Origin: Escherichia coli
GTDB lineage: Bacteria; Pseudomonadota; Gammaproteobacteria; Enterobacterales; Enterobacteriaceae
Strand: one strand, 5' to 3'
Length of the DNA: 64,000 bases
Assembly (NCBI GenBank): GCA_005400705.1
Contig: GCA_005400705.1_4079.1
Part shown: in pieces, positions 1 through 64,000 of the stretch
How positions within the stretch are numbered: the stretch's first letter is position 1
Layout of the letters: every line of letters starts with the position of its first letter
Program-made: the position numbers and the translations under genes
Notes under the pieces: generated by a model
The model's database searches: none
Told to the model about the DNA's origin: nothing
What the model saw: only the letters and a program-made list of their open reading frames with translations

Positions 1-283
1 ATACAAAAGAACTTATTCCTGATATTGAGAAAAAATATTATCTTAGTATCACATTTGATGAACAAGGAAAACTAAATGCGTATTCCATAAATTCATCAGC
101 ACACGTTCCATTACATTCAACGTCAATTGGTGATAAACAATTACTAATCGATTCATCAACATGGCACAATAGGGAAAGTTTCTCCGCTGAAACTTTTCAG
201 TACTCGGTATCTGAACCAAAGTCTCCATTTGATTTTGTGTTTGTTAATAACATCCTTTTACGTTTTGGTGTAGGAGTCTAATT

Positions 284-637
284 ATGCTAATTTATTTGAG
301 TGTTCTTGTTATTTCATTACTGGTATCATTAGCAGTACTGAAAGCTGTTGCCATCGGTCGTAGTAAAATTGACAGTACTGAAACGAGTTCCGTTCTAGAT
401 TTGATTATGGATCATCCTAAAGTCTGTGGTATTATTGTATTGTTTGTTATTCTGATTAATACGTATATTGTCAGGGATCATTTATATAATATGTATGATT
501 GTAGTGTTAGATCTATATCACAAGGTGTTGAAACTGACTATAGCTGGTACTATGAGAAATGTAGATTTAAAAATCAGCATGGTATTTGGGTTGATTTTGA
601 CAAACTACGTGGAACTCCTTCAGGAGAAGAAGAATAA
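284..637 (+). CDS. small membrane protein (hypothetical)
   Basis: ORF with SD GGAG upstream; hydrophobic N-terminal segment MLIYLSVLVISLLVSLAVL. Confidence 0.5.
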   Translation: MLIYLSVLVISLLVSLAVLKAVAIGRSKIDSTETSSVLDLIMDHPKVCGIIVLFVILINTYIVRDHLYNMYDCSVRSISQGVETDYSWYYEKCRFKNQHGIWVDFDKLRGTPSGEEE

Positions 638-639
638 TT

Positions 640-1131
640 ATGTTTGAGTTCCCAGAAGAGTCATTTGACTTTATTGACCCTACTGATGATGGATACCGAC
701 ACATTAACATTTATAGTAAAGCTAGAACTAAGTTAGGTAGAGATCTATCTAACTTTTCTTCGCATAGCTTCACACTTGAACCATATGGTTGGTTCCCTTC
801 AGTTGAAACATTTTACTTTTGGTTTTTAACTGGGCAAAAACATGATGACCTTAGAAAAGTATCTGGTGCAGCAGCAAAAGCAGCCGCTAACAAATATATG
901 CATGATCGAATTGAAATGACGGATGATTGTATTTCTATTATTCAAGATGCTATTTGTGCTAAGATAATTCAAAATCCAGAGTTAGCCGAAAGATTAAGAA
1001 AAAGCAAGTTACCTTTTTACCATTACTATGTATATGGTGGTAAAGTTGTAGATGTATCCGACGAACATGATTGGTTTGTTAAAACATTCGAATATATAAG
1101 AACGGTGTTAAAGGAAAACTATAATGGGTAA
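640..1131 (+). CDS. NADAR/YbiA-like (DUF1768) protein, putative ADP-ribose-processing hydrolase
   Basis: Segment FSNFSSHSFTLEPYGWFPSVETFYFW resembles the YbiA/NADAR core (FSNF...W..SEHYFQ); ATGA overlap with upstream ORF. Confidence 0.5.
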   Translation: MFEFPEESFDFIDPTDDGYRHINIYSKARTKLGRDLSNFSSHSFTLEPYGWFPSVETFYFWFLTGQKHDDLRKVSGAAAKAAANKYMHDRIEMTDDCISIIQDAICAKIIQNPELAERLRKSKLPFYHYYVYGGKVVDVSDEHDWFVKTFEYIRTVLKENYNG

Positions 1132-1402
1132 ATGTTGGGTATGCTTCAAGGTGTTTGATGAAGAATATGAAATAATATTAGATGTATTGCCACAGCAGTA
1201 CATGGTGTGTAATGAAAAATACAAATTGGACACCTACCCGACCCCCAAGTACATGGGAATATGTCCTTTGTGTGATGCAAATGGCGTGTCCAATAGTGAG
1301 ATTTCATTCACTAACCAAGCCACAACTAACTGTGTATCTGGGTATATAAGAGAGAATCGAGAATATTTTATTAGGAGATTATATGAACGACAAAATCTTT
1401 GA
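1124..1402 (+). CDS. hypothetical Cys-rich small protein
   Basis: ORF overlapping upstream stop; CxxC...CxxC pattern suggests a zinc ribbon. Confidence 0.4.
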   Translation: MGKCWVCFKVFDEEYEIILDVLPQQYMVCNEKYKLDTYPTPKYMGICPLCDANGVSNSEISFTNQATTNCVSGYIRENREYFIRRLYERQNL

Positions 1403-1613
1403 TACATATGACATCGATACTTTACTAACACCATCTGATAACAGTACTGTTAAAATGGACATGTACTGGATTGTCGTTGATAAAAAAGTATTTAGACATA
1501 AAATTACTAAAGTTTGGCAATGTAATAAAAACAAATCTATTGTTGAAGGATTGGCACAATGCATTCCTAATGCAGAGGTTTTATTTTTACCATATGCATA
1601 TACAAAGGAATAA
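1383..1613 (+). CDS. hypothetical protein
   Basis: ORF with SD GGAG; translationally coupled to neighbours. Confidence 0.4.
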   Translation: MNDKIFDTYDIDTLLTPSDNSTVKMDMYWIVVDKKVFRHKITKVWQCNKNKSIVEGLAQCIPNAEVLFLPYAYTKE

Positions 1614-1614
1614 A

Positions 1615-1776
1615 ATGAAAAAAACTTGGAAAATATTCACAATACCTGCTATAATGTTGTTATTGGCACTTTTCACACCGCAGAGTCATGTATTGTCTCT
1701 TAACATTGTGGAAATAATTCTTCTTGTAATTCACTGTGTCGTGTGTTATAATTATGTAAAAGGTGATAAAGAATGA
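1615..1776 (+). CDS. small membrane protein (hypothetical)
   Basis: Internal ATG of track ORF 1471-1776 preceded by AAGGA; hydrophobic MKKTWKIFTIPAIMLLLALF. Confidence 0.45.
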   Translation: MKKTWKIFTIPAIMLLLALFTPQSHVLSLNIVEIILLVIHCVVCYNYVKGDKE

Positions 1777-2195
1777 AGTTCTTTAAAATTCGAATTGGTG
1801 TAAGTTCTGGTTTATCTCATTGGGTATTTTATGATTTACCTGATAGTTATACTATTGATGATGTAATTGATTTATATACCGAAGATCAACAATGGGTGTT
1901 AGATACCGAAACACATAGAATTGATTGTCAAGAGATTAGTGAAGAAGATTACAAGCACGGAAAGCAAGCCATGAAGTATTTTGAAACAAATATCAAAATG
2001 CTGTCTGAAAACGTATTTCCTGTAAAAGAATGGGCAATTTTACTTGCTAATCCTAAAAAACCTGTTAGAATTGGTTATCCAAATTTTCATATGGTGTATC
2101 GTATGAATGATAAGCGAGAGCTTAACTATCAATACGATTACGATTCATCTAAGTTTGGAGTTCTTAAACAATTTTTAAAGGCTTATCCAGTATGA
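1773..2195 (+). CDS. hypothetical protein
   Basis: ORF, SD AAAGGTGA, ATGA overlap with upstream gene. Confidence 0.5.
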   Translation: MKFFKIRIGVSSGLSHWVFYDLPDSYTIDDVIDLYTEDQQWVLDTETHRIDCQEISEEDYKHGKQAMKYFETNIKMLSENVFPVKEWAILLANPKKPVRIGYPNFHMVYRMNDKRELNYQYDYDSSKFGVLKQFLKAYPV

Positions 2196-2527
2196 GTGAA
2201 GATAGTAAAGAGTATATTTTACGTTGTTCTTGTGGTGATAAAATGGAGCATTGCGTTCACATTGCACAATTTGACTTGACAGAGGAATATGGAGATGATA
2301 AACTTGGTCAATGTCTGATAAGTATGCGTTTAAATCCTTTTTTAAAATGGTATAACCGTGTATGGGTTGCAGTAAAGTATGTTTTTGGTGTAAACGACTA
2401 TCAATATGTAGAAGCAACAATTGATGTTGACATTCTAAAAGAAGTTGTGTTACAATTAGAAGATACTAGAACTGATGAGGTTAAAAAAGAACAAAGAGAA
2501 AAACGTACTGATGTGAAGGTTTTATGA
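2192..2527 (+). CDS. hypothetical protein
   Basis: ORF overlapping neighbours by 4 nt. Confidence 0.45.
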   Translation: MSEDSKEYILRCSCGDKMEHCVHIAQFDLTEEYGDDKLGQCLISMRLNPFLKWYNRVWVAVKYVFGVNDYQYVEATIDVDILKEVVLQLEDTRTDEVKKEQREKRTDVKVL

Positions 2528-2718
2528 GTACTGAACTTTATGAAAAAAAGTACTGTACAAATTGCTCAACTGAGTATACAATACAAGGTATGTTGATTTG
2601 TACAATATGTCAGTCAAAGAAATCAGCAACTTTCATCGTTGATGATAGATTTGGTGATTTGAAACAGTTTAAAGCAAACCGCAATCTTCGTATTTTTAGC
2701 AATCTAAATAAGGAATAA
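2524..2718 (+). CDS. hypothetical zinc-ribbon protein
   Basis: CTNC...CTIC pairs of cysteines in a 64 aa ORF. Confidence 0.45.
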   Translation: MSTELYEKKYCTNCSTEYTIQGMLICTICQSKKSATFIVDDRFGDLKQFKANRNLRIFSNLNKE

Positions 2719-2721
2719 TAT

Positions 2722-3150
2722 ATGAATATCGAACAAACTATCCGTGAACATTCTTTCTTCGCTCCAGAAACTGGTCGTGTTATTGAGAGCGTCAAAATCG
2801 AAGAACTAATGGTCAATGTTAAATACAAAGAACCAAATGATGAGATTAGCAGTACTTTTTGTGCTCTACGTGCACCATTCCGTAATGAAAAAGCTAAGAA
2901 ACCAGCATATGTTCTTGCCATTGCACTGGGTTGTGTTGTAAAACTTGCAGTTGATGAAAATCTTCTGAATATTAAAGTTGCACCAAGCAATGACGATGAA
3001 AACATTGATTTGAACTTTGATGGTTCTCTTGATGAAGATGTATTTTTCCAACAGTCACTTGTTTACGACTTCCGTACAGTGACACATTCTCACATCAAGT
3101 TCATTAATGAAATGGTTGAGATTGTTGCTGAATACGAAGAATCTCTCTAA
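2722..3150 (+). CDS. hypothetical protein, EExFFQxS-motif paralog family
   Basis: SD AAGGA; C-terminal region LDEDVFFQQSLVYDF. Confidence 0.6.
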   Translation: MNIEQTIREHSFFAPETGRVIESVKIEELMVNVKYKEPNDEISSTFCALRAPFRNEKAKKPAYVLAIALGCVVKLAVDENLLNIKVAPSNDDENIDLNFDGSLDEDVFFQQSLVYDFRTVTHSHIKFINEMVEIVAEYEESL

Positions 3151-3162
3151 GTAAATACAAAA

Positions 3163-3184
3163 GCCTCCATCATGGAGGCTTTTA
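3163..3184 (+). terminator. intrinsic terminator
   Basis: GCCTCCAT-CAT-GGAGGC hairpin followed by TTTTAT. Confidence 0.6.
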
Positions 3185-3203
3185 TCACATAAGGAAATGA
3201 AAT

Positions 3204-3755
3204 ATGATAGACCAAATTAAAATCCTTACAAAGCAAATCACTGATTTTCTTTCTGATAAAGATGGATTTAATACAGAAGTAAAAATGCACGGTGTTAGTG
3301 TTGATGTAATTGCACCAAATGGTAATGTAACAAGTTACGACATGTATGAATTACTTCTTTATACTCTAGCAGTACGTAAACTAGGTAGTGATATTGAACT
3401 CAACATCAATACTGATGAAAGTGGAAATAAAATTTTTGCAATCAACACCAGTGCTAAATTCGATATCAGTACTGAAATTAAAAAAATAAATGAAAGTTTT
3501 ATTGGCTTTAAGCATGAATCAATTCAAAGTGTTTTTATTGGAAAGCAAACTTCTAATAGTGAATGCCCATATTGTGTAATGACTTTATATAAAGATGGAA
3601 ACTGGATGCGTCAAGATTTAGTATTTGCTGAACTTCTGTATGCATTTACACATGAACTTAAAATCGAATTGGACGATAGTGTTTATTGCTTTAAGAAAAT
3701 TCGCAATATAACTAAAGATATACAAACCCAACTTAAAGAATTAAATGATAAATAA
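3204..3755 (+). CDS. hypothetical protein
   Basis: 183 aa ORF with SD AAGGAAA. Confidence 0.55.
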   Translation: MIDQIKILTKQITDFLSDKDGFNTEVKMHGVSVDVIAPNGNVTSYDMYELLLYTLAVRKLGSDIELNINTDESGNKIFAINTSAKFDISTEIKKINESFIGFKHESIQSVFIGKQTSNSECPYCVMTLYKDGNWMRQDLVFAELLYAFTHELKIELDDSVYCFKKIRNITKDIQTQLKELNDK

Positions 3756-3871
3756 ATATACCAGAAATGGTTAACATATCATGTTACTTTCCTCCCTTAC
3801 ATAATAATGATGCGTTATTATATTTTCATTTTGTTCTTATTCCCCTTTTGGTACAAAATCATTTTAGTACT

Positions 3872-3895
3872 GCCCCGTTCTTCGGGGCATTTTTA
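3872..3895 (+). terminator. intrinsic terminator
   Basis: GCCCCG-TTCT-TCGGGGC hairpin followed by ATTTTTATT; lies inside the 5' part of track ORF 3767-4312, so that ORF start is probably too far upstream. Confidence 0.55.
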
Positions 3896-3916
3896 TTATC
3901 TAAAATTCGAGTATAT

Positions 3917-4312
3917 ATGAAAAATAATATTGGAACTTCAATAATTAAACCACTTTCTTATTACCTTGAAAAATTTAGAAGCACAAATGGTAATAAATTT
4001 AATAATATATTTCAGTTCTCTCATAAAGAATATATTACAATTGATCATTTTTCAAAGAAACTAATGTATGTAAATGATAATATTAATATTATTAAATTAT
4101 CATTCGATATTGAGTTAGATAAATTAACATTTACTGAATACATTAATAAAAAAACTTCTTTTTTATGTCAATACAATAGGAAAGTATATAGTAATATTTC
4201 TATGTATCTAAATGATGAATATCACTTTCAACAATCTACAATAGAAGAAGTATTATTCAGTACTGAAGAATTAAAAGAACTATATTACTGGTATAATTAT
4301 TTTACATCTTGA
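3917..4312 (+). CDS. hypothetical protein, EExFFQxS-motif paralog family
   Basis: In-frame ATG downstream of the terminator; motif NDEYHFQQSTIEEV; no obvious SD. Confidence 0.5.
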   Translation: MKNNIGTSIIKPLSYYLEKFRSTNGNKFNNIFQFSHKEYITIDHFSKKLMYVNDNINIIKLSFDIELDKLTFTEYINKKTSFLCQYNRKVYSNISMYLNDEYHFQQSTIEEVLFSTEELKELYYWYNYFTS

Positions 4313-4367
4313 CATTATTGTGGGTTTATCCTACAATACATGATGATGCTGCATTGAGGATAAATTT

Positions 4368-4778
4368 ATGAGTTTAGATTTACACAATGAAATAAAATAT
4401 TTTTTAGATTTGAACATATCAGAATTGAACCACCACGTCAATCATATGACTAGTACTGTATGGTGGTCTAATGAACAAGACGACCCAATTATCCAACTAA
4501 GTGATGAATCGTCAATTATGCGATTTTATAAGATTAATTATAAAAAGAACATCAAGATCACATATGTACCATACAAAAACATACTACTAGTCGAAACACT
4601 TAATCCAAGTTCTTTATTAAAAATCACCGATTTAGATACATTACAAACAAGTGAATCTTTATTCCAACGTTCATTAGTTGATGATCTTGGTGGTATTACT
4701 TTTGAAGATATATTACAATTCAAGAAGATGTATAGTGAATTGTTAGAGATTAAAAACACTTTAGTAATGAGGAATTGA
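4368..4778 (+). CDS. hypothetical protein, EExFFQxS-motif paralog family
   Basis: SD GAGGA; motif SESLFQRSLVDDLGGITFEDI. Confidence 0.6.
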   Translation: MSLDLHNEIKYFLDLNISELNHHVNHMTSTVWWSNEQDDPIIQLSDESSIMRFYKINYKKNIKITYVPYKNILLVETLNPSSLLKITDLDTLQTSESLFQRSLVDDLGGITFEDILQFKKMYSELLEIKNTLVMRN

Positions 4779-4779
4779 T

Positions 4780-5184
4780 ATGGTAAGTTTACTAGATATT
4801 GACAATACCAGTTTAGTGCTGGTGAAAAAAGGTTTAATTCCCAATTCTACAAAAATTGATTATGCTGTTATTGAAACAAATATGGGAAATATCTGGTATG
4901 ATTCAGAAAGTGATATTGTGATTAGCTGTGTAGACAGTGATCGTTCTGAATGTTGTAGAGTCGGGCATGACGGACAATTTGTTTTTGAATTTCGTTATTG
5001 GAAGGACTCAAAATTTCACCAAGAACTGGTTGCATTGTCAAATGAACTGTATACAGAAGAAACTTTCTTCATGGAAAGTACTATTAATAATGTTGGTTCA
5101 GTAACATATGAGCACTATAAAAAAGTATATGCACTATTCAGAGAAGTTATGAAAATTATCAGAACTGCTGAAGGTAACGAATAA
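4780..5184 (+). CDS. hypothetical protein, EExFFQxS-motif paralog family
   Basis: SD GAGGAA; motif TEETFFMESTINNVGSVT. Confidence 0.6.
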   Translation: MVSLLDIDNTSLVLVKKGLIPNSTKIDYAVIETNMGNIWYDSESDIVISCVDSDRSECCRVGHDGQFVFEFRYWKDSKFHQELVALSNELYTEETFFMESTINNVGSVTYEHYKKVYALFREVMKIIRTAEGNE

Positions 5185-5185
5185 C

Positions 5186-5563
5186 ATGACTACTATATAT
5201 GATATTTTGGGTGTTCTGAGTAAAAATATAGATGATGATTTTGTTATTGTTCAAGATACTAGAAATACATTTCAACTACCATTAGGTTCACCAGATAGGT
5301 TAATTTTTAATAGATACTCAAATGAACTAACTTACATCCATGATGGGATTGCAATTGTATCAGTTTCTATAAACGACTATACAATACGATATGTATATGA
5401 CTTCAACAATTATTGTACAAGAATCCACAGTATTGATATTTCCGAAGAGGAACTATTCCAATTGTCAGTGATTGAGAAAAATGTAATAGGAATTACAGAA
5501 ATTAATATTGTTAAAAAAGCATTAAACTATACGAATATAAGAATTAATGGTGGGTGCAGATGA
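5186..5563 (+). CDS. hypothetical protein, EExFFQxS-motif paralog family
   Basis: Motif SEEELFQLSVIEKNVIGITEI. Confidence 0.55.
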   Translation: MTTIYDILGVLSKNIDDDFVIVQDTRNTFQLPLGSPDRLIFNRYSNELTYIHDGIAIVSVSINDYTIRYVYDFNNYCTRIHSIDISEEELFQLSVIEKNVIGITEINIVKKALNYTNIRINGGCR

Positions 5564-6015
5564 ATGTTGACGAAATAAAAAATCATTTTGAAATTGCAAT
5601 GTCATGTGAATTTGACACACAACGTGTTCATGACCCGAAAGAACATATACGCATTTGTTGTGAATTGTCAGATGATTGTAATATTTTTATTGGAAAAACC
5701 TATGACATGATCGATCTTTCATGTATAGATCCATTGGAAAGAAAAACAAAATATTTATATCTGTACAACACAACATCAGATACGATTGCAATACAACTAA
5801 TATCAACCACAACATCCCAAAGTTATTATAACATAACTGAGGTTAGTAGTTTATCGTTAACCGAAGAAGGATTCTTTCAACAATCGCTTATTCGTGAAAT
5901 TGGTGTTAGTTATGATGAGTTAAATGTATTAGTAGATTGTTTCGAAAAATTGAGTACTTTTGTATTATCCCTTTTTAATATACAGTCGCAAAATCCAATG
6001 GTGGTGAAATGCTAA
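5554..6015 (+). CDS. hypothetical protein, EExFFQxS-motif paralog family
   Basis: Motif TEEGFFQQSLIREIGVSYDEL. Confidence 0.6.
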   Translation: MQMNVDEIKNHFEIAMSCEFDTQRVHDPKEHIRICCELSDDCNIFIGKTYDMIDLSCIDPLERKTKYLYLYNTTSDTIAIQLISTTTSQSYYNITEVSSLSLTEEGFFQQSLIREIGVSYDELNVLVDCFEKLSTFVLSLFNIQSQNPMVVKC

Positions 6016-6449
6016 ATCCAAGTAAATTTCTCCACTTACTTTCGATAACATCAATACCGGATCTTACCAGTGAAACTAATGAATATCGTGAAGCTGGGGT
6101 GGTGTCTATGGAACTCGATACATTTGACCACAAATGCTATGTGACATATGACCCACCGCGTTATGGTAAAGAACATTCTTCTTTTATTTTTGTATTCGTA
6201 TACACTGTATATGATAATACAACACTTGATGATGTTTGTATTGACACTTACGAAATTTGTGATAATATCATAACTGATGACAACAATAACTCATTTGATA
6301 TGTCACTATATAACACAGAAGAATCGTTGTTTCAACTTAGTACTGTTATTGATGCACCATCATTAGAAGATATAAAACAATTTCAAGAACATCTTGACGC
6401 AGTTCGTGAGATGTTCTATAATCATTATCCAGAAGTAGAGTTCAATTAA
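6009..6449 (+). CDS. hypothetical protein, EExFFQxS-motif paralog family
   Basis: Motif TEESLFQLSTVIDAPSLEDI. Confidence 0.6.
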   Translation: MLNPSKFLHLLSITSIPDLTSETNEYREAGVVSMELDTFDHKCYVTYDPPRYGKEHSSFIFVFVYTVYDNTTLDDVCIDTYEICDNIITDDNNNSFDMSLYNTEESLFQLSTVIDAPSLEDIKQFQEHLDAVREMFYNHYPEVEFN

Positions 6450-6463
6450 CTAAAGGTAATAAG

Positions 6464-6724
6464 ATGACTAAAGTAGTTCGTAAACGCCACATGATGAACA
6501 TGGATGAATTTCGTACATTTGACAAATATCGTACTATGTTTCGTATGCTTTCACAGGGCCGTCCAATCGTCATTGTAACAGAGAATTACATGTCACCTGA
6601 GATTATGTTTGGTAATTATGAAAAGGTCTTCATGTTGTACGTGAAGCGTGGATTACTTACAATCAAGACATTAGCTGAAGCAACTGATGAAGATATGGAT
6701 GGTGATAATACCTTTACCATGTGA
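6464..6724 (+). CDS. hypothetical protein
   Basis: 86 aa ORF with SD AAGGTAA. Confidence 0.5.
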   Translation: MTKVVRKRHMMNMDEFRTFDKYRTMFRMLSQGRPIVIVTENYMSPEIMFGNYEKVFMLYVKRGLLTIKTLAEATDEDMDGDNTFTM

Positions 6725-6802
6725 GGAAATATATGTCTGAAAAGCCAAAAGAACCATTAGATCGTGATGATGATTTTTATGACGAACGATATGGAGATGA
6801 TG

Positions 6803-7054
6803 ATGAGTGAACATAGTGCTGTGCTTAAAAAGATTTTAAAGGAACTTGATGGTGAGTTTAATGTCACAGAAGAAGAATATCAGCATTGGAAGAAAGGTTT
6901 TGAACAACTAACCGAGTATGATAAAGTGTTCAATATGATTGGTGTAATTAGCCAGTACTTACTTGGTGGAGGACGTGCAAGTGCTTCAATTCTGGCATCT
7001 GCAATCATCTGTACATCACGATGGTGTGATGAAAAAAGTTTGGAAGATTTCTAA
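6803..7054 (+). CDS. hypothetical protein
   Basis: Track ORF 6764-7054; the ATG at 6803 follows GGAG at a good spacing, exact start uncertain. Confidence 0.4.
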   Translation: MSEHSAVLKKILKELDGEFNVTEEEYQHWKKGFEQLTEYDKVFNMIGVISQYLLGGGRASASILASAIICTSRWCDEKSLEDF

Positions 7055-7069
7055 ATAAGATGCTATAAT
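7040..7069 (+). promoter_or_regulatory. sigma70-like promoter upstream of methyltransferase gene
   Basis: TTGGAA - 18 nt - TATAAT. Confidence 0.4.
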
Positions 7070-7106
7070 ATATCAGAGTACCTTAACAATATAAAAAGGA
7101 TTTTAT

Positions 7107-8987
7107 ATGAAACCTATCCGAGTACTATCTCTTTTTAATGGAATGAGTGTAGGATACATGGCATTAAAAGATGCTGGTATCCCTGTTGAAAAATATTATT
7201 CATCCGAAATTGACAAATTTGCTATAGCTGAATCCCAAGCTAACTTCCCCGATATAATCCAATTGGGTGATGTAACTAGATGGAGAGAATGGGATATTGA
7301 ATGGGATAAGATAGATCTACTGATGGGTGGTTTTCCATGCTTCCCAGCAGGAACTATGATAATGACAAATAAAGGTCATAAAGATATAAAAGATATAAAA
7401 ATTGGTGATATGGTTCTTACACACACTGGACAGTACCAAAAAGTATTGAGTACTGGTGTTAAAAAGGCTCCCACTCGTATTATTACAGGTCAAGGTCACC
7501 TTCCAATTGAGTGTACCGATAATCATCCATTTTGGAGTAGGGAACGTCTAGCCAATAAATGGAATAATCAACGCCGAAGATATGATTCTGTGTTTTCTGA
7601 ACCGCAATGGGTAAATGCTATAGATCTTACTAAACAAAGTTATATTTGTAATGTTAAAAATATTACACATAATACAGTAAGTGATAAAGATGAAAAATAT
7701 TGGTATTTTGTTGGTCGTTTTATGGGTGATGGATGTGCTAGTGTATCTAATAACAAATACAGTATTACTATTGTAGATTCATTAGATAAAGTTGATGAAT
7801 TGAAAAAATGTTTTGATGATTTTGGATACAAATACACATTAGCTATTAAAGATAATCATGTAAGATGTGATATATATAGCAAAAAGCTTTATGATGAATT
7901 AATATGTATTGGGCATAAATCACAAAACAAATGTTTACCACCTGAAATATTCAATGAAACTATCAATAACAAAGAAGCATTTATTAAAGGATACATGGAT
8001 GCAGATGGTTGTGAGGATAAACACAATAAAAAATACAAATTTACCACCACAAGTTATAAAATAGTTCTTGGTATGCAACAGTTAATCTTAGATACTTATC
8101 AACGTCATTGTACTATTAGTCAAACTGTTCCAAAAACAAAAAAATATATAAAAAATAAGTTGGTTAATCAGCTTCCGTATTGGAATGTTCATTTTAGCTA
8201 TAATAAAATTAAAAGAGATGATGTAATATATGATGAAATTTATATATGGAATCGTGGTGTAAAAAGTAATGTACCAACCGGAGAATGGAAAACCGTTTAC
8301 AATATTGAAGTTGCAGTAGATAACACATATACGGCGAACAATATTGTAGTTCATAACTGCCAAGCGTGGTCAGTTGCAGGTAAACAGGGTGGAATAAATG
8401 ATCCTCGTGGTATGTTATTCCATACAATGGTTGATATTTACCAGCACATAAAAAGTCTCAATCCAGACTTGAAAGTACTGTTCGAGAATGTTAAAATGAA
8501 AGAAGATTTCAAGCAATACATTAATAGTGTTCTTGAGATGACACCAGTACTGATAAATTCCCAGCATTATACGCCTCACTTCAGGCAGAGATATTACTGG
8601 TACAGTACTGATAAACTTTTTATACCACCTGCATTATCAAATGCACCTAAACTTCAAGATATTATTGAAGATGGTTGGTACACTGACAGAACCGCTTCGT
8701 ACTGTATAGATGCTAACTATTTTAAGGGTGGTGATTGTAACCAGTACTTTAATAAATCAAGAAGACAAATTGTTTTCAAAGAACCTGATATCGATAGGGA
8801 TTTCCTTATTGAACATGGTAAGCGAAATGTGGACTATCGTCATTTAACAGTACAAGAGTGTTGCATGTTGCAAGGAATTGATGTAAACTACTTCAAAGTT
8901 AGTAGTTCAACACAAGCATACAAAATGCTTGGGAATGGATGGACTATGCCAGTTATATCACACTTACTACGAGATATATTCTTTTGA
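7107..8987 (+). CDS. DNA (cytosine-5)-methyltransferase, intein-containing precursor
   Basis: C5-MTase motif I FNGMSVG, split motif IV GGFP / CQAWSVAG, motif VI ENV (VLFENVKM); a 340 aa insertion lies between them. Confidence 0.8.
   Translation: MKPIRVLSLFNGMSVGYMALKDAGIPVEKYYSSEIDKFAIAESQANFPDIIQLGDVTRWREWDIEWDKIDLLMGGFPCFPAGTMIMTNKGHKDIKDIKIGDMVLTHTGQYQKVLSTGVKKAPTRIITGQGHLPIECTDNHPFWSRERLANKWNNQRRRYDSVFSEPQWVNAIDLTKQSYICNVKNITHNTVSDKDEKYWYFVGRFMGDGCASVSNNKYSITIVDSLDKVDELKKCFDDFGYKYTLAIKDNHVRCDIYSKKLYDELICIGHKSQNKCLPPEIFNETINNKEAFIKGYMDADGCEDKHNKKYKFTTTSYKIVLGMQQLILDTYQRHCTISQTVPKTKKYIKNKLVNQLPYWNVHFSYNKIKRDDVIYDEIYIWNRGVKSNVPTGEWKTVYNIEVAVDNTYTANNIVVHNCQAWSVAGKQGGINDPRGMLFHTMVDIYQHIKSLNPDLKVLFENVKMKEDFKQYINSVLEMTPVLINSQHYTPHFRQRYYWYSTDKLFIPPALSNAPKLQDIIEDGWYTDRTASYCIDANYFKGGDCNQYFNKSRRQIVFKEPDIDRDFLIEHGKRNVDYRHLTVQECCMLQGIDVNYFKVSSSTQAYKMLGNGWTMPVISHLLRDIFF
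7338..8357 (+). other. intein with LAGLIDADG homing-endonuclease domain, inside the methyltransferase gene
   Basis: Begins with Cys (CFPAGT...), ends ...VVHN followed by Cys; two LAGLIDADG-type motifs (YFVGRFMGDGCAS, FIKGYMDADGCED); the +1 residue is the PCQ catalytic Cys. Confidence 0.75.
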
Positions 8988-9469
8988 ACATAAACAAACA
9001 CCAAACTTATATAAAACGTGCAGAAAGTTTCAAACGTCTGGCTGTAAAATCTGAATTAGAATTTAATTTGTATTATCCTAATATTGGTGATGAGGTATTT
9101 TATTGCTCTCATTCAAAGAATGGAACTTTACTTAAATCGGGTAAAGGAACTATTGTTGATATGACCGCAAATTTCAGAGGTAAACTTAATGTAATGTACA
9201 AAGTACAAGATTCAAGTACTGAGTGTATTCATGAAGTGATGCATAACATACCTGCATATCCAAAAGATTTTGTTCAGCTAATATCTCGAAGGGAGAAACC
9301 TATGTTTTATTGTGGTTATGACAAATTAACCAAACAAATTATTCCTAATACTATGGGAAAATTTAAAAGTGATGTGAAATCTGAACTTGAAAAGAAATTT
9401 GGCACGTCATGGGAAACTGAAAACGAGTTTATCGAAATTCGTTTAATTGAAATTACTATACTTGAATAA
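8939..9469 (+). CDS. hypothetical protein (start uncertain)
   Basis: Track ORF overlaps the 3' end of the methyltransferase gene; true start likely further downstream. Confidence 0.35.
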   Translation: MDYASYITLTTRYILLNINKHQTYIKRAESFKRLAVKSELEFNLYYPNIGDEVFYCSHSKNGTLLKSGKGTIVDMTANFRGKLNVMYKVQDSSTECIHEVMHNIPAYPKDFVQLISRREKPMFYCGYDKLTKQIIPNTMGKFKSDVKSELEKKFGTSWETENEFIEIRLIEITILE

Positions 9470-9474
9470 TTACA

Positions 9475-9499
9475 AATCCACGCATTGCGTGGATTTTTC
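9475..9499 (+). terminator. intrinsic terminator
   Basis: ATCCACGCA / TGCGTGGAT hairpin followed by TTTTTCAT. Confidence 0.55.
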
Positions 9500-9511
9500 A
9501 TAGGTGCATAT

Positions 9512-10027
9512 ATGCCAATTCCTTATGTTAAAATTATTAATAATATTCTCGATTCATGGGAAGATGTTATTACTGGTAAAAAGCAACCATCACCAGTACA
9601 TGCTTTATCTGGGAAACTTCAATTCAGAATGTCAAACCAAACTGAAACATTTAATAATCATGATATTTGCATTACATTAAAAACACCTATCAGTATTGTA
9701 ATTAAAAAAAATAAAGATGATGAATTGACATTATCTATTGGTCGTGATAAAATCATTTTAAGTAATTTGTCTGAAGAAGAATTCTTTCAAAGAAGTACTA
9801 TTATCGATATGAAAGATTTCACATATGAATCATTGGTTGAACTCAATACACGTTTTAACGATATTCAGGAACGATTGCGACCAATTCTTCGTATCGAAGA
9901 AGAAGCCTGGATTGAAAGTATTAGGAAGATGCAAGAAATGTTGAAAGAAAATATTAACAATCTGGGTAAAGCTACAATGGAATTTGGTAAAACTTTTAAA
10001 CTGAACTTTTCAAAGGATCGTAAATGA
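9512..10027 (+). CDS. hypothetical protein, EExFFQxS-motif paralog family
   Basis: ATG after the terminator (track ORF starts 9485); motif SEEEFFQRSTIIDM. Confidence 0.55.
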   Translation: MPIPYVKIINNILDSWEDVITGKKQPSPVHALSGKLQFRMSNQTETFNNHDICITLKTPISIVIKKNKDDELTLSIGRDKIILSNLSEEEFFQRSTIIDMKDFTYESLVELNTRFNDIQERLRPILRIEEEAWIESIRKMQEMLKENINNLGKATMEFGKTFKLNFSKDRK

Positions 10028-10479
10028 AAATTGATAATTTGATTCATGTTTTAGGATCTTTACATAAAATATTATCACATCTACATGAGATAAAGAAACT
10101 GGGATTTAACATCTCAAATTCAATTGAAACTACATTTAAATATCAATCAATTACTGGTGATGGTTATTACATAATCGAATATACTTATGAAACCGATCCA
10201 GACTTCTATCCTCTTACGTTGAGAATTTATCCAACAAATCCGAGAGGAATTCACGACATATCATCAATTTCACTTGATCCAGATGGTGAAACGAGTATTG
10301 AATACAATAATGATTCAAAACCAGAATTTTACATTGATGATATTAAAATGATGTTCAACGATGAATATGTGTTCCAGCAAAGTACTGTGCATGATGTTGG
10401 AAGTACTAATGGACAATTTTGGAATACATGTTATTATCATATGATTGAAATTTGTAAATTACTAAAAGGCGATGATTAA
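10024..10479 (+). CDS. hypothetical protein, EExFFQxS-motif paralog family
   Basis: SD AAGGA; motif NDEYVFQQSTVHDVG. Confidence 0.6.
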   Translation: MKIDNLIHVLGSLHKILSHLHEIKKLGFNISNSIETTFKYQSITGDGYYIIEYTYETDPDFYPLTLRIYPTNPRGIHDISSISLDPDGETSIEYNNDSKPEFYIDDIKMMFNDEYVFQQSTVHDVGSTNGQFWNTCYYHMIEICKLLKGDD

Positions 10480-10862
10480 TGAAATACAGCATTGAAGTAC
10501 ATTACACTACAGGGGACACTGAAAATTGTTATGACGTTCTTAATACAATTGATATTCAATGGTCTTCTAAAGAGGAAGCAGTTGCTGCTTTACAGTGCCT
10601 AAAAGAGCATTGGGTGTTTTATATGAAGCAAGATAATTGCTATACTAAAGAACACGAAACTATCGTTGAAAATGCTAAACAAAAAGAGTGGTTTGACCCA
10701 ATATCACCAGAATATTCATTCTTGGTTAAAGTTGGCGATGTGACAGTTCCATTACGAACACCGTGGAACGGCTACTTTGAAACTCTTCATAATGCACGAG
10801 TTGTCGCTGTTGATAATCCTGAGCAAATCGATTTCGATTCATTGGACTGGAAAAAACTATGA
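10479..10862 (+). CDS. hypothetical protein
   Basis: 127 aa ORF, overlapping stop/start with neighbours. Confidence 0.5.
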   Translation: MKYSIEVHYTTGDTENCYDVLNTIDIQWSSKEEAVAALQCLKEHWVFYMKQDNCYTKEHETIVENAKQKEWFDPISPEYSFLVKVGDVTVPLRTPWNGYFETLHNARVVAVDNPEQIDFDSLDWKKL

Positions 10863-11302
10863 CAGTACTGCACCAATTAAAGAAGGTTAAGCATCCAGTT
10901 GTATACGAGGATTGGAAACGACAGAAGTTGATGGGTGATTTTTATTTCCCAAAATCTAAAGTTCTTGCGAATTCAAGATGTACATATTTCAAACATAATG
11001 ATAAAGATACAGTATTTGTTGAAATGGGTTTCAATCCATCAAATACAATGTTCAGTACTAACCAAACATTTTACAAATTTCATATCCAAAAAGATTCATT
11101 TTCTATCATGATTTTAAAACTTTTAGTTGAAGATCTGCTATACCGTGGTGAAAGTGTTCCTTTATCATTAGTGGATATTCCTTATAATAATTTAGAGGAA
11201 ATGTACTTCCAACAGTTGACAGTGCAAGAAAACTTCGGTATGATAGGACTTCAAGAGTTAGAGATGATTAAGCAAATTCGTGATATCTACTTTAAGGAGT
11301 AA
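10859..11302 (+). CDS. hypothetical protein, EExFFQxS-motif paralog family
   Basis: Motif LEEMYFQQLTVQENFG. Confidence 0.55.
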   Translation: MTVLHQLKKVKHPVVYEDWKRQKLMGDFYFPKSKVLANSRCTYFKHNDKDTVFVEMGFNPSNTMFSTNQTFYKFHIQKDSFSIMILKLLVEDLLYRGESVPLSLVDIPYNNLEEMYFQQLTVQENFGMIGLQELEMIKQIRDIYFKE

Positions 11303-11304
11303 CT

Positions 11305-11448
11305 ATGCCAGTACGTAACAGTACTTCACGCTTTACGCTTCAACAGAAAGCAGATCTTTTGAATATGGCAAACAAAGATTCTAATTTTCACTATCTAGTA
11401 CTCGGTGGTTCAGTTGAAAAGATTGATCTACGTGAGTGTATGAAATAA
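11305..11448 (+). CDS. small ORF (47 aa), hypothetical
   Basis: ATG preceded by AAGGAG; below the ORF-track size cutoff. Confidence 0.35.
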   Translation: MPVRNSTSRFTLQQKADLLNMANKDSNFHYLVLGGSVEKIDLRECMK

Positions 11449-11463
11449 CAAAAGGGGACTAAA

Positions 11464-11634
11464 ATGAGTCTACGTGAATCATGGGAACAATTTAAAGAAG
11501 AGATTGGTTATCGTGGTGTGAAGATTGAACAAATCAATCGTACAGAAAGCATCAAAGCTAGTACGAATGGTACTACTTATGACCGTTATGATGAAAAGTA
11601 TGGTTTACATTCTAAACCGAAGGATACTGAATAA
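11464..11634 (+). CDS. small ORF (56 aa), hypothetical
   Basis: ATG preceded by AAAGGGGA. Confidence 0.35.
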   Translation: MSLRESWEQFKEEIGYRGVKIEQINRTESIKASTNGTTYDRYDEKYGLHSKPKDTE

Positions 11635-11777
11635 TGGTGTATACGAACATTTTTACTGGTATTATGCGTAAGTTTGTTAATGGTACTGGATATGTATCCA
11701 ATGACAACGGTAGTACATGGGTTAAAAATAATACGTCCGAATCTTTAGTGAAAAGTCTTCCGTATTATAAAGCTTGA
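11634..11777 (+). CDS. small ORF (47 aa), hypothetical
   Basis: ATG overlapping the upstream TAA (TAATG). Confidence 0.3.
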   Translation: MVYTNIFTGIMRKFVNGTGYVSNDNGSTWVKNNTSESLVKSLPYYKA

Positions 11778-11834
11778 CACATGAAAATGGAGTATGTATA
11801 ATACTCCTATATTAATCAAATGAGGATATACGAA

Positions 11835-12407
11835 ATGGCTGGTGTTGATAAAATTTGTGAATTCAGTGGAGATTATGAAGGTTACGAGATGTACAAGTCC
11901 AAGCGTAATCACATTCAAGTACTGTCAAAGTACCGTAAAGAATTCCGAGGCCACAAAGCAACATTGTATGTTTTTGAGAATGGCTATTCTGAAGTTTTCG
12001 AAAGCGGAGGATACAGTACAGCTAACATGGCACATATCAACCCAAACCCAACTGAAGATGATTGGAATAGTGGTAACGCTTTTCGTATTTCAATTCTTAA
12101 TAAAATGAATCGTTACGACCGTTATTGTACATTCTTTGAAAATATTTCAGAATACAAGCAAGCATTAAAGAAATATAATCAACGCTTACTAATGAATTAT
12201 AATTACATTCTTCATGTGCCAACTGTTCCAGGTCAGGTTAATGGTCTGTATACGAATAGTACACATGATTTAACTGCGGTGAAGCGTCGCCTCAAACGTA
12301 TGTTGGGTTGTCGTAATTTAACAATCAAGGTTATGCGTAATGAATCAATGTATAACTTTTTAGATGTACTACACTACACATTGAAGGATAATAATGGAAA
12401 CGATTAA
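11835..12407 (+). CDS. hypothetical protein
   Basis: Track ORF 11820-12407; ATG at 11835 follows GAGGA. Confidence 0.5.
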   Translation: MAGVDKICEFSGDYEGYEMYKSKRNHIQVLSKYRKEFRGHKATLYVFENGYSEVFESGGYSTANMAHINPNPTEDDWNSGNAFRISILNKMNRYDRYCTFFENISEYKQALKKYNQRLLMNYNYILHVPTVPGQVNGLYTNSTHDLTAVKRRLKRMLGCRNLTIKVMRNESMYNFLDVLHYTLKDNNGND

Positions 12408-12591
12408 GTTTATGTTTGAGGTGTTTGTTGCATTCATCTTATGTGCTGTGTCTATTACTATTGCTTTAATCCCAGTAATCGTTTACCAAGTTAATGGTGG
12501 GACAGATCCAACAATTGATATTTTACTTCGTTGTTTCGGGTTTTTTATATGGTTGGCGATGTTTATGTACTACATGCATCTTGAGGATTGA
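12394..12591 (+). CDS. small membrane protein (hypothetical)
   Basis: Two hydrophobic segments in 65 aa. Confidence 0.45.
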   Translation: METIKFMFEVFVAFILCAVSITIALIPVIVYQVNGGTDPTIDILLRCFGFFIWLAMFMYYMHLED

Positions 12592-12593
12592 TT

Positions 12594-13424
12594 ATGTCAT
12601 TAGAAAAAATAATCATTTCTGAATTCCGAAAGTATATCATGGATTGTGATAGAGATGTACAGCGTAAGTTCAATGAGTACCTTGACAAATATCCGTATTT
12701 GATGTTTAATCCGTTTGAAACTGATGATGATTTATATCTTGGTTTTTACATAGGATTTACTCAACGAATTCTTCATAAAGATGAAATGAAACAATCTGAG
12801 ATTTGGGTAGAAACTGACTCATCAGAGTCTAATGTTTTTTATCTTTATACATATTATGCCGAAATTGTTAGAGATACGACACCTGATGGTTGTCTATTTG
12901 TACAATCTTCTGATATTGAAAGAATATATATCGAACCTGTATCTTTAGATATGGTTGCACAGCTTCCAACTATCCAACAGTTAGATGCAGACGAATTAAC
13001 TTATTCTGTATTTGAATATCTAGGTAGAGATGATTTAACTCAAGAAATTGATAAAATGGTTTCTAAATATACTTCATCACTTATTTCGAATGGTAAACTT
13101 AAATTAGAATTAATTTTTGAAGATACTAGTATTAATCCAGTAAGAGGGGTTACAATTGGAAAAGTTACCATACGTGTTGTTTACGATAATGAAGTACTAG
13201 GATATATTTCAAAACGTGGACATGATTTATGTATAATTAGTACATTCGTTATTTCTCGTAAAAAATGGAATGATTTAATGCAAAAAATCGTGGACGGTAG
13301 TAAAATTCGTGATATAATATGTAATGACATGGTAATTATTAATCCTGATGTTGACTGTGATGTATATTTTCCAGTTCCTGGATTTACACGAGAAAACTTT
13401 AGTAAATTGAAGGATACGAAATGA
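12594..13424 (+). CDS. hypothetical protein
   Basis: ATG after GAGGA (track ORF begins at a TTG at 12588). Confidence 0.55.
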   Translation: MSLEKIIISEFRKYIMDCDRDVQRKFNEYLDKYPYLMFNPFETDDDLYLGFYIGFTQRILHKDEMKQSEIWVETDSSESNVFYLYTYYAEIVRDTTPDGCLFVQSSDIERIYIEPVSLDMVAQLPTIQQLDADELTYSVFEYLGRDDLTQEIDKMVSKYTSSLISNGKLKLELIFEDTSINPVRGVTIGKVTIRVVYDNEVLGYISKRGHDLCIISTFVISRKKWNDLMQKIVDGSKIRDIICNDMVIINPDVDCDVYFPVPGFTRENFSKLKDTK

Positions 13425-13711
13425 AAATTTTAGAAGTCTTGCTAGAAAAAGATGCATCTGGTACTCTTTATGTTGGTAATGAGTTTAGTCCAGATCCAAT
13501 TGATATGTTACAGAGAATCCAAACACTGACTCAAAACATCTCGGTTAAAAAACCGTTTCAGAAAGAATTGGAAATCTTTTGTGATAAAGATATTGAACAG
13601 CATGATAATGTGATTTCAGATATTAAAAGTCTATTGACAAAAAATGGTTATGTAGAGTATAATCCTCCTATCGTAATCGTTATTCCAGACTTCATGAAAG
13701 GAACAATCTAA
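13421..13711 (+). CDS. hypothetical protein
   Basis: SD AAGGA; ATGA overlap. Confidence 0.5.
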   Translation: MKILEVLLEKDASGTLYVGNEFSPDPIDMLQRIQTLTQNISVKKPFQKELEIFCDKDIEQHDNVISDIKSLLTKNGYVEYNPPIVIVIPDFMKGTI

Positions 13712-13980
13712 TGACTAAAGACGAAATGAAATATCGCTTAAGCGAACTGAAGAAAGAACGTAAACTAGTACGTTTAGACTGGGATATCCTTAACAGGAAA
13801 GATGAGCAATCATATGCTAACTGGAGTTCTGATAAAGTACGAAATGACCGTTCTAAAGAAGATGCAAAGCAATTCATGGCATTATCGAAGCGACTATCAT
13901 CTTTGAACAGTGAAATTACTGGCCTTCAGAAAGAGATCATTTTCATTCTTAAAGCGGAGATTGAATCACTCTATGAATAA
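13711..13980 (+). CDS. hypothetical protein (charged, predicted helical)
   Basis: SD AGGAA; K/E-rich sequence. Confidence 0.5.
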   Translation: MTKDEMKYRLSELKKERKLVRLDWDILNRKDEQSYANWSSDKVRNDRSKEDAKQFMALSKRLSSLNSEITGLQKEIIFILKAEIESLYE

Positions 13981-14269
13981 ACATGAAGTAATTCATTTTG
14001 ATGATAAGATCTATATTCCAAATATTGATAGTACTGAAACATATTACCTAATCAATAAGATTATGGCTGAAACAAATACGTGTTGTCGTCAACAGCCAGG
14101 AAAATATGAGTTCAGTCAGACTATTGGTTATTACCGATATGATATGTTAGAATCATTTACAATTGATAAGTCTAAAGTTATTGACATTCTTGTACAGAAT
14201 GGATATAATGAACAACGTGTAAATGATACAGATTTACCAGTTTCAAAAATTGTTCTTTCTAATAATTAA
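13973..14269 (+). CDS. hypothetical protein
   Basis: In-frame ATG overlapping upstream stop (track ORF 13910-14269). Confidence 0.45.
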   Translation: MNKHEVIHFDDKIYIPNIDSTETYYLINKIMAETNTCCRQQPGKYEFSQTIGYYRYDMLESFTIDKSKVIDILVQNGYNEQRVNDTDLPVSKIVLSNN

Positions 14270-14272
14270 AAA

Positions 14273-14301
14273 TTGGACAAGAACGGATATTGTGATATAA
14301 T
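14273..14301 (+). promoter_or_regulatory. sigma70-like promoter with extended -10
   Basis: TTGGAC - 17 nt - TGTGATATAAT. Confidence 0.5.
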
Positions 14302-14334
14302 GTTTGTTATCGGCAGATATTAAAATGCAAACCA

Positions 14335-14357
14335 TTCCTCAATGATGAGGGTTTTTC
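14335..14357 (+). terminator. hairpin + T-run immediately downstream of promoter (attenuator or small-RNA terminator)
   Basis: CCTCA-ATGA-TGAGG followed by GTTTTTC. Confidence 0.4.
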
Positions 14358-14384
14358 ATAAAAAAGAAATAAAAGGGTATTAAA

Positions 14385-14594
14385 ATGGCTAAAGAAACTA
14401 ACGCACAAGTACTAGATATCACCGACTTCGACCGCACTGTGAACTACATTCAATTCCAGATTCATCAAGCAGAAGAAGCTCTAGCAGTATTCCACGGTAC
14501 TGGTGCAAGGCCAATCCGTTTTGCTCACTTGATTGCATGGAAGAAAAGTCTTCAAGAAGAACTATCTGAACTGCGTAAAGCAAATCGTAAGTAA
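14385..14594 (+). CDS. hypothetical protein
   Basis: 69 aa ORF with SD AAAGGG. Confidence 0.5.
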   Translation: MAKETNAQVLDITDFDRTVNYIQFQIHQAEEALAVFHGTGARPIRFAHLIAWKKSLQEELSELRKANRK

Positions 14595-14605
14595 TTTATC
14601 TTACC

Positions 14606-14634
14606 GCCTCATCATTTTTGATGGGGCATTTTAA
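14606..14634 (+). terminator. intrinsic terminator
   Basis: 9 bp stem GCCTCATCA / TGATGGGGC followed by ATTTTA. Confidence 0.5.
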
Positions 14635-14659
14635 TCATATAAAGTAAGAGGATTTATAA

Positions 14660-15166
14660 ATGAGTGTTGAATATTGGTTTTTGTTTGTGTGTATTGGTAC
14701 ACTTGCATTAATCACCATTGGATTGATTTTCAATACCATGATTAGTGGAAGTAATTACTTTAAGACATTCCAACTTTTAATGTCTGCTATGCCATATAGT
14801 GCTGATGCCGAAAAAACAATTTCTCTAATTTTAGATAAGTTCGATGCAAATCTTTTGGTGGCTAAAATTTCAGCATGTGATACAAATATTTCATTCTACT
14901 CGTTAGACACGGATCTAGATGGAATTGATACACAATACTCAAATCCAGTAGTTGCTGAAATTTTCATTGGTTCAAAATATTATGCATATGGATATGTAAG
15001 AAAATATTATTCAGAAGCAAAAGCTGAGTTGACGAAGAAGCGACCATCAATAAAAACTTTAAAACGCATCATTGCGTTGGAAAAATCACTTCGTGGTCAA
15101 ACAAGCGTTAATGAGCCACCATCAGTGATTAAATCCAAAAAAAGTAATGTTGTGGAGTTGGAGTAA
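14660..15166 (+). CDS. membrane-anchored protein (hypothetical)
   Basis: SD AGAGGA; N-terminal TM segment. Confidence 0.55.
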   Translation: MSVEYWFLFVCIGTLALITIGLIFNTMISGSNYFKTFQLLMSAMPYSADAEKTISLILDKFDANLLVAKISACDTNISFYSLDTDLDGIDTQYSNPVVAEIFIGSKYYAYGYVRKYYSEAKAELTKKRPSIKTLKRIIALEKSLRGQTSVNEPPSVIKSKKSNVVELE

Positions 15167-15456
15167 TGGAACCAGAAAAATCAAGAAAAATTCTTATTGA
15201 TGTCCAAACTAAATTACTAGATATTATGGAAATCATCAATGAGTTACCACAGGGTTATCAGTACAAAGTTCGTGAAATGTTATCTTGTGCCGAAACCGTT
15301 GTTTCTATGTACGATGATATTCAACATGGTATTATCCCTGATATTCTCAAAGATGACGTAAATATTAACACTGAGGTAAAAGAAACTAAATTAGAATCAG
15401 AAACAGTATCTAATAAAAAAGTTCTAGACCTTAGTGGTATAAAAATTAATATCTAA
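15166..15456 (+). CDS. hypothetical protein
   Basis: SD GGAG; ATGA overlap. Confidence 0.5.
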   Translation: MEPEKSRKILIDVQTKLLDIMEIINELPQGYQYKVREMLSCAETVVSMYDDIQHGIIPDILKDDVNINTEVKETKLESETVSNKKVLDLSGIKINI

Positions 15457-15478
15457 AAAACATCCAATAGGAGAAGTA

Positions 15479-15628
15479 ATGAGTAATCAAAAAATCGACT
15501 TAGTAGTAAAACTTCAAGAGATTCAAGCACTAGCTAAAGACCTTGATAACACACGTGCATCAGTAGTTGATTCACTATGTGCAACAATCCTGACTGTTTT
15601 TACAGATTACGAAAATAAATCTGATTAA
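15479..15628 (+). CDS. small ORF (49 aa), hypothetical
   Basis: ATG preceded by GGAGAAG; directly followed by a terminator. Confidence 0.35.
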   Translation: MSNQKIDLVVKLQEIQALAKDLDNTRASVVDSLCATILTVFTDYENKSD

Positions 15629-15643
15629 ACGTTACTTTGTAAA

Positions 15644-15671
15644 TACCCAGTCAAGTACTGGGTATTTTTTT
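15644..15671 (+). terminator. intrinsic terminator
   Basis: TACCCAGT / ACTGGGTA hairpin followed by a T7 run. Confidence 0.6.
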
Positions 15672-15682
15672 AAGGAAATAAA

Positions 15683-16075
15683 ATGACTGAATCAGAACTA
15701 CACGAAATGATAGATTTCATTTATGAAATGGTACAAGATAAAAATAACATCAATACAATTGCATCAGGCCCAAGACAAATTGGTAACCAAATAACATATT
15801 CTTTGTCCTTATGGTTACACCCGTGCATTAAGGTTGATTGTTTGTATTTCCTTCCTGATATTGATGCTTATTATTTTGTCAATCATGATGCATTAATGAA
15901 ACCACATAATCGTCCAGTTGATGATACCTTTGTGACACACCCATTTTACCTGGCTGATTCCGAAGAAGATGAGTTTCAAAAGAACACAACGTTAAGCCCA
16001 GGTGAAATTTGCATCCCTTACGTACTTAAAGATAAAATGAATCACATCACAGAAGTTATGAAAACATGCTGGTAG
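15683..16075 (+). CDS. hypothetical protein, divergent member of EExFFQxS family
   Basis: SD AAGGAAA; motif variant DSEEDEFQKNTT. Confidence 0.5.
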   Translation: MTESELHEMIDFIYEMVQDKNNINTIASGPRQIGNQITYSLSLWLHPCIKVDCLYFLPDIDAYYFVNHDALMKPHNRPVDDTFVTHPFYLADSEEDEFQKNTTLSPGEICIPYVLKDKMNHITEVMKTCW

Positions 16076-16123
16076 ATGCAATGAAACTCTGATATAATAC
16101 AAATAATGATAATAGGAGGATAT

Positions 16124-16342
16124 ATGAAATTTATTGATTTTGATATTTCTAAGGCCAAAGAATTATTTGTAAGAAATGAAGTTTATGATATCATGTTACA
16201 TAACGGCACTGTACAAGAAGATGTTGTGTTGTTTTCGTTTGATGGTGAAAATCTCGAAACTATATATAAATTCAGCAACTTAGATGGTGACTTTTGGGAA
16301 ACCAGTGCTGTTAAAATGTATAGAATTAAAAAGGAGCATTAA
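16124..16342 (+). CDS. hypothetical protein
   Basis: ATG after AGGAGG (track ORF 16106-16342). Confidence 0.5.
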   Translation: MKFIDFDISKAKELFVRNEVYDIMLHNGTVQEDVVLFSFDGENLETIYKFSNLDGDFWETSAVKMYRIKKEH

Positions 16343-16343
16343 C

Positions 16344-16832
16344 ATGCCAATTCGTGGTGTACCAGAACCATTAATGGAAGTTATTAAGCATGTTCGCATT
16401 GGAGATCGAGAAGTTAATCTTCGCCGTAATAACATTTATTACTTTAAAACTTCAGAAATGAGTTCTGTACAGATTGTCATTGGTACATCTATTAAGATTA
16501 CTCGTGTACTTGATGGTAGTACTGATTTCGTTGAATATAATGTACTTACTAACAAAGTAATACACACATATAAATGGAGTGGGTATAAAACTATTAAGTA
16601 TGAGTTTGATGTTGCTAGAACTGAAGAAGAACGATTTATGTTAAGTACTATCAATCCAGCAAACTACCCTGACCTTGATACATTTTTGCTAATTTTAAAA
16701 CTGTATAATGAAGCAAATGGGAAAGCGAAGGAGTATGATAGAATTATGTATGAACGCAAAAAAGAACGTGCTCAGAAAAGTTATGATCTTTATGATAACC
16801 CATATGTAAAATATAATAAGGGGAGAAAATGA
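16344..16832 (+). CDS. hypothetical protein, EExFFQxS-motif paralog family
   Basis: ATG after AAGGAG (track ORF 16284-16832); motif TEEERFMLSTINP. Confidence 0.55.
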   Translation: MPIRGVPEPLMEVIKHVRIGDREVNLRRNNIYYFKTSEMSSVQIVIGTSIKITRVLDGSTDFVEYNVLTNKVIHTYKWSGYKTIKYEFDVARTEEERFMLSTINPANYPDLDTFLLILKLYNEANGKAKEYDRIMYERKKERAQKSYDLYDNPYVKYNKGRK

Positions 16833-17233
16833 ATAACGAAGTTCAAATTATCATAACTCCACCTATACAAAGTCTTGATGTATCTATTAGTGATTTTTTA
16901 GAAAAATATTATGAATGGTTTAATAATGATAATACCATTTATAATCATTCATTACCAGATGGTTTCGTGGAGCTTATCGAATTAAATTCAAAATCACTAT
17001 ACTTCTGTGTTGAATACAATGATTATATGACAGATGAAGCTTATCGCTTTCGTTGTACATTGTATCCGAATTATTTTTCAATAGGTTATAAAGATTACCA
17101 GTACTGTACCACTAACTATAGTGTTGAGGAAGAATTTCAGTACAATTTACTTTATCCTGATTTAGATTATACGATTGCAGTACTGTTGACTAAAATCATG
17201 GATTTTTATAAAGATAAATATAATGCAGCCTAA
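16829..17233 (+). CDS. hypothetical protein, divergent member of EExFFQxS family
   Basis: SD GGGGAG; motif variant VEEEFQYNLLYPDLDY. Confidence 0.5.
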   Translation: MNNEVQIIITPPIQSLDVSISDFLEKYYEWFNNDNTIYNHSLPDGFVELIELNSKSLYFCVEYNDYMTDEAYRFRCTLYPNYFSIGYKDYQYCTTNYSVEEEFQYNLLYPDLDYTIAVLLTKIMDFYKDKYNAA

Positions 17234-17408
17234 GACATTTGATGAGTGGTATCAAATGCATTACAATATAAATGCAGGTGATGTATACTTCTTTAAGTTG
17301 GAGTTGTTTTTATTGTTAAATGATCCCGAATCGTACTATAACAATATCATTTATTGTGATGATTTTAGTACATATTTTAGTATTGCAGTTATGGATATAA
17401 AAAGATGA
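17223..17408 (+). CDS. hypothetical protein
   Basis: 61 aa ORF overlapping neighbours. Confidence 0.4.
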   Translation: MQPKTFDEWYQMHYNINAGDVYFFKLELFLLLNDPESYYNNIIYCDDFSTYFSIAVMDIKR

Positions 17409-17467
17409 CACATGAAGAATGGTTGGTACAAACTGAACACTTGGTTATAGCAAGTATGAAATTTTGA
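17405..17467 (+). pseudogene. truncated MTHEEW-family ORF (20 codons)
   Basis: Starts ATGACACATGAAGAATGG like four longer paralogs but hits a stop after 20 codons. Confidence 0.35.
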
Positions 17468-17768
17468 AATGAACAGTTGATGCACTTGGTAAGTAATAAA
17501 GCGTATTACGATGCATTCTTTGGGAAAATGCTACAATTGAGGTTCATGTGTATTATGCTATTACATTTGGTGATTAATTTATGAAATATGAACATTTAAA
17601 ATACTATGCTGATAGAATAAATTATTATCCCTTTTATATAAGATTAGATGCATTAATATCAAAAAAAGTTGTATATAAACGTTCTCAAGCTGAACTAACC
17701 AATATAGCATTCATTCTTGCAGTACTGTCTAAAATGGGATAATATTAAATTAAGATGGATATTAAGAG

Positions 17769-17945
17769 ATGACACATGAAGAATGGTTAGATGAACTAAA
17801 ATTCAAACATAATCCTTTTGGTTTTGGTATACGCCAAGGTCATTATGATGTGTTAAAAGATAAACAACTTTTCAAATCATTTGTACTTGATGCGGATAGC
17901 AACCACTGGTTCATCTATGAGCTTGCAATTAGAGACAAAAAATAG
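17769..17945 (+). CDS. small protein, MTHEEW family
   Basis: MTHEEWLDELKFKHNPFGFGIRQGHYDVLKD...NHWFIYELAIRDKK; paralog of 18287-18469. Confidence 0.5.
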   Translation: MTHEEWLDELKFKHNPFGFGIRQGHYDVLKDKQLFKSFVLDADSNHWFIYELAIRDKK

Positions 17946-17950
17946 TAAGA

Positions 17951-18049
<99 letters not shown>

Positions 18050-18069
18050 TATAATAAAGGTGATTTAAT

Positions 18070-18285
18070 ATGAAAGTCATTATCAATCCAGCAGGAAACT
18101 TTTTTGGTGAGGTTTTCGGTGCAGACTGTGTTGTGCAAAATTTTCCACGAATTGAAATTGACGGAATTGATGTTCAACAATATGGAAACCTGTACTATGT
18201 AGTTGATGAGACTGGTTCTATTGTTCATGACAGTGCTTTCTTTACAAAAGAAGAGATGAAGCACTTAATTGTACTGGATACATAA
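18070..18285 (+). CDS. hypothetical protein
   Basis: SD AAAGGTGA. Confidence 0.5.
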   Translation: MKVIINPAGNFFGEVFGADCVVQNFPRIEIDGIDVQQYGNLYYVVDETGSIVHDSAFFTKEEMKHLIVLDT

Positions 18286-18286
18286 A

Positions 18287-18469
18287 ATGACACACGAAGA
18301 ATGGATGTCCAAACAGTATAAAGAACATGACTGCTTTGGGAATGGTATTCGTCAGGTACATTATGATATTCTCAAAGATATAAATTTATTCATAAAATAT
18401 GTTTTGGATGAAAATAAACATTGGTTTATATATGAGATTGCATATAGAAACTCAAATAAACAAAAATAA
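18287..18469 (+). CDS. small protein, MTHEEW family
   Basis: Internal ATG of track ORF 18269-18469; MTHEEWMSKQ...HWFIYEIAYR. Confidence 0.5.
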   Translation: MTHEEWMSKQYKEHDCFGNGIRQVHYDILKDINLFIKYVLDENKHWFIYEIAYRNSNKQK

Positions 18470-18483
18470 ATAAGGAATATATT

Positions 18484-18702
18484 ATGGAAACAACGTTATT
18501 TGAAGTTATTCAAGCATTAAAAACTGGTGATGACATTCAAGTATTGCTACATGGTTATCGTTTAAAAGGCACTGTGGTTTTAGTTAATGACACAACGTTA
18601 GTTATTGCCGAAACAAATCCATATGATAGTAATCAAGTTGCTAATATCCATATTGATATTAAAAGCATTATTGGTGTAGGCGTAAATAAAAATCAAGAAT
18701 AA
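18484..18702 (+). CDS. hypothetical protein
   Basis: SD AAGGAA. Confidence 0.5.
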   Translation: METTLFEVIQALKTGDDIQVLLHGYRLKGTVVLVNDTTLVIAETNPYDSNQVANIHIDIKSIIGVGVNKNQE

Positions 18703-18782
18703 CAAATGTTTTTGAAAAAACCAGAAAATGAATGATTTTTTTTTGGGACAACTCAAAAATATATGATATAATAATTAGTACA

Positions 18783-18872
<90 letters not shown>

Positions 18873-18876
18873 ATAT

Positions 18877-18977
<101 letters not shown>

Positions 18978-18979
18978 CC

Positions 18980-19144
18980 ATGACGCATAAAGAATGGATG
19001 AATGACATTAATTTTAGATATGCAGGTTTCGGTAACTGGAGAAAGTATCATTGGGAAATCATGTCAGACCCAGCAGAATACGATAAACTTATAAACCATG
19101 AAGCGTATCCGTGGTTCTTTATTGAAATAATGGTACGAACATGA
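18980..19144 (+). CDS. small protein, MTHEEW family
   Basis: MTHKEWMNDINFRYAGFGNW...; below ORF-track cutoff. Confidence 0.4.
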   Translation: MTHKEWMNDINFRYAGFGNWRKYHWEIMSDPAEYDKLINHEAYPWFFIEIMVRT

Positions 19145-19305
19145 CACATGAAGAGTGGATGAAACGCCAAAAATTAAAGTGGAATCCTTATTATCTCTCG
19201 TTAGAGCCGAGAATGTGGGATGTGATACGTGTTAAATGTATGTACAAATCATTTCTTTGTGATATAATGGATGTTGAAGTTCTGATGCATATTGTGTACA
19301 GATGA
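19141..19305 (+). CDS. small protein, MTHEEW family
   Basis: MTHEEWMKRQKLKWNPYY...; ATGA overlap with previous paralog. Confidence 0.4.
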   Translation: MTHEEWMKRQKLKWNPYYLSLEPRMWDVIRVKCMYKSFLCDIMDVEVLMHIVYR

Positions 19306-19315
19306 TTAAAAAAAG

Positions 19316-19729
<414 letters not shown>

Positions 19730-19786
19730 CTAAATAATTCAGTACCAAGGAGATTAATATGTTTAAAGATGAACGTCCAGATTTGT

Positions 19787-19824
<38 letters not shown>

Positions 19825-19899
19825 GAATTCCACAATCAGACGTATATGGTGTAAGTTACGTCGATGCAATCCAGAACAAGATCTCTGGTACTCTAGGAA

Positions 19900-20109
19900 G
19901 TGGTGAATGTTAACCTAGACGGGTTTGATAATTGGACGATAGGCAATTATTACTTGACTAGCAGGTTTAAACTAGAGGTGATAGTCCTTCACCAAACTGG
20001 AAAACCGGATGGACTTTTATTTAAAAGGGTAAGGCGTGGAAATATGTTTACAGAAGTTGCTTTTAGTAGCCTGTACGCCCCACGTCAAGGTAGCCGAAAG
20101 GCAAGTTAA
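19900..20109 (+). CDS. possible small basic protein, or part of a non-coding transcript
   Basis: 69 aa ORF in a locally GC-richer, structured-looking segment between a promoter and a T8-run terminator; coding status uncertain. Confidence 0.3.
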   Translation: MVNVNLDGFDNWTIGNYYLTSRFKLEVIVLHQTGKPDGLLFKRVRRGNMFTEVAFSSLYAPRQGSRKAS

Positions 20110-20187
20110 AACGGGTGGTTATAAAGCTGAATTAACAGCGGCGTTTAAAAGCGTCACCATCCATTTTTTTTAATTAAAGTTGGTGAT

Positions 20188-20577
<390 letters not shown>

Positions 20578-20602
20578 TATTCAGTACTGATATAATTAAT
20601 TT

Positions 20603-20839
<237 letters not shown>

Positions 20840-20912
20840 CTTTTTAATTTAAAAGTACTTTACTGTAGTGTTTAGTACCGTATAATGTAAACAAAAGGAT
20901 AAAATAAAACTC

Positions 20913-21437
<525 letters not shown>

Positions 21438-21459
21438 TTAAAAAATCAGTACTTTATTA

Positions 21460-21750
<291 letters not shown>

Positions 21751-21751
21751 T

Positions 21752-21844
<93 letters not shown>

Positions 21845-21861
21845 TTCACATGATATAGGGA

Positions 21862-22347
<486 letters not shown>

Positions 22348-22431
22348 AAGAACGAAATGTAGACGGTTGTATTCAGTACTGAATCACATGGGGAGGTTGT
22401 GATTCCCGATTCAGTAGCTTATAAAGCAATT

Positions 22432-22537
<106 letters not shown>

Positions 22538-22556
22538 AGAGGTACTTCGAGTATGC

Positions 22557-22682
<126 letters not shown>

Positions 22683-22684
22683 TA

Positions 22685-22771
<87 letters not shown>

Positions 22772-22826
22772 GACTGCCAAACAGCTTGAAGTACTTTGTA
22801 GTGCTGCACCTATGCCGACACTTGGC

Positions 22827-22936
<110 letters not shown>

Positions 22937-22940
22937 ATCT

Positions 22941-23011
22941 GGTTGATTAGTTAAATGGTATAACACGGATCTTGTAAGTCTGAGTCATTAGTTCGATTCT
23001 AATATTGACCA
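22941..23011 (+). tRNA. tRNA-Thr (anticodon UGU)
   Basis: Acceptor GGTTGAT / ATTGACC (with G-U pairs), D arm GTTA-AATGGTA-TAAC, anticodon loop CTTGTAA, T arm ATTAG-TTCGATT-CTAAT; no encoded CCA. Confidence 0.7.
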
Positions 23012-23076
23012 CAAATATATTCTTAGAAATAACATTTTTCTTGAAAATAAATACTCCATACTATATGGAGAACTAT

Positions 23077-23472
23077 ATGAAAGAAAAACGTTATTGTGCA
23101 TGTTGTAAAATTGAATTGGTTCGAAAGGGTCAAACAAAATATTGTAGTGTTGCATGTCAACAAGAGCTACAATATCAACAGAAAGTTGATAAATGGCTTA
23201 ACGGTGAACATCCAGGATATAAAGGTATTACTATACAGTTATGTCCATTTGTGAGAAGATATCTACATGAAACACGCGGAACTGCATGTGAAGAGTGTGG
23301 ATGGGATAAACGTCATCCAATAGATGGTGCAGTACTGACAGAAGTTGAGCACATTGATGGTGATGCTACAAATAATGACCTACCGAATTTAAAAATCCTT
23401 TGCCCTAATTGTCATTCGATGACACCAACATTCAGAGCGAGGAACAAGAACTCCGCAAGGAATCGTAAATAA
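23077..23472 (+). CDS. HNH endonuclease with zinc-ribbon
   Basis: EVEHIDGDATNNDLPNLKILCPNCHS HNH motif; start moved to the ATG after GGAG because track ORF start overlaps tRNA-Thr. Confidence 0.7.
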   Translation: MKEKRYCACCKIELVRKGQTKYCSVACQQELQYQQKVDKWLNGEHPGYKGITIQLCPFVRRYLHETRGTACEECGWDKRHPIDGAVLTEVEHIDGDATNNDLPNLKILCPNCHSMTPTFRARNKNSARNRK

Positions 23473-23489
23473 ATTTTTTAAGGTAAACT

Positions 23490-23906
23490 ATGAAATACAA
23501 CATTGTTAAAATGGTGAACTATGTATTAAAAAACAACAAATGGTCACTCCTGGATGAATATATAGATGATATTGGTGAAGTTAGAGTATTTTGCTATGAT
23601 CCATATTTGAATCAAACCACAGATTTGAGTAAATGTTTTAATATTTTTCTTGGTTATGAATTCAATAATCATTTTTATTCATTTGATGTGTATTTTGAAA
23701 AAGTTATATTCAGAAGTTATAAATGTGATAATCAAGATTATGATGAATCAATTGAATTGAATGTTAACGATATTGATACTGAAGAAAAATTCTTCCAGTA
23801 CTGCCTCGTTAACAACACATTAGGATTAACATTTGATGACATTAGTGCTATCCTTAAAGTTCAAAGATTGATTCCAGAAGAGGTATTAAATCCGTTAAAT
23901 GACTAG
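23490..23906 (+). CDS. hypothetical protein, EExFFQxS-motif paralog family
   Basis: Motif TEEKFFQYCLVNNTLGLTFDDI. Confidence 0.6.
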   Translation: MKYNIVKMVNYVLKNNKWSLLDEYIDDIGEVRVFCYDPYLNQTTDLSKCFNIFLGYEFNNHFYSFDVYFEKVIFRSYKCDNQDYDESIELNVNDIDTEEKFFQYCLVNNTLGLTFDDISAILKVQRLIPEEVLNPLND

Positions 23907-24264
23907 TCTAATAGTACGTATAATGCAAGATGTTTGTAATAACCTTTATACAGGCAATTTTGACGATCCGAACATAAAAATATTATGTTATGATGGTTTT
24001 ACAATGGTACATCCAGCCTATTCAAATAATATCTACGTAGCATATACAGGTGAAAATCTATTATATCAATTTGATATATATAGTACAATGACAAAGATAA
24101 TTTTGGATGCATCTAAACCAGCAATCTTTATTGCTTCTCATGATTACCATTACACTGAAGAATCACTATTTCAGTACTCAATGATTAATGACATTGGTGG
24201 GTTGACATTGGATGAGGTTAATGCTATACTAGCTGTCTCACGTTTGGTTAAAACCCACAATTAG
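23899..24264 (+). CDS. hypothetical protein, EExFFQxS-motif paralog family
   Basis: Motif TEESLFQYSMINDIGGLTLDEV. Confidence 0.6.
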   Translation: MTSLIVRIMQDVCNNLYTGNFDDPNIKILCYDGFTMVHPAYSNNIYVAYTGENLLYQFDIYSTMTKIILDASKPAIFIASHDYHYTEESLFQYSMINDIGGLTLDEVNAILAVSRLVKTHN

Positions 24265-24273
24265 GAGATTCAT

Positions 24274-24465
24274 ATGTTCTGGAATTTATTATGCTTGTTT
24301 GGTCGTACATTGGTTCTTGCTATTATTCATACACCTGGTATTCGTAATTATGTTTCTTATGAATTTAAGAAAAATTATCACAACAATACTGAAGTTCGTA
24401 CAACTAAGATGTGCAAAGACTTCAAGGTAGATGTTCCACCATTCAAGAAGTACGAGGATGAATAA
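24274..24465 (+). CDS. small membrane-associated protein (hypothetical)
   Basis: SD AGGAG; hydrophobic N-terminus. Confidence 0.45.
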   Translation: MFWNLLCLFGRTLVLAIIHTPGIRNYVSYEFKKNYHNNTEVRTTKMCKDFKVDVPPFKKYEDE

Positions 24466-24749
24466 TGGAATTCATTGTTGCACCTGATGAACTTAAAACA
24501 TTCACGTTCAGAGATAATAACAATTATCCTTATACAAATCATTCATTGAATTCATTACATGTTATTGCAATCATTGCATCTGAATACAGGGATAATCCAT
24601 GTATTGATTTTAAAACCACTGATGGCGAATATACATGGGTGATCCCAAAAGATAAATATAGTTATCAAGGGGCAGTAGAAATTCGTGACTCGATTCTAAA
24701 ACAAATCGAAGATGGAAATACTCATCCTAAACTAAACACTCAGTACTGA
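24465..24749 (+). CDS. hypothetical protein
   Basis: ATGA overlap with upstream ORF. Confidence 0.5.
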   Translation: MEFIVAPDELKTFTFRDNNNYPYTNHSLNSLHVIAIIASEYRDNPCIDFKTTDGEYTWVIPKDKYSYQGAVEIRDSILKQIEDGNTHPKLNTQY

Positions 24750-24762
24750 AATCGTTTAACCC

Positions 24763-24817
24763 GATAGCTTCTAGTCAGTACTGATTCCTCCTTATGTATA
24801 GAAGCTATCACTTTTTT
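24763..24817 (+). terminator. long hairpin + T-run (terminator or regulatory structure)
   Basis: 11 bp arms GATAGCTTCTA / TAGAAGCTATC around a 24 nt loop containing TCAGTACTGA, followed by a T6 run. Confidence 0.45.
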
Positions 24818-24938
24818 ACGTATAATGATATTACCCTCAAATTCATTATATTCGTTACCCTCTAACAGTATCTTTTTATTCCTCTTGGATGCTGTAATTT
24901 AGAAGTTGACTTTTTAACTTCTACTGTGTTATACTTAA

Positions 24939-24966
24939 GGCTGATTCGATGAATCGGCCTTTTTTC
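24939..24966 (+). terminator. intrinsic terminator
   Basis: GGCTGATTC-GAT-GAATCGGCC hairpin followed by a T6 run. Confidence 0.55.
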
Positions 24967-24974
24967 TTATATAG

Positions 24975-25403
24975 GTGAATGCAATGAGTTATTTGTTTAC
25001 TTTAATTGATAAGTATGTTGACATTGTATACCGTCAAGTTTGTAGTGATACGTTTGAAACAAAAAACCCAATTAGAGATGGCATTTTTGATGTTGTCGTT
25101 GGATCATTTTTGAATGGATACACAGAGACATTATACAACAGTAATAATATTTTTATTTCAGTTCAATCCAGACATACATCAGACTATGCTGTTAGCATTG
25201 ATATTTGGGAAAATAATATAGAAATAGATATAACGGAACATACTAACATTCATGTTGATGATACATTTAATCAATTAACTGAAGAAATGTACTTGCAGTT
25301 GAATTTTGTACATGATCTTACAAATATCAGTTATGATACATTAAGGAAAATATGTTTTCTTAGTGGGGTGATCCGTAGTAATATGAGTAAGGATGGGAAG
25401 TGA
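24975..25403 (+). CDS. hypothetical protein, EExFFQxS-motif paralog family
   Basis: Motif TEEMYLQLNFVHDLTNISYDTL. Confidence 0.55.
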   Translation: MNAMSYLFTLIDKYVDIVYRQVCSDTFETKNPIRDGIFDVVVGSFLNGYTETLYNSNNIFISVQSRHTSDYAVSIDIWENNIEIDITEHTNIHVDDTFNQLTEEMYLQLNFVHDLTNISYDTLRKICFLSGVIRSNMSKDGK

Positions 25404-25821
25404 AATGTTAAAAATTCCACCTAAGTCGTTAACACATCTTATTGAATGTGGTGTAATATTTTCCGAAGGTGATACCTCATCATACACATTGGTCGATGAA
25501 CCTTATAATTTTTCATACCAATCTTATAAAAATAATTCTAAAATTTCTTGTAGATATGCTGAAAACATATTAATAGATGTTTCGTTACATAATGTTCCGA
25601 AATTTTACATTGATATCTTTGGTGATTCTTTGACAATTCGAACATATGATTATTTTATTAATAAAGACCTCTTGAGTCTTCCAATTGAACATGATACTAT
25701 AGATTCAGAGATGTTCTTTCAGCTATCAACAGTTTACGATTTACAGGGTTTAACTGTTGAGCAGTTGAATGGAATATTTGAGATTTCACGAAACATACGA
25801 AGCAGGAATAAAAATGTCTAA
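25393..25821 (+). CDS. hypothetical protein, EExFFQxS-motif paralog family
   Basis: Motif DSEMFFQLSTVYDLQGLTVEQL. Confidence 0.6.
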   Translation: MGSEMLKIPPKSLTHLIECGVIFSEGDTSSYTLVDEPYNFSYQSYKNNSKISCRYAENILIDVSLHNVPKFYIDIFGDSLTIRTYDYFINKDLLSLPIEHDTIDSEMFFQLSTVYDLQGLTVEQLNGIFEISRNIRSRNKNV

Positions 25822-26224
25822 TATTTTAAATGAAAAAACAGTTGATGTTGTTATTGGTGTTCTTAACACCGCAACTTCATTTCAGAAGAAACACAGTGTT
25901 GTATACTTTGGTGAAGATTGTTGGCTGAACTATACTAATAATTCGTTTATAATTCGTGTAGAGGCTGATGATATTGGATTAACCGTTCAGGTAGGATGTG
26001 CCAAAACTGACAAACAAATCACTGTCATTGTTGATAAACTTACGTCTTCTTTTTATGATAGTATAGATGATTGTGAACACTATAGTTCAACATTTTATGA
26101 TACAGAAGAAGAACATTTTATGGAAAGTACTGTTCAAGAGTTAGCTATTCCATATAAGCTAATGAAAGCCGTGAGTGATTTAATTTTAAAATATAAAAAA
26201 ATAGGAGTTACTAATGCAATTTAA
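25814..26224 (+). CDS. hypothetical protein, EExFFQxS-motif paralog family
   Basis: Internal ATG after AGGAA (track ORF 25769-26224); motif TEEEHFMESTVQEL. Confidence 0.55.
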   Translation: MSNILNEKTVDVVIGVLNTATSFQKKHSVVYFGEDCWLNYTNNSFIIRVEADDIGLTVQVGCAKTDKQITVIVDKLTSSFYDSIDDCEHYSSTFYDTEEEHFMESTVQELAIPYKLMKAVSDLILKYKKIGVTNAI

Positions 26225-26660
26225 TGGTAAAGTTTCCAAAGTAGGTTTGGTTTTTGAAAACTGTGAATTTGTTGATATTGATGTAAAGAATGTTTTATGG
26301 ATGCATATTGCTGATGAGAAGACTCTTTGTAGCCGTTTTTCAAACGGACTGACAATTAGTACTGTTATCGGTGAGTTCGGTATTGCATTACGCAGCAATA
26401 CACCATCGGATTTCATGGACAACTCTACACTGTTAGACCGTTTAAAAATGCGTGACGTTACACACGTTTATCTATATGATACTAACGGTGTTGAACAGCG
26501 TTATGTAGTTGAATGGGCTAATTATAACCTTAGTGATCAATATTCAGTAAACCAGCGTGTTCAAATCACCCCTGGTGGTAATATTGTGTTTGTTAGTTCA
26601 ACTGGTAAATTAATCAGTGTAGATGATAAAAATATTGATCTATTCACTGCATATAACTAA
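26214..26660 (+). CDS. hypothetical protein
   Basis: SD AGGAG. Confidence 0.5.
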   Translation: MQFNGKVSKVGLVFENCEFVDIDVKNVLWMHIADEKTLCSRFSNGLTISTVIGEFGIALRSNTPSDFMDNSTLLDRLKMRDVTHVYLYDTNGVEQRYVVEWANYNLSDQYSVNQRVQITPGGNIVFVSSTGKLISVDDKNIDLFTAYN

Positions 26661-26671
26661 CAAGAGCTTTT

Positions 26672-27091
26672 ATGAAAACAATCAAAGTGCATTTCAAAGA
26701 CACATGGACAGAAGTGAGTACTGGTAATATTCAGGATATTTTATATAGTACTGAAACTATTCATGTTTATGATGAAGATACTGCTGCCGAGCAGTTAAAA
26801 GTTTTGCATCGTAGTGTTGGTGAGCACACTGAATATGGCATTAAACATACTCGTGAATTACTTAATACTAATCACATTGAAACCCGTAAAGCAAACTTAT
26901 CAAAAGAAGAAATGTTCGATTTCATCCTGAACCATAAAGTTCATATTGAGCCTGATGGGTCTATATGGGAGAACACTGCTGGACAAAAAGTGCTGAAAAA
27001 ATATCATGTTTCAATTGATAATGTAAAAATGTCAGGGTATGATTTGGAAGATGCAATTAATGAATATGTATCTAGGCAGAGGGCAAATTGA
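26672..27091 (+). CDS. hypothetical protein
   Basis: 139 aa ORF. Confidence 0.5.
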   Translation: MKTIKVHFKDTWTEVSTGNIQDILYSTETIHVYDEDTAAEQLKVLHRSVGEHTEYGIKHTRELLNTNHIETRKANLSKEEMFDFILNHKVHIEPDGSIWENTAGQKVLKKYHVSIDNVKMSGYDLEDAINEYVSRQRAN

Positions 27092-27462
27092 TGAGCTTGA
27101 TAACATTTACAATTATTTGTTGCATTACTATTGTACTTTGTCGCCTGATTCATGTATACTCATATCATAAAGCGTTGCGAATCGAACAAGAGATTTACAA
27201 CGAAAACCGAGAACCAGAACCAGTCAAGAAGCCACCATCACCTTATGGGTTGAAACGTGAGATGCATTCTCAAAGTAAAAAGTGGGGTTATGCAATTACT
27301 AAAAATGGCTACATCTATACTGCAAGTAATGGTTATTTTCAAATTCACCACGAATTAGAAGTGGCAGTTCAAATTTTGTGGGAGATGGAGGACATTGGTG
27401 GTTATGAGCGTACTAAGTTTGAATTCATATCAAATGATCCAGGAACTTCACGAGAAACATGA
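27088..27462 (+). CDS. membrane-anchored protein (hypothetical)
   Basis: N-terminal TM segment; ATGA overlap. Confidence 0.5.
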   Translation: MMSLITFTIICCITIVLCRLIHVYSYHKALRIEQEIYNENREPEPVKKPPSPYGLKREMHSQSKKWGYAITKNGYIYTASNGYFQIHHELEVAVQILWEMEDIGGYERTKFEFISNDPGTSRET

Positions 27463-27607
27463 TATAATTGTTGATGTGGAGAAGAAGGAAGTCGTTATGA
27501 AAAAGCAAGCATATAGAATTTTAGAAGACTTCCATCTAAAAGCATTTATAATGAAGTTCTGTACAGATGAACATCTTACCGGACGAGTAATACGTAAGGA
27601 GTTGTAA

Positions 27608-27949
27608 ATGAACTTAAGTTCAACAATTCAGTACTTGAGCAGTAACTTCGAGAAAATTATTTCTCGCGGTGGGATGATTGTACACCCAGAAACAGAGGAA
27701 ATGTACATCATTGGATTTGATAAAAAATCTTATGATCAAGTACTTGTAATTTCCAAGTTAGAAAGTTATAATGAAGTTGTTCAGTTTTGCTGTACCGAAT
27801 TTGGTATCTATATTAAAGACGCTGAAACTAATACAATTTCGCATTATTTTTACCACACACTGATGGGTACTAAAGACTTCGGCTTGAAGTTCGATGATTT
27901 AGTACAATGTCACTATATGTTTAAAACCTTCCCAGCTAGTGGGCATTAA
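27608..27949 (+). CDS. hypothetical protein
   Basis: SD AAGGAG. Confidence 0.5.
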   Translation: MNLSSTIQYLSSNFEKIISRGGMIVHPETEEMYIIGFDKKSYDQVLVISKLESYNEVVQFCCTEFGIYIKDAETNTISHYFYHTLMGTKDFGLKFDDLVQCHYMFKTFPASGH

Positions 27950-27962
27950 GGAGTATATCAAT

Positions 27963-28751
27963 ATGAGCAACATTTTCTTCAAAACTATTTCTTTCAAAAA
28001 AGCATCTTACTCCTACGCCTACGTTGATGGTAAAGTGCTTAATATTGTACTGGATGGTGTTGACGTACCAGTTGAATTTAAAACACATGAAGAAGCAGTT
28101 GAAGGTGCTAAAGAATTGAATTCAATTCTTAATGGTGAAGTAAGTCAAAAACAACATGTAAAATCTGATTTAGATGTACTTTTGGAAAAAATCAAAACTG
28201 GTGAAGTATTAGAAATTTTAGACAACTGTAATGAAAAACTTCGTAATGTAGTTAATAATGTTCGTGACCAGATTCAAGAAAAAGCACTAGAGCAAGCATT
28301 CAAACATGTATCCAAGAATGCTGAATCTCGTATTGACGGTATGGTTAAAAATCTTGATGATGTACTATCTCATCTCTTTACTAAAGAATACGAACAAGAA
28401 GTTGAAGAAGAACCAGTAAAAGAAACTAAAAAAGAAAAACGTAGCTTTGGCTCAGGTGATGATGTGTTTGGTTTTACGAATGTCCGAACAAGTGCAGATG
28501 AACCAAAAGAAATTAGTGAGATGCTCATTGGTGACATGACAACTAAGCAGCTTCGTAATGAAATTGACAAGTTTGTAACTAGTTGTATCAAATCAGAACG
28601 TGCACAAAGTATGTTTAAAAGCATTAGTGAGAACTTTGGTCCAGAAGCAACTGAGCAGGCACTAACTGCATTTAAAGAATTGATTTATAATGTAGCCATT
28701 AGCAATCCAGATAAAACACTTGAAGAAGTTCTACGTGACAATTTCAAATAA
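27963..28751 (+). CDS. hypothetical acidic protein
   Basis: ATG after AAGGAG (track ORF 27939-28751); E/K-rich. Confidence 0.5.
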   Translation: MSNIFFKTISFKKASYSYAYVDGKVLNIVLDGVDVPVEFKTHEEAVEGAKELNSILNGEVSQKQHVKSDLDVLLEKIKTGEVLEILDNCNEKLRNVVNNVRDQIQEKALEQAFKHVSKNAESRIDGMVKNLDDVLSHLFTKEYEQEVEEEPVKETKKEKRSFGSGDDVFGFTNVRTSADEPKEISEMLIGDMTTKQLRNEIDKFVTSCIKSERAQSMFKSISENFGPEATEQALTAFKELIYNVAISNPDKTLEEVLRDNFK

Positions 28752-28766
28752 TTAGATAAAATTAAA

Positions 28767-28792
28767 GCCACTACAATGTAGTGGCTTTTTTT
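28767..28792. terminator. bidirectional intrinsic terminator
   Basis: GCCACTA-CAATG-TAGTGGC hairpin flanked by an A-run upstream and a T7 run downstream, between convergent genes. Confidence 0.6.
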
Positions 28793-28793
28793 A

Positions 28794-29948
28794 TTATGCG
28801 TTGTAACCAACTATTACGACTGAGCAGTCAAGCGGTTCTACTACTTTAAGAATTACATTATCATCTTCATCCACTTGTATTTCACTATGAACTACATGAT
28901 TGTCTGAAGAATATAATTGAACTTGTGGTAGTGCTTTACCATGTTCAGTTACTGGAACTGAGATAGAGTACATAGAGTCTTCACTGAGAACCCACTCACT
29001 TAAAGTATATTCTTTATGGAAAGGAGTAGTATGCAGTGTTTTTCCGATTATACTCAAAGAAACAGGTAAATTATCAGTTTGATACACAGTAATATTACCT
29101 TCTGCGTCTACAGAAAGATCTACACCAACTTGATATAAGTCACCACTGTATGCTTGAAGTGCTAAGTACTGTCCACGATCATGAACATCAAATGGAACAA
29201 CCGCAGAAAATACACCTTCCGAAACAGGTTCAAATTGGGATAGAAGAACTGATGTAACAAAATCAATATCCTCACCACTTTCAAGAACATCAAATTCCAC
29301 CACTTTAGTGTTATAATATGGAGAAGTGAGCGTAGCAGTACCTTTCCCTGATTGTGTGATAACATCAACTGGAATTGTAAATGCATCATTAACAAATTGG
29401 GTAGTAAAGTATTCTGTCCCGTCTGGTAATACGATTGTTATTACCATACCGTTAGTATCAATTTCTGAACCAGTGTTGAATAATTTACCACTAATTGAGT
29501 CATTACCAACAAATACTGGTGAAATGAGAATATTATCTATATCACGATCTATAATACCACATTCAGGTGTATACATATGATACAAGGTTTGTGAACTACC
29601 TAAAATTGTTTTATGTAGCATAAATTTATATACAAATCCAGTATCAGTTTCTTGTGGCTCTTCAGAATATCCACGAACAAAGAAACAATTTTTATTAATT
29701 TCACTTAATAGTTGGTCATTAGTTTTATTGTAATTTAATAGATAACCTTTATTATCTTTAGTTGTTATTTGTACTTTACGATATATTATATTAGTTCTTG
29801 GATCAATTAAATCATATAATCTATGGCTTCTTTGGCGATAGATTCTAATATTTTTTAGTCTAGTTCCATCGTTGAGGATTGCACCATCAACAACATAACC
29901 ACATTCACCAAACTTATAGTGTCCAGCCGCAGCAATTGACCTTGACAT
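28794..29948 (-). CDS. large hypothetical protein (384 aa), possibly structural or host-interaction
   Basis: Only long minus-strand ORF in the middle of the plus-strand block; preceded on the minus strand by GGAGGGATAA-ATG. Confidence 0.6.
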   Translation of the reverse strand: MSRSIAAAGHYKFGECGYVVDGAILNDGTRLKNIRIYRQRSHRLYDLIDPRTNIIYRKVQITTKDNKGYLLNYNKTNDQLLSEINKNCFFVRGYSEEPQETDTGFVYKFMLHKTILGSSQTLYHMYTPECGIIDRDIDNILISPVFVGNDSISGKLFNTGSEIDTNGMVITIVLPDGTEYFTTQFVNDAFTIPVDVITQSGKGTATLTSPYYNTKVVEFDVLESGEDIDFVTSVLLSQFEPVSEGVFSAVVPFDVHDRGQYLALQAYSGDLYQVGVDLSVDAEGNITVYQTDNLPVSLSIIGKTLHTTPFHKEYTLSEWVLSEDSMYSISVPVTEHGKALPQVQLYSSDNHVVHSEIQVDEDDNVILKVVEPLDCSVVIVGYNA

Positions 29949-30008
29949 TTATCCCTCCATTGGTATAATTATTATAACGTATTTATTATGCATATCCAAA
30001 AAATGAGC

Positions 30009-30037
30009 TTGACTGGTGTATGATTTGGTGTTATCAT
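30009..30037 (+). promoter_or_regulatory. sigma70-like promoter
   Basis: TTGACT - 17 nt - TATCAT. Confidence 0.45.
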
Positions 30038-30064
30038 GTAATGAATGAATAATGAGGTGTTTTT

Positions 30065-30649
30065 ATGAATGTTATTGATAATAGATTAGTACTGAAAAAT
30101 GGAAAAATGACTGTTAAGTTATATAAAGATGAAGCAGATTCTTTTATGGCAAAAGCGATTGAAAAATCAGAACGATATAAACTTTTGGCTCCAGCCAGTA
30201 AATCGCCATATGGTTTTAATCATGCACATAGTCATTTTGTTGGTATGGTATGTGAGCACGCATCTTTAGTACTTTTTAATGAAATTGAAAACAATACTGG
30301 TATTAAACTTAATATCGATCCAGCATTCCAAAATGAAGCACGTGACGGTGAATGTGATATTAAGGTAAACAACCTTCGTATTGAAGTAAAAGGTATCAAG
30401 TATAAATCATGGACTGACTTTGGACCATGTGTTAGTACTCGACAGTTAAAAAATATCCAGAAAAAAGCTGACGTAATACTATGGGTATTGTATAATGAGA
30501 AAAAACAAGAGTTCACGTTTGAGGGATTCAACTATGTAAAAGATATTAGTTCTATCCCAGTTATCCTCACTGGTGTACCAGGGCGACCAATGATTGAAAA
30601 TCACCCAGTACTCGGTATTATGAAACCACTACAGGAGTTACCATTGTGA
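30065..30649 (+). CDS. hypothetical protein (possible nuclease-like D...E.K pattern)
   Basis: 194 aa ORF; DGECDIKVNNLRIEVKG is weakly PD-(D/E)xK-like. Confidence 0.45.
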   Translation: MNVIDNRLVLKNGKMTVKLYKDEADSFMAKAIEKSERYKLLAPASKSPYGFNHAHSHFVGMVCEHASLVLFNEIENNTGIKLNIDPAFQNEARDGECDIKVNNLRIEVKGIKYKSWTDFGPCVSTRQLKNIQKKADVILWVLYNEKKQEFTFEGFNYVKDISSIPVILTGVPGRPMIENHPVLGIMKPLQELPL

Positions 30650-30873
30650 TTACTGCAACTGTATATCAAGATATCAATGAAGAATTTCATTCTAAAATTG
30701 CGTTCTTATCATTTCCTGTACTCCCAGCAGTTGGGTCAACGTTGAATCTTACCATTTGTGGTTTTGAGAAATATTATAAAGTACTAGATATTGAGTACTG
30801 TGCTGATGTATATTCATGTAATAGTGAAATTGCAATTCCAGTATCAATCGATATTATTGTAAAAGAGGTTTGA
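30646..30873 (+). CDS. hypothetical protein
   Basis: GTG start overlapping the upstream stop. Confidence 0.4.
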   Translation: MITATVYQDINEEFHSKIAFLSFPVLPAVGSTLNLTICGFEKYYKVLDIEYCADVYSCNSEIAIPVSIDIIVKEV

Positions 30874-30875
30874 TT

Positions 30876-31331
30876 ATGTTTAAGAATTTTATGGTTATCG
30901 TAGCAGTACTGTTTGGTACATCATGTTTCATTTCCCCAGTACACGCAGAAGAACAACGTCAAACTATTAAAACTATTGGGACTGGTAAAACTCCCCCTAA
31001 ACGTACTGCTGAAGAATACATGCCTGAAATGCGTGAACGTTATCGTCAGACATACAGGGAAAAACATGCTAATGATAAACCCATCAAGAAGCATAAATGG
31101 GAAGTTGTTAAATCTCCTTCATTTTGTGCTGGATATGCTAAAGTAAAGATTGAGCAGCACAAAAAACAGTACTATAAAGATATGTATTACTTCTATGACT
31201 CCAGAATTTCTGACACAGATATGATGGCAGGGAAGGTTGATAAAGAAGAATTTCTACAAGGCTATGATATGATGGACGATGACAAAATCATGGAATGCGT
31301 TGAAGTGTATGAAAAATACAGAGGCTTCTGA
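30876..31331 (+). CDS. secreted protein (signal peptide), hypothetical
   Basis: ATG after AGAGG; MFKNFMVIVAVLFGTSCFISPVHA then charged mature region. Confidence 0.5.
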   Translation: MFKNFMVIVAVLFGTSCFISPVHAEEQRQTIKTIGTGKTPPKRTAEEYMPEMRERYRQTYREKHANDKPIKKHKWEVVKSPSFCAGYAKVKIEQHKKQYYKDMYYFYDSRISDTDMMAGKVDKEEFLQGYDMMDDDKIMECVEVYEKYRGF

Positions 31332-31807
31332 TGTTAACAATAGTGTTGTTGGTAAGTCCATTTGTGTATTTTGTGCTGTATAATATTTTTAGTAATGCTA
31401 ATCATTTTAAATATGCACAAACAATTGCAAAACATGAAGGATTTTGGAATTTTTTCCCAGCGTTACTATGCTCATATCTATACCATGAACGCTATTTCAT
31501 TTTTCCTGAATATAAAAATTATGGTTATGATTCTAAAGTAAATGGTATAATTGAGTACTGTATAAGAAATTATCTTAATAATAATGATAACGTCCAAGTA
31601 AGAATAGGAAATGGTAATATACCAAGAATAGTTTTCATACCTGATATACAAGACCCAATATACTTATATCCATATGATTATAGTATTAGTGTAGGTTGTT
31701 CGATACATGGTAGTAAATCTATGTACGATTACTTTATCTTACCACCAACACAAATTAGATTAATAGAAAAATATTTGATGGAAAAGTTTGACAACAAAGA
31801 TTCTTAG
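31331..31807 (+). CDS. membrane-anchored protein (hypothetical)
   Basis: N-terminal hydrophobic segment; ATGA overlap. Confidence 0.5.
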   Translation: MLTIVLLVSPFVYFVLYNIFSNANHFKYAQTIAKHEGFWNFFPALLCSYLYHERYFIFPEYKNYGYDSKVNGIIEYCIRNYLNNNDNVQVRIGNGNIPRIVFIPDIQDPIYLYPYDYSISVGCSIHGSKSMYDYFILPPTQIRLIEKYLMEKFDNKDS

Positions 31808-31848
31808 TATTATAATTAACACACCAAGTAACCCAAGGGGGATGGAAA

Positions 31849-32307
31849 ATGGATGTATTAGCTACAAATTTCAAACGTAATGTTGAAGAGCGTGAAGGTT
31901 ATTTTAGTATTAGTGAAGTTGTCGATGACAATTTTAAACAATACATTTTTAATAGTGCAATTAAATTAAAATGCACAAAGGATTCACCTGATCGTAGCTT
32001 TACTAAATGGATTGCATATTGGGAGGATTCACCAGTTGCAATTGAAATGACTGTGATTACAACAGTACTTGAAACTGGTTACATCAAAGCCATTATAGTT
32101 GATAAGAAAGTCCGTACTCTTGATGAAATTAATCCATATCCAGCCCGAAATTCTAAAGTTTTTGGTGTGTTGGTTGATGGTAAATTTATGATAGAAAAAG
32201 ATGCAAAGGAATATGTAATTAATAAACTTCAAACTACATCAGAAAAAAAGGAAGTATTGGATCAAAACTCTGTTGATGCAATCAAAAAAGCATGGGGACT
32301 AAAGTAA
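31849..32307 (+). CDS. hypothetical protein
   Basis: SD GGGGGATGG. Confidence 0.5.
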   Translation: MDVLATNFKRNVEEREGYFSISEVVDDNFKQYIFNSAIKLKCTKDSPDRSFTKWIAYWEDSPVAIEMTVITTVLETGYIKAIIVDKKVRTLDEINPYPARNSKVFGVLVDGKFMIEKDAKEYVINKLQTTSEKKEVLDQNSVDAIKKAWGLK

Positions 32308-32308
32308 T

Positions 32309-32731
32309 ATGTTCACACTAAGTAATGCAAAATATCTTTTTCTTATTAGTATTATTGGTTGGGTTATGGCTCCAGTGCTAAATGCACTGGGGTTTTCCGA
32401 TGAACATAAACTTTTAAATGTTTCAGGTTTAATTCAGGGTATTTCATGGTATACATTAATTACATTTTCAGTGTGCATCAATACATTTGCCCGTGAACAT
32501 CGACGTTTGTTATATCTGAAAGTATTTGGAACTACCCGATATAGTTTTGTTTACACTTTCATTTTAGTACCGTGTATGTTATATGCATTTGTATTTGATT
32601 ACTATACATATCTATGGGTATGTGGAACTATGTTTGTTATGTTGGAATACATCAGAACTGTTCAAAACTCATATGCCGATGAATTTCATGATCTAGAAGT
32701 TAAACGAAAATTAACGGAGCTAAACAAATGA
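32309..32731 (+). CDS. multi-TM membrane protein (hypothetical)
   Basis: Several hydrophobic segments. Confidence 0.5.
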   Translation: MFTLSNAKYLFLISIIGWVMAPVLNALGFSDEHKLLNVSGLIQGISWYTLITFSVCINTFAREHRRLLYLKVFGTTRYSFVYTFILVPCMLYAFVFDYYTYLWVCGTMFVMLEYIRTVQNSYADEFHDLEVKRKLTELNK

Positions 32732-33153
32732 GAGGTTATAATAAGATTTGTATTTTTGTATTTTTAGTTTGTGCATTCAATTCGTTTGGTTACTACTGTA
32801 CAGAAAATAATATTTCATATGGTTTAAATCCTTTGTGGTTTACAATTTCTAATGTAGCACAAATTGGTATTGCTCTTATGTCTGCACTTATGTTCTGTCC
32901 AATTGTCACTATGGATACTGATCATGAAAGGCTTGGATTTCTCCGTGATACTGGAGACGAACCTTACAGTAGATTGATTGTGTTGTATCCATTTATTGTT
33001 ATTTTAGGTACTAACATCCAACTTGGGTCATTATCTAATAGTGTTACATCAGCAGCTATTGCTATATTTGCATTCACATTTTTTATGGTACACAAATCAG
33101 TACTTAATTGGTATATCACAAAAATGGCAGAAGAAGGTACTAAAAATACTTGA
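32728..33153 (+). CDS. multi-TM membrane protein (hypothetical)
   Basis: Several hydrophobic segments; ATGA overlap. Confidence 0.5.
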   Translation: MRGYNKICIFVFLVCAFNSFGYYCTENNISYGLNPLWFTISNVAQIGIALMSALMFCPIVTMDTDHERLGFLRDTGDEPYSRLIVLYPFIVILGTNIQLGSLSNSVTSAAIAIFAFTFFMVHKSVLNWYITKMAEEGTKNT

Positions 33154-33178
33154 CATAATTTAGTATGTTATATATAAT
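33150..33178 (+). promoter_or_regulatory. sigma70-like promoter
   Basis: TTGACA - 17 nt - TATAAT. Confidence 0.55.
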
Positions 33179-33212
33179 TATTTTGTTAAAAACAAATTAG
33201 AGTAAGGAACTT

Positions 33213-33464
33213 ATGAACATCGATAAGGTCAAAGAACTTAGTGCTGCACTAATTAAGAATGAAGAAGTTTGTGAAGAACTTCGCAGTACTATCAAAGTTG
33301 AGTACGCACGACTCCAAGGTATGCTTCAAGAATCAGAATGGGTAGTAACTAAATCTATCGAAGCAATCTATAAGGATATCGAATCCCTTTTCAACAAGAA
33401 AAGTAAGATTGAATCTGATTCATATAACAAACGTAAAGAGTTATCTACTGCACTTGGTATCTAA
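33213..33464 (+). CDS. hypothetical protein
   Basis: SD AAGGAA. Confidence 0.5.
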   Translation: MNIDKVKELSAALIKNEEVCEELRSTIKVEYARLQGMLQESEWVVTKSIEAIYKDIESLFNKKSKIESDSYNKRKELSTALGI

Positions 33465-33470
33465 AAGTAT

Positions 33471-33499
33471 TTGACATAACAAATAATATGGAGTACAAT
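33471..33499 (+). promoter_or_regulatory. sigma70-like promoter
   Basis: TTGACA - 17 nt - TACAAT. Confidence 0.5.
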
Positions 33500-33538
33500 G
33501 TGCTCCTAATTTAATTATCAGCTAAAAAGGAAAACATT

Positions 33539-33799
33539 ATGAAATCTATTCTCGTTGCAGTTAACCTGGTTGCTTCCCCATCTTTCAACTTCAAACAAGT
33601 TGTTGCTGATAATCTGAAGAAGATCTGTCCAAACGCTGAATTAACTTTCTGTGTGTTTGATTCAGAAAAAGTAACTAAAGTTGATCTAAACTATCTTTTG
33701 AACGAAGTAAAAAGCGTTTCTGGTGAAAGTAACTTAAAAGTTCTTCATGATATTGCTGATGATTATGATGATACACTTGTAATTTCGGAGAAATTCTAA
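33539..33799 (+). CDS. hypothetical protein
   Basis: SD AAAAGGAAA. Confidence 0.5.
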   Translation: MKSILVAVNLVASPSFNFKQVVADNLKKICPNAELTFCVFDSEKVTKVDLNYLLNEVKSVSGESNLKVLHDIADDYDDTLVISEKF

Positions 33800-33804
33800 A
33801 TAAA

Positions 33805-34224
33805 ATGTTTAGATTTCTTCAGTACTTAATCATTAAGTTCTTTGGTTATCATACGATTGAAGGAAAAGCTACACTTGCACATAAAATCTTTGTAGCATTA
33901 TGTACGGGTGATTATGACGTATTGAATAAGTACTGTAAATCGCAAGCATGTATTGATATAATGGCACTTCGTATCTATGAGTGCCAGTTCAATAGATATA
34001 ATTTTTACCAGTACAGATTTGATAAAGAAGAATTTGATAGCATCAAAATGCTAAAGAATTTATGTAACAATAAAAAGAATATGCATATATCAGAATTTGT
34101 TGCTTTGTATTTTTATTTAAAAAGTTCATTGTATATGAACACGATGCAAAGATTCGATACTAGAATTAATGTATTCACCGATAAAGAATTTTATATATAC
34201 GATAAATTCTTAGATAAGGTTTAA
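33805..34224 (+). CDS. hypothetical protein
   Basis: 139 aa ORF. Confidence 0.5.
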   Translation: MFRFLQYLIIKFFGYHTIEGKATLAHKIFVALCTGDYDVLNKYCKSQACIDIMALRIYECQFNRYNFYQYRFDKEEFDSIKMLKNLCNNKKNMHISEFVALYFYLKSSLYMNTMQRFDTRINVFTDKEFYIYDKFLDKV

Positions 34225-34225
34225 T

Positions 34226-34723
34226 ATGACAACTGTTTATATTGATAAACGATTAAATTTATTGATTACCGATTCTAGAGTTACGTCAACTATACCACGA
34301 AACTTATTTGGTTTTTTTCCACTAAGACCAAAATATCAATATGGAGTTGTTAATCAAAAAACTTTATATGTACATGACCGTTTATTCAGTGCTAGTGGGG
34401 CAGTAAGTGAAATTGATAAAGTACTGGATTGGTTAATTAATAAAGTACCAGTTATACCTGACAGAAAGTTAAGTTGCCATTGTGTGCTTCTTTCTAAAGA
34501 TTATGTTATTCATATGATTTTAACTAAAGGAAAGTTTATTAAAAAACTTGAATATCTACATGAAGACTACACTTTCTTTATGGGAAGTGGTGGAGAATAC
34601 ATGGTAGATGCTGCTATTCATGAAGAACATACAACTTTATATGATAAAGTGTTTAGTACTTTCATGGATGTGCATAACCATGATTGCTTCACAGATGATA
34701 ATATTAATGTATATCGATTTTGA
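34226..34723 (+). CDS. hypothetical protein
   Basis: 165 aa ORF. Confidence 0.5.
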   Translation: MTTVYIDKRLNLLITDSRVTSTIPRNLFGFFPLRPKYQYGVVNQKTLYVHDRLFSASGAVSEIDKVLDWLINKVPVIPDRKLSCHCVLLSKDYVIHMILTKGKFIKKLEYLHEDYTFFMGSGGEYMVDAAIHEEHTTLYDKVFSTFMDVHNHDCFTDDNINVYRF

Positions 34724-34744
34724 TTTCGTCATTAGGAGATGTAA

Positions 34745-35710
34745 GTGAAAAAGCTTGATTTAAATACAATTGCCGAAGAAGTTCTGGATGAATGTTTTGC
34801 TAATGAAGAAGTCAACACACTAGAAGCCTTAGATTTCGTTGAAGATAAAGATGAAAATGAAGGTAAAGTACAAAGCAGTTTCAAATATAATATTACACTT
34901 AAGCGACCACCAAATGTTTCCAATGAAGATCTAATTCGTGATATTCAAGCTGGTATCAATGTAAAGAAAAACACTGAACTGTTAGTTCGTTACAATTATG
35001 GACTGATTATTGATGTAGCAAGTAAATGTACTTGTTATATCCCATTTGAAGATAAGATTTCATATGGTGTTGAGGGGTTCATGAGAGCACTAAAAACCTT
35101 TGATCTTAATAAGAATGTGAAGTTCATTACCTATGCTTCTTCTAGTATTTACATGACAGTTTATAACGAAAGTTCTGACGCTAACTATATGGTACACTTC
35201 CCACGTTATATGAGTGTTCATAAGATCAAAGTAAAAAGATTCTGCCAGGAATATATGCGTAAACATGGTGTTCGCCCAACTCCTGAAATAATCTCAGAGG
35301 GTACTGGGATTGAGATTCAGCATGTTAATAATTGTTTGTTATTTCAAAGCGAATACACTTCACTGGATGCACCATTAGACGGTGTTACAGATGGTACACT
35401 AGGTGACATTATTCATTCACCTGCTTCTGATTTTAACCTCAATGTTGATAGTATTCGTGCACCTTTACGTTATGCTATCAATGAACTGACTAACGAATTG
35501 AGTACTAAAGAACGTGAGATTATCCAGCGTGTTCATGGTCTAGGTGAATATGAACCTGAAACGCTTCGTGAGATTGCTGATAATGGTTTTGTTGATGATA
35601 ATGGAAAATATGTTAAATCCCGTTCATCAATACACCGAAAGTACAGTGAAGCTATGCAAAAGCTTAAGAAGCTAGTACTTGCAAAAGGGTACGAATACGA
35701 AGATTTCTAA
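34745..35710 (+). CDS. sigma70-family RNA polymerase sigma factor
   Basis: GTG start after AGGAG; region 2 (EGFMRALKTFDLNKNVKFITYASSSIYMTV) and region 4 helix-turn-helix (LSTKEREIIQRVHGL...ETLREIAD...KSRSSIHRKYSEAMQKLKK). Confidence 0.75.
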   Translation: MKKLDLNTIAEEVLDECFANEEVNTLEALDFVEDKDENEGKVQSSFKYNITLKRPPNVSNEDLIRDIQAGINVKKNTELLVRYNYGLIIDVASKCTCYIPFEDKISYGVEGFMRALKTFDLNKNVKFITYASSSIYMTVYNESSDANYMVHFPRYMSVHKIKVKRFCQEYMRKHGVRPTPEIISEGTGIEIQHVNNCLLFQSEYTSLDAPLDGVTDGTLGDIIHSPASDFNLNVDSIRAPLRYAINELTNELSTKEREIIQRVHGLGEYEPETLREIADNGFVDDNGKYVKSRSSIHRKYSEAMQKLKKLVLAKGYEYEDF

Positions 35711-35717
35711 AGAAAAA

Positions 35718-35743
35718 GGGTTGGCTTATGCCAACCTTTTTTT
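35718..35743 (+). terminator. intrinsic terminator
   Basis: GGTTGGC-TTAT-GCCAACC hairpin followed by a T7 run. Confidence 0.65.
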
Positions 35744-35749
35744 ATGGGA

Positions 35750-36360
35750 TGAAGTAAAAGTTTGTGATATAATTATCTTGTACAATTCTGTTGGCATGAT
35801 ATTCATGTACCTGATCCACTCGAAAACGTAGAGGGCAGTTGAGCAGTCCGACAGTGCGAACAGCAAAAGAAACCCGTTAGATGTGGGCATAGTTTGAACC
35901 CCTCACGGCAATGCGGCTGTATAAAGAACCACGTTAGGATAGCTGGTGGTTCCTTGATAGACATATAAGGATAACACCTTACGAATTATCTAAGGGAGAG
36001 TTATCAAATTTTGTACAGGAAAGTTGCGTCCAGAATTTGAGTACTCACATTAAGTATTTGATTGCATAGATACTTAATGAAGATACACTATGTTTAAAAG
36101 TGTAGACCGTCATATGAAACTGAAGTAGAGAGAAACAGGATGACCCGCTTTCGCACTCGTTATGAGTAATCTTCAATGCAATAGCTCTGATACCATCAGC
36201 GTCAAATTTCCCTCCTTGTGGGGGGGAAGAAAAATCCCTTCCTCAAATCCCGTCAATATTAAAAGTCCTTGACAGTTATTAATCATTCGCGTAGAATACG
36301 TAGTATTAGAAGCGAACAGACATCTCTTCGAGATGGATGATTAACCATTAAGGAATATCA
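35750..36360 (+). ncRNA. candidate structured non-coding RNA (unclassified)
   Basis: About 610 bp with no ORF of 60 aa or more on either strand in an otherwise saturated genome; locally GC-richer; extended -10-like TGTGATATAAT at 35763-35773. Confidence 0.3.
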
Positions 36361-36361
36361 A

Positions 36362-36571
36362 ATGAATTCAGTAATCTTTTTAGTAGTCGCTTTCTCTGTT
36401 AATTCCGGTGTACAAATTACCCCAATGAACTCAATGAACCAATGTTTTTCTGTACGTGACAGTACTTATGATCAAGTAAACCACATGTCACTTATGACAG
36501 TTAGTAAAGAAAGTATGTGGTGTTACAATAGTAATACTAACACAAAGCTTATTGTAGGACAAACTCAATGA
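36362..36571 (+). CDS. hypothetical protein
   Basis: SD AAGGAA. Confidence 0.5.
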   Translation: MNSVIFLVVAFSVNSGVQITPMNSMNQCFSVRDSTYDQVNHMSLMTVSKESMWCYNSNTNTKLIVGQTQ

Positions 36572-36798
36572 GTTATGGTGTTCGTTTTGAGATTCGTTCT
36601 ATTGTCATCAATGCAGAGAAACAAGTATCGTTGGATGGTGATATACGTGAAATTTATCTATCATGTATCCGTGCGAAATCTGAAGCAGATGCCTTAGTAC
36701 AAATGTATAGTTTTAACTTTTCAAATGGATTCTATTTGGTACGAGTTGTTGAAGTTAAAAAAGTAATTCTTGGTTGTTGCATAGAAGGAATAATGTAA
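36568..36798 (+). CDS. hypothetical protein
   Basis: ATGA overlap. Confidence 0.5.
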   Translation: MSYGVRFEIRSIVINAEKQVSLDGDIREIYLSCIRAKSEADALVQMYSFNFSNGFYLVRVVEVKKVILGCCIEGIM

Positions 36799-37587
36799 AT
36801 GAGCACTATCGATGAACTGATTCAACGGAATTCAAAATATTACCAACCATCAGAAATTGTGGATAACATTACTAAATCTGAGTTTGGACCGAACACACGC
36901 AAACTCATTCATGTAATGTCACGTGATGGCTTTAAATGTGATTGTTGTGGTGAATCAAATGTAGTATTCACTTTACACAAGCACAGTACTAAAGAACGTT
37001 ATAAATTCAGACCTTATGTACTTAAAGGGAAACGTCTTGTACGCATGACGTTAGACCATAACGTACTGGACTGTCTTCAGGGCGGTAATGATAAAGAGAA
37101 CATGACTGCACTGTGTGAAGATTGTAACGCATTACGCCAGCATAAGTTTGCTGAATACAGTGAGTTTAAACACTGGTATCATAACGCGGATCGTTCAATC
37201 GAGCCTGACGTTAACTACTGCTTCATTGAGTACATTAAGAATGCAAAAGATACATACATTCTTAAATCAATGTCACCTATTACCGTGTTTCCTGAGAACC
37301 TATTCACTACATTAAAGAATAGTTTTATTGTAGGTGATATTGATGCATTCAAGTATTTTGACAAAGGTGCAAAACATTTTGAAATTCAATGTCTTAGTAC
37401 TGCACTATGTGAACTCATTAAAATTTACATAAAAGAGTGTTTGGGTATTGACAATGTACGTGTACCAGAGTATACTTTTTCTATTGAATTCGATTGTGAA
37501 TCAATCAAAGAGTTTGGAATTCTTTTCAATAAACAAATAGAACTTGCAATTCAAAACGAAATCAAGTACTATACTACTAACATTTAA
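36799..37587 (+). CDS. HNH-motif endonuclease-like protein
   Basis: FKCDCCGE ... LDHNVLDCLQGGNDKENMTALCEDCNALRQHK resembles the HNH signature. Confidence 0.55.
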   Translation: MSTIDELIQRNSKYYQPSEIVDNITKSEFGPNTRKLIHVMSRDGFKCDCCGESNVVFTLHKHSTKERYKFRPYVLKGKRLVRMTLDHNVLDCLQGGNDKENMTALCEDCNALRQHKFAEYSEFKHWYHNADRSIEPDVNYCFIEYIKNAKDTYILKSMSPITVFPENLFTTLKNSFIVGDIDAFKYFDKGAKHFEIQCLSTALCELIKIYIKECLGIDNVRVPEYTFSIEFDCESIKEFGILFNKQIELAIQNEIKYYTTNI

Positions 37588-37602
37588 TCAGAGGAAATTA
37601 TC

Positions 37603-37785
37603 ATGCAAATCATCATTCTTATCGTTGGTATCATGTTAGGTGTTTATGGTCACTCATGGATGAACGAGAAGTTTCCTAATACGCGTCCTGAATATTGCAG
37701 TACTAATGTATTCCAGAATGGTGAGAAACCAAAGGAAAGTATTGGTAAAAAGCTGGACAAAGTACTTGATGTAATCAACGAATAA
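37603..37785 (+). CDS. small membrane protein (hypothetical)
   Basis: SD GAGGAAA; N-terminal TM. Confidence 0.5.
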   Translation: MQIIILIVGIMLGVYGHSWMNEKFPNTRPEYCSTNVFQNGEKPKESIGKKLDKVLDVINE

Positions 37786-37794
37786 GGGGAAAGT

Positions 37795-37995
37795 ATGTTT
37801 AAATCAAATTCGAATGTTGGTAAGAAGGTTCAATTACTTGAGGATGTATCCACTCTGAGTGGGATTTTCCCAAGAGGTCACATCATGACTATTATTGCCG
37901 AAACATCCCGTGGTTGGGACTTGGAAGATGCTGATGGTAATCGCATCCTTGAGGCTGGCTTCTATGGTCATCGTGAATATAAAATTATCGATTAA
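37795..37995 (+). CDS. hypothetical protein
   Basis: SD AAGGGGAAA. Confidence 0.5.
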   Translation: MFKSNSNVGKKVQLLEDVSTLSGIFPRGHIMTIIAETSRGWDLEDADGNRILEAGFYGHREYKIID

Positions 37996-38091
37996 GGATA
38001 TAAAATGATGTTAGAGGCTATCATTGGTATTGTTAGTTTTAGTCATCTGTGTTGCTTGCTTTGGGTATATGATGATTTTTGGTGATTAATA

Positions 38092-38119
38092 CTTGACAGA
38101 AGATATCAGTACTGTATAA
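38092..38119 (+). promoter_or_regulatory. sigma70-like promoter with extended -10
   Basis: TTGACA-GAAGATATCAGTACTG-TATAAT. Confidence 0.6.
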
Positions 38120-38165
38120 TGTTTATATCAAACGAAATCCACTTTAACAAATGATAGGAAATATT

Positions 38166-38444
38166 ATGTCTTTTTCTAAAGAAGAACGTGACCTTATTAA
38201 AAAAGCAATTTGGTTTTATGCTAATGAAGGGAAGTGCGATGAAGAAAAAGCACGTGAACTGTGTAATATCCTTGAGAAGAAACAAGAACTGAAAGTGTTT
38301 CGTATCCGTGATTTGGATGAAGGGGATCGTATTGTCCTAGCTGAAACAAAAGAAGAAGCAGAACAAATCTTCACTGATAAAAACGAAAATCCACATTGGA
38401 TGGAAGAAGTCTGTGATGTTAAAAAAGGTACTTATATCGATTGA
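38166..38444 (+). CDS. hypothetical protein
   Basis: ATG after AGGAAA (track ORF 38151-38444). Confidence 0.5.
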   Translation: MSFSKEERDLIKKAIWFYANEGKCDEEKARELCNILEKKQELKVFRIRDLDEGDRIVLAETKEEAEQIFTDKNENPHWMEEVCDVKKGTYID

Positions 38445-38469
38445 CAGTACTGAATAATAGCAGTATAAT
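38441..38469 (+). promoter_or_regulatory. sigma70-like promoter
   Basis: TTGACA-GTACTGAATAATAGCAG-TATAAT. Confidence 0.55.
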
Positions 38470-38481
38470 GTTTATATCAAA

Positions 38482-38540
38482 GGGAATGCAGTGAAAGGAA
38501 AGACAGCATAATCGTACTCGTCACTGCGTTCCCGCCCTTT
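38482..38540 (+). terminator. 13 bp hairpin + T-run just downstream of promoter (terminator, attenuator or small RNA)
   Basis: Arms GGGAATGCAGTGA / TCACTGCGTTCCC with a 26 nt loop, followed by GCCCTTTT. Confidence 0.45.
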
Positions 38541-38562
38541 TAAATTAAATGAGGAATTAACT

Positions 38563-38871
38563 ATGTTTCAAACTAACACTCAAGGTTTTGTAATCATCGA
38601 TTTGAATCAAAACAGCGGTTATTGGATGAAACCTACTGACGCATGTATGCAGTTTGATTTCTTAGGTTACAGAATTAGTGTAAGTACTGGTGCTTCTGTA
38701 CTGAGAGGTGGTTGTATCGTTGAACATCTGGTAACTGATCCAGAAGGTCGTGAGTATGAAATCGCAGGTTCAGTACAAGATGCCATTATGTTTGTATGTC
38801 AGCGTGAAATGAATGGTTCGAATTCAAATGCACTGACTCATGCTCTTTCTCAAGAAGTGGAGGTTCGTTAA
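38563..38871 (+). CDS. hypothetical protein
   Basis: SD GAGGAA. Confidence 0.5.
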   Translation: MFQTNTQGFVIIDLNQNSGYWMKPTDACMQFDFLGYRISVSTGASVLRGGCIVEHLVTDPEGREYEIAGSVQDAIMFVCQREMNGSNSNALTHALSQEVEVR

Positions 38872-39116
38872 TGAAATATATTGTAGCAGTACTAATCGCT
38901 TTTCTACTCACTGCATGTGATGCTTCTACCAAAGAACGTACAAGTGATTTTGTTCTACCTGCTGAATTAAAAGAAGCAGGGTGTAAGATTTATCGTATGC
39001 AACAAGATGGTGCTGGTGCGACTTTGTACACTGTGTACTGTCCTAATGCAAACACTTCTACGTCGCATACGAGTGGGAAAATTCGTATGAATACATCAGT
39101 GGTTCATGGAGAATAA
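38871..39116 (+). CDS. putative lipoprotein
   Basis: Signal peptide ending in lipobox LTAC (MKYIVAVLIAFLLTACDAS). Confidence 0.55.
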   Translation: MKYIVAVLIAFLLTACDASTKERTSDFVLPAELKEAGCKIYRMQQDGAGATLYTVYCPNANTSTSHTSGKIRMNTSVVHGE

Positions 39117-39118
39117 CA

Positions 39119-39487
39119 ATGAGTCTTGATACAACTCGTGCAGCAAATATCTTAGAACGTTTGAATGATGAAGAATATCTTGCTAATGCAAAATATCAGC
39201 TTGAAAAACTCATTCGAAATGTAAAATATGTTGATATCACTACACAGCTTCCACTAGATGAATATCATAAGCTAAACGAAAATATTGTATATCACCCAAA
39301 TGAAATTTGGATTGAGTGGGAATCATGGACCCATTCGGTTCTCCGTATCGAGGGCTATTGTGTGAAATATGAAAGTTCACCAGGTGATTTTACAAAAAAA
39401 CTGTCGATATTGTGCACTGACACACATGAAATAGTTGAGGTGAATTTGAATCATATGAAGGGTTGCCGTTGGGGAGATCTTAAATGA
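39119..39487 (+). CDS. hypothetical protein
   Basis: SD GGAGAA. Confidence 0.5.
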   Translation: MSLDTTRAANILERLNDEEYLANAKYQLEKLIRNVKYVDITTQLPLDEYHKLNENIVYHPNEIWIEWESWTHSVLRIEGYCVKYESSPGDFTKKLSILCTDTHEIVEVNLNHMKGCRWGDLK

Positions 39488-39759
39488 TTAAAAAACTATT
39501 GACTGTGTTTGTTGTATTCTGTACAATGTTTCTTACAGCATGTAATGATGACGGCAGGTTTAGTGCAAAAGACTTAGTTCGTCAGGATTGTACATTCACA
39601 GGCAAGTCTTTTATTAACGAGTATGAAATATGTACACAATCAGGTCGTATCTGTGGTGGTTGGGAAAAACGTCAGGAGCGATTGTATGTATATGAATGCC
39701 CTGGACATCACAACAAAGTACTAAGCACACACAAACTTGTTTATGATAAGGTTGAATAA
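39484..39759 (+). CDS. putative lipoprotein
   Basis: Signal peptide with lipobox LTAC (MIKKLLTVFVVFCTMFLTACNDD). Confidence 0.55.
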   Translation: MIKKLLTVFVVFCTMFLTACNDDGRFSAKDLVRQDCTFTGKSFINEYEICTQSGRICGGWEKRQERLYVYECPGHHNKVLSTHKLVYDKVE

Positions 39760-39974
39760 TGACTACCAATGAAATGATGCAGGTTATTTGGGATAAAGGT
39801 TGTGATATTAAAATCACTAGTACTGATGTTCGTGTATTCAAAACTGAATATATGGAGTACTTGGATCTTGATACTTATAATAATATTGTATCAATCGAAC
39901 ACAAAGGTGCAGTACTGGAAACGATTGATGTAGTACTCAAGAAAGCTACCGACCTATTAGGAGTGGCAGTGTGA
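39759..39974 (+). CDS. hypothetical protein
   Basis: 71 aa ORF, overlapping stop/start. Confidence 0.45.
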   Translation: MTTNEMMQVIWDKGCDIKITSTDVRVFKTEYMEYLDLDTYNNIVSIEHKGAVLETIDVVLKKATDLLGVAV

Positions 39975-40125
39975 ATAACAAAGAGTGGGAAGATTACCGC
40001 AAGAAGTGCCGAGAGTTTGATAAAGAACTCACAGGTGCAGTGAACGCGGTAATGTGGGTATCTGCAATTATTGCAGTACTTGGTTTGGGTGCTATTATTA
40101 TTAATAAATTATTGTAAGGACTAAT

Positions 40126-40326
40126 ATGTTTACTTTATATCTTGCAGTAGTACTAACTAATGGTGAAATCACTCGCACCGTTGGTGAAGGTGTATATAAA
40201 ACACCTGAGCAGTGTTACTCTGCAACTCATTGGCCTCGTGATGCTGGTGATGAATCTCGCACTGAATACAAATGTATGAAGGTTAAAGGTGATTTTGTAA
40301 ATCTAAAGGTTATTGAGACTAAGTAA
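40126..40326 (+). CDS. hypothetical protein
   Basis: SD AAGGA. Confidence 0.45.
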   Translation: MFTLYLAVVLTNGEITRTVGEGVYKTPEQCYSATHWPRDAGDESRTEYKCMKVKGDFVNLKVIETK

Positions 40327-40844
40327 TGGATATTAATGAGTTGTTGAAATTAGTGTTTAATCGTGAACGCCGCGATACAAGACCAATTGAATATCAAGAT
40401 GTGATACGCATTGAAACTGATTTCTGTTATGGTAAAACAACTCATGACCTTTTGAATCTCTCTGGAAAACGCTATGCTGATGTTTGTTTTTCAGAGAGAA
40501 GTGATGGTTCAGAAATAACGAGTACTGATATTGTTTGTTACGCACGCAGTGCTGATAAATCTTATGAAATAGAACTTATATATTCCCCTAGTTCTAAAAC
40601 AAATCATCACCGCCATATTTTATATGATGTTTACACACCACCTGGTATTGCTGAATATTTTGTTATTGATTATAGTACTGAAGAAAATGTGTTTCAACAA
40701 AGTTTGATTCATAACTTTGAGGTGAATGATCCATTAGTACCAAAGTTGTTCAAACTACTTGACACCATAGATGTTGATTTTGAATTTGTTATGTGCATTA
40801 GAACTTCTTTATTCAATGAATTCATGGAACTTTTTAATATATGA
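40326..40844 (+). CDS. hypothetical protein, EExFFQxS-motif paralog family
   Basis: Motif TEENVFQQSLIHNFEV. Confidence 0.6.
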   Translation: MDINELLKLVFNRERRDTRPIEYQDVIRIETDFCYGKTTHDLLNLSGKRYADVCFSERSDGSEITSTDIVCYARSADKSYEIELIYSPSSKTNHHRHILYDVYTPPGIAEYFVIDYSTEENVFQQSLIHNFEVNDPLVPKLFKLLDTIDVDFEFVMCIRTSLFNEFMELFNI

Positions 40845-41062
40845 ATAGATACTATGTTGTGTATGAACACGTCTCTGAATTTAATAACATACGCGGGTTT
40901 TCCAGAGTAGTCACCAAGATGGATGTATTCATTCGTGCTCTTAGTGAAGTAGATGCACTGTTTAAATTGTTTGATGAAATTACAAAGTATAACACACCTA
41001 AAACACACCGCTATGTGGAAACTGTACATAGCATTATGCTAACTGAAAGTGATGAGGAATGA
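40841..41062 (+). CDS. hypothetical protein
   Basis: ATGA overlap. Confidence 0.45.
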   Translation: MNRYYVVYEHVSEFNNIRGFSRVVTKMDVFIRALSEVDALFKLFDEITKYNTPKTHRYVETVHSIMLTESDEE

Positions 41063-41065
41063 TAA

Positions 41066-41284
41066 ATGAATTTATATCTAGTTGAAGGTTTAGTACAAGT
41101 CTATAAACCAGAAGGTGAAGGTCAACGTTTTTCACACGTAGAAGAATTTAAGTACGTTGTACAGGCTGATGGTCAGTACGATGCGGAAATTCAAGTAGAT
41201 GAATCATTCCGTAAGAAAAATGAAATTGGTAAATTTCAATACCAGAACTTACAATATAAAGTATGGCCTAGTATAAATGACTAA
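41066..41284 (+). CDS. hypothetical protein
   Basis: SD GAGGAA. Confidence 0.45.
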   Translation: MNLYLVEGLVQVYKPEGEGQRFSHVEEFKYVVQADGQYDAEIQVDESFRKKNEIGKFQYQNLQYKVWPSIND

Positions 41285-41492
41285 GATGTGGTGGTGTCAT
41301 GGTGTATATAACGTGTATGTAAATGGTAGATATAAAATGTCTAGTACCTATACAAGACGTGTTAATGCGAACAACCAAGTTGATGCTGCTTGTGAGATCA
41401 TTGAGTGGTATGCTGAGTTCAATGCACCTGACTATATGTACGAAATAGTTACAATAAATGTTGTACAAATCGATACATCTTTGATACAATAA
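41277..41492 (+). CDS. hypothetical protein
   Basis: 71 aa ORF overlapping upstream gene. Confidence 0.4.
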   Translation: MTKMWWCHGVYNVYVNGRYKMSSTYTRRVNANNQVDAACEIIEWYAEFNAPDYMYEIVTINVVQIDTSLIQ

Positions 41493-41524
41493 CCACATCA
41501 AAAAAATTGCATCTGAGGATACTT

Positions 41525-42187
41525 ATGTTAGTTAATCTTAATTTCATCACTTCACCTGACTGGGCATTACGTGGAGTTTCTTTAAACTTCAAGGAAACTA
41601 TGTTTGATTACATTGGTGAGTGTACATTGGTAAATGCAACTTTTGACCCAAATCATCCGTTCTGGGCTGAAATTCATGATCCAACTGTAAACAACAATAC
41701 ATCTGTTATGACTATTGTCCAGACTAAACATGCAGGTATCCTTGCAGGTTATCGACCTGGACATGCAATTGAACACTTCACTGATTACGATGTAGTGGAT
41801 GAATACCCAATGATCCATGAAGATGGAAGTCTATACACATCTGAGGACTTCCGTGCTATCTTTAATAGTACTGATGATATTCTACCAAGTGGACGTCCAC
41901 GTCCTGAGTCTTATCTTATGCATCCATCTTATGGTGTAGCAGATACGCTTGAACAGATTATGAATAAGTACAAGAACCTAATTGAAGGTCCAGAAGAAAT
42001 TGTCCTGTGCTATCACCCAGTACTGAAGTCTGAACAACCAAAGGATGGTGGATGGCGTTGGCATAAGAATGGTGAGTATATCGGTACTAAACGAAGTAAA
42101 GAACGTTTTGAGTACTTGTATGATGAGCCAGATGTTGATGTGGTTTTGTGTTATAATTTTATTAAGGTGAAAAAGAAATGTATCTAG
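41525..42187 (+). CDS. hypothetical protein
   Basis: ATG after GAGGA (track ORF begins at a TTG at 41507). Confidence 0.5.
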   Translation: MLVNLNFITSPDWALRGVSLNFKETMFDYIGECTLVNATFDPNHPFWAEIHDPTVNNNTSVMTIVQTKHAGILAGYRPGHAIEHFTDYDVVDEYPMIHEDGSLYTSEDFRAIFNSTDDILPSGRPRPESYLMHPSYGVADTLEQIMNKYKNLIEGPEEIVLCYHPVLKSEQPKDGGWRWHKNGEYIGTKRSKERFEYLYDEPDVDVVLCYNFIKVKKKCI

Positions 42188-42417
42188 TACTAAGTTTTGT
42201 TGTTGCACTATTGTTTATGTTTTATCCTACACTAGTAGCATTAGCCACTAAACGACCGATTGTAGATATCACTACTGTATTCTTGCTAAACGTGGCATTA
42301 GTACTGGTTTCTATTATCATTCCCGTGAGCTTTACTGTTATTGATATTGTGTCGGTATTACTCTTCGTAATCAGTTATCTTATGCTTATTGAAGAAAAAC
42401 CAGTTGACAACCATTAG
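42178..42417 (+). CDS. small membrane protein (hypothetical)
   Basis: Two TM segments. Confidence 0.45.
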   Translation: MYLVLSFVVALLFMFYPTLVALATKRPIVDITTVFLLNVALVLVSIIIPVSFTVIDIVSVLLFVISYLMLIEEKPVDNH

Positions 42418-42431
42418 TAGTACTGTATAAT
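42404..42431 (+). promoter_or_regulatory. sigma70-like promoter with extended -10
   Basis: TTGACA-ACCATTAGTAGTACTG-TATAAT. Confidence 0.55.
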
Positions 42432-42477
42432 GGTTCCTGTAGTCTGAAACTTAACACTTAAACTTGAGGTAAAAAAT

Positions 42478-42804
42478 ATGCTATCAGTACTAATTTCAAT
42501 TCCGTCTTTAATTCTGATTTGGCTTCTGGTTTACGAATGCTTTATTACTGATGATAATGATAAAAAAGAGTTCTCTGAGTTGTTTATGCTTGATTCACCG
42601 ATTGTGCGTATTTTCTATACAGTCGTTGTGGTTTCAGTAATTGTATGGGTTTTGAGTTTTATCTTCCCACTCGGTGCAGTAGTTAAAACTTTGGATTTAG
42701 TTGAGAACTTTGTTGCAATTATGTGGCTAATCAAAGCACTATTTGCAGGAAATGTTAAAATTTGGATTGATATTATCAAATTCAAGTTCACGAATAAGAT
42801 GTAA
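42478..42804 (+). CDS. small membrane protein (hypothetical)
   Basis: SD GAGG; multiple hydrophobic segments. Confidence 0.5.
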   Translation: MLSVLISIPSLILIWLLVYECFITDDNDKKEFSELFMLDSPIVRIFYTVVVVSVIVWVLSFIFPLGAVVKTLDLVENFVAIMWLIKALFAGNVKIWIDIIKFKFTNKM

Positions 42805-42882
42805 CAGTCAAAATACCTCTATAGTATTAAATACTTCTGTACATATATATAGTACAGAAGTATTTCTCGTTAGAGGTTTGTT

Positions 42883-43242
42883 ATGAAAAGTTATATAAAA
42901 TTAATAGCACTTGTGTGTGCATTATTTTCATGTTTTAGTTATGGTGCAGCAGCAGAAACATATTGTCGTAGTACTAAGGGAACGTGGCATGTATTGACTA
43001 ACGACCCTAGAAATGGTAAAAATATAGTTGTTGATGGCGTGATTTATCGTTTTAAAGTAGAAAGTATTATTGGTAATAAAAAAATCTCGACTTATAGAGA
43101 TGATTCTGGTACATTAGCAAACGTAATATTAATTGTAGACCCAAGAACTGGTAATGGTGATATCTATATAGTAATTTACTTGGACTCATCGGTACGCCGT
43201 GACCTAGATATAGATAAATTGAACTTACACTGTGAAATATAG
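42883..43242 (+). CDS. secreted small protein (signal peptide)
   Basis: MKSYIKLIALVCALFSCFSYGAAA; Cys near both ends of the mature part; paralog of 43634-43984. Confidence 0.5.
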   Translation: MKSYIKLIALVCALFSCFSYGAAAETYCRSTKGTWHVLTNDPRNGKNIVVDGVIYRFKVESIIGNKKISTYRDDSGTLANVILIVDPRTGNGDIYIVIYLDSSVRRDLDIDKLNLHCEI

Positions 43243-43253
43243 GACTTAAAAAA

Positions 43254-43631
43254 ATGGTAAACACTATTTTACTTTTGTTGTTGAATATTCCAATTATTCT
43301 GTCTTTTTTAATTTCTATTTTTATGGCAGGATATTGTTTAGTTGCAGTAATTCATTTTATTTTAACAAACAAATATGTCCTAATTTCTAAGCTTGATTCT
43401 ATTTTTGCTTGCGATTCAATGGCTTATAACTTATGGTTAATTTGTTCTTGCATTATGGGAGTAACTTTCCTTCTGCATGTATTTGATGTCCTTGACCAAA
43501 AGTTCGTATACATCAGTACTGGATTGGCTCTTTATCCTGCTACGTGGTACTTGATTTACGTTGGTGATATATGGTATAGTACTTATAAAGAATATCAGTA
43601 CAAGAAATCACTTAACGTTGGAGGAAAATAA
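43254..43631 (+). CDS. multi-TM membrane protein (hypothetical)
   Basis: Hydrophobic throughout. Confidence 0.5.
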   Translation: MVNTILLLLLNIPIILSFLISIFMAGYCLVAVIHFILTNKYVLISKLDSIFACDSMAYNLWLICSCIMGVTFLLHVFDVLDQKFVYISTGLALYPATWYLIYVGDIWYSTYKEYQYKKSLNVGGK

Positions 43632-43633
43632 TC

Positions 43634-43984
43634 ATGAAAATTATTTTATTTTTTGTATGTATGTTAATGTGTGGATTGTCATATGCTGAACCATTGGAAG
43701 GTTTAGTTTGTACAGATGGTAATATTAAACATATCTATCAAGGTGATAGTGACGATCGAGATATTGTATATATTGATGGACAATCATATACGTTTGTTAA
43801 AGTGCATACAGTAGGCGACATTAGCTTCACTGAGTTTTCTAACGACACAGACCCTAACTTCTTAGCGTTTATTGAAGTAGATGTATATGAAGATAGTAAT
43901 GGTACACAATATGCTAAATTAGTTATGATGCGTCGTGGTGCTAAAGAAACTAGTTTTGGTGGCTTGTGTAAATATAAGGATTGA
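43634..43984 (+). CDS. secreted small protein (signal peptide)
   Basis: SD GGAGGAAA; MKIILFFVCMLMCGLSYAEP; similar architecture to 42883-43242. Confidence 0.5.
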   Translation: MKIILFFVCMLMCGLSYAEPLEGLVCTDGNIKHIYQGDSDDRDIVYIDGQSYTFVKVHTVGDISFTEFSNDTDPNFLAFIEVDVYEDSNGTQYAKLVMMRRGAKETSFGGLCKYKD

Positions 43985-43988
43985 TATT

Positions 43989-44180
43989 ATGTTGATTTAT
44001 CAAAGTGAAAATATTCGTGTTATGCAGCATCCCTACTTACAAATCTTTGATGTGCAGCAGTATATGGAAGGTGATGACCCAAGAACCTATGGTCGTAAGT
44101 ATGATTACTTCACTGTAAAGCAGTGTAAAAATATTAACGAAGTACGACAATTAGTTCAAGAACTTCAAAACAAAGGTTGA
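43989..44180 (+). CDS. hypothetical protein
   Basis: ATG after AAGGA (track ORF 43935-44180). Confidence 0.45.
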   Translation: MLIYQSENIRVMQHPYLQIFDVQQYMEGDDPRTYGRKYDYFTVKQCKNINEVRQLVQELQNKG

Positions 44181-44198
44181 CTTCGGTCAGCCTTTTTT
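44175..44198 (+). terminator. terminator hairpin GGTTGAC-TTCG-GTCAGCC (repeat family) overlapping a -35 box
   Basis: 7 bp stem with UUCG loop and T6 run; TTGACT inside the stem is 18 nt upstream of TATAAT. Confidence 0.6.
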
Positions 44199-44234
44199 GT
44201 TATAATTCTCTTAATAAATTAGAGGATTTTAATT

Positions 44235-44675
44235 ATGTATGTATATCGTTTTGAACTTAAATTTAGTTACATTGAACCTAACTTAGATCCTGCACGAACT
44301 GTAGGTCCGTTTGCACGGTATTCAACCAGATACAGTACTAAAAATGGATTTGACCGTTTGCTCATGACTACACCTTCTCAATTCCAACCTGAACCAACTG
44401 AGGATGGGATCTATTCAATCAAAAGTGGATGGGTATTTGGCTGTCAAAGTTTGAAAGATTTGTTCAGATTCTTCACTATGGACTTAGGTAAATTGCATCG
44501 TGCTGGGTTTGCTATATCTGTATATGAAGTTCCAGACCACCATGTAGACATTGGTCGTAATCAGGTTCAGTACTATTGCGGTAGTGCTAAATTAGTTCGT
44601 ATCATGTCAGTTAAGGAAGCAAAGGATGAGTTCCGACAAAGTAAAAGAGAAACAAATGAGGTAATATATGGATAA
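44235..44675 (+). CDS. hypothetical protein
   Basis: SD GAGGA. Confidence 0.5.
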   Translation: MYVYRFELKFSYIEPNLDPARTVGPFARYSTRYSTKNGFDRLLMTTPSQFQPEPTEDGIYSIKSGWVFGCQSLKDLFRFFTMDLGKLHRAGFAISVYEVPDHHVDIGRNQVQYYCGSAKLVRIMSVKEAKDEFRQSKRETNEVIYG

Positions 44676-45012
44676 AACTCAAATAGAATTAAAGAAATTT
44701 GTTTCATTCTATCTTCCTGATGACCCACGTAATTCACAAAAAGATATTGAATATTATAATATCCTATCTAAACAGTTAATGAGAAAGTTTCAACAGTGTT
44801 TAACAATATTCAATACAGATGGAAGACGTAGATACCGAATCGTTTCAATGAATGATGAAAACGCAAATTTCTTTGATTACGATGTAGTCTTTAGGGCATA
44901 TAATGATGATCGTATAAAATTAAATTATGATCAAATTATACTTGACCTGAATGTTATATGTGTTATAATTACTCACATAGCCGAACTTAATGGTTTTAAA
45001 GAATGGTATTGA
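44668..45012 (+). CDS. hypothetical protein
   Basis: SD GAGG. Confidence 0.5.
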   Translation: MDKTQIELKKFVSFYLPDDPRNSQKDIEYYNILSKQLMRKFQQCLTIFNTDGRRRYRIVSMNDENANFFDYDVVFRAYNDDRIKLNYDQIILDLNVICVIITHIAELNGFKEWY

Positions 45013-45026
45013 ATATAGGATAACAT

Positions 45027-45293
45027 ATGAAGCTTAAATTACAATATAATGGATTTACTTTACGTAATGATACTGAATTTATTAATCGTTCTCCTGGTGC
45101 TGAACTGTTTTTACGAGAGATGAACATTCCTTTCATCATTACTACAGTGGGCGACCGTGAAGTTCTACAATACGCAGAGCATCCGATCATTGATGTTCCT
45201 TGGTACTCTGAGCATATGTACATGGATATGGCACGTCGCTACAACTGTAAGTTCGTAGTTGAAGGTGATAAAATTACAGTCGAATTTAAATAA
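45027..45293 (+). CDS. hypothetical protein
   Basis: SD GGA. Confidence 0.45.
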   Translation: MKLKLQYNGFTLRNDTEFINRSPGAELFLREMNIPFIITTVGDREVLQYAEHPIIDVPWYSEHMYMDMARRYNCKFVVEGDKITVEFK

Positions 45294-45304
45294 GGTAAAT
45301 TAAA

Positions 45305-45598
45305 ATGATCAGTACTTCAGTTAATGAAAGCATCGTCGCTGACGTAGAAATGGTTAAAGAATGTGCAGATGAAACTCTTCGTGATATGTACATTAATGAT
45401 TTAATTACTGAATACGGTAGTCGTGGTGTACACGAATTTATTCGTTTAAGTGGAGAGTTGATGAAAAATCGAATTCGTATGAAGCTTAACGTACATCCAA
45501 AAGCATGGGCATTTACATTAAAATACGCAGAAGATATTGTGAATTTGCGTCGAACTGAAGTATATGAACGTTTGCACAATGGTATGTTAGATAAATGA
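45305..45598 (+). CDS. hypothetical protein
   Basis: SD AAGG. Confidence 0.5.
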   Translation: MISTSVNESIVADVEMVKECADETLRDMYINDLITEYGSRGVHEFIRLSGELMKNRIRMKLNVHPKAWAFTLKYAEDIVNLRRTEVYERLHNGMLDK

Positions 45599-45607
45599 TT
45601 GTAAAAT

Positions 45608-45634
45608 AGGAATTCTTAAATGAATTCCTTTTTG
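45608..45634 (+). terminator. intrinsic terminator
   Basis: AGGAATTC-TTAAAT-GAATTCCT hairpin followed by a T run. Confidence 0.6.
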
Positions 45635-45650
45635 TTTATAAGGTATAGTA

Positions 45651-45872
45651 ATGAAATATATAGTACTTGTACTGATATTATTCAGTACTGTTGTAAGTGC
45701 TAAACAAAAAGAATATGTTAAATGTATAAATTATGAAGAGAAATATGTTGAAACATATAAAAAAAGTATAATTAAAAACGTTTCGATTACTAACAGAGCA
45801 ACAATCATTGTACTTAAAAATGGGTTAATTATGCTATATAAACCACACGTTAAATGTGAAATTATTAATTGA
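45651..45872 (+). CDS. secreted small protein (signal peptide)
   Basis: MKYIVLVLILFSTVVSA. Confidence 0.5.
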   Translation: MKYIVLVLILFSTVVSAKQKEYVKCINYEEKYVETYKKSIIKNVSITNRATIIVLKNGLIMLYKPHVKCEIIN

Positions 45873-45879
45873 GGAAATT

Positions 45880-46452
45880 ATGAATCGTAAAGGTCGTTTT
45901 AAAGTATCAAAAAAGAACAAAAGTTCTAGGTTTAAACCTATTGTTTTAACAGTTAAATCTAACAAAGAATTAACTGCACTTAGTAAAAAGATAATTTCAT
46001 CTAAGATTGAAGTATCATACGTAAATTCATTAAAATATATGAATGTCAAACCACTGGACCAACTCATTTCACTTATATTTGAACGTAATGATTTTGAGAT
46101 ATCAGTAGATGATTATAGAGCCTATAATGCTGGTTTCATTAATGTTACTTGTAATAAAAAACTAACTGAGTTGGAAAATTTGTCATGTATAATAAATCTA
46201 GATAAAGGTGTAGTGAAGTACCATTTTGTACATTTCACTAATATCAATAATGGAATGGGTGTACAATCCAGACCTATAGTGCCTACGTGTGATGTTACTA
46301 AATTAGCAAAGCTCAATGATGAAGAATATTTTCAAGAAAGCATTGTAACTGAGCATTTAGATGATATAATAGCTACTTACAAAGAATGCATATGGGTGTT
46401 GAATGCTATAAAACCTAAATTGTGTTTAATGAATATTGTTCGTGATTTATGA
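45880..46452 (+). CDS. hypothetical protein, EExFFQxS-motif paralog family
   Basis: ATG after GAGGAAA (track ORF 45856-46452); motif NDEEYFQESIVTEHL. Confidence 0.55.
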   Translation: MNRKGRFKVSKKNKSSRFKPIVLTVKSNKELTALSKKIISSKIEVSYVNSLKYMNVKPLDQLISLIFERNDFEISVDDYRAYNAGFINVTCNKKLTELENLSCIINLDKGVVKYHFVHFTNINNGMGVQSRPIVPTCDVTKLAKLNDEEYFQESIVTEHLDDIIATYKECIWVLNAIKPKLCLMNIVRDL

Positions 46453-46465
46453 ATGGGGAATCGTA

Positions 46466-46909
46466 ATGAGTTGGGTAAATGTTAATAGTATTGAACTTAA
46501 CGAACAAGATATTTTTGCATTTGTAAATTTAACTAATAACACAGTACTAAAAGGGCGTTTGTTCAGTGCGAGTGATGGATATAAATGGATCTCTTTGATG
46601 GATGATAGTGGTGTGATTTATAATGTAATGCAATTACCCCAATGGGTATATAGTAACACTGCCGACGATGTTCTTGCCGCAGTTATGCGTGAGTTTGAAA
46701 AACTCCCAGGTGGTGATATCAAAAACAAAGTTTTTAATGCAGAACGGAAAAATTATACAGCACAGCAGTTGGAATCCCTTGCCATTGCTGCTTATCAAGC
46801 TGCTATTAAGAAGCCAGAGTGCGTTATTCTTAAGTATGTACCAGACTTAAAACTTACGTTGGAAGACATGGATGCATTCATTTTTACATCTGAACTTGAT
46901 CAGTACTAA
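46466..46909 (+). CDS. hypothetical protein
   Basis: Internal ATG of track ORF 46436-46909. Confidence 0.45.
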   Translation: MSWVNVNSIELNEQDIFAFVNLTNNTVLKGRLFSASDGYKWISLMDDSGVIYNVMQLPQWVYSNTADDVLAAVMREFEKLPGGDIKNKVFNAERKNYTAQQLESLAIAAYQAAIKKPECVILKYVPDLKLTLEDMDAFIFTSELDQY

Positions 46910-47024
46910 TTTAACTTTGGGACAACCATTCTTATTATGATATAATGTTTTATGTCATTCGATATAAATGACAACGGAACTATAAATATTATAGTAAAAT
47001 TTATCTCTTATAGGAGTTATAAAA

Positions 47025-47408
47025 ATGGTTGATAAATGGAATAAGAAAGATCCATCACATGATGTTGATATTTCTGGTCTAGACAATGCACATAAGCACA
47101 AGTATCTAGATTCACTAGGTCTTCTAAAACCGGACCAAAGTCTTGCACATGATCGTCCATCCCGTGAAAAAGCATTTAGCCTAGAATCACTAGGTCATGA
47201 GCTTAATCGTGTGTTTGAGGATCACCCAATCTATGTACGTGATATTATCGAGAAACTTAAAGTAACTCCTAAAGAGCACTTTAAAGCAACAGTACACTCT
47301 GCATTCCGTGCATTGCATGATTCTCTCAAGAAAACTCACAATCTTCGTAAAATTCATGATGAAATCGTGAATGCAATCGAAAGTGAAAAACATAAGTTCA
47401 AGAAGTAA
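47025..47408 (+). CDS. hypothetical protein (shares YLDSLGLL motif with 47655 gene)
   Basis: SD AGGAG; KYLDSLGLLKPDQ. Confidence 0.5.
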   Translation: MVDKWNKKDPSHDVDISGLDNAHKHKYLDSLGLLKPDQSLAHDRPSREKAFSLESLGHELNRVFEDHPIYVRDIIEKLKVTPKEHFKATVHSAFRALHDSLKKTHNLRKIHDEIVNAIESEKHKFKK

Positions 47409-47415
47409 TAAAAAG

Positions 47416-47440
47416 GGGTTGACTAAGGTCAGCCCTTTGT
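47416..47440 (+). terminator. terminator hairpin (GGTTGAC repeat family variant)
   Basis: GGGTTGAC-TAAG-GTCAGCCC followed by TTTGTTG. Confidence 0.5.
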
Positions 47441-47477
47441 TGTATCATAACTTCTCAATATAACTGAGGTATCATAT

Positions 47478-47591
47478 ATGCAAGGTTTGAAATTTGTAGT
47501 TGCTGCACTCATCGCCGCAGTACTGGTTGGTGGTGTATTCTATGTAGTGGATCAAAAAGTAAATCCACCTGCACAAGAACAATCTAAGTAA
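47478..47591 (+). CDS. small membrane peptide (37 aa)
   Basis: MQGLKFVVAALIAAVLVGGVFYVV... between two terminator hairpins. Confidence 0.35.
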   Translation: MQGLKFVVAALIAAVLVGGVFYVVDQKVNPPAQEQSK

Positions 47592-47599
47592 CAAAATAA

Positions 47600-47624
47600 G
47601 GTTGACTTCGGTCAGCCTTTTCTT
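47600..47624 (+). terminator. terminator hairpin GGTTGAC-TTCG-GTCAGCC (repeat family)
   Basis: Identical stem-loop to 44175, followed by TTTTCTTT. Confidence 0.6.
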
Positions 47625-47654
47625 TATACTATAAATATAGTCATAGAGAAAAAA

Positions 47655-48932
47655 ATGAAATCTATGGAGAGAAATCAAATGCCAAGTAATTTTACTGATA
47701 AAAATGGTGGTAACATGGCTGGTCACTCTGATAAATGGAGTGAACGCAACCGCCGTCCAAATAGTTATCAAGCAGGTCAAGGTTCACGTGGGTCACGTAA
47801 TCAAGGAACTGGTCTAGCTGGTAAAGCAAACGCAGAAGCAGGTGAAGTTAAGAGTACTGAGAACATGACTGAGCTAGAAAAGCTACGTTATGTTAATTCA
47901 TTGGGACTTCTTAATGCTACACAAAAACAACGTCTAGCTGATATGGAACGTGAAGAAAAAGAAAAATCTGCTCCTGCTAAAGAAGAACCAAAACAAGAAG
48001 CACCAAAGGCGGTTAACCCTGTCAAAGAACTGTCTGATAAGTTAGGTAAGATTTTTGCTAATAAACCACAACTTATCCAAGGTATTGTGAAAGAATTGCA
48101 ATCTGTACCTAAAGAAGAATTAAAAGTCAAAGCACAAGCTGTACTTGATGCAATGAGTGGAAATACCAGTACTGAACCAACTGAAGTATTCAGTACTATA
48201 ATGCGTGCACTTGAAGGTACGCAACAAGGTGATGTGCCTGCACAAGAGGAAGTAAGTCTTGAAAGCGTACTTAAAACATTTGATAGTATTGGTAAAGAAG
48301 ACCGTGCTAATGCTCAACAAGTTAAGAATGTACTAGCTAAGTTAGAAAACCGTCTGGAAGGTAAAGACGATAAGATTAAATTAGTATCTGATGCAGTTAA
48401 CGATGCACTTAAATCTTACGTACAAGGTGAAAAGAGTCGTTTTGTAACTGCAATGGATGCTGCATTCAATACTATGAAAAAGTATGAAGCTGATCACGGT
48501 GAGAAGGTTACACGAGATGGTTATCTGATGCGTGATGATGAAGAAGGTGCAGTAGAACAGAACGATGTTCATTCAGACGAAGAAATTGATGACATGGAAG
48601 CTGAACTGTCACAAGACCGCCAAATGACTGAAAAATCCCATAACGAACTACAGAAATTAATGCAATGGGTTGCAGATGTTGGTGAAAAAGCTGGTGCTGA
48701 TAAGAAGAGTATAAACCGAAATCTTAGTTGGATTAAAGATAAAGTTGGTAACAACGCTCGTAAACTACAAAAAGCGTGGACTGATGTAGTGAATGGTGCT
48801 GTTGACATTGATGTTGAATCCGGTGAGGCATATGATTATGCATTGACTACACTTGATGACTCTTTCCGTGATTACGAAAATGGAAATGTAACTCCTTGGG
48901 AAAAGGACATCATGAGCAAATACGGTAAATGA
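47655..48932 (+). CDS. large hydrophilic protein (425 aa), hypothetical
   Basis: Gly/Ser/Asn-rich N-terminus, charged helical remainder; contains YVNSLGLLNATQ; exact start among three nearby ATGs uncertain. Confidence 0.55.
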   Translation: MKSMERNQMPSNFTDKNGGNMAGHSDKWSERNRRPNSYQAGQGSRGSRNQGTGLAGKANAEAGEVKSTENMTELEKLRYVNSLGLLNATQKQRLADMEREEKEKSAPAKEEPKQEAPKAVNPVKELSDKLGKIFANKPQLIQGIVKELQSVPKEELKVKAQAVLDAMSGNTSTEPTEVFSTIMRALEGTQQGDVPAQEEVSLESVLKTFDSIGKEDRANAQQVKNVLAKLENRLEGKDDKIKLVSDAVNDALKSYVQGEKSRFVTAMDAAFNTMKKYEADHGEKVTRDGYLMRDDEEGAVEQNDVHSDEEIDDMEAELSQDRQMTEKSHNELQKLMQWVADVGEKAGADKKSINRNLSWIKDKVGNNARKLQKAWTDVVNGAVDIDVESGEAYDYALTTLDDSFRDYENGNVTPWEKDIMSKYGK

Positions 48933-48942
48933 TAAAACAAAA

Positions 48943-48967
48943 GGTTGACTTCGGTCAGCCTTTTTTT
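48943..48967 (+). terminator. terminator hairpin GGTTGAC-TTCG-GTCAGCC (repeat family)
   Basis: Stem-loop followed by a T7 run. Confidence 0.6.
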
Positions 48968-49003
48968 GTAAATACAAAAGAGGAATTAAGAAGAGGGATT
49001 ACA

Positions 49004-49255
49004 ATGAAAAAATATATTATATTTGGAATTGTATTATTTTCCAGTACTACTTATGGTGCAGATTATCATTGCTCCGTAGCAAGGCAGGATTTCAGAAATG
49101 GGGAGTTCTATACTACCTCATACACAAAAGGAATAATACACGACACCGACAGAACTATTGGATTTAATGCGTTTGACAACAAAGATTCATATACTTCAGG
49201 TATACTATCTGAGCGTAAGACGGATGTACTCGGAATAGAAAAAGAGTTTCGGTGA
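49004..49255 (+). CDS. secreted small protein (signal peptide)
   Basis: ATG after AGAGGG (track ORF 48929-49255); MKKYIIFGIVLFSSTTYGA. Confidence 0.5.
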   Translation: MKKYIIFGIVLFSSTTYGADYHCSVARQDFRNGEFYTTSYTKGIIHDTDRTIGFNAFDNKDSYTSGILSERKTDVLGIEKEFR

Positions 49256-49259
49256 TTCC

Positions 49260-49589
49260 GTGGCAATGTGTAATGACATTGAAAGTACTAAAAAAATTTA
49301 TTATAATAATGAAATAAATTATCGTTTTCATAATTTAACCACAAATAAAAGTTTACTATTTTACAATTGTAAAGAAGTAAAACTCCCACCAGACAATAGC
49401 TGTACTCCAACTAATCAACCCCCAGCACAATGTAATACTCCCTCTGAACCTGATAAAAATAAAAAAGACAAAGATAAAGATAAAAAAGAAGACAAAAAAC
49501 CTTTAAAAGATAAAAAGAAAGATAAAAAACCTAATCCGTTTAAAAATAATAAACCAGCACAACCCGATATGACGTGTAAAATAAAATAA
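49260..49589 (+). CDS. hypothetical protein with K/D-rich low-complexity tail
   Basis: GTG start; Cys-containing N-part then KDKDKDKKEDKKPLKDKKKDKK. Confidence 0.4.
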   Translation: MAMCNDIESTKKIYYNNEINYRFHNLTTNKSLLFYNCKEVKLPPDNSCTPTNQPPAQCNTPSEPDKNKKDKDKDKKEDKKPLKDKKKDKKPNPFKNNKPAQPDMTCKIK

Positions 49590-49598
49590 GGATATAAA

Positions 49599-50018
49599 AT
49601 GAAAAAGATTTTTTTAAGTATTATTTTAGTACTTTTTAGTTTTAATGTATATGCAGCAGATGCTAAACAGGTTGCTAATACAGTAAAAGATGTTATAGTA
49701 GACAATGCTCCTACCTTAGAGGAAATTGGGGTAAAAACTTGTGATATTGTAATATATAATTTAGTTAATGATGAACGAGTTATGTTGAATACGTATGAAC
49801 AAGTAGTCCCATTGGTTGAATCTGGTGCTGCTTTTAGCTTTACATATAAAGTTAAATTAACAGGAGGGGTTGAAGTTAATCTTGACATTGATACCGCTTC
49901 AGTACTAAAAGATAAACTAGGATATGTGTTCAATCGTATTCGTGAAGAAGGTCATCTTAAGTATGTTTATGAAAGTAAAATACTAAAACGTGCAATAGTT
50001 ATAGAAAACTGTAAATGA
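49599..50018 (+). CDS. secreted protein (signal peptide)
   Basis: SD AAGGA; MKKIFLSIILVLFSFNVYA. Confidence 0.55.
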   Translation: MKKIFLSIILVLFSFNVYAADAKQVANTVKDVIVDNAPTLEEIGVKTCDIVIYNLVNDERVMLNTYEQVVPLVESGAAFSFTYKVKLTGGVEVNLDIDTASVLKDKLGYVFNRIREEGHLKYVYESKILKRAIVIENCK

Positions 50019-50027
50019 TAATAAAAG

Positions 50028-50051
50028 GGTTGACTTCGGTCAGCCTTTTTT
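50028..50051 (+). terminator. terminator hairpin GGTTGAC-TTCG-GTCAGCC (repeat family)
   Basis: Stem-loop followed by a T6 run, then -10-like TATGAT. Confidence 0.6.
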
Positions 50052-50087
50052 GTTATGATGTTGATATTAACTACAGAGGATAAAGTA

Positions 50088-50729
50088 ATGACTAAGCAAG
50101 AAATATTCAAAACTTTAATTGACATTTTGCGTCCATCAAAAACTCGTTGTGCGATGGAGTTTGATATTCCTTATGCTGAACGCGTAATCTTTCCACAAGT
50201 TAAAGCTGCTGGACTTACTTTGCTTGGAATGGGGATGTACTCTGTAGTAGTTGAACATAAAAACTATCCTGGGCGTGCATTTAAAGTAACCACTTCACGC
50301 TGGGATGGTTTTCGTGCTTATGCAATGTACTGCATTGAAAACGCAGGAACCAAGTTTCTTCCAGTGATCTACAGTGCAAACGAACAAGGAAACTTTGGAT
50401 GGTATGAGATGGACAAGTACTATCCTATAATTAAACAAAAAAATAATTATGATGACTTTGTTAGTACTAAAATTGGAGATTTATATTCTTATGCACATGC
50501 TGGTCAGTATGCTACTTCAGTGAATGATATGCGTGGAAATTCTGAAGAGATTGCTATTGCGACGGTCGCTGCTAACATCATGAAAGAGTTTCACGGGTGT
50601 TTTGTACCAGACATTCATTCCAGTAATGTCATGATGGATAAAGATGGCAATGTATTCATTACTGATCCTCTTTCGTGTGATGTACGTAGAGAAATACCAG
50701 TTACTGAAGAAGATCCAGTTTTTTATTGA
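50088..50729 (+). CDS. protein-kinase-like (phosphotransferase fold) protein
   Basis: ATG after AGAGGA (track ORF 50055-50729); catalytic-loop-like FVPDIHSSNVMMDKDGNVFITDP compares with aminoglycoside-phosphotransferase HGDLxxxNxx...DGxxxxIDL. Confidence 0.45.
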   Translation: MTKQEIFKTLIDILRPSKTRCAMEFDIPYAERVIFPQVKAAGLTLLGMGMYSVVVEHKNYPGRAFKVTTSRWDGFRAYAMYCIENAGTKFLPVIYSANEQGNFGWYEMDKYYPIIKQKNNYDDFVSTKIGDLYSYAHAGQYATSVNDMRGNSEEIAIATVAANIMKEFHGCFVPDIHSSNVMMDKDGNVFITDPLSCDVRREIPVTEEDPVFY

Positions 50730-50791
50730 CAGAACTGATGTAATGAGGTATTCTTAATAAACCATTAAAAAGTGCGGTAAAGGATAAAATC

Positions 50792-51073
50792 ATGCGTTCA
50801 TTTGAAAACTTAATAGGTAAGAATCTTTTATCTGAAATTGATGCAGACGTTAAAGAATTATCCAAATCAAAAAGTTACATTCATTTGGATGAACTATTTG
50901 TTAAGTACGGTGAGATTGGTTTTAAGTCATTATTTGTTTTTACTATGAAAGTACATAGTTTAAAGTACTTCGATTTGAGTGCTAAAGATGGTGAACCGAA
51001 TCTATATTACATGTATTACCTTAAGAACAAAGATGAAGCTAATACATTACTCTCTGAATATATATTGGGGTAA
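50792..51073 (+). CDS. hypothetical protein
   Basis: SD AAAGGA. Confidence 0.5.
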   Translation: MRSFENLIGKNLLSEIDADVKELSKSKSYIHLDELFVKYGEIGFKSLFVFTMKVHSLKYFDLSAKDGEPNLYYMYYLKNKDEANTLLSEYILG

Positions 51074-51075
51074 AA

Positions 51076-51414
51076 ATGGAACAATATTTTGAATTAATAA
51101 ACAAAGTATCATTTTATGTAGTATCTTTGGTTTGGGTGTATTATATGTTTTGCTACATTATTGCATTCTTCCGATACACTACTTTATATGAACGTATCTA
51201 CTATGATGCCCCAATTTCATTCTTGATGTTTTGTGCATGTACGTGGGGAATATTAGAAGTACTGATATGTGGGTATAGTACTGATGAATTAAATCTGGTA
51301 TCGGTGTTGACTGGGTTTTCATTTGTTGTTATGATAGCTGCCGTTCCAGTATGGTTGTTCTTTGGACTAGTTCATCGCATTGATATATGGCGTTCTAATA
51401 TCCCTGAAAAGTAA
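51076..51414 (+). CDS. small multi-TM protein, array A member 1
   Basis: About 112 aa, 3-4 TM segments, FFRYTTLYERIYYDAPI after TM1, C-terminal RSNIPEK. Confidence 0.55.
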   Translation: MEQYFELINKVSFYVVSLVWVYYMFCYIIAFFRYTTLYERIYYDAPISFLMFCACTWGILEVLICGYSTDELNLVSVLTGFSFVVMIAAVPVWLFFGLVHRIDIWRSNIPEK

Positions 51415-51423
51415 GGATTGGTA

Positions 51424-51765
51424 ATGATTTATTACACTAACATGTTTGCCTATGCTGTTGCTTGCATTTACATTGTTTACTTCTTATTCGGTGGAGTACT
51501 GTGCTTCTTTAAGTACAAAACGTTGTTCAACCGAATGTACCCAAATCATCCAATTGTAGTTGTACTTTTGATTCTTTCAGTTTCTCAAATAATCGTTGAA
51601 ACTACAATGGGTATCAGTAGTGTACATTATAGTTTTGGTACTATAGTAATTATTACTATGCTTATTGCATACATTTTAGTACTTGGATATGGTATCTTTG
51701 GTAATATTGGTATGAAAATGTATCATCGAATTAAAACATTACGTGATAATCTACCGGAGCGTTGA
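51424..51765 (+). CDS. small multi-TM protein, array A member 2
   Basis: ATG after AAGGA (track ORF begins at a TTG at 51418); FFKYKTLFNRMYPNHPI; C-terminal LRDNLPER. Confidence 0.55.
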   Translation: MIYYTNMFAYAVACIYIVYFLFGGVLCFFKYKTLFNRMYPNHPIVVVLLILSVSQIIVETTMGISSVHYSFGTIVIITMLIAYILVLGYGIFGNIGMKMYHRIKTLRDNLPER

Positions 51766-51766
51766 T

Positions 51767-52111
51767 ATGTATAATTTGAACCTAATCTCATATATTATAA
51801 CAACACTGTTTACATTCTATGCCTTTGTTGGTATAATCCTACTGTACTTTAAATTTTATAAAGTGTTTAACCGTTTCTATCCTTCAATGGAGAATGAGTT
51901 TTTCTTTGTGTTGTACGTATGTTACACATTCATGGCTACATGTTTCACTGTAGTCGATGGTGTCATCGGCATTAAAACTGCTGCACCAAATGGTAGTACG
52001 CTGGTTGCATTTATTCTTACCGGATTCCTTGCAACTTATATTGCCTTCATTGCAACATGGTCAGTGGTTGAATTTCTCTTGCGACTACGAAAGAATATGC
52101 CGAATCGATAG
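51767..52111 (+). CDS. small multi-TM protein, array A member 3
   Basis: ATG after GGAG (track ORF 51743-52111); YFKFYKVFNRFYPSMEN; C-terminal LRKNMPNR. Confidence 0.55.
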   Translation: MYNLNLISYIITTLFTFYAFVGIILLYFKFYKVFNRFYPSMENEFFFVLYVCYTFMATCFTVVDGVIGIKTAAPNGSTLVAFILTGFLATYIAFIATWSVVEFLLRLRKNMPNR

Positions 52112-52120
52112 GAGACATAT

Positions 52121-52375
52121 ATGTTTGCATTGCGTAACAAAAACACTAAAGAAATATTATGTTTAGATACCGTATGGGATTGTGCGGGATCAACTACAGT
52201 TCTTGAAGAAGGAACTGGATATTGCGTGTTTGTTGTACATGATAGGAATGAACTCGAATTATTACTTGCTGAGTTCAATGCTGGTGGTAATCCTAACAGT
52301 ACTGAATACCCTGAGATTATCAATCCAGCACCACCAGGCTCTTATGAAATTCTACAACTGTGGGAGTTGAAGTAA
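52121..52375 (+). CDS. hypothetical protein
   Basis: SD GGAGA. Confidence 0.5.
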   Translation: MFALRNKNTKEILCLDTVWDCAGSTTVLEEGTGYCVFVVHDRNELELLLAEFNAGGNPNSTEYPEIINPAPPGSYEILQLWELK

Positions 52376-52755
52376 TGCGTCAAATGCACAAAGTAACCGA
52401 GCTAAACAAGCGTCTGGTTAAACAATCAATGTTCGAGGATAAAGAGTCTTATTATAACTTTAAACGTGCTGTAGAGGCTGCTATCCACATTCAGAAGCTT
52501 AAAGAACGTGGTTGTATTATTCTGGAAAATGGGTCGGAAGTTGTAACGGATGACTTTAGTGTAGCGTTTGATGTTTCACCTGACGGGACGCTATCAATGC
52601 CCCGCTTAGGAACTGGAAACATGACTGTTTGGGTTGGCTTCACTATGGGGAATGTACCTGGTACTGTGTACGTAGATGATGCGGAATTGAAAGACAGTTT
52701 CAAAAACTTATCTTATCTTGAACCACAATACGCACATGAAATGAATTTATTTTGA
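52375..52755 (+). CDS. hypothetical protein
   Basis: ATG after GGAG (track ORF 52360-52755). Confidence 0.5.
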   Translation: MRQMHKVTELNKRLVKQSMFEDKESYYNFKRAVEAAIHIQKLKERGCIILENGSEVVTDDFSVAFDVSPDGTLSMPRLGTGNMTVWVGFTMGNVPGTVYVDDAELKDSFKNLSYLEPQYAHEMNLF

Positions 52756-52756
52756 G

Positions 52757-52784
52757 TTGACAAACACATTCAGTACTGTATAAT
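52757..52784 (+). promoter_or_regulatory. sigma70-like promoter with extended -10
   Basis: TTGACA-AACACATTCAGTACTG-TATAAT. Confidence 0.6.
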
Positions 52785-52831
52785 GCTTATCAAGGGGATG
52801 AACTTCTCATCCCTACAATCGAGGAACTACC

Positions 52832-53386
52832 ATGATTACTTTTAAGAAAACTGCTAACCACATCCATGAAATCTACATTAACGGTCACAAAGCTGGCCTT
52901 CTTCGTTTACTCGCCCATCATCCTGATGTTACCGTATCTGATAATGAACCTAAAGATTGGCGTGTATTTTTCTTTGGAAAGTACAGTGATTTTCAAGTAT
53001 CAAACCTGAAGAACATTCGTTCAGTATGCACGTTAACTGAAATTAAAGAAAAGTTAGAAAAAGCATTGAAAACTAATCCAGATGGTGTTCTTCCACCTGA
53101 TAACTTTGTAGAGAAAGGTTATGCATTAGCTCATTTCAAAGATGGTACTATTCAATCTATCAGTACTGAATATGAATATCAATGGACTGAGTACTTCACT
53201 TATGGATCGCGTAATACATTGATGGCTTCACGTAGTAAATTGGAAGAAGTACTGACTCGTATGAATGAACGCGAACGTCAATTTTATGACAAACCAGAAA
53301 TGTGGAGTTCAACTTACATTGACCGTATTGACTATGTTATTATGACTCCAATCTTTGACACTGCTTACTATGATTCTTTGAAATAA
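52832..53386 (+). CDS. hypothetical protein
   Basis: SD GAGGAA. Confidence 0.55.
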   Translation: MITFKKTANHIHEIYINGHKAGLLRLLAHHPDVTVSDNEPKDWRVFFFGKYSDFQVSNLKNIRSVCTLTEIKEKLEKALKTNPDGVLPPDNFVEKGYALAHFKDGTIQSISTEYEYQWTEYFTYGSRNTLMASRSKLEEVLTRMNERERQFYDKPEMWSSTYIDRIDYVIMTPIFDTAYYDSLK

Positions 53387-53397
53387 GGATAACTTAT

Positions 53398-53574
53398 ATG
53401 AAACTACGTACTCGTAATCGACTGATGGATGCACTGTACCATGAACAGCTTTCACTGAATGAAGTGAAGCGACAGTTAATGTACACATATCTGTTACCCG
53501 CTCGCATTGCAAAACAACGTGCTAAAGAATTGCTGAAAGAAGCAATCGAGTACTGGGAATCTGATTCATACTAA
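53398..53574 (+). CDS. small ORF (58 aa), basic, hypothetical
   Basis: ATG after AAGGA; below ORF-track cutoff. Confidence 0.35.
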   Translation: MKLRTRNRLMDALYHEQLSLNEVKRQLMYTYLLPARIAKQRAKELLKEAIEYWESDSY

Positions 53575-53613
53575 TATTACGTGATATGTCACGTTAATTA
53601 AGTGAGGCGATAA

Positions 53614-53865
53614 ATGAAAATATTATTAGTTTTAATACTACTAATAGTTTTACCATTTACTTTAGTATCCCCTGGACTTGCATGGAATGTATTTGTGTAC
53701 TTAGTATGTACTATTGTAGTAAATGGTATCTTGTTCTTAGTTCTATTCATAAATGGAATAGGACACGGTGGAGGATGGACCAGTACTGCTGATATTGTAC
53801 ATAAAACCACTATGTCTTTATTTGTAGTGTGGAATTTATTCTGGACTTGGTTTGTGTTCTTCTAA
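53614..53865 (+). CDS. small membrane protein (hypothetical)
   Basis: SD GAGG; three hydrophobic segments. Confidence 0.5.
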   Translation: MKILLVLILLIVLPFTLVSPGLAWNVFVYLVCTIVVNGILFLVLFINGIGHGGGWTSTADIVHKTTMSLFVVWNLFWTWFVFF

Positions 53866-53874
53866 TTAAAAAAT

Positions 53875-54246
53875 ATGAATATAGATTTGAAAGGTGCAAC
53901 CCGAACTGTTATCCTCATTGGGGAATACGCTATCAAGATTCCAACCTTTAAAAGTTGGAAGCTATTCTTAACAGGGATGATAGCTAACCTCAATGAACGT
54001 TCGTGGATGCAGTACTCCAAGCGTAGTGATACTGGTATCTGTCCTACTTTGTGGTCATCATGTACTGGACTAGTAACTGTACAGAAACGTTGTAAGCCAG
54101 TGCAACATAGGGGTTTATTTTGGGTGGAGTTGTGTGCTTTAGCATTGAATACAGAGTTAAGTACTGACTTCTTCTATTCAGATGCGAAGCCAGAAAACTT
54201 TGGGTATCTGGGTGGTAAGTTAGTTAAACTTGATTATGGAGATTAA
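53875..54246 (+). CDS. hypothetical protein
   Basis: 123 aa ORF. Confidence 0.5.
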   Translation: MNIDLKGATRTVILIGEYAIKIPTFKSWKLFLTGMIANLNERSWMQYSKRSDTGICPTLWSSCTGLVTVQKRCKPVQHRGLFWVELCALALNTELSTDFFYSDAKPENFGYLGGKLVKLDYGD

Positions 54247-54247
54247 T

Positions 54248-54517
54248 ATGTACGCACTGTATAATAAAGAAAAGAAACGATTTGCTAAGGTTGAAATTTC
54301 GATTGATACATTTGATATGTTGGAGTACTGTATTGTAACTGACCTATCTGCTAACTTGTATTACGTTCATGATGACGTATCAGTACTGCAACGATTGCTT
54401 GAGAATTCCAAAAGTCAATGCCAGGACATCCATGATGGTTCATCTTATGAAACACCTGAGTGTCCCCACGGGCAACTCGATGGGTATGAGATTGTTAAGT
54501 TGGGAATTGTTGAGTAA
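54248..54517 (+). CDS. hypothetical protein
   Basis: ATG after GGAG (track ORF 54230-54517). Confidence 0.45.
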   Translation: MYALYNKEKKRFAKVEISIDTFDMLEYCIVTDLSANLYYVHDDVSVLQRLLENSKSQCQDIHDGSSYETPECPHGQLDGYEIVKLGIVE

Positions 54518-54523
54518 AAGGTA

Positions 54524-54552
54524 TTGACACCGTACTCATTTAACTGTATTAT
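54524..54552 (+). promoter_or_regulatory. sigma70-like promoter with extended -10
   Basis: TTGACA - 17 nt - TGTATTAT. Confidence 0.5.
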
Positions 54553-54582
54553 GTATGTACACCAACTAATGAGGAATCGGAA

Positions 54583-54942
54583 ATGGCATCTTTATCTGAA
54601 ATCACTGAACTGAATCCACTGGTAATTAGTACTGTTCAACGCACCAAGACGTTTTACTTCCGTCCTGCTGATGGATGGAAACGTGGAATGAATGGTGACT
54701 ATCGAGTACTGGAAGATTCGCTCATCGAGCGTATCAACTCTGAACTACAGAAGTATGAAGGTGTTAAAGTTGTCCGTTCAACTTCTCGTTATTTTGAGTA
54801 CTACATTGAGTCTTCAACTGTAAATGAAAACTCATCATTCTCGGTGGATAACACTGATATTCTTCGCAATGCAGTTGGTTTGCTATGCAACATTGCAGAA
54901 GAAATGGGATTAACTATCACCACAATGAGTGAGTTAGAATAG
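54583..54942 (+). CDS. hypothetical protein
   Basis: SD GAGGAA. Confidence 0.5.
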   Translation: MASLSEITELNPLVISTVQRTKTFYFRPADGWKRGMNGDYRVLEDSLIERINSELQKYEGVKVVRSTSRYFEYYIESSTVNENSSFSVDNTDILRNAVGLLCNIAEEMGLTITTMSELE

Positions 54943-54952
54943 AATAAAAAAA

Positions 54953-54976
54953 GGGTTGACTTAGGTCGGCCCTTTT
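54953..54976 (+). terminator. terminator hairpin (GGTTGAC repeat family variant)
   Basis: GGGTTGAC-TTAG-GTCGGCCC followed by TTTT, then -10-like TATTAT. Confidence 0.55.
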
Positions 54977-55012
54977 GCTATTATATCTATATCGAAACGA
55001 AGGAGACAAACC

Positions 55013-55786
55013 ATGACCCGTCAAGAGAAAGCAATCCAAATCGAAAAAAACTTCAATAGCATGATGGCTGCACTGGAATGCCTTCTTGATACACAAGCTA
55101 ACTCTATCAACTCTCTGATCGTATCAGGTAAAGGTGGTGTTGGTAAAACTTATAACGTTGACCAACGGTTGCAGAAAGCTGATGATAACTTTGAAATCGA
55201 CTACAAGAAAATCAGTGGTAAAGTAACTACTTTGGGTCTGTACGAAGCACTGTATCGTTCACGTCATGCCGCATCAGTACTGTTACTTGATGACGTTGAT
55301 ATCTTCTCTGACGAGACTAATATTGATTTGCTTAAAGCTGTGTTGGATACGTCAGAGAAGCGTGTAGTTTCTTACGCGACTTCTGCTAAGTACCTGGAAC
55401 AGCAGGGTATCCCTAAGCAGTTTGAATTCCGTGGTAAAGTAATCTTTCTGACTAACAAAAACCTGTCACAGATTGCTAAAGGTAAAAGCAGCTTAGCACC
55501 ACACATCGATGCACTGATCACTCGTAGTATCTTTGTTGACCTGCAACTGTTCACCAACGAAGAAGTGATGATTCACATTGAGAACATCATGAACAAAACT
55601 AACATCCTTGAAAACAATGGTGTTAACAAAAATGGTTGTAAAGCAATCCTGAATTGGATGCTGAACAACGAAGAACGTTTGCGTAGTCCATCACTGCGTA
55701 TGCCAGTACTGATCGCTGGTTTGTATAATAAATTCCCATACGATTGGGAATCAATGGCAGAGAATATGTTCCTTGAGAAAATTTAA
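55013..55786 (+). CDS. P-loop NTPase (deviant Walker A, ParA/MinD-like signature)
   Basis: SD AAGGAG; Walker A SGKGGVGKT and Walker B-like VLLLDDVD; codon choice (CTG, CGT, GGT) differs from neighbours. Confidence 0.55.
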   Translation: MTRQEKAIQIEKNFNSMMAALECLLDTQANSINSLIVSGKGGVGKTYNVDQRLQKADDNFEIDYKKISGKVTTLGLYEALYRSRHAASVLLLDDVDIFSDETNIDLLKAVLDTSEKRVVSYATSAKYLEQQGIPKQFEFRGKVIFLTNKNLSQIAKGKSSLAPHIDALITRSIFVDLQLFTNEEVMIHIENIMNKTNILENNGVNKNGCKAILNWMLNNEERLRSPSLRMPVLIAGLYNKFPYDWESMAENMFLEKI

Positions 55787-55853
55787 TTACATGTATTGAC
55801 AGTACTACACTATGGTAGTACTATAACTTAATATTCACCACCGGAGATACGAT

Positions 55854-56192
55854 ATGCTTGAGTTTTTTAATTCAGATACAATGCTTAGTATTACTTTGAT
55901 TTATCTGTTTGGTTTTTTCTTTTATCATGCACTAGTTGTAGTACTATGGTATTTTAAAAAGAAAATCGTTTTCAAACTGTATCCTGATGGAAACATTTCA
56001 CTACTTCTTTTCACTATTATCCAAGGTATGTTTGCAATTGTTGGTCTTATCGCACACTTAATTTATTGTGCTAATCCACAGTTGAACTCAATATCACAAT
56101 ATATTGTATTCCTTGGATTACTAATTTGGGTGCTGATATACTTGTTTAATCTCATCATTAATGGAAGAGCAAAAATTCGTGGGGACTTCTAA
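55854..56192 (+). CDS. small multi-TM protein, array B member 1
   Basis: 112 aa, 3-4 TM segments, YFKKKIVFKLYPDGNI after TM1. Confidence 0.55.
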   Translation: MLEFFNSDTMLSITLIYLFGFFFYHALVVVLWYFKKKIVFKLYPDGNISLLLFTIIQGMFAIVGLIAHLIYCANPQLNSISQYIVFLGLLIWVLIYLFNLIINGRAKIRGDF

Positions 56193-56539
56193 TGTTTGAA
56201 TCTTATCTTGAGTTTTTAAAGAGTAGTTCTGTTGCACATTCAATTGCAGGGATTATTCTAACAGGTTATGTAACATTTTGGGTAGTTATGTTTCTAGGAT
56301 GGTATTTTAAACGACAATTCTATAAGCGTAATGGTGAAGATTTTATGAATTCTTTCATTAATCAATCGTTGTTTGCATCAACATTGATAGCATGTATTGT
56401 AGCAACACTCACAGGAAAGGTACTGCCAGCATTCTCCGCAGTTTACGGTACATTGGGTATGATATGTGTAGTTTTTTACTTGACCATTAAAATTTGTTGT
56501 GTTATGATTGAACTTCGAAATAAGATACCGGAGGAATGA
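56192..56539 (+). CDS. small multi-TM protein, array B member 2
   Basis: YFKRQFYKRNGEDF after TM1; C-terminal ELRNKIPEE. Confidence 0.55.
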   Translation: MFESYLEFLKSSSVAHSIAGIILTGYVTFWVVMFLGWYFKRQFYKRNGEDFMNSFINQSLFASTLIACIVATLTGKVLPAFSAVYGTLGMICVVFYLTIKICCVMIELRNKIPEE

Positions 56540-56874
56540 TGGAGTACTTTATTGATTTACTGCCGTGGTATATGAAAGTTAGTACTTTGTACTATATTAT
56601 TAGTGCTGGATTCTACTTTCTGATGTGGTTCTTTAAACGACCAATTTCAGTATTCATCGCTGATAACATGCTGCAATTAAAATTACACGCATGGTTTGGT
56701 ATGGCGATGATTATGCCTATTATTCACTACTCAATGATTAGTAGAGGTTTCCGTTCTAATGGTGAACCAATTGTATTAGTATTCTATTGGGGTTCAACTA
56801 TTGCATATGTAAGTTTGTTGTTGTTCCCAGTCGTTCATAAGTTACGTGCTAAAATTCCTGATGCGAGGTACTAA
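56536..56874 (+). CDS. small multi-TM protein, array B member 3
   Basis: FFKRPISVF after TM1; C-terminal KLRAKIPDARY. Confidence 0.55.
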   Translation: MMEYFIDLLPWYMKVSTLYYIISAGFYFLMWFFKRPISVFIADNMLQLKLHAWFGMAMIMPIIHYSMISRGFRSNGEPIVLVFYWGSTIAYVSLLLFPVVHKLRAKIPDARY

Positions 56875-57188
56875 TGGATATAGTAACATTGATTTACACG
56901 TTGTATTCATTCTATTTCATTATGTGTTGGGTTGGATTTTTATTTGTACTCAAGATGTTTGATTATGTTGAAAAACAGATAAAAGAATTTTGTATTCCTT
57001 TTATCGGTTCAACCATTATTAGTGTTTCTTGTGTGTATTTTTTGGTTTTTGATCCACCAGATAACACTGCAATGATTGACTTGATGTTACTACCAACAAC
57101 TGTTACTTTTTTATGTAGTCTGATGCCGCCGATTAGCCGTGGACTAACAGAATTTAGACGCAATCAAAAGCGTAAACGAGGGATGTAA
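56874..57188 (+). CDS. small multi-TM protein, array B member 4
   Basis: Hydrophobic, basic C-terminus RRNQKRKRGM. Confidence 0.5.
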   Translation: MDIVTLIYTLYSFYFIMCWVGFLFVLKMFDYVEKQIKEFCIPFIGSTIISVSCVYFLVFDPPDNTAMIDLMLLPTTVTFLCSLMPPISRGLTEFRRNQKRKRGM

Positions 57189-57556
57189 TGGAAATTGCTC
57201 TTATTATCTTAACTGCTATGCTGTTTATTAGTACTGTGGTTATAATTGGTAAATTCTTTTGTGTATCATTTTTAGAAACGGTATACGATGAAATTGCTGA
57301 TGATTATGAATTACAAGCCGGATTTTTCATTACGTATTGGCTTAGTTTATTTTGTCTAGTCATTGCTTGGATTTTACATATCTTTAAATGGGGTATGGTA
57401 GACGGTGATCCTATTATGGCAATTATTGTTCTAGTGTTTGGTATCCTTGGTGGTGCAGTGCATAATCTAATGGTTATCTGGCAAACTGTTCAATATGTTT
57501 TGGTTCCCTATTTCGAAAAGATGCACAGTACAATTAAAAAACGTAAACGAGGTTAG
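57188..57556 (+). CDS. small multi-TM protein, array B member 5
   Basis: Hydrophobic, basic C-terminus KKRKRG. Confidence 0.5.
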   Translation: MEIALIILTAMLFISTVVIIGKFFCVSFLETVYDEIADDYELQAGFFITYWLSLFCLVIAWILHIFKWGMVDGDPIMAIIVLVFGILGGAVHNLMVIWQTVQYVLVPYFEKMHSTIKKRKRG

Positions 57557-57557
57557 T

Positions 57558-57920
57558 ATGAACGGGATAGAATTATCTTTCGTTGGTCAATTACTAGTAA
57601 TGGCGTATACATTTATCTTCTCACTGAATGCATTCGTGTGCATTGGGAAGTACTTCCATAAGCGACCATTATCAAATATATATGATGTAATCCAAAAGAG
57701 ATATAGTCCAGCATATACTGTGTTGGGTACAGTATTCAATTTTGGTTTTATTGTATTAATAATTGGACTGTTCACATCCTCTTTGAATACAATAACCTTC
57801 GGTCTTATGATATGTTCATTGGTATTAGCCGTAATTATATGTTGTTTAGTACTACACCTTGTGATACTATTATATATAAAGATCTCTGAAATCCACCAAC
57901 GTTTGGGTATGAGGAAATAA
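57558..57920 (+). CDS. small multi-TM protein, array B member 6
   Basis: ATG after GAGG (track ORF 57495-57920); YFHKRPLSNIYD after TM1. Confidence 0.5.
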   Translation: MNGIELSFVGQLLVMAYTFIFSLNAFVCIGKYFHKRPLSNIYDVIQKRYSPAYTVLGTVFNFGFIVLIIGLFTSSLNTITFGLMICSLVLAVIICCLVLHLVILLYIKISEIHQRLGMRK

Positions 57921-57921
57921 T

Positions 57922-58293
57922 ATGAGTTACCGTGAGATATTTTCCATTATTTCAATTATTATGTTCAGTACTGGAACACTGGTATGGTTATTATATTTCT
58001 TCTGTATTAATCCAGTGTATAATATGTTATGTAATATTAAATCAAGTGCCGGATATATCACTTTTATGGTCTTTATGGGATATTATTGTCTAAGCATTTT
58101 AGGTGTTGTTTTGGTTGTTATATTTGATGTGGGGCCAAATAGTGATGGTATGGAAATACATGAATTAATAACCATGTTTGGATGTATGATACCAACAGCA
58201 CTACTGTTTGTAGCTACTGGTAGTGGATTGATAAAATTATATAATTATTTAAAATCCATTCATAATTCCATTCATAATAAGCGTATGTCATAA
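57922..58293 (+). CDS. small multi-TM protein, array B member 7
   Basis: SD GAGGAAA; hydrophobic, C-terminal basic tail. Confidence 0.5.
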   Translation: MSYREIFSIISIIMFSTGTLVWLLYFFCINPVYNMLCNIKSSAGYITFMVFMGYYCLSILGVVLVVIFDVGPNSDGMEIHELITMFGCMIPTALLFVATGSGLIKLYNYLKSIHNSIHNKRMS

Positions 58294-58335
58294 TAAAAAA
58301 TCCAGTACTATTAAGTACTGGATGTATAAGGAGTT

Positions 58336-58998
58336 ATGATGAAATCAAAATTAGGTTTGTTTTATAAAAACTATTTTGTTAAACAACGTAAATTTATAAA
58401 AAAATATTTCTCTGGTGAGAAGTCTAGTCCTATAATTTTTAAAAGACCAAGTTATAATACTTACTTAGCTTGTGCTAAACAGTCTAAGAAATTTATTACT
58501 CTTTTAAATAAAAACAAAATTAAAGCTTCTTATGTTGAAACGAGAAGAAACTCATCAATAACTCCTGGTGATTTTATTGAGTACGGATGTTTCAATATTA
58601 AGTATAATGATAATACATACTTTATGGATATTGATTGTAATACATCCAATCTTTTTAACATTGTAGTAAATCCATTAAAACAATATAATGTTTATGGTGA
58701 TTCTATTATCAAATTAATCAAAAACAAAGATGGCTTTGATTTTGAAATAAATGTTTTAGATGATAATTTTGACGAAGTACCCGTAAACCCTGAAATCTGT
58801 GATATTTTAAACAGTTTAAAAGGTAGTACCTACAATATATCATCTGATTTAATGTTTCAGTACTCATTAATCCATAAAGATATTGAAAAGTATATTGAAT
58901 GCTCCAGAATTTTGAATTTTCTCTATGATGAATTTAAAAAGAGTTCTAAAATAACTGCATACACTTTGTACAATATTCCTAAAATGGTGAATCTTTAA
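58336..58998 (+). CDS. hypothetical protein, divergent member of EExFFQxS family
   Basis: SD AAGGAG; motif variant SSDLMFQYSLIHKDIEKYIE; last plus-strand gene before the minus-strand block. Confidence 0.5.
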   Translation: MMKSKLGLFYKNYFVKQRKFIKKYFSGEKSSPIIFKRPSYNTYLACAKQSKKFITLLNKNKIKASYVETRRNSSITPGDFIEYGCFNIKYNDNTYFMDIDCNTSNLFNIVVNPLKQYNVYGDSIIKLIKNKDGFDFEINVLDDNFDEVPVNPEICDILNSLKGSTYNISSDLMFQYSLIHKDIEKYIECSRILNFLYDEFKKSSKITAYTLYNIPKMVNL

Positions 58999-59402
58999 CA
59001 AATACAGTACTGGCAACTCCACCGTCTGTAATATATTGTCCAGTACTGTAAATTTGTATACCATCGGTTAAGTAAGTTCTGTATAAAGTTGCTGTAACAT
59101 ATACGTTATTCATATTCATCTCTATTGGTAGTACACATTTGGTATAGGCCGACACATCTGTTTGTGTACCTATACCCAATTGACCTGCGTTATCGCCTGT
59201 GTTATTACCAGTTGCGTAAACACCCAATGAAGTTATAATATGATTAGAAAAATATGAATAACCCAAACTCTTGAGATTCTCTACTGTACAACGTACCATC
59301 TGACATAAGGGCAAAAACTGTTGTATCAGATGAAGCTATTTTTGTTACAGAAGGTTGTATGTTCTGTTTTGATGATGTGATAATTCTTCGAAAGGGTAGC
59401 AT
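58979..59402 (-). pseudogene. frameshifted, internally deleted copy of the RCC1-like repeat gene family
   Basis: Minus-strand ATG at 59402 after GGAGGA gives MLPFRRIIT... which stops after about 52 codons; the +1 frame continues as track ORF 58979-59314 whose C-terminus (AGQLGIGTQTDV...YRTYLTD...YSTGQ) matches the C-termini of the full-length paralogs. Confidence 0.45.
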
Positions 59403-59494
59403 TGTATCCTCCAAATGTAAATCATTATTATATTTAGGACAAAAAAATGCCAGTACAAGGCACTGGCATAAAATCTAAGCAGAAGGCATATCCT

Positions 59495-59605
59495 TCATCT
59501 TAATAAATGAAAATTGTGTACCAGTATTTGTGGTTCCAATTTCTTTATTTCAGGAAGAGTTGGTTTAATATTTCCGTACTTGACCATTCTTGCAAAAGGT
59601 AACAT
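59495..59605 (-). pseudogene. N-terminal fragment (36 codons) of an RCC1-like repeat gene paralog
   Basis: GGAGGGAATT-ATG then MLPFARMVKYGNIKPTLPEI... ending at a stop; carries the family promoter/SD context. Confidence 0.4.
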
Positions 59606-59678
59606 AATTCCCTCCTTTTATTTGTTATACTATATTTAATACAAATAAGAAAGCCAGTATCAAGTACTGGCTTTTACA

Positions 59679-60869
59679 TTACAATTGTCTAGGTGTATCC
59701 AGTACATATCTATTTGTACGAGGACCACCATCATCATCAGTTCCGGTTGAATATATATTTTTCATATCAGCAGTTAGGAAAGTACGATACGAACCGCGAT
59801 ATATTTTTATTTTATCATACATAGAATATGTTATTTCTGACGGCAATGGACATGCAGTAAATTTACCAATGGTAACATCAGAACCAACACCCAATGTGCC
59901 AGCATAACTACTCGCATTTAAACCAGTTGCATATACACCTGCACTCGTAACTAGTATACTAGATTGTGTTGGGTATCCAGTATGAATTGAATACAAAGTA
60001 CCGGGTGGTAAGGTTGTACTATTGTTTCCTAAAACTCCATTAACAGTGCTAGATGTAGTTTTATTTCCCCATGCTCCATTATTAGCTAATCCACCAACTA
60101 GAAACTGACGTGCTCCTGTATTTGGATTCTCCACTAAAGCACTGACTGAACCCATTGAGCATACAGTGTATTGTAACGTTTTTGTGTATGTTGTACTTGG
60201 CTGATATAAAGTATATTCATTATATAAAGTCCATGTAGTGCTGGAACTTATACCGGATGTACCACCACCAATATATAAATTATTTTGTGTATCAAAAAAC
60301 ATTGCACAGCTATTTGTTGACATTATTTGTGCAATATCAACATCTGGTGTTACAGCTTTAACAAATGAACCATCGGTTATTTGTTGAGTTTTTCCAGTAC
60401 CATCAGCGAATTGTTTAGCCCCACTCCAACCAGTACTCCATATTGTATTATTATCCATTAAGAAAGTAAACCACGTAGTACCTGCATACATCTGTTTAAT
60501 TGAAGTACTTGAACTTTGTGTGAACAAATTTTCAATATATTGGTTATAACTTAAAAATGATGTAGTACTAGTTTCTAAACCAATATGACTACCATATCCA
60601 CAATAAAAATAATTTAAGTCATTATCTTGTACTAACAAAGTTCCTTCTGACATCCAACAATCGTTAACGTTTTCTCTAATTAATGTCCATGTTCTTAATG
60701 CAGTGTTGTTTCCTCTCCCAAACTTCCCAAAACTATTATTGCCTCGTGCGTATAGTTGACCATCAGTATAAAGTACAACAACATCACTATTGATTGGTAT
60801 TATTTTCTTAATTTGAAGAGGCTCAGGTGTAATATTTCCATAATCAAACATTCTAACAAAAGGTAACAT
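59679..60869 (-). CDS. RCC1-like repeat protein with conserved MLPFVRMFDYGNI N-terminus
   Basis: Start set to the ATG after AAGGAGGAAAT (track ORF extends 22 codons further into the upstream repeat); repeated G-x-N-x-x-G-x-x-G motifs (YARGNNSFGKFGRGN, YATGLNASSYAGTLGVG). Confidence 0.6.
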   Translation of the reverse strand: MLPFVRMFDYGNITPEPLQIKKIIPINSDVVVLYTDGQLYARGNNSFGKFGRGNNTALRTWTLIRENVNDCWMSEGTLLVQDNDLNYFYCGYGSHIGLETSTTSFLSYNQYIENLFTQSSSTSIKQMYAGTTWFTFLMDNNTIWSTGWSGAKQFADGTGKTQQITDGSFVKAVTPDVDIAQIMSTNSCAMFFDTQNNLYIGGGTSGISSSTTWTLYNEYTLYQPSTTYTKTLQYTVCSMGSVSALVENPNTGARQFLVGGLANNGAWGNKTTSSTVNGVLGNNSTTLPPGTLYSIHTGYPTQSSILVTSAGVYATGLNASSYAGTLGVGSDVTIGKFTACPLPSEITYSMYDKIKIYRGSYRTFLTADMKNIYSTGTDDDGGPRTNRYVLDTPRQL

Positions 60870-60939
60870 ATTTCCTCCTTTATTCATTATACTATATTTA
60901 ATACAAAAAGAAATGCCAGTATCAAGTACTGGCATAATA

Positions 60940-62118
60940 TTATCGGTTAAATTTAAAATCTGTTATGTGTGTCCATGTATGATTTAATGGTGTACTCATT
61001 GGTGTAAAGCCAGCAGGGTCTGACAAAGCTGTACCACGTGCGTACATAAATTGATTGCCAGTACAATCCATTATAGCATAAGAACGTGTTGCTGTGCCAC
61101 ATTTGAACCCAACTGCACTACTTGGGGTCGGTAATACTTCAAATGTAGGTGCATTTGAACTACCACCCCCATCTTTTGTTCCAGCTATGTACAGAACTCC
61201 ATTAGTATCAATGATTAAGTTAGTCCAATATGCTTGTTCTCGACCAGCATAAAAATATGTTAAATCACCGGGTACAAATGGTAACGTTCCTTTATATATT
61301 GTGGTATTAACATTCACTGGTGCACCAGCTACACCCCATGAACTCATATAGTTTCTCCCACTTGCGTAGAATGTAGTTCCTTTACCGTAAAGTATTAATG
61401 TTGCTTGACTTGTTCGCATTGCATTATATTCAAACTCAGGATCATCAGTAGCGTCCTTAAAAATCTGTGTCCATGTTGTTATATTGCCAGTAGTTGTAAC
61501 ACCCATTTGATAATAATAATTATCACCAGTAGCATAGAATTCTTTAGGGCCAGTTTGTACAATTGCATTCCCATTAGTTAACCAAAAATCTAATGTATTA
61601 GTCTTGATCTTGGTTGGTGTGTAATTCGCCACGGTATTTCCTTTTCCGAAATAACCATTAGCGTTATTTCCATGACCCCATAAATCACCATTAGTTGTGC
61701 GTAGGAATAATGTACCAGTATTGAATCCAACTTTTTCTATAGTACTTATGTCAATACCAACAGCAGTGTACTTCGTTGTAAAATCTTGAAAAGTACTCCA
61801 ATAATTTGATGAACCATTAAACATGGTTTGTCTGCCAGTGTACTTCACTTTATTATCGTTAGTGATAAGTAATGTCCCCCACACTGACGCGAACATTAAC
61901 TTAACATTTTCCATAACAAAGTATGGCTTACCGTATGCTGACGCGGTAGTGTTTAAACCTAATAGTTGTCCATCATTACTACAACCCCATACTTCGCCGT
62001 TATCCAAAAGCATCAACATAGTAGGTTTGCCAGATGATACATCCAAAAAGAAATCTTTTGGTGTTGGTACACCAGGTGTGATATTCCCATAATCAAACAA
62101 TCTTACAAAAGGTAACAT
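60940..62118 (-). CDS. RCC1-like repeat protein with conserved MLPFVRLFDYGNI N-terminus
   Basis: AAGGAGGGAAAT-ATG; motifs WGHGNNANGYFGKGN, YATGDNYYYQMGV. Confidence 0.6.
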   Translation of the reverse strand: MLPFVRLFDYGNITPGVPTPKDFFLDVSSGKPTMLMLLDNGEVWGCSNDGQLLGLNTTASAYGKPYFVMENVKLMFASVWGTLLITNDNKVKYTGRQTMFNGSSNYWSTFQDFTTKYTAVGIDISTIEKVGFNTGTLFLRTTNGDLWGHGNNANGYFGKGNTVANYTPTKIKTNTLDFWLTNGNAIVQTGPKEFYATGDNYYYQMGVTTTGNITTWTQIFKDATDDPEFEYNAMRTSQATLILYGKGTTFYASGRNYMSSWGVAGAPVNVNTTIYKGTLPFVPGDLTYFYAGREQAYWTNLIIDTNGVLYIAGTKDGGGSSNAPTFEVLPTPSSAVGFKCGTATRSYAIMDCTGNQFMYARGTALSDPAGFTPMSTPLNHTWTHITDFKFNR

Positions 62119-62189
62119 ATTTCCCTCCTTTATTCATTATACTATATTTAATACAAATAAGAATGCCAGTATCAAGTACTGGCATTATG

Positions 62190-63299
62190 TTATTTTGGTA
62201 AATCAATTTTAGTAAAGACTGCAACATCTTCACTTGCTCCTGGTATTGCGTAATAAGAACCAGTACTATACACATCTCCATTTTTGGTTAATATCGATGT
62301 CAAACCATCACTAAAAAGAACATCCCTAATCTCACTAACTTCAACTGGTAATTGTAAATTGGTAGCACTATATATAGCACCAGTTTGAGAATTGTTTAAT
62401 CCCAAACCACGGTTCGCCCCAACACCCTTCTGATATGTACTAGTAATTACCATTTGTGTAGCAGTATTTAAGGCAGGTGAATTCGTCATAAACAACGGAG
62501 AACTATTAGGCAAAGTACTTACAGGAACGGCACGGAATGTAGTCGTACCTGAACTAAGAAAGTTTGGAGTTTGACCACATACGAAATATGATGTACCATT
62601 ATAGTAATTGAATGCATTACCACCAATGGCTGCATCGATTACACCAGAACTACGCAATCCCCAAGTGTTAATTTGTGTTTGGTTCCCCGTACCATGCTGT
62701 CCACTACTATTCCATCCAGAACTATATAGCTTATTATCTAATGTAAGATACATACTATCATTCGCATTGGTCATTACTTTACGAACGTTCGTAGCACATT
62801 GAGTTAATGTGTAAATTGATGAGGAACCAATACCCAAAGAACCACGATATCCATTATCTCCTGCACCATAGAGTACTGAATTAGTGCTAAGTACAAATAT
62901 TAAACCATTTGTACATACAATATTAGCAATTTCACTTACTGGTATAGCATTGGTAAACCAATTAGTCCTTTCAACTAATACAGTACTGTAAGAAGTAGTT
63001 GTAGAAGATGAGAACCAGTACGTTTGACCTGATGTCCATATCGTATTATCATTTTTAATAATAACAAGTGTACGATCACCCACGAAAAAATTAGAAACAT
63101 CTGTACTTACTAATATCCATGAAGATACCGTGTTGGTATTACCATTTCCAGATTCACCACCTTGATTTCTACCTATGTAATATAAATCATGTGAATCAGT
63201 CAATAAGAATTGACCTTGTGTAGAAGCACCAACTTTAATTATATTTTTAGGACCAGGTACAATATTTCCGTACTTAACCATTCTTGCAAAAGGTAACAT
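62190..63299 (-). CDS. RCC1-like repeat protein with conserved MLPFARMVKYGNI N-terminus
   Basis: AAGGAGAGAATT-ATG; motifs YYIGRNQGGESGNGN, YGAGDNGYRGSLGIG, YSSGWNSSGQHGTGN. Confidence 0.6.
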   Translation of the reverse strand: MLPFARMVKYGNIVPGPKNIIKVGASTQGQFLLTDSHDLYYIGRNQGGESGNGNTNTVSSWILVSTDVSNFFVGDRTLVIIKNDNTIWTSGQTYWFSSSTTTSYSTVLVERTNWFTNAIPVSEIANIVCTNGLIFVLSTNSVLYGAGDNGYRGSLGIGSSSIYTLTQCATNVRKVMTNANDSMYLTLDNKLYSSGWNSSGQHGTGNQTQINTWGLRSSGVIDAAIGGNAFNYYNGTSYFVCGQTPNFLSSGTTTFRAVPVSTLPNSSPLFMTNSPALNTATQMVITSTYQKGVGANRGLGLNNSQTGAIYSATNLQLPVEVSEIRDVLFSDGLTSILTKNGDVYSTGSYYAIPGASEDVAVFTKIDLPK

Positions 63300-63309
63300 A
63301 ATTCTCTCC

Positions 63310-64000
63310 TTAATTTAATAATGCCCCTGGCAAATCCACTTTGACGAATTGTGCATATGCTGAGGAATTTTGATCAAAGTTTGGTCCCAATCCATAAAAT
63401 GAGCTAATGCCGTCTTCATTTGTGTATATGATATAAACGTTCTTTACATCATTTCCGCATATAAATCGAATGTCTTTCGTTTGTGTTCCCGCTGGAACAT
63501 TACGAAGGTTCACAACGCCATTACTTGCATTGTTATCAGCCGACGCAATTGGTAATTGATTTTGACCATATTGACCACGCATATTTTTTGCATCTAAACC
63601 AAACACAGTATTTGATACCGCACCAACTTTCAAAAATGAACCAAAACTATTATTGAATGACTTTGGAAATGTACCACTATAAACACTTCTCCCATCTGAT
63701 AATACCGCTGAACTGAATTTCCCGTTATTCGATATGGCAAATTCATTGTAAGGAAGTGTACCCATTTTGGTATATACAGAATATGAATTAGTGGAAGTAT
63801 TATCAATAATCTTATTACCATTATATCCAATACCATACTGGTATCCGTCTGCATCTTGAACTATACACAAAGGACCACTTGGGGTTTGTGTCAACGAAAC
63901 AACACGTTCAACTTGTATATCACCAAATGTATTTCTTCGCCATGTTCTATCTATTATAGTACTAGTATTACCCAAAGATAATTCCACACTATATAATAGA
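63310..64000 (-). CDS. repeat protein, 5' end beyond the window (partial); probable further paralog
   Basis: Open minus-strand frame runs to the window edge with no upstream stop; contains YGIGYNGNKIIDN and GLGPNFDQNS. Confidence 0.5.
   Translation of the reverse strand, partial: LLYSVELSLGNTSTIIDRTWRRNTFGDIQVERVVSLTQTPSGPLCIVQDADGYQYGIGYNGNKIIDNTSTNSYSVYTKMGTLPYNEFAISNNGKFSSAVLSDGRSVYSGTFPKSFNNSFGSFLKVGAVSNTVFGLDAKNMRGQYGQNQLPIASADNNASNGVVNLRNVPAGTQTKDIRFICGNDVKNVYIIYTNEDGISSFYGLGPNFDQNSSAYAQFVKVDLPGALLN

Follow-up and report, generated by a model that had tools for sequence, protein, structure and literature searches.

The open reading frame at positions 7107-8987 raises the question of whether its 626-residue product is a plain methyltransferase, as the public record of the same protein has it (WP_170998953.1, 'DNA cytosine methyltransferase'), or a methyltransferase interrupted by a mobile element. 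The frame lies in the window (the whole 64,000-nucleotide stretch of Escherichia coli assembly DNA that was analysed), and a first-pass annotation of the letters alone proposed that an intein is inserted at the catalytic Pro-Cys of a C5 cytosine methyltransferase. Very probably this is the case: the insert is best explained as a canonical class-1 intein that has a LAGLIDADG homing endonuclease of the double-motif type nested within it and that lies between Pro77 and the motif IV catalytic Cys of an orphan C5 methyltransferase of an Asteriusvirus phage.

The interrupted methyltransferase

The precursor frame (7107-8987, on the + strand, as are all features described here) encodes a C5 cytosine methyltransferase with an intein, 626 aa and 73.0 kDa in all, and terminates at a stop codon at 8985-8987. 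Its N-extein (aa 1-77, 7107-7337) extends from motif I through the GGFP of motif IV (aa 74-77), which is directly N-terminal of the insert, and Pro77 is the -1 residue. The C-extein (aa 418-626, 8358-8984) resumes with CQAWSVAG at Cys418 and contains the remainder of motif IV, the ENV of motif VI (aa 460-462, nt 8484-8492) and motifs VIII, IX and X. The frame, the ENV and the split of motif IV by 340 aa between GGFP and CQAWSVAG are all as the first-pass annotation described them; motif I, FNGMSVG (aa 10-16, nt 7134-7154), is likewise present, with the small correction that it has the DNMT3-like F-x-G-x-x-x-G form rather than FxGxG.

When the flanks are joined, the resulting 286 aa constitute a complete C5 methyltransferase, with motifs I, IV (PCQ), VI (ENV), VIII, IX and X in order. 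This insert-free sequence aligns to DNMT3A (2.5e-24), M.HhaI and M.HaeIII and is residue-for-residue colinear with the insert-free orthologues of phages 121Q and Turkey3, the outcome that an extein-only alignment had been expected to give. The match of the frame to these features is well outside what chance could produce; removal of the insert improves the Pfam DNA_methylase match from 7.9e-29 for the whole frame to 4.6e-35, as a single contiguous N-terminal match; PF00145 scores 122 bits against a cutoff of 22 in a profile search, and TIGR00675 reaches its threshold (114.3 bits, cutoff 100.65) only with the intein removed. The host protein belongs to a jumbo coliphage of the Asteriusvirus group (121Q/PBECO4-like); it is a C5 DNA methyltransferase of small size and DNMT3-like type, and an orphan.

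The +1 Cys (ORF Cys418, 8358-8360) aligns to the GGSPC of DNMT3A and to the Pro-Cys catalytic cysteine of M.HhaI, and is present in all 18 aligned intein relatives. The proposal that the +1 nucleophile is the methyltransferase's own catalytic cysteine is borne out by this alignment: the predicted splicing nucleophile would become the motif IV (PCQ) catalytic Cys once spliced, and we may soundly infer that methyltransferase activity would depend on splicing.

The orphan methyltransferase is possibly dispensable, in which case selection on the enzyme might be weak. A suggested link between the enzyme and the sequence AGTACT is unsupported; AGTACT is strongly enriched, yet nothing ties the motif to the methyltransferase, and the single site in the intein does not differ significantly from the roughly 2.9 that the density in the window would predict.

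Splicing domain and endonuclease of the insert

The intein (aa 78-417, 7338-8357) is 340 aa and 39.6 kDa, and consists of a Hint splicing domain within which a LAGLIDADG homing endonuclease is nested. It starts with Cys, ends with His-Asn, is followed by Cys and carries two LAGLIDADG-type blocks, features that were already recognized in the first reading, and residue conservation was taken from an alignment of 19 intein family members. The block A nucleophile, intein Cys1 (ORF Cys78, 7338-7340), is Cys in 18 of 18 family members, and Thr60 and His63 of the block B T-D-N-H (7515-7526) are each retained in 17 of 18 relatives. LAGLIDADG motif 1, YFVGRFMGDGCAS (aa 200-212, 7704-7742), includes a putative catalytic Asp131 (GRFMGD131G, nt 7728-7730) at a position that is acidic in 18 of 18 relatives (17 Asp and one Glu); motif 2, FIKGYMDADGCED (aa 292-304, 7980-8018), includes a putative catalytic Asp223 (GYMDAD223G, nt 8004-8006), with Asp in 18 of 19. 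Blocks F and G, VYNIEVAVDNTYTANNIVVHN (8295-8357), end with the C-terminal His339-Asn340 (ORF His416-Asn417), of which the block G terminal Asn is found in 19 of 19 relatives, with H, F or Y at the position before it.

Block F departs from the usual pattern at two positions. Position 4 is Asn322 (nt 8301-8303) and the usual Asp is absent, as it is in the 18 of 19 family members that have Asn at F:4; position 13 is Asn329 and the usual His is absent, this position being H, N or E across the family. The block F Asp is kept in only about 60% of inteins (PMC7765530), and the departure is a family trait, not a disqualifier for a class 1 intein. Two other assignments were ruled out: a class 3 intein (Trp-Cys-Thr triad), since F:4 is Asn and not Cys and a canonical Cys1 is present, and a bacterial intein-like (BIL) domain, since Cys1 is present, the junction is a canonical HN/C and the BIL structure 2lwy matches only at E 0.023. 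The intein is lower in GC than the exteins (29.8% versus 36.2%; GC3 18% versus 30%), and a tblastn search of the window with the intein found no further copies.

In Pfam searches with the insert alone, LAGLIDADG_3 matches at 6.4e-11 (42.8 bits, cutoff 22.5) in two stretches and Hint_2 at 7.8e-8 (33.3 bits, cutoff 28.4); sub-threshold matches to Pfam Intein_splicing (25.1 bits, cutoff 35.8), Hom_end_hint, Hom_end and Hint and to NCBIfam intein_Cterm (E 0.51) were left out of the evidence. The AF2 model of the intein has a pLDDT of 90.3 and a pTM of 0.88, and its central domain resembles I-DmoI (E 4e-7, TMt 0.6). The predicted secondary structure of the endonuclease, H119-131 E E H149-162 E E H182-191 followed by H209-223 E E H240-254 E …, gives a predicted pseudo-dimeric alpha-beta-beta-alpha-beta-beta-alpha fold. 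With splice-block residues conserved, a modelled structure like those of solved intein-endonucleases, and both Hint_2 and LAGLIDADG_3 above cutoff, the homing-endonuclease intein architecture proposed at the outset holds.

The best PDB matches of the model in Foldseek, which extend over the full length of solved inteins, are PI-SceI of Saccharomyces VMA1 (7e-19) and the archaeal inteins TliVMA (TM 0.73), PhoVMA, PI-PfuI and PI-PkoII (overall E 7e-19 to 1e-9, TM up to 0.73), all of which share with the window intein a Hint domain split by a two-motif LAGLIDADG endonuclease and the arrangement Cys1 … His-Asn/Cys+1. Sequence identity to them is, however, only 10-16%; their host proteins are V-ATPase, RNR or polymerase, none of them a C5 methyltransferase, and they are 360-540 aa long against 340 aa, and the window intein differs from them in having a block F Asn for Asp and Pro at -1. 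The gp41-1 intein is a mini-intein that occurs naturally in split form and lacks an endonuclease; its block F has the Asp and His, and Ser stands at +1. Cyanophage-like and metagenomic (PDB 6qaz, 6riz), it is the top solved-structure match by sequence, in the N-terminal splicing region (E 3e-4), and its block F/G, …IDIEVSGNHLFYANDILTHN, can be aligned with that of the window intein.

Inteins of phage methylases are on record in mycobacteriophage DNMT-1/2 (Kelley 2016, PMC5050341) and in an actinophage methylase (Gosselin 2023, PMC9957025), and a 2025 actinophage survey includes 'DNA methylase … C-5 (IPR001525)' among intein hosts (bioRxiv 10.1101/2025.01.02.630785); the available portions of these three sources do not discuss the Pro-Cys catalytic site, Gram-negative jumbo phages or Asteriusvirus. 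Unlike the C5 enzyme of the window, DNMT-1/2 are N6/N4 (PF01555) enzymes with another junction, and in the Tootsieroll example (HV/C…KN/CPLQ) the intein is only 24% identical to that described here. The related Rak2-like jumbo phages (Rak2, K64-1) carry a terminase intein with Hint and LAGLIDADG_3 (CBB genome paper, PMC5259590), but its host is the large terminase and not a methyltransferase, and the window contains no such copy.

Presence, absence and local divergence among Asteriusvirus phages

About 40 related Asteriusvirus phage records are without exactly these 340 residues (1,020 nt), and in these insert-free phages the 3-kb region is matched as two pieces that together are exactly 1,981 nt. 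The orthologues in 121Q (gp91) and Turkey3 are both 286 aa, and the alignment gap corresponds exactly to aa 78-417. Five other Asteriusvirus phages have an intein at the same site, either of the same type or a sister about 54% identical to it: type 1 is present in the window, UE-S1 and ph0011, in three nearly identical copies, and type 2 in JNE01, TH47 and A4. Bootstrap support for a sister relationship of the two types is 100%, and all six copies have a single uninterrupted frame with every splice residue kept, across a divergence of about 46% between the types.

A mosaic relationship is seen around the insertion point. The window and insert-free 121Q are 98-100% identical at 5150-7075 and 9045-11000, but identity falls to 0.75-0.89 immediately around the insertion. 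The upstream flank (7125-7337) is 0.87-0.89 identical to 121Q, against 0.98-1.00 further out, and is probably a co-conversion tract. Downstream lies an intein-linked haplotype block (8358-8544; 0.75-0.82 versus 121Q) whose identity is 87-100% between phages that bear the insert and does not exceed 84% to any allele without it. The 203 nt 3' of the intein divide all insert-bearing from all insert-free phages. A local mosaic of this kind is expected from homing with co-conversion. A second divergent patch in the distal C-extein (8745-8900; 0.62-0.66 versus 121Q) is common to the window and phage A4 and represents mosaic recombination within the gene.

The exteins have dN/dS values of 0.02-0.2, intein-linked tract included (for the window and A4, dS 0.79 and dN 0.044), part of the divergence behind these ratios possibly predating intein invasion. 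The endonuclease domain has dN/dS of 0.07-0.10 among type-2 alleles, the near-identical type-1 copies (n=3) being uninformative on selection, and the N-terminal splicing region 0.09-0.19. On these ratios purifying selection acts on the methylase sequence at either side of the intein as well as on the endonuclease domain, which argues that splicing and homing are probably active.

We infer splicing, endonuclease activity and a target site that would operate as follows. The 73-kDa precursor would be unable to methylate because its catalytic loop is parted by 340 residues. Cys78 would attack the Pro77-Cys78 peptide bond (N-S acyl shift), the N-extein would pass to Cys418 by trans-thioesterification, and cyclisation of Asn417 would release the 39.6-kDa intein; an S-N shift would then restore Pro-Cys and give a 33.4-kDa methyltransferase with a layout identical to 121Q gp91. 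In a mixed infection the freed intein would act as a homing endonuclease, cutting insert-free alleles at the conserved GGFP/CQAWS coding sequence (in 121Q gp91 the predicted target is …ATGGGTGGTTTCCCA/TGCCAAGCCTGGTCAGTT…, also written …CTTATTAATGGGTGGTTTCCCA/TGCCAAGCCTGGTCAGTTGCAGG…), and recombinational repair would copy the intein in together with adjoining flank sequence.

A counterpoint to splicing is that Pro at -1 abolishes or strongly impairs the characterised inteins tested (PMC6486613; PMC13014065). The block F is without Asp and His, the methyltransferase is an orphan accessory gene, and Mannheimia phage 587AP2 has a related copy that is disrupted directly past the C-terminal junction, showing that such loci can decay; the insert could accordingly be a genuine intein by descent that now splices poorly or not at all, a selfish passenger kept only by homing in an inactivated, dispensable methyltransferase. 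We regard this as unlikely, given that the insert-bearing exteins experience strong purifying selection, even in the tract that travels with the intein, that the six Asteriusvirus copies keep frame and splice residues despite the divergence of the two types, and that Pro(-1) and Asn at F:4 are found family-wide in more than 100 diverged clusters, which argues for adaptation rather than decay.

Both junction nucleophiles, Cys1 and Cys+1, are conserved cysteines and the latter is the catalytic thiol, so that splicing, and hence methyltransferase activation, could be gated by redox or infection timing (conditional protein splicing). The intein has ten cysteines, and redox- or metal-sensitive conditional splicing is on record, for example for the DnaB inteins (PMC6195587, PMC7360933). 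A mainly regulatory role is nonetheless very improbable; no sequence feature specifically points to a switch, most close relatives do without the intein, and a patchy distribution with conversion tracts is the prediction for a purely selfish element. Methyltransferase-nuclease fusions exist in restriction-modification systems, and the public annotation is of a single methyltransferase frame, but the explanation that the insert is a permanently fused endonuclease domain in one methyltransferase-nuclease polypeptide is effectively refuted. The insert splits the catalytic Pro-Cys dipeptide, the Hint fold wraps the nuclease domain and all canonical junction residues are present, orthologues lack the insert to the residue, and mini-inteins of 140-167 aa without the endonuclease (HEN) occupy the same site of other methyltransferases.

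Inteins at catalytic Pro-Cys sites

The intein described here is a new, unannotated member of a large same-site family, and an ordinary kind of element. Of 31 intein homologues, 26 interrupt PF00145 proteins at this PC position, and at least 129 of the best 150 protein clusters at 50% identity span the junction with an intein at this site. A P1-like Dmt has a same-site intein with the same presence/absence polymorphism, and others are present in Lactobacillus phage Nyseid and in gp50 of the actinophage Propionibacterium phage B22. In a phage thymidylate synthase, too, the catalytic Pro-Cys is occupied by a related intein. A neighbor-joining tree places the inteins of ThyA and NrdD within those of the methyltransferases, with deep nodes at 46-55% bootstrap, a single outgroup and identities of about 28%, a placement that is suggestive of intein host switching between methyltransferase and thymidylate synthase.

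What is unusual about the window intein is that its native -1 residue is Pro and that block F has Asn in position 4. We tentatively suggest that it may be part of a clade of inteins, large and essentially undescribed, that specialise in the Pro-Cys nucleophile dipeptide of pyrimidine-C6-attacking enzymes (C5 methyltransferases in numerous phages and bacteria, together with one or more phage thymidylate synthases) and that natively splice at Pro(-1)-Cys1 with Asn at F:4. A literature search found no paper on an intein at the C5 methyltransferase PC motif, in Asteriusvirus or in P1 Dmt, nor one on natural Pro(-1) inteins, an absence that is not proof.

Conceptually the element is not new: the active site of an enzyme that acts on nucleic acids is a typical place for an intein, and methylases of phages are among the known hosts. 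Its recognition corrects public protein annotation, in which WP_170998953.1, UE-S1 gp076 and others are now labelled as plain 626-aa methyltransferases. Inteins make heavy use of the catalytic Pro-Cys of C5 methyltransferases as a landing site, as seen in over 100 diverged protein clusters, and where the site is occupied the catalytic thiol of the enzyme doubles as the splicing nucleophile. The jumbo coliphages, with flanks 98-100% identical and differing by the intein and short conversion tracts, provide a natural experiment, and with such near-isogenic pairs E. coli could serve for a direct measurement of intein homing. Because Pro(-1) limits current intein tools, a native Pro(-1) intein family is a practical lead for protein chemists. 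If the clade reading is true, protein engineering would gain a natural supply of proline-tolerant inteins, the intein would have moved between two enzyme families via a shared catalytic motif, and the insert-bearing and insert-free coliphage pairs would offer a tractable E. coli system for homing.

Anatomy and fold of the methyltransferase insert

The window derives from a jumbo coliphage of the 121Q/PBECO4 type (genus Asteriusvirus), and its forward-strand ORF at 7107..8987 (626 aa) encodes a C5 methyltransferase with an insert. As described in the first-pass annotation, motif IV is split: GGFP (aa 74-77) is followed by 340 residues (aa 78-417, nt 7338-8357) that begin with Cys and end with His-Asn, and Cys418 in CQAWSVAG lies directly after them. 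The two LAGLIDADG-type blocks noted there are located at aa 200-212 and aa 292-304. The whole ORF matches Pfam DNA_methylase (7.9e-29) in three stretches, and removal of the 340 residues improves the match to 4.6e-35 and makes its N-terminal part contiguous; only with the insert removed does NCBIfam TIGR00675 exceed its curated cutoff (114.3 vs 100.65 bits). The insert alone matches LAGLIDADG_3 (6.4e-11) and Hint_2 (7.8e-8), both above the Pfam gathering scores. The GC content is 29.8% in the insert vs 36.2% in the exteins, and GC3 is 18% vs 30%.

An AlphaFold2 model of the insert, built from a 19-sequence family alignment, has a mean pLDDT of 90.3, with every segment at least 50, and a pTM of 0.88. 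It contains two alpha-beta-beta-alpha-beta-beta-alpha units between beta-rich N- and C-terminal parts, and Foldseek searches of the PDB give full-length matches to PI-SceI (7e-19), TliVMA (TM 0.73), PhoVMA, PI-PfuI and PI-PkoII, all solved intein-endonucleases that the window insert resembles in predicted fold; the free-standing LAGLIDADG enzyme I-DmoI matches only the central domain. By sequence, the gp41-1 intein matches the N-terminal splicing region (3e-4) and PI-SceI the nuclease region. In the family alignment Cys1 and the +1 Cys are conserved in 18/18 sequences, block B Thr60 and His63 each in 17/18, and Lys198 and the terminal Asn340 in 19/19; of the LAGLIDADG aspartates, Asp131 is Asp in 17 and Glu in one of 18, and Asp223 is conserved in 18/19. 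Because these functional positions are conserved and the predicted fold is intein-like, the insert is almost certainly a class-1 intein that houses a LAGLIDADG homing endonuclease of the two-motif kind, in agreement with the homing-endonuclease intein proposed from the sequence.

The intein departs from the textbook consensus in two respects, each family-wide. In block F, 18/19 sequences have Asn instead of Asp at position 4, and Asn, His or Glu occupies position 13; as the block F Asp is found in only about 60% of inteins (PMC7765530), Asn at position 4 is a minority state and does not disqualify the assignment. The -1 extein residue is Pro in 15/16, a residue reported to abolish or strongly impair splicing in characterised natural and engineered inteins (PMC6486613; PMC13014065). 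For specialists, the most relevant feature of this intein is that its native scissile bond joins Pro(-1) to Cys1.

The host enzyme and its catalytic cysteine

When the flanks are joined, motifs I (F-N-G-M-S-V-G, DNMT3-like), IV (PCQ), VI (ENV), VIII, IX and X follow one another in order, and with the profile scores this bears out the earlier view of the extein-only sequence as a C5 methyltransferase. Among solved structures its nearest relatives are the catalytic domains of eukaryotic DNMT3A and DNMT3B (2.5e-24), followed by M.HhaI and M.HaeIII (about 1e-16), and the predicted spliced product (7107-7337 plus 8358-8984, 286 aa) is similar in length to the DNMT3 domains. Some pipelines call its orthologues 'HaeIIIM' or 'DNMT2'. 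GGFPCQAWS aligns with the Pro-Cys catalytic motif of DNMT3A, GGSPCNDLS, and the +1 splicing nucleophile would thus be the methyltransferase's own catalytic cysteine, as first suggested. The precursor is probably inactive until it is spliced, since a 340-residue domain sits within its catalytic loop.

Several other features of the window were noted. The word AGTACT occurs 183 times, vs 17.2 ± 4.1 expected from dinucleotide shuffles, or about once per 350 bp (positions 199, 334, 374 … 63958), with C preferred before it and G after (CAGTACTG). These sites lie in all three frames, within genes on either strand and between genes, so the signal resides in the DNA itself and is no artefact of coding; the analysis revealed no connection to the methyltransferase. 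GCGC is absent (about 48 expected from base composition), as are GAGCTC, CCCGGG, GGATCC and CTGCAG; GGCC and CCGG (0.39x), GATC (0.52x) and CTAG (0.49x) are under-represented and GTAC is over-represented (2.4x). The palindrome depletion looks like restriction-site avoidance. If started at 8939, a downstream ORF (8939-9469) shares 49 nt with the 3' end of the methyltransferase gene, and its start is annotated variably: the long form in ph0011, about 130 nt later in UE-S1, and with a 4-nt overlap in 121Q gp92. Small ORFs around the methyltransferase (4780-6449 and 9485-11302) look like a paralogous family with a common C-terminal motif, (F/L)FQ(Q/L)(S/L)(T/V)(V/I), as in LFQLSTVID, FFQRSTIID, VFQQSTVHD and YFQQLTVQE.

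Intein-bearing and intein-free Asteriusvirus alleles

With a 3-kb query covering the gene and its surroundings, 46 phage records match; two of them (UE-S1 and ph0011) contain the same 626-aa ORF. About 40 give a two-piece match over 1,981 nt, exactly 1,020 short of 3,001. The methyltransferase gp91 of 121Q is 861 nt long (286 aa) and its Turkey3 orthologue is the same size; the protein alignment gap corresponds exactly to aa 78-417, and the short alleles read GGFP|CQAWS unbroken. A tblastn search of phage genomes with the intein identifies a second type at the same site, about 54% identical, in JNE01, TH47 and A4, whose ORFs are intact (629-632 aa), and the tree joins the two types as sisters at 100% bootstrap. 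The window protein is identical to WP_170998953.1, 'DNA cytosine methyltransferase [Escherichia coli]', and the UE-S1 copy is UTS53451.1; an intein label is absent from the sources.

Nei-Gojobori estimates for the exteins of insert-bearing alleles give dN/dS of 0.02-0.2, with dS reaching above 1, and the intein-linked 63 codons immediately downstream are also constrained (window vs A4, dS 0.79, dN 0.044). Selection on exteins that carry the intein argues that a working enzyme is made and hence that splicing occurs, and on these evolutionary grounds we have high confidence that the intein would splice to yield an active methyltransferase. In the type-2 alleles (those of JNE01, TH47 and A4) dN/dS is 0.07-0.10 for the endonuclease domain and 0.09-0.19 for the N-terminal splicing region.

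The window is 98-100% identical to insert-free 121Q at 5150-7075 and 9045-11000. Between the gene start and the insertion point identity is 0.87-0.89; in the next 190 nt it is 0.75-0.82, and at 8545-8744 it returns to 0.97-0.99. Across the 203 nt that follow the intein, the five insert-bearing phages share 87-100% identity with one another and no more than 84% (80% in most cases) with any insert-free phage; in protein the intein-linked haplotype reads GINDPRGMLFHTMVDIY vs GLNDIRGQLFLVMVEIF. An insert-free metagenomic methyltransferase, P0091, has DPRGMLFHTM natively, which fits a donor lineage outside the 121Q group. A second divergent patch in the distal C-extein (about 8745-8900, 0.62-0.66 vs 121Q) is common to the window and A4 but not TH47 or JNE01. 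Between it and the intein-proximal tract lie about 200 nt of 97-99% identity to 121Q, an arrangement that points to discontinuous, patchy recombination inside one gene. Because motif IV is encoded there, the presumed target, roughly 20 bp to the left and right of the junction, hardly varies across all alleles. The flank mosaic is the pattern that would be expected of endonuclease-initiated gene conversion with flank co-conversion. On indirect evidence, namely this signature, the intact catalytic residues and the selection on the sister allele, we judge with moderate to high confidence that the endonuclease is active at present.

Spread of the Pro-Cys insertion site

A search of 5.8 billion proteins with the intein alone gives 31 matches, 26 of which combine PF00145 with Hint domains at a common junction, …(G/S)(S/F/T)P|CF.(A/G)GT … (V/I)(H/F/Y)N|C(Q/T)…, and include both full-length inteins and endonuclease-less mini-inteins of 140-167 aa. 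A second search compared the stretch across the N-junction (aa 1-138) with 1.84 billion cluster representatives and gives 6,260 matches at E ≤ 1e-3 (43 at E ≤ 1e-30). Among the best 150 of these, 129 have a single aligned stretch extending well into the intein and the other 21 end at residues 78-87; both junctions are present in 14/14 sampled members. Among cultured phages, same-site inteins are found in Lactobacillus phage Nyseid, Propionibacterium phage B22 gp50, EBPR siphovirus 2 gp44 and Mannheimia phage 587AP2. In the last (locus L007, vB_MhS_587AP2, KP137435.1, 1264-3100) the frame breaks just after VVHN|CQS, and the C-terminal half of the methyltransferase is a separate overlapping CDS beside an HNH endonuclease gene; either the locus is decaying or the frameshift is a sequencing error. 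In the P1-like phages RCS47 (locus L008, FO818745.1, 2501-3523), Ro157c2YLVW and 'P1' isolate OP279344, the C5 domain of the 1,095-aa Dmt is interrupted at its PC site by an intein of 341 aa that is not annotated as such. Reference P1 (NC_005856), JL22 and others are insert-free, since their two-piece match to RCS47 dmt spans 2,265 nt.

Related inteins occupy catalytic motifs in other enzymes as well. The thymidylate synthase of Aeromonas phage PS1/PS2 has the junction …LTP|C…THN|CHFSF, and the PS1 copy (locus L009, MN032614.2, 1201-2211), annotated only as 'putative thymidylate synthase', contains a LAGLIDADG intein 30% identical to that of the window. The N-extein end aligns to E. coli ThyA position 145, and the +1 Cys therefore corresponds to Cys146, the established catalytic nucleophile, in the Pro-Cys-His motif. 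The anaerobic ribonucleotide reductase NrdD of Lactococcus phage 949 (locus L012, HM029250.1, 2601-3596) contains an intein 28% identical to the window's, with the junction RV|C…KN|CGYL, presumably in the glycyl-radical motif region; a 'group I intron protein' ORF also lies at this locus. The ThyA and NrdD inteins branch among the methyltransferase inteins in a neighbor-joining tree, and because its deep nodes have about 50% support a switch of host enzyme is only suggested.

Inteins have been documented in N6/N4 phage DNA methylases (Kelley 2016, PMC5050341; Gosselin 2023, PMC9957025), and the Rak2 and K64-1 terminases contain Hint plus LAGLIDADG inteins (PMC5259590, the CBB genome paper). 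Actinophage intein hosts in a 2025 preprint include 'DNA methylase N-6/N-4 and C-5 (IPR001525)' (bioRxiv 10.1101/2025.01.02.630785), in which we found no treatment of the insertion site or catalytic cysteine. No account of an intein at the PC motif, in Dmt of P1 or in the methyltransferase of Asteriusvirus emerged from our literature search. The window intein is thus newly recognised and unannotated, but of a well-known kind, and its host family has already been pointed out in survey work. It offers no conceptual surprise, and provides a clean, experimentally tractable case with a chemically interesting junction.

Follow-up and report, generated by a model that had tools for sequence, protein, structure and literature searches.

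Genuine early promoters stand at two sites in the 64,000-nucleotide stretch of DNA analysed here (hereafter, the window), and each appears to be followed by an RNA structure that is under selection in the transcribed leader. We consider a role of these structures as structured mRNA leaders or small RNAs to be the best reading, with a probability of about 60%. Both new elements belong to known kinds, namely, the structured 5' untranslated region (5' UTR) in the case of site 1, upstream of a gene for a 69-amino acid (aa) protein, and the phage tRNA-like small RNA in the case of site 2, upstream of the gene at 38563-38871. A preliminary description of the same DNA had noted, at both sites, a promoter with a hairpin and a T-run shortly downstream, and had proposed that transcripts would mostly terminate there. 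This observation is real but was over-read: what look like terminators are two unrelated kinds of RNA structure conserved in the leaders.

Sequence comparison identifies the window as DNA of an Asteriusvirus (121Q/PBECO4-like) jumbo coliphage. The two site regions are 98-99.7% and 92-97% identical to those of Escherichia and Salmonella Asteriusvirus phages (121Q, PBECO4, G17 and others; ~350 kb), with weaker matches to the Klebsiella phages RaK2 and K64-1 (Alcyoneusvirus), Salmonella phage Munch and Erwinia jumbo phages. Nearly all plausible genes in the window are small, of unknown function and located on the + strand, and ARAGORN places a tRNA cluster at 17973-23012. Jumbo phages of the RaK2/121Q type have been isolated in large numbers for phage therapy; in the literature searched, we found no study of their early gene regulation. 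The transcriptome of phage PA5oct includes sigma70-like promoters and four non-coding RNAs, among which nothing matches either of the elements described here (PMC7318152). In the phage records that we inspected, neither element is annotated: both intergenic stretches are shown as empty or, in RaK2, as pseudo-tRNAs.

Early promoters at the two sites

The promoter scan yielded the following features.

14274-14301, + strand: site 1 early sigma70-type promoter, TGGACA-16-TATAAT (11/12 consensus positions; TG extended -10; TATAAT at 14296-14301)
38441-38469, + strand: site 2 early promoter, TTGACA-17-TATAAT (12/12 consensus positions; kept in relatives)

Loose matches to the promoter consensus do not exceed chance in the window (105 observed, 116 expected from shuffled sequences). 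Strong sigma70 matches, with at least 11/12 positions, number 30 on the + strand versus 1 on the - strand. Because of this asymmetry, the location of the genes on the + strand and the retention of both promoters in relatives, the early promoters can be taken as real as a class, and they are probably used by the host RNA polymerase. Munch, RaK2, Hallingskeid and relatives from IMG/VR share the tgtgaTATAAT core of the site 1 promoter. Both promoters are located where the preliminary description had put them. Elsewhere in the window, an apparent promoter at 1626-1655 with a similar-looking downstream sequence falls inside a small open reading frame (ORF) and was rejected.

The order of promoter, hairpin, Shine-Dalgarno (SD) sequence and gene is also as described, and the hairpins necessarily lie within the transcripts, starting 35 nt after the -10 box at site 1 and 13 nt after it at site 2; the distance of 30-40 nt given previously for both thus holds for site 1 only. 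There is no promoter between the site 1 hairpin and the AUG of the 69-aa gene, the sole nearby promoter being located upstream of the hairpin, and none between the site 2 hairpin and the next gene, the next match of at least 11/12 to the consensus occurring only at 42404.

The two-hairpin leader at site 1

Downstream of the promoter, site 1 consists of the following elements, delineated by folding, leader comparison, and ORF and homologue comparison.

14308-14319, + strand: stem-loop H1 (UAUC-GGCA-GAUA), a predicted fold placed at the transcript's 5' end or close to it; orthologous hairpins occur at the same place
14320-14335, + strand: single-stranded linker UUAAAAUGCAAACCAU (family consensus UAAAACGU), from the leader comparison
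14336-14351, + strand: stem-loop H2 (UCCUCA-AUGA-UGAGGG), the hairpin noted in the preliminary description, from the fold and 19 leaders
14352-14356, + strand: T5 run after H2, lineage-specific in the leader comparison
14373-14594, + strand: SD sequence AAGGG (14373-14377) and the 69-aa gene (14385-14594; phrog_15704), from ORF and homologue comparison
14606-14632, + strand: strong intrinsic terminator GCCUCAUCA-UUUU-UGAUGGGGC, then AUUUU, closing a monocistronic unit (fold, ARNOLD)

Judged from the window sequence alone, H2 is not significant. Its 6 bp, of which 3 are G-C, amount to -6.2 kcal/mol (z = -0.54), and 46 of 200 shuffled sequences fold as well, so the stability attributed to this hairpin in the preliminary description is not borne out. 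Terminator-like sites of the same grade are found 12 times in the window, against an expectation of 7.3 +/- 3.2, that is, near chance. The intergenic stretch that contains the terminator at 14606-14632 reaches z = -3.5.

The case for H2 as a real hairpin comes from comparative data. We gathered upstream regions of the 69-aa gene from GenBank phages, IMG/VR and metagenomes and obtained 20 distinct leaders, 19 of which can be segmented into two stem-loops. A common architecture is apparent in all 19, which represent several genera: the -10 box, 6-8 nt, H1, a UAAAACGU-like linker and H2, followed by a U-rich part, an A-rich stretch, AAGGG and the AUG. The sequences of the stems vary widely. H1 is mostly CAUC-GACG-GAUG, with a tetraloop, but AUCAG-UAAAAAG-CUGAU in RaK2 and CGAC-GACA-GUCG in Hallingskeid. 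The variants of H2 include UCCUCA/UGAGGG, GUUCUCA/UGAGAAC, GGUACUUA/UAAGUACU, GCUCUC/GAGAGC, UCUCUC/GGGAGA, CAUUCA/UGAAUG and GUCUC/GAGAC, along with one 13-bp A-U stem.

In a structural alignment of H1 and H2 from the 19 leaders, 97% of the cells are paired and double-sided changes occur at 13 of the 14 pairs, counts that are inflated inasmuch as the alignment was made by hand and fitted to the structure. None of 500 shuffles reaches this level of pairing, and slid registers are 27-50% paired. Given the hand-made alignment, an alignment-free check was added, in which minimum free energy folding recovered both H1 and H2 in 17 of the 19 leaders (mean z = -1.8), as well as in further leaders from IMG/VR. 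The combination of MAFFT and RNAalifold misaligned H2, and N-padded input was re-gapped by MAFFT, so that pairs were counted with our own script. The G.U pairs in the leaders are compatible with the + strand RNA only. When the H1-plus-linker pattern was run against IMG/VR, it also matched unrelated GC-rich coding DNA.

These comparisons bear on the possibility that the hairpins arose by chance and have no function beside the real promoters. Within the window, the hairpin of site 1 is no better than shuffled sequence and similar terminator-like sites are about as frequent as expected; but at both sites the structures are kept across genera with compensatory changes, and the one at site 2 reaches z = -5, so that the likelihood of a chance origin is close to negligible.

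The T-run, although it does directly follow H2 in the window as had been noted, is not part of the conserved design. At least four U residues stand directly after H2 in ~40% of the site 1 lineages, that of the window included: five to six are found in the window and in leaders L026-L029, and the T5 run is also present in UE-S1. JNE01, Munch, RaK2, Hallingskeid, L024, L025, L031, L032 and L038 either lack the run or retain just 2-3 U. In its place, the close relative JNE01 has CUUUC, Munch has UAUUCG, both RaK2 and L025 have CAUUCU, and L031, L032 and L038 have either ACUUUG or AUCUUG. Of 18 relatives read, 17 carry a GC-rich hairpin with a short U tract downstream of the 69-aa orthologue; in L032, the U-run is missing.

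The gene served by this leader is conserved throughout the RaK2-like jumbo phages; the annotation of fENko-Kae01 lists the product of its orthologue as identified by LC-MS/MS. The 69-aa protein is predicted by AlphaFold2 to form a helical hairpin. Searches of Pfam and PHROGs, and of the AlphaFold2 model with Foldseek, gave no match at E <= 0.001 and no functional clue; autoregulation is, therefore, neither supported nor contradicted. We also considered a 5'-3' interaction, in which AUGAUGAGG of H2 would pair with the complementary CCUCAUCAU in the downstream terminator, and rejected it, there being no such match in the relatives.

Because pairing is kept while the sequence varies freely, H1 and H2 probably act as physical structures. 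The best reading of site 1 is a structured 5' UTR that probably stabilizes the mRNA, with leaky termination at most. H1 starts 7 nt past the -10 box; with this spacing as the sole guide to the position of the 5' end, transcription would start ~7 nt past the -10, placing H1 at the extreme 5' end of the message and H2 ~25 nt beyond. Stem-loops at the 5' terminus protect mRNA from 5'-end-dependent attack by RNase E, and H1 and H2 may shield the 5' end of this mRNA in the same manner by blocking RNase E access. Together with the terminator hairpin at the 3' end, they would make for a long-lived message encoded by a self-contained monocistronic cassette (promoter, H1, linker, H2, SD, 69-aa gene, strong terminator), in which the U5 after H2 would cause, in the phage of the window, leaky termination at most and as a secondary effect. 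Among the roles considered, protection of the mRNA by the leader is the best supported because shapes, not sequences, are conserved, H1 is at the predicted 5' end and a strong terminator stands at the 3' end. The two-hairpin leader, shared across several genera, could be a compact mRNA-stabilizing module and, in addition, a handle on the conserved 69-aa protein.

The invariant loop at site 2

Site 2 comprises two features downstream of its promoter.

38482-38533, + strand: 13-bp stem (38482-38494 with 38521-38533) and invariant 26-nt loop (38495-38520) AAGGAAAGACAGCAUAAUCGUACUCG, supported by the fold, covariation and homology to RaK2
38534-38562, + strand: GCCC spacer, TTTT (38538-38541) and ribosome-binding region (GAGG at 38551-38554) of the gene at 38563-38871, by homology to the region upstream of RaK2 ORF257

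Here, the hairpin is as stable as had been described (-24.3 kcal/mol, z = -5.0, a level that none of the 200 shuffled sequences attains), and the 13-bp arms are confirmed, with one U.G pair. The T-run fares less well: the TTTT is parted from the stem by GCCC and the loop is 26 nt long, and the terminator scan made no call. The stretch CUUUUAAAUUAAAUGAGGAA, TTTT included, has its homologue in the ribosome-binding region of RaK2 ORF257, ahead of which no hairpin stands. By this homology, the TTTT belongs to the conserved ribosome-binding region of the downstream gene.

A 36-nt core, made up of the 26-nt loop and the inner stem, occurs once, without annotation and with 100% identity, in each of the 36 Asteriusvirus records examined, whereas the surrounding 2.5 kb is 90-97% identical. 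Across eight Asteriusvirus sequences, the hairpin is invariant save for a C-to-U change that turns a G-C pair into G.U, and the tail beyond the stem is variable (CCUAUU in UE-S1, UUU in CMSTMSU). A more distant relative, L040, which was found via the downstream protein (85% protein identity), has AGCGAU...AUCGCU in place of GGGAAU...GUUCCC in the window, amounting to three double compensatory changes and a U.G to U-A replacement, and shares the inner stem and all 26 loop bases with the window. All cells of the window/L040 stem are paired, versus 32-54% in slid registers; the covariation tool scored two of the three doubles, one column being gapped, and the covariation at this site is that of one diverged sequence along with the G-C to G.U changes.

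RaK2 points to a probable origin of the element: there, a pseudo-tRNA annotated as 'tRNA-OTHER' comes after the same promoter, TATAATgtttatatcaa, and the same upstream gene. This RNA folds as a cloverleaf, in which GACAAGU pairs with ACUUGUC to form the acceptor stem, a T arm is present and the 'anticodon arm' carries ACAGCAUAAUGGUACUCGUC, the counterpart of which in the loop of the window is ACAGCAUAAUCGUACUCGUC. When the two are aligned, the window element corresponds to the RaK2 gene without a D arm, without the 3' strand of the acceptor stem and with an incomplete T arm. K64-1 has at the same spot a different tRNA-like element that lacks a D arm, and in Alcyoneusvirus relatives the orthologue of gene 38563 is preceded by ~300 nt that contain two tRNA-like structures. 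The tRNA genes in the window start 7-13 nt after their own -10 boxes, and the site 2 hairpin starts at +13. ARAGORN detected no tRNA at site 2, nor in its counterparts in RaK2, K64-1 and the metagenomes, and comparison of site 2 with the Rfam tRNA family (RF00005) gave no match even at E <= 10. An Rfam scan of the window and both sites passed only tRNAs elsewhere, the best sub-threshold scores being 15-17 bits against gathering thresholds of 36-47. The site 2 element cannot be a decoding tRNA.

The best reading of site 2, based on this homology, is a small RNA or leader element derived from a tRNA-like gene, a minimized derivative, it seems, of which RaK2 has the full version at the same place. 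The transcript would start ~6 nt before the 13-bp stem, whose only role may be to present the invariant loop. A covarying stem that presents an invariant loop points to sequence-specific recognition of that loop, presumably by a protein or RNA partner; conservation of this kind implies that the partner is a specific molecule. The hairpin could be cleaved off the early transcript's 5' end and accumulate as a small stable RNA; alternatively, it might act in cis on the message for gene 38563 and those that follow. Production of a short hairpin RNA, offered as an alternative in the preliminary description, is plausible for this site.

A broader version of that alternative has site 2, and possibly the H1-H2-U5 part of site 1, released as stable RNAs of ~50-65 nt that act in trans on host or phage targets or serve as decoys, for example, by mimicking a tRNA anticodon arm. 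The distance between promoter and RNA at site 2, the same as in phage tRNA genes, agrees with this scenario, as do the homology of site 2 to the RaK2 tRNA-like gene, the invariant site 2 loop and its covarying stem. The order of elements at site 1, from H1 through an A/U-rich linker and a second hairpin to a U5 tail, resembles the layout of Hfq-type small RNAs. Yet there is no conserved 3' end signal, and most site 1 lineages lack the U-run. Moreover, no match for a partner of the site 2 loop was found among 5,426 E. coli genomes, complementarity to the loop within the 64-kb window is at the chance level (5 nine-mers versus 6 expected), and degenerate loop patterns gave 66 matches in IMG/VR and 16 in GTDB genomes, all attributable to chance (flank identity ~25%). 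We regard trans-acting RNAs as possible, on the unlikely side.

A more specific proposal, which we consider distinctly unlikely although worth stating, is that site 2 encodes a functional, minimized tRNA-derived RNA kept by every Asteriusvirus, with the loop as a sequence-specific bait or guide, e.g., a decoy for a defence nuclease of the host that targets tRNAs or for a tRNA-modifying enzyme, or a regulator of host or phage RNA. If so, the element would represent a new class of jumbo-phage small RNA, with the same loop displayed on a full tRNA-like scaffold in RaK2, and the path from a tRNA gene to a bare hairpin would be traceable between genera.

Termination, recombination and comparison with known systems

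Taken together, the comparisons are best explained by two structures of different kinds, site 2 being unrelated to site 1, neither of which is primarily a terminator. The elements do share with Rho-independent terminators and attenuators a hairpin followed by U residues between the promoter and the ribosome-binding site. They differ from terminators in the weak stem of site 1, in the 26-nt loop and GC spacer of site 2, and in the lack of conservation of the U-tract; a stable GC-rich stem with a 3-8 nt loop is present at neither site, site 1 being borderline, and a U-tract right after the stem is lost or altered in many orthologues, which keep the hairpins by covariation. What both sites do have is pairing maintained by compensatory changes at the same place relative to an orthologous gene, as in conserved structured 5' UTRs.

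The claim that transcripts mostly terminate is, accordingly, unsupported. H2 is unlikely to be an efficient terminator because no promoter lies between it and the AUG of a conserved gene, an orthologue of whose product is annotated as identified by LC-MS/MS, because the U-run is unconserved and because a true terminator, of the much stronger, GC-rich type, lies 3' of the gene. At site 2, efficient termination is unlikely because no match of at least 11/12 to the promoter consensus occurs again until 42404. The terminators in three independent annotations, those of G17, UE-S1 and Munch, include none at site 1, the strong hairpins being placed after the 69-aa gene (G17, Munch) and further downstream, and the annotation of UE-S1 has no terminator at site 2.

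Attenuation that controls the downstream gene is largely unsupported as well. In attenuators based on a leader peptide, a conserved ORF with a ribosome-binding site is combined with alternative pairings. At site 1, the peptide MQTIPQ* that could start at 14325 was rejected, its AUG having no SD and being ACG in most leaders, and folding disclosed no alternative, antiterminator pairing. The elements described here differ from attenuators both in the lack of a leader peptide and in the reliance of conserved downstream genes on read-through.

A weaker form of termination, in which the hairpins stop part of the transcripts from the adjacent and upstream promoters and thereby tune or time the downstream genes, perhaps relieved by a phage antitermination factor, is unlikely but has several observations on its side. 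U5 stands right after H2 in the window, as U5-6 does in L026-L029, and real terminators of this phage family use short U tracts, such as GGCAUUUUAA; at site 2, the stem is followed in the window and in L040 by 2-4 nt (CC/GCCC) and UUUUAA, so that some termination is possible; and no terminator separates the upstream ORF from either promoter. Against these stand the many orthologues in which the U-run is lost while the hairpins stay, the gap between -6.2 kcal/mol for H2 and -14.3 for the nearby true terminator (ARNOLD, in the annotation of G17), the failure of the site 2 hairpin, with its 26-nt loop and GC-rich 4-nt spacer, in the terminator scan, and the dependence of conserved downstream genes on these promoters. 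An invariant loop is needless for a terminator, no leader ORF is conserved, and the predictions of the annotators skip site 1 and, in UE-S1, site 2. More generally, comparative data are needed before a hairpin followed by a few T's can be taken for a terminator in AT-rich phage DNA.

The promoters, as opposed to the hairpins, are involved in recombination, as seen in the vicinity of site 2.

38093-38444, + strand: sister promoter (38093-38120) and 97-aa gene cassette (38151-38444), lost in relatives by promoter-to-promoter recombination

In CMSTMSU and eight other phages that lack gene 38151-38444, the crossover lies inside GTATAATGTTTATATCAAA, which is common to the promoters at 38093 and 38441. 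In Turkey5, another gene is joined at the same site 2 promoter, and RaK2 and K64-1 diverge right after its core. There is no indel or rearrangement between relatives at site 1, and each of the hairpins is single-copy.

These events invite comparison with the PeSL cassettes of T4-type phages, which are promoter-early stem-loop modules (Arbiol et al. 2010, PMC2839356; Comeau et al. 2014, PMC4122927). PeSL stem-loops are found in five positions, which lie ahead of the promoter, inside it or immediately before its transcription start, and they terminate upstream transcription (PMC2839356). Common to both systems are a strong, near-consensus sigma70-like early promoter, a stem-loop and an SD sequence between small, variable genes of unknown function, and the use of promoter sequences as crossover points for the loss or swap of cassettes between close relatives (here, 38093/38441). 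The hairpins at sites 1 and 2, however, start 35 nt and 13 nt after the -10 box, and the phage is RaK2-like, not T4-like. Because they are located inside the transcript, are single-copy and covary with orthologous genes in a manner indicative of selection on the RNA, the two hairpins are not PeSL stem-loops. The promoter and stem-loop are very unlikely to be chiefly a repeated module that shuffles small genes, with hairpins devoid of an RNA function of their own. The crossover in the promoter core, the Turkey5 swap and the divergence of RaK2 and K64-1 all fit such a module, but it is the promoter core that is repeated, not the hairpins, none of the five PeSL positions is occupied, site 1 shows no rearrangement, and the covariation and invariant loop point to the RNA as the target of selection. 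With promoter cores serving as crossover points for cassette loss in jumbo phages, the PeSL idea itself extends beyond the T4-like phages. True PeSL-like composites are present elsewhere in the window, e.g., at 44172-44206.

For site 1, two other leaders are relevant. In the ompA-type 5' UTR, stabilizing hairpins include a short one a few nucleotides from the 5' end, as predicted here; the likeness extends to a second hairpin before the SD, free sequence with conserved structure, and a strong 3' terminator. The conserved UAAAACGU linker of site 1 has no counterpart in the ompA-type model. In phage HK022, the put RNAs, each a pair of stem-loops transcribed right behind a promoter, act in cis on RNA polymerase. 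Site 1 is the same in layout alone, with a promoter, two stem-loops in the nascent RNA and a terminator further downstream; it differs in that the conserved terminator of the 69-aa gene appears to end the unit rather than to be bypassed, and no similarity in sequence or structure is evident.

For site 2, the closest relative is RaK2 'tRNA-OTHER'. It, too, is a small structured RNA that immediately follows an early promoter of its own, and the loop of the window is homologous to its equivalent of an anticodon arm. The tRNA cluster of phage T4 also encodes small stable RNAs, species 1 and 2. The site 2 element has in common with phage tRNA-like genes a location within or near the phage tRNA region and differs from them in having no cloverleaf, that is, no acceptor stem, D arm or T arm.

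A promoter-flanked gene cassette

The 97-aa gene at 38151-38444 has a promoter on each side, and GTATAATGTTTATATCAAA is common to both promoters.

Promoter-flanked gene region, from sequence comparison: window 38093-38481; L004 (sequence of a relative) 2461-2530

This gene is absent from the Asteriusvirus relative CMSTMSU and from eight other Asteriusviruses, with the crossover located exactly within the GTATAATGTTTATATCAAA repeat, and in Turkey5, a different gene is attached at this same promoter. Such loss or swap of the cassette is shuffling, in a jumbo phage, in the style of the promoter-early stem-loop (PeSL) cassettes described in T4-type phages.

Leaders of site 1 and other genes

In the leader of the 69-aa gene of site 1 (14385-14594), the linker between stem-loops H1 and H2 (14320-14327 and orthologous leaders) is single-stranded, with the consensus UAAAACGU, and is the part of the leader with the highest sequence conservation. 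This conservation is accounted for neither by the model of mRNA protection by H1 and H2 nor by that of transcription termination at a hairpin and T-run. The H2 loop and 3' arm contain AUGAUGAGG (14342-14350), which is perfectly complementary to CCUCAUCAU (14608-14616), within the 5' arm of the terminator that follows the 69-aa gene. No such match was found in the relatives, so this complementarity is probably a coincidence.

Two other promoter leaders are unusually long, and both contain hairpin folds:

46917-47026: 79-nt leader, z = -2.3
36269-36362: 65-nt leader, z = -1.45

They could be additional examples of structured leaders broadly similar to those of sites 1 and 2 (the latter preceding gene 38563-38871).

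tRNA and tRNA-like genes behind promoters

Each of the four tRNA genes within 17932-21590 has its own promoter, and only 7-13 nt separate the end of that promoter's -10 box from the 5' end of the mature tRNA:

17973: tRNA-Gly
18783: tRNA-Ser
20603: tRNA-Ser
21499-21590: tRNA-Ser, unusual anticodon ACT (ARAGORN)

In Alcyoneusvirus phages, aberrant tRNA-like genes lie in arrays immediately behind early promoters:

L006 (Klebsiella phage RaK2): 2714-2800, 3606-3681, about 3721-3815
L010 (Klebsiella phage K64-1): about 22758-22816
L041-L047 (sequences of relatives)

Their anticodon loops are enlarged (11-19 nt); one gene lacks the D arm and another, about 95 nt long, has a canonical T arm. ARAGORN called none of these genes, and only one reached the Rfam tRNA threshold (30.4 bits).

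Promoters and composite modules

Across the window, 30 sites on the plus strand, compared with one on the minus strand, agree with the sigma70 consensus at 11 or more of its 12 positions; many share the extended core cAGTACTGTATAATGtttat. Two 12/12 matches, 13634-13663 and 14181-14209, lie within ORFs just upstream of site 1. Five composite promoter/terminator modules combine a strong hairpin and T-run that overlap the -35 or -10 box, or begin 1-2 nt past the latter:

24906-24961
28735-28788
33471-33506
44172-44206
47598-47630

The classic PeSL geometry is matched more closely by these modules than by sites 1 and 2.

Follow-up and report, generated by a model that had tools for sequence, protein, structure and literature searches.

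The lone opposite-strand gene gp155 of RaK2-like jumbo phages, a probable Ig-domain decoration protein of the virion surface

A single gene that runs against all of its neighbours in the genomes of RaK2-like jumbo phages is probably a self-contained late unit for a protein that decorates the virion surface, with an N-terminal module as its anchor and a string of Ig-like domains directed outward. We analysed it in a 64-kb stretch of DNA (the window), which by sequence is Asteriusvirus jumbo coliphage DNA, being 99.3-99.8% identical to the Asteriusvirus jumbo coliphages 121Q, PBECO4, G17, phAPEC6 and CRJP21. The gene corresponds to 121Q gp155, annotated there as “virion structural protein; structural protein, Ig-domain”, and we use that name throughout. 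It is already annotated and proteomics-confirmed, and the oddity of its orientation is resolved here as an ordinary one. The value added by our study is modest: a shared N-terminal module (N-module) ties gp155 to a 14-kDa virion protein that is apparently abundant, as well as to a family of proteins carrying Ig strings, and the proteins with this module can be named as candidates for decoration densities left unassigned in two cryo-EM studies (121Q and phAPEC6).

The gene and its transcription signals

The gene occupies positions 28,794-29,948 on the minus strand, begins with ATG and comprises 384 codons, for a protein of 384 aa with a computed mass of 42.9 kDa and a pI of 4.6. A Shine-Dalgarno sequence GGAGGG (29,953-29,958, minus strand) stands 4 nt from the ATG, so that the initial annotation, which had described a lone minus-strand frame with this ribosome-binding site, is confirmed. 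The protein is 99% identical to 121Q gp155 and to phAPEC6 gp077, its counterpart in that phage, and CBB_496, GAP32_475 and ENKO_455c are further orthologs. A chance open reading frame was ruled out by full-length homologs at 31-79% identity and by MS peptides of the orthologs. The surroundings had been called uniformly plus-strand, which is correct as far as ~59 kb: over that distance gp155 is the sole minus-strand feature, and the block stops at an array of minus-strand RCC1-like genes that begins at 59,679. In the 121Q annotation all CDS and tRNAs from gene 41 to gene 233 (~87 kb) are likewise co-directional save gp155. Other minus-strand frames of at least 100 aa in the plus-strand block, for example 17,929-18,264, which overlaps a tRNA-Gly gene, matched no annotated 121Q gene. 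Searched against the window with tblastn, the 384-aa protein matched itself alone; it has no paralog within these 64 kb, and the earlier remark that it resembles none of its neighbours holds. All seven tRNA genes of the window lie on the plus strand, clustered at 17,973-23,012 (Gly, Ser x3, Met, Asn, Thr), and one of them, called as tRNA-Ser, has the unusual anticodon ACT. The RCC1-like array (59,679-63,987, minus strand) consists of paralogous ‘DNA condensation’ genes of 418, 392, 369 and 225 aa, a family of which several paralogs are virion-associated in phAPEC6 (PMC7247149).

Downstream, gp155 converges with a plus-strand gene for a virion protein at 27,939-28,751 (121Q gp154, phAPEC6 gp078c, PHROG 14991). 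Between the two, and shared by them, stands a hairpin at 28,764-28,788 (11 bp with 5 G-C pairs, loop of 3) that has a T-run on the plus strand and AATTTTAT on the minus strand and that a scan for intrinsic terminators scored in both directions; the bidirectional terminator first placed at 28,767-28,792 was therefore essentially right, and the annotation of phage G17 also gives the hairpin site as a terminator. Terminators of the A-run/hairpin/T-run type follow the gp155 orthologs in 8 of the 8 loci examined in detail (the window, A4, EJP2, fENko-Kae01, GAP32, CBB, fHe-Yen9-04 and XaC1).

Upstream of the gene, AATAAATA at 29,980-29,987 (minus strand) is a putative T4-type late promoter element, the ATAAATA core of which starts 38 nt upstream of the ATG. 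Alignment-free inspection located a TAAATA core at -31 to -45 from the ATG in all eight orthologs, within spacers that have otherwise diverged: the element reads AATAAATA in the window, AAATAAATA in GAP32, CBB and Yen9-04, and GGTAAATA in EJP2, fENko-Kae01 and XaC1. In the CBB study, ATAAATA came out of a MEME search as a motif in front of structural genes of CBB and GAP32, and the authors likened it to the T4 late promoter TATAAATA (PMC5259590). Within 1-50 kb of 121Q, 6 of 20 annotated virion genes have [AG]TAAATA at a distance of 15-70 nt upstream, compared with 2 of the 43 other genes (Fisher p = 0.01, in a small test), and of the four sites that match this pattern on the minus strand of the window, only 29,980-29,987 precedes an open reading frame. 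With 33% GC in the genome and a motif that is both short and AT-rich, the element should be considered a putative late promoter in this phage group. Exact copies of TATAAATA at 46,983-46,990 and 47,632-47,639 (plus strand) stand 20-40 nt upstream of two virion genes, 47,025-47,408 (121Q gp199) and 47,655-48,932 (121Q gp201), which by size match phAPEC6 gp037c and gp035c, respectively. It would follow that late genes scattered through this early-looking block each carry a late promoter of their own; the notion that all late genes lie on the opposite strand was rejected, given these two plus-strand virion genes. The convergent virion gene gp154, which lies on the early-gene strand, showed no late-type motif in its upstream sequence.

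The putative late element overlaps a weak sigma70-like candidate that could serve as an alternative promoter (29,971-29,998, minus strand; TGGATA-16-TATAAT, 10 of 12 matches). Facing the other way are two tandem promoters on the plus strand, one of sigma70 type at 30,009-30,037 (TTGACT-17-TGnTATCAT), for the plus-strand gene at 30,065, and the other, with a perfect sigma70 consensus and an extended -10, at 29,942-29,969 (TTGACA-16-TGnTATAAT). GTCAAG, the reverse complement of the TTGAC -35 box at 30,009-30,037, is recognisable in 7 of the 8 orthologous spacers. The -35 box at 29,942-29,969 overlaps the start codon of gp155, and RNA polymerase bound there would cover the Shine-Dalgarno sequence and promoter region of the gene. 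From the late-like element, the opposed sigma70 promoters and the terminators we infer a locus built from a divergent early/late promoter pair and a convergent, shared terminator, the late timing being read from these motifs. Two explanations had been offered for the inversion, separate regulation or recent acquisition, and the first of these is supported by the predicted signals, namely the gene’s own Shine-Dalgarno sequence, late-like element and terminator. Transcription of gp155 would start from the T4-late-type AATAAATA, proceed leftward against the early or middle genes around it and end at the bidirectional terminator, and such a late, leftward unit would account for the orientation in which the gene stands isolated.

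The locus is like T4-type late units in that a TATAAATA-like element stands close upstream, at an apt distance from the ATG and with no -35 box needed, and in that the same class of motif precedes other virion genes. It differs from them in its looser motif, (A/G)TAAATA, and in that the sigma factor encoded in the window is of the sigma70 type rather than gp55-like. The gene for this phage-encoded sigma70-family factor (regions 2, 3 and 4) lies at 34,745-35,710 on the plus strand, ~5 kb from gp155, and in XaC1 a sigma factor gene is likewise found near the gp155 ortholog.

Domain architecture and the N-module family

An AlphaFold2 model built on an alignment of 28 orthologous sequences (mean pLDDT 85) consists of an N-terminal domain followed by three beta-sandwiches, the latter with a pLDDT around 90. 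In the N-module (aa 1-125; 29,574-29,948, minus strand) a conserved arm of low confidence (aa 1-17) is followed by a core that is all-beta (aa 18-125). The Ig-like sandwiches follow on the same strand at aa 138-225 (29,274-29,537), aa 226-305 (29,034-29,273) and aa 306-384 (28,797-29,033); the first two have a pI of about 4.05 and the third, the least conserved domain, one of about 4.5, and in 11 of the 28 orthologs the first is CarboxypepD_reg/prealbumin-like. Charge is thus split along the chain, with a pI of 9.1 for aa 1-135 against 4.0-4.5 for the three Ig-like domains, and mean pairwise identity goes from 0.71 in the arm and 0.58 in the core to 0.45, 0.44 and 0.41 in the Ig string. Two cysteines, C16 and C130, are invariant in all 28 aligned orthologs and are not kept in the wider N-module family; their position at the edges of the low-confidence segments, flanking the arm and the linker, suggests a possible disulfide or metal site.

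The protein matches PHROG 10468 (‘virion structural protein’) over residues 1-383 with an E-value of 1.6e-183, and both this profile match and its conserved syntenic position place it in the PHROG 10468/gp155 ortholog group. Pfam returned nothing above threshold. Foldseek comparison of the whole chain with the PDB retrieved generic tandem Ig-like arrays (Bap, filamin, Ig-CAMs, S-layer proteins and adhesins) and no phage chain among the matches, and a sequence-profile search of the PDB gave a marginal match to the Ig-like domain of Bap and nothing else. The homology and structure search advised at the outset has in this way yielded an ortholog group as well as tandem Ig-like fold matches. For the N-module, PDB searches found no solved structural relative. 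In BFVD its model found two uncharacterised proteins of Atu_ph07, a jumbo phage of Agrobacterium, as well as proteins of uncultured phages, all with weak fold similarity (E about 3e-3 to 5e-3, TM about 0.5); at the level of modelled folds, the module may reach beyond the RaK2-like phages.

An exhaustive HMMER search with the full-length family profile recovered 177 proteins, many of which, with lengths of 102-1859 aa, match at profile positions 1-121 alone, the match being N-terminal in every case. Used by itself, the N-domain had no return in a word-indexed homolog search, apparently owing to a limitation of the index, since exhaustive HMMER did match the N-domain; a search for related loci with six aligned N-domain sequences yielded 3 loci. 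Among annotated phages the module is confined to RaK2-like jumbo phages (70 records). It heads paralogs with 0 to 7 or more Ig-like domains. A Pfam scan of ten of the longer partners found Ig-like domains in nine (Big_2 x5-7, Invasin_D3/Big_1 or HYDIN-like Ig), the tenth being without a Pfam match.

The 121Q paralog that consists of the N-module only is gp471 (125 aa), which corresponds to phAPEC6 gp347 (14.10 kDa). In virion MS, gp347 was detected with 8 peptides and 75.2% coverage, compared with 74.9% for the major capsid protein and 68% for the sheath (PMC7247149), and judged by sequence coverage this protein appears to be highly abundant. CBB_112, a paralog that combines the module with Ig-like sequence, is also MS-positive (PMC5259590). 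Opposite-strand cassettes are formed by gp471, by RaK2 gp039 (212 aa) and by a tandem array of four N-module genes on a 360-kb IMG/VR contig (IMGVR_UViG_2029527005_000005, locus 4648-11148; about 392, 442, 639 and 606 aa), which is inverted relative to its flanks. Upstream of gp471 stands TATAAATA, some 150 nt away from where gene 472 begins, and in the array GGTAAATA is found about 30 nt before two of the genes, those of 442 and 606 aa; hairpin terminators occur at gp471 and near the array genes, the two cassettes for which the sequence was read. Gene 472 of 121Q, immediately upstream of gp471 (record 218107-218238; locus 6870-7001), is a 43-aa frame that encodes a truncated N-module (MGEPIAGQDQFPFTLGGYLVDG...) and appears to be what decay has left of a longer paralog, similar to the ~640-aa proteins that occur in metagenomes.

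Association with virions and site on the particle

Published virion MS covers orthologs of gp155 in three phages. In phAPEC6, gp077 (42.88 kDa) was detected with 10 unique peptides and 37.8% coverage, and gp078c, the counterpart of the convergent neighbour, with 4 peptides (PMC7247149); in CBB, the ortholog CBB_496 was detected with 4 peptides and 17.5% coverage (PMC5259590); and in fENko-Kae01, the proteome of which also lists many non-structural proteins, ENKO_455c bears the flag “identified with LC-MS/MS”. Presence of the gp155 product in purified virion preparations is shown by these published data, which concern the orthologs and not the present isolate, and such MS is evidence of association with the virion, not of position on the particle. 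Virion proteomics, which had been proposed as a check, was accordingly already available for phAPEC6, CBB and fENko-Kae01. The expectation that the product would simply remain a hypothetical protein is outdated, as it is an annotated virion structural protein that has been detected in virions by MS.

We suggest that the N-module, including its conserved, unstructured first ~17 residues, anchors gp155 on a repetitive virion lattice, from which the acidic Ig string would project outward. The lattice would most likely be the capsid, and gp155 could possibly be the protrusion at the hexamer centres of the 121Q and phAPEC6 reconstructions. There the string could make weak contacts with glycans of the host surface or the environment, or keep virions dispersed, in the manner of T4 Hoc and T5 pb10. 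The capsid is favoured because its decoration layers lack a gene assignment and because the N-module-only paralog appears abundant: the low-resolution capsid reconstructions of 121Q and phAPEC6 contain unassigned decoration layers, with an elongated protein, one per MCP, and a protrusion at every hexamer centre, and according to the phAPEC6 authors no decoration density could be tied to a gene.

The gene and its architecture could be as described while the decorated lattice is that of the tail (the sheath rings, the collar or neck, or the point where the ‘hairy’ whiskers attach), with the N-module docked on sheath or neck and the Ig string again outward. We consider this rather unlikely, and yet a serious rival, given the unassigned decorations of phAPEC6 tails, which show rings at two levels as well as the bases of fibres (PMC7247149). 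Several depositors have labelled Big_2-bearing paralogs ‘major tail protein’, and tail proteins often carry Ig-like domains, as seen in PHROG matches; however, the labels appear to be based on Big_2 similarity alone, and the PHROG tail matches span the Big_2 region and not the N-module. GAP32, moreover, keeps the gp155 gene, though the CBB authors suggest that this phage may be whiskerless (PMC5259590). The 75% coverage of the N-module-only paralog would suit a lattice of very high copy number, yet the sheath also reaches 68%.

That the protein has no external structural part at all, and is instead packaged inside the particle or adventitiously co-purified with it, is improbable. Enzymes and DNA-binding proteins do occur in the virion proteomes of jumbo phages, but Pfam, PDB-profile and ortholog searches found no enzymatic or DNA-binding domain in the 384-aa protein, its orthologs were detected in three independent proteomes, and three acidic Ig-like domains, with paralogs that carry up to 7 Big_2, are typical of exposed surface proteins.

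A broader scenario, which builds on the surface-decoration reading and which we put forward as tentative, concerns the N-module family as a whole. The ~120-residue module (‘M-G-K-P-I-A-G ... R-I-x-K-Q-R-S ... F-D-L’) may be an undescribed virion-lattice anchor, independent of the anchors of Hoc and pb10, on which a modular display system of RaK2-like phages is built: gp471/gp347 could be a high-copy capsid decoration and gp155 a fibre at the hexamer centre, while their relatives could swap 1 to 7 or more Ig-like domains as autonomous, opposite-strand late cassettes. If true, a T=28 jumbo capsid would bear a Hoc-like scaffold for display that had evolved independently, with a possible use in phage display.

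The likeness of gp155 to T4 Hoc is considerable. The two proteins are of similar size (384 aa and 376 aa for Hoc), each has one conserved anchor domain and three variable, acidic Ig-like domains, each is a virion protein outside the core, late in Hoc and putatively so in gp155, and in each case some phages have several paralogs with the anchor in common and a differing number of Ig domains. Hoc binds the hexamer centres on T4, where the capsids of 121Q and phAPEC6 show a protrusion, and an adhesive or dispersive function has been proposed for it. However, the anchor of Hoc is C-terminal and alpha/beta, that of gp155 N-terminal and all-beta, and PDB searches gave no sequence or fold match of gp155 to Hoc; a string of about three Ig domains is shared, a homologous C-terminal capsid-binding domain is not. 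Homology was therefore rejected on the position and fold of the anchor, and the relation between the two proteins is analogous, not homologous.

T5 pb10 has an N-terminal capsid-binding domain followed by one or more C-terminal Ig-like domains, the same polarity as gp155, and structure searches found no N-terminal domain of the pb10 fold in gp155. Ig-like domains (Big_2, I-set, FN3) on capsid and tail proteins of tailed phages were reportedly described by Fraser et al. in 2006. The concept of phage Ig-like accessory domains is cited by the CBB authors (PMC5259590). At the level of fold gp155 belongs here, as a virion structural protein with an accessory Ig-like display and with paralogs that carry classical Big_2 repeats; it differs in that its three domains fall below the Pfam thresholds for Big_2, I-set and FN3, and in that domain 1 alone matches CarboxypepD_reg, in some orthologs only. 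It is most aptly grouped with the known Ig-displaying decoration proteins of phages, as one more, non-homologous member. The jumbo phage phiKp24, for which a high-resolution capsid has been published, was set aside as a model for the capsid, being T=27 with an MCP of 597 aa and no decoration proteins, and described in a paper that makes no RaK2-group assignment.

Age of the inverted arrangement

Homologs of the full 384-aa protein are restricted to RaK2-like jumbo phages (30 clusters in a large protein database, 61 annotated phage records), with 31-79% identity outside the species. The loci examined represent the genera Asteriusvirus, Mimasvirus (GAP32, CBB) and Eneladusvirus (fHe-Yen9-04), together with fENko-Kae01 and the Xanthomonas phage XaC1, which have no assigned genus. 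In all eight, and in an IMG/VR contig for which the strand arrangement alone was checked, the gp155 ortholog stands alone on the opposite strand, flanked by genes of the same families (gp156-like and gp154-like), an arrangement that persists down to 31% identity; the gene is present and syntenic across all 61 matching records, including the eight inspected in detail. Its GC content does not differ from the mean of the window (0.333 for both), and none of the local genes has a lower GC3. Since the lone inverted position recurs across genera and GC equals the mean, the orientation is, as far as genome comparison tells, an old and conserved trait, an ancient feature of a putative late cassette and not evidence of horizontal gain.

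The recent acquisition that had been raised alongside separate regulation did not stand: that the gene is a newly gained, moron-like foreign insert in the early-gene block would fit its opposite strand, its dissimilar neighbours and a promoter-like element and terminator of its own, but is very improbable, as three or more named genera, and unclassified phages besides, share the inverted position and the flanking genes at identities as low as 31%, the GC equals the genome mean with GC3 typical or lower, and the homologs are limited to the RaK2-like lineage, so that horizontal gain was rejected on a composition that is not atypical and a distribution that is not patchy among relatives.

In the Asteriusvirus genomes examined no methyltransferase gene lies next to gp155, and in four of the other phages a tRNA/SAM-dependent methyltransferase gene is inserted 3' of the ortholog (GAP32, locus 5149-5691; fHe-Yen9-04, 5146-5685; CBB, 3650-4189; XaC1, 5656-6174). 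In GAP32, CBB and fHe-Yen9-04 this gene separates the gp155 ortholog from the gp154 homolog.

Follow-up and report, generated by a model that had tools for sequence, protein, structure and literature searches.

Which promoters would be read by a sigma factor that a jumbo phage brings into its host? The question is raised by a gene for a 321-residue protein on the + strand at 34745-35710 of the window, that is, the whole 64-kb stretch of DNA analyzed here. Bases 33000-37600 matched 41 phage records, the best of them with 98% identity over the full length, and the best-matching records were those of Escherichia phages SHEFM2K, 121Q, phAPEC6, slurp01, G17, and PBECO4, which belong to the genus Asteriusvirus and have genomes of about 350 kb. 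Judged by this 98% sequence identity, the window is from an Asteriusvirus, a jumbo coliphage of the 121Q/PBECO4 type. The gene, with a GTG start, is the orthologue of 121Q gp167 and of G17_00146, and window position 34745 corresponds to approximately position 89267 of 121Q. It is the same gene as 121Q gp167 and was already known and annotated: in G17, the orthologous ORF has identical ends, carries the annotation "putative RNA polymerase sigma factor", and lies within a long series of small same-strand genes broken up by predicted terminators.

The surroundings of the gene in the window indicate when it is expressed. A Shine-Dalgarno sequence, AGGAGA (34734-34739, +), precedes the GTG codon by 5 nt, and the gene is the last of the four that form the operon 33539-35710. 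Upstream of the block containing it, there is a perfect early promoter of the sigma70 type, TTGACA-N17-TATAAT (33150-33178, +), while the promoter closest to the operon is TTGACA-N17-TACAAT (33471-33499, +), with 11 of 12 consensus positions. Immediately 3' of the stop codon, the intrinsic terminator GGTTGGCTTATGCCAACC followed by seven T residues (35719-35744, +) is also annotated in G17. With these two promoters ahead of the operon and the hairpin-T7 terminator behind it, the sigma gene appears to be an early gene. Its neighbors in the operon all fall into PHROGs of unknown function and have no Pfam match.

The preliminary description of this locus had recognized the 321-residue product of 34745-35710 as a phage-encoded factor of the sigma70 family, and profile searches bear this out. 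The protein belongs with PHROG 351, "RNA polymerase sigma factor" (2.6e-60), and passes the Pfam model Sigma70_r3 (2e-9; 37.8 bits, cut-off 25.3). Two further Pfam models score slightly under their cut-offs, Sigma70_r2 with 23.0 bits (cut-off 24.0) and Sigma70_r4 with 23.8 bits (cut-off 24.1). A sequence search of the PDB returned RpoD, SigB, SigA, and RpoS chains at 5e-17 (RpoD) and weaker. Among the NCBIfam models, the superfamily model TIGR02937 alone passes (44.7 vs a cut-off of 42.9). The presence of regions 2, 3, and 4 (PF04542, PF04539, and PF04545), together with TIGR02937, places the protein in the sigma70 family. The best specific NCBIfam model is RpoD_Cterm (TIGR02393), whose score of 88 bits, where 354 are required, does not support a group 1 factor, and no Pfam match to regions 1.1 or 1.2 (PF03979, PF00140) was found. 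Group 3 factors of the FliA/WhiG and SigB/F/G types do not fit either (TIGR02479, 55 vs 190; TIGR02980, 56 vs 234). A late sigma factor of the T4 gp55 type, which is short, has region 2 only, and reads TATAAATA, was ruled out, since the ORF carries regions 3 and 4; a separate gp55-like gene is present in 121Q as gp591.

An AlphaFold2 (AF2) model built from 27 homologues consists of the domains sigma2 (residues ~50-146), sigma3 (154-200), and sigma4 (240-313), with pLDDT values of 80-89, preceded by 49 acidic N-terminal residues that are predicted to be disordered. When this model was compared with the PDB using Foldseek, sigmaS and sigmaA chains ranked on top with a probability of 1.0. In a homologue search over 1.84 billion cluster representatives, 15 were found at E <= 1e-30, rising to 18 when the limit was relaxed to 1e-28, after which the E-value jumps to 6e-20, the start of the ordinary cellular sigma factors; the clade thus amounts to about 18 clusters at 50% identity. 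With tblastn against phage genomes, full-length orthologues were detected in every RaK2-like lineage, with identities of 99% in Asteriusvirus, 73% in A4, 57-60% in TH47-like phages, 44% in RaK2, 37% in Salmonella SE_PL, 35% in BF/CBB-like phages, and 31% in Xanthomonas XaC1. The sigma factors known from RaK2-like, or group 2, jumbo phages include 121Q gp167, those of PBECO4 and phAPEC6, G17_00146, RaK2_00244, GAP32_490, CBB_513, and Serratia BF gp413; the window protein shares 99-100% identity with the Asteriusvirus members and 31-60% with the factors from other genera, and its gene occupies the same place within the early small-gene block. The ORF is best explained, from its sequence, as a functional, clade-specific sigma70-family factor of these phages. 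A literature search returned no study testing which promoters the sigma factor of the RaK2-like clade reads, nor any on its biochemistry.

The preliminary description had also placed this protein alongside at least ten near-consensus sigma70 promoters. The promoters themselves are there: perfect TTGACA-N16-18-TATAAT occurs 11 times on the + strand of the window and never on the - strand, against 0.1 expected from Markov-3 simulations. With up to one mismatch, the counts are 31 on + and 1 on -, for a Markov-3 mean of 2.4, and a consensus scanner applied to 31-39 kb agrees with the promoter counts. Several of these promoters do share an extended form, as had been noted. The 29-mer TTGACTAAATAGTTCAGTACTGATATAAT, with 0 occurrences expected, is found exactly at 19796-19824 (+) and with one mismatch at 21460-21488 (+), where it lies 11 nt ahead of the tRNA-Ser/Met/Asn cluster (21499-21837). 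A copy with a 16-nt spacer, TTGACT-N9-AGTACTG-TATAAT (19317-19344, +), has AGTACTG adjoining TATAAT. Further relatives lie at 20568, 20859, 38093, 42404, and 52757, the last three being perfect early promoters with AGTACTG adjoining the -10 element (38093-38120, 42404-42431, and 52757-52784, all +). The promoters at 19317, 19796, 20568, and 21460 are directly upstream of tRNA genes.

Alignment with E. coli sigma70 bears on whether the phage factor would read such promoters. Residues N383, L386, D403, F419, F427, T429, and Y430, at the core-binding positions and in the pockets for -11A and -7T, are retained, as is the LGD of region 3.2; N84, D103, F127, T129, and Y130 of the window protein are invariant or nearly so across the clade. 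The contact residues of regions 2.4, 3.0, and 4.2, on the other hand, are nearly all replaced. The melting dyad W433/W434 has become two serines, with Trp in 0 of 21 clade representatives, and Y425, R436, and R441 have changed to V, Y, and N, respectively. The -12 readers Q437 and T440 are M and Y (Y in 17/21 at the latter position), and the TG readers H455 and E458 are Y (again 17/21) and V. In region 4.2, the -35 readers E585, R588, and Q589 are replaced by S, H, and R (R in 20/21), and R586 by S; R584 is retained in the Asteriusvirus-like proteins only. The set of contacts to TTGACA, TGn, and TATAAT that characterizes group 1 and 2 sigma factors is thus not present. In addition, the FDVT of sigma70 (580-583) is replaced by GFVDDNGKYVKS (281-292), which the AF2 model folds, with pLDDT of 84-89, as a beta-hairpin between two helices, the first of the helix-turn-helix (HTH; 274-280) and the recognition helix (293-313). 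This hairpin is an 8-residue insertion within the region 4.2 HTH, ahead of the recognition helix SRSSIHRKY. The window protein therefore bears the signature of the RaK2-like clade, namely loss of the Trp dyad, Y at 440 and 455, the hairpin insertion, and R at 589.

With the specificity residues replaced and a hairpin inserted in region 4.2, the phage sigma is unlikely to read TTGACA/TATAAT promoters, so that the implied link between the two is not upheld; host sigma70 fits these promoters. They are most likely early promoters read by host sigma70, and not targets of the phage factor. Loss of the DNA-binding residues of regions 2.4 and 4.2 had been named as an observation that would count against the original proposal. 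As regards sigma70-like specificity, that loss is largely observed. The substituted residues are themselves shared among clade members (Y140, Y155, R298, and Y300, plus G287 of the hairpin), which argues for altered specificity rather than for lost binding.

A second class of promoters offers a candidate target. We tabulated nnGACn hexamers located 15-18 nt upstream of TAYAAT in 121Q (1-50 kb and 118-348.5 kb) and in the window, and the sites split into two discrete groups. In the first (class E), TTGACA is found at 38 sites with spacers of 16-17 nt, 32 of them without TGn. The second (class M) contains GGGACA (13 sites), GAGACA/G (9), TGGACA/G (5), and AGGACA (1), almost all with a 16-nt spacer and a TGn motif. 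TGn had initially been taken as a general part of the TTGACA promoters; it is present in only 6 of 39 class E sites and marks class M instead, where it occurs in 23 of 26 (Fisher p = 4e-9). In its strict form, [GTA][GA]GAC[AG]-N13-TGn-TAYAAT, the class M pattern is found 23 times on the + strand and 0 times on the - strand of the 121Q regions and the window, compared to 0.1 in simulated sequence, and the class M consensus reads (G/T)RGACAA-N14-TGnTAYAAT. Within the window, all on the + strand, TGGACG-N13-TGA-TATAAT (13291-13318), TGGACA-N13-TGA-TATAAT (14274-14301), and GGGACA-N13-TGA-TATAAT (46919-46946) lie ahead of small genes, and a further GGGACA-N13-TGA-TATAAT (18745-18772) lies 11 nt ahead of tRNA-Ser (18783). 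A class-M-like GAGACA-N17-TATAAT without TGn (17932-17960) precedes tRNA-Gly (17973) by 13 nt.

Genes downstream of class M promoters encode SSB (with two tandem promoters), primase, exonuclease, and topoisomerase II. Other promoters of this class stand ahead of the gp609/DNA polymerase unit and of genes for ClpP-like and ClpA-like proteases, a nudix hydrolase, and several proteins of unknown function. The gene for the T4 gp55-like late sigma, gp591, also has a class M promoter, GGGACAAaatgctttttggTGCTATAAT, at 121Q 321900. The late-type sequence ATAAATA was found upstream of structural genes 27 times, against 0.5 expected. Over all genome regions, k-mer enrichment upstream of genes yielded only the early, the middle-like, and the late (TATAAATA) promoters along with Shine-Dalgarno words.

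One class-M-like promoter, GGGATG-N13-TGA-TATAAT (35746-35773, +), lies just past the sigma terminator and points into a 590-nt ORF-free stretch (35774-36361). At this place, the -35 box is GGGACA in TH47 and TGAACA in RaK2. Use of this promoter as a co-variation series over IMG/VR loci was dropped, as it was found in Asteriusvirus and RaK2 only. The ORF-free stretch gave no match to an Rfam family and a fold z-score of -1.46, and beyond the promoter no sequence conservation was seen relative to TH47, RaK2, or BF; we make no claim that it is an RNA gene.

Comparison between genera connects the class M box to the sigma factor. The sequence at the -35 position is genus-specific and yet constant inside one genome. 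Asteriusvirus (121Q and the window) has GRGACA and the recognition helix KSRSSIHRKY; TH47 has GAGACA or AGGACA and TARSSLHRKY; RaK2-like phage has TGAACA and TVRGTLHYKF; and two genera, GAP32 and BF/pEa49, have GAAAC(A/G) and (T/S)SKATLSRRY, the pairing of GAAAC(A/G) with SKATLSRRY holding for the BF/CBB-like phages as well as for GAP32. Positions 4-6 of the box (ACA) are common to all lineages and positions 1-3 vary, with box and helix co-varying over three independent states only. Region 2.4 varies among genera as well (IYMTVYNE vs IRQHMYRN), while the -10 element is unchanged. The hosts of the compared phages are all enterobacteria, in which region 4.2 of sigma70 should be essentially identical. 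A host reader of the same type thus fails to explain why the box shifts, whereas a co-evolving phage reader explains it.

From the identity and fold of the protein, its residue replacements, and the two promoter classes with their locations, we infer that the phage RpoD-like sigma reads class M, as a middle tier between host sigma70 and the gp55-like sigma, an assignment to which we would give an even chance. In such a three-sigma cascade, the host sigma70 holoenzyme would read the consensus TTGACA/TATAAT promoters at the onset of infection, and the sigma operon would be expressed early. The phage sigma would bind host core RNA polymerase, as suggested by the conserved core-binding positions, and steer it to the (G/T)RGACAA-N14-TGnTAYAAT class, its modified region 4.2 reading the altered -35 box. 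Class M would then switch on the replication genes, the Clp-like proteases, tRNAs, and the gene for the gp55-like late sigma, which in turn would read the late TATAAATA promoters.

The same promoters could be served by host sigma70 alone, as ordinary extended -10 promoters, with the phage sigma reading a small or degenerate set. Sigma70 reads an extended -10 element, TGnTATAAT, in the absence of a good -35 element. Class M has this textbook element in perfect form, and the phage protein has neither the sigma70 residues for TG and -12 nor the Trp dyad, so that host sigma70 could suffice; the k-mer search, moreover, offered no further abundant upstream motif. However, a -35 box of no importance would drift, and nRGACAA is fixed in 23-26 paralogous promoters with a strict 16-nt spacing and shifts coherently among genera although their hosts share one type of sigma70. 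We regard this explanation as unlikely. Somewhat less probable still is that host sigma70 acts on class M together with an unrecognized phage activator bound to nRGACAA, by analogy with MotA/AsiA, leaving the phage sigma to do something else. T4 middle promoters are similarly built, from a sigma70 -10 element or TGn plus a phage-specific upstream box, and the majority of the early genes here are of unknown function. AsiA has been reported in some group 2 jumbo phages (PMC7824862). Against an activator, the location of the box is that of a canonical -35 element with a 16-nt spacer, and not -30 as for the MotA box, and the sigma factor already supplies a phage-encoded region 4. A tblastn search of 121Q up to 50 kb and from 54.5 kb onward, with T4 AsiA and MotA queries, gave a single weak match, gp502 at E = 0.055, which was taken as chance, with neither Pfam nor PHROGs in support. 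No homologue of the HTH "transcriptional regulator" that GAP32 and CBB encode beside the sigma gene was found in 121Q or the window.

It has also to be considered that the protein mainly competes for core RNA polymerase and shuts off the host, with little promoter specificity of its own. Such a role would agree with the conservation of core-binding positions but not of DNA-contact residues, and with the absence of the Trp dyad needed for melting; the clade-wide conservation of the very positions that were replaced, and the maintenance of regions 3.2 and 4.2 in a confidently predicted fold, would be superfluous in a pure decoy and make this role very improbable. Equally improbable, in our view, is that the phage sigma reads those early-type promoters in which AGTACTG adjoins the -10 element. 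There are 18 of them, of which the window has 7 and 121Q 135-152 kb has 11, all with AGTACTG fixed relative to TATAAT and a 16-nt spacer, and their number is about 100-fold above the expectation from the genome-wide density of AGTACT at that offset. Yet they combine consensus TTGACA with consensus TATAAT, which the replaced residues of the phage sigma should not read, many of the copies are paralogous repeats, and the palindrome AGTACT recurs throughout the genome, mostly within genes.

The last point was pursued, as the preliminary description had asked whether the AGTACTG spacer element is part of sigma recognition. Relative to an expectation computed from base composition, AGTACT was observed 183 times in the window (21.7 expected), 717 times in the rest of 121Q (95), 79 times in the TH47 locus (14), 93 times in the RaK2-like locus (13.9), 98 times in the BF-like locus (14), and 70 times in 14.7 kb of Xanthomonas phage XaC1 (5); the 42-kb GAP32 locus has 101 copies. 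The hexamer is thus about 8-fold over-represented genome-wide, with some 900 copies per genome, and is enriched in every RaK2-like genus examined. For the longer form CAGTACTG, 0.6 copies were expected in the window and 41 were counted; past C(-1) and G(+1), the flanking bases do not deviate from background. The intragenic copies, which are the majority, occupy all three reading frames, and shuffling of synonymous codons, with proteins and codon usage kept, gave 63, 6.5, and 27 copies per frame compared to the observed 204, 55, and 101. An individual site is kept at its orthologous position at about twice the rate seen for hexamers of the same composition (64% vs 33% in TH47, 39% vs 16% in the RaK2-like phage, and 37% vs 16% in the BF-like phage). 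The sites are densest in early regions, reaching 4-5.7 per kb at 121Q 118-158 kb, with a peak just past stop codons. Besides its fixed place in the spacer of the early subclass, AGTACT often stands directly upstream of the -35 element, as AGTACTTGAC or AGTACTTGCAA, and copies at both promoter positions are far above the density-based expectation.

An 8-fold excess across the genome, mostly in genes and in every RaK2-like genus examined, shows that AGTACT is not a sigma-specific element: it is a palindrome under clade-wide selection, and neither a promoter-specific nor a sigma-specific signal. That a dimeric DNA-binding protein uses AGTACTG as an operator on the early promoters that carry it is a reasonable guess. 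The consensus of the SlmA-binding site is GTGAGTACTCAC, and AGTACT was considered as such a site and rejected, with 3 copies of GAGTACTC against 194 of CAGTACTG and with the enrichment extending to the Xanthomonas phage. A literature search for CAGTACTG or AGTACT in jumbo phages found no relevant report. Both lines may be joined in a single reading, which we offer only tentatively and hold to be more doubtful than the class M assignment itself: the RaK2-like sigma would be a structurally new variant, without the Trp melting dyad and with a hairpin splitting the 4.2 HTH, that reads lineage-specific -35 boxes (GRGACA, TGAACA, or GAAACR) as the middle switch of the cascade, and the CAGTACTG palindrome would be the binding site of a clade-wide DNA-binding system that marks the phage genome and gates some early promoters.

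Compared with known systems, the phage sigma resembles E. coli sigma70 and sigmaS in its sigma2-sigma3-sigma4 fold, region 3.2, the core-binding residues, and the pocket residues Y430, F427, T429, and N383. It differs from them by the missing match to regions 1.1/1.2, by the replacement of W433/W434, Q437, T440, H455, E458, E585, R586, R588, and Q589, and by the 8-residue beta-hairpin in the 4.2 HTH. In gp28 of Bacillus phage SPO1 and gp36 of phiEco32, there are examples of phage sigma factors that take over from the primary sigma of the host at middle or late genes. The logic proposed here would be analogous, an early phage sigma re-targeting the host core to phage-specific promoters; the promoters of gp28 and gp36 are unlike the host consensus in both elements, whereas class M has a host-like -10. 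With T4, there are in common the three-tier program proposed here, T4-like late promoters, and a gp55-like late sigma (121Q gp591), but the middle box lies at -35 here and at -30 in T4, and a full-length RpoD-like sigma is encoded here.

For CBB and GAP32, an earlier study predicted the same three classes of promoter (PMC5259590): RpoD-like ones in the early block around the sigma gene, "divergent" ones containing TGAAACG, and ones that resemble T4 late promoters. The divergent RpoD-like promoters (TGAAACG ... TATA) have the same architecture as class M and stand at orthologous positions, for example upstream of topoisomerase II and exonuclease, but their box is GAAAC(A/G) and that of Asteriusvirus is GRGACA; the CBB motif TGAAACG-N10-22-TATA has 0 matches in the window. 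What the present analysis contributes is the strict 16-nt spacing, the TGn signature, and the connection with the recognition helix of the sigma.

As first stated, the finding is an ordinary one, since GenBank and the literature on CBB and GAP32 already contained the gene and the sigma70-like early promoters. The analysis adds a concrete and testable assignment of a promoter class to a sigma factor in a family of 350-kb phages under development for therapy. Three -35 boxes set against three recognition helices form a natural specificity-swap set. The least expected observation in the window is that the supposed AGTACT spacer element is a palindrome selected genome-wide. If the sigma factor is active without the near-universal Trp dyad and with an insertion in its HTH, this would have implications for re-engineering both promoter melting and the reading of -35 elements.

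The gene adjoining the phage sigma70-family factor gene on its upstream side (window 34226-34723) encodes a protein of 165 aa with an N-terminus beginning MTTVY, which has a weak PHROG match to an HslV-family peptidase (1.7e-5) and no match in a Pfam search. On the other side, the terminator of the sigma gene is followed by 590 nt without an ORF (35774-36361), in front of which stands a class-M-like promoter kept in the RaK2-like phages TH47 and RaK2. The GC content rises to 45% at 35800-36000, inside this ORF-free stretch, compared to 33% for the genome. The fold z-score of the stretch is -1.46, other genera show no conservation of its sequence, and a search against Rfam matched no family.

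In the genome of the Asteriusvirus phage 121Q, two strong class M promoters, (G/T)RGACAA-N14-TGnTAYAAT, point into annotation-free gaps of ~600 and 740 nt, located at 192743-193357 (locus L004) and 326601-327345 (L007), which may correspond to unannotated small genes or RNAs. A different arrangement, TTGACTTCGGTCAGCC-T-run-TATAAT, recurs in the window at 44177-44206, 47419-47448, 47602-47630, 50030-50059, and 54956-54984. The -35 hexamer appears to lie inside a short GAC-TTCG-GTC hairpin, the T-run acts as the promoter spacer, and the cassette looks like a fused terminator/promoter module. Between 137000 and 155000 of 121Q (L003), ~18 near-identical modules of the form AAAAAGTACTTGCAA-N16-TATAATGTTTTACATC, each with a tiny gene downstream, constitute a highly repeated early-promoter family, to which the GTATAATGTTTATATC promoters of the window are similar.

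The end of the window (58800-64000) falls in a minus-strand array of RCC1-like paralogues, to be compared with 118-131 kb of 121Q. The number of repeat copies probably differs between the two phages, since the coordinate offset between the window and 121Q shifts by ~11 kb at this array.

Over the 344-kb composite of 121Q and the window, the plus strand carries 18 copies of the E. coli Chi sequence GCTGGTGG and the minus strand 11, for an estimated expectation from base composition of ~1 per strand, and CTGGTG and CACCAG rank among the most over-represented hexamers. The palindrome AGTACT, with CAGTACTG as its favoured form, is present at 183 sites across the whole window (e.g., 19332, 38108, 42419, and 52772) and, beyond it, at loci L002-L007 of 121Q and at L014, L015, L016, L020, and L032. 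A literature search found no earlier report of its over-representation in jumbo phages. The majority of the copies are intragenic and spread over all reading frames, shuffling synonymous codons does not remove the excess, and site-by-site conservation is about double that of control hexamers. All the RaK2-like genera examined, among them that of the Xanthomonas phage XaC1, show the excess, at 8- to 14-fold.
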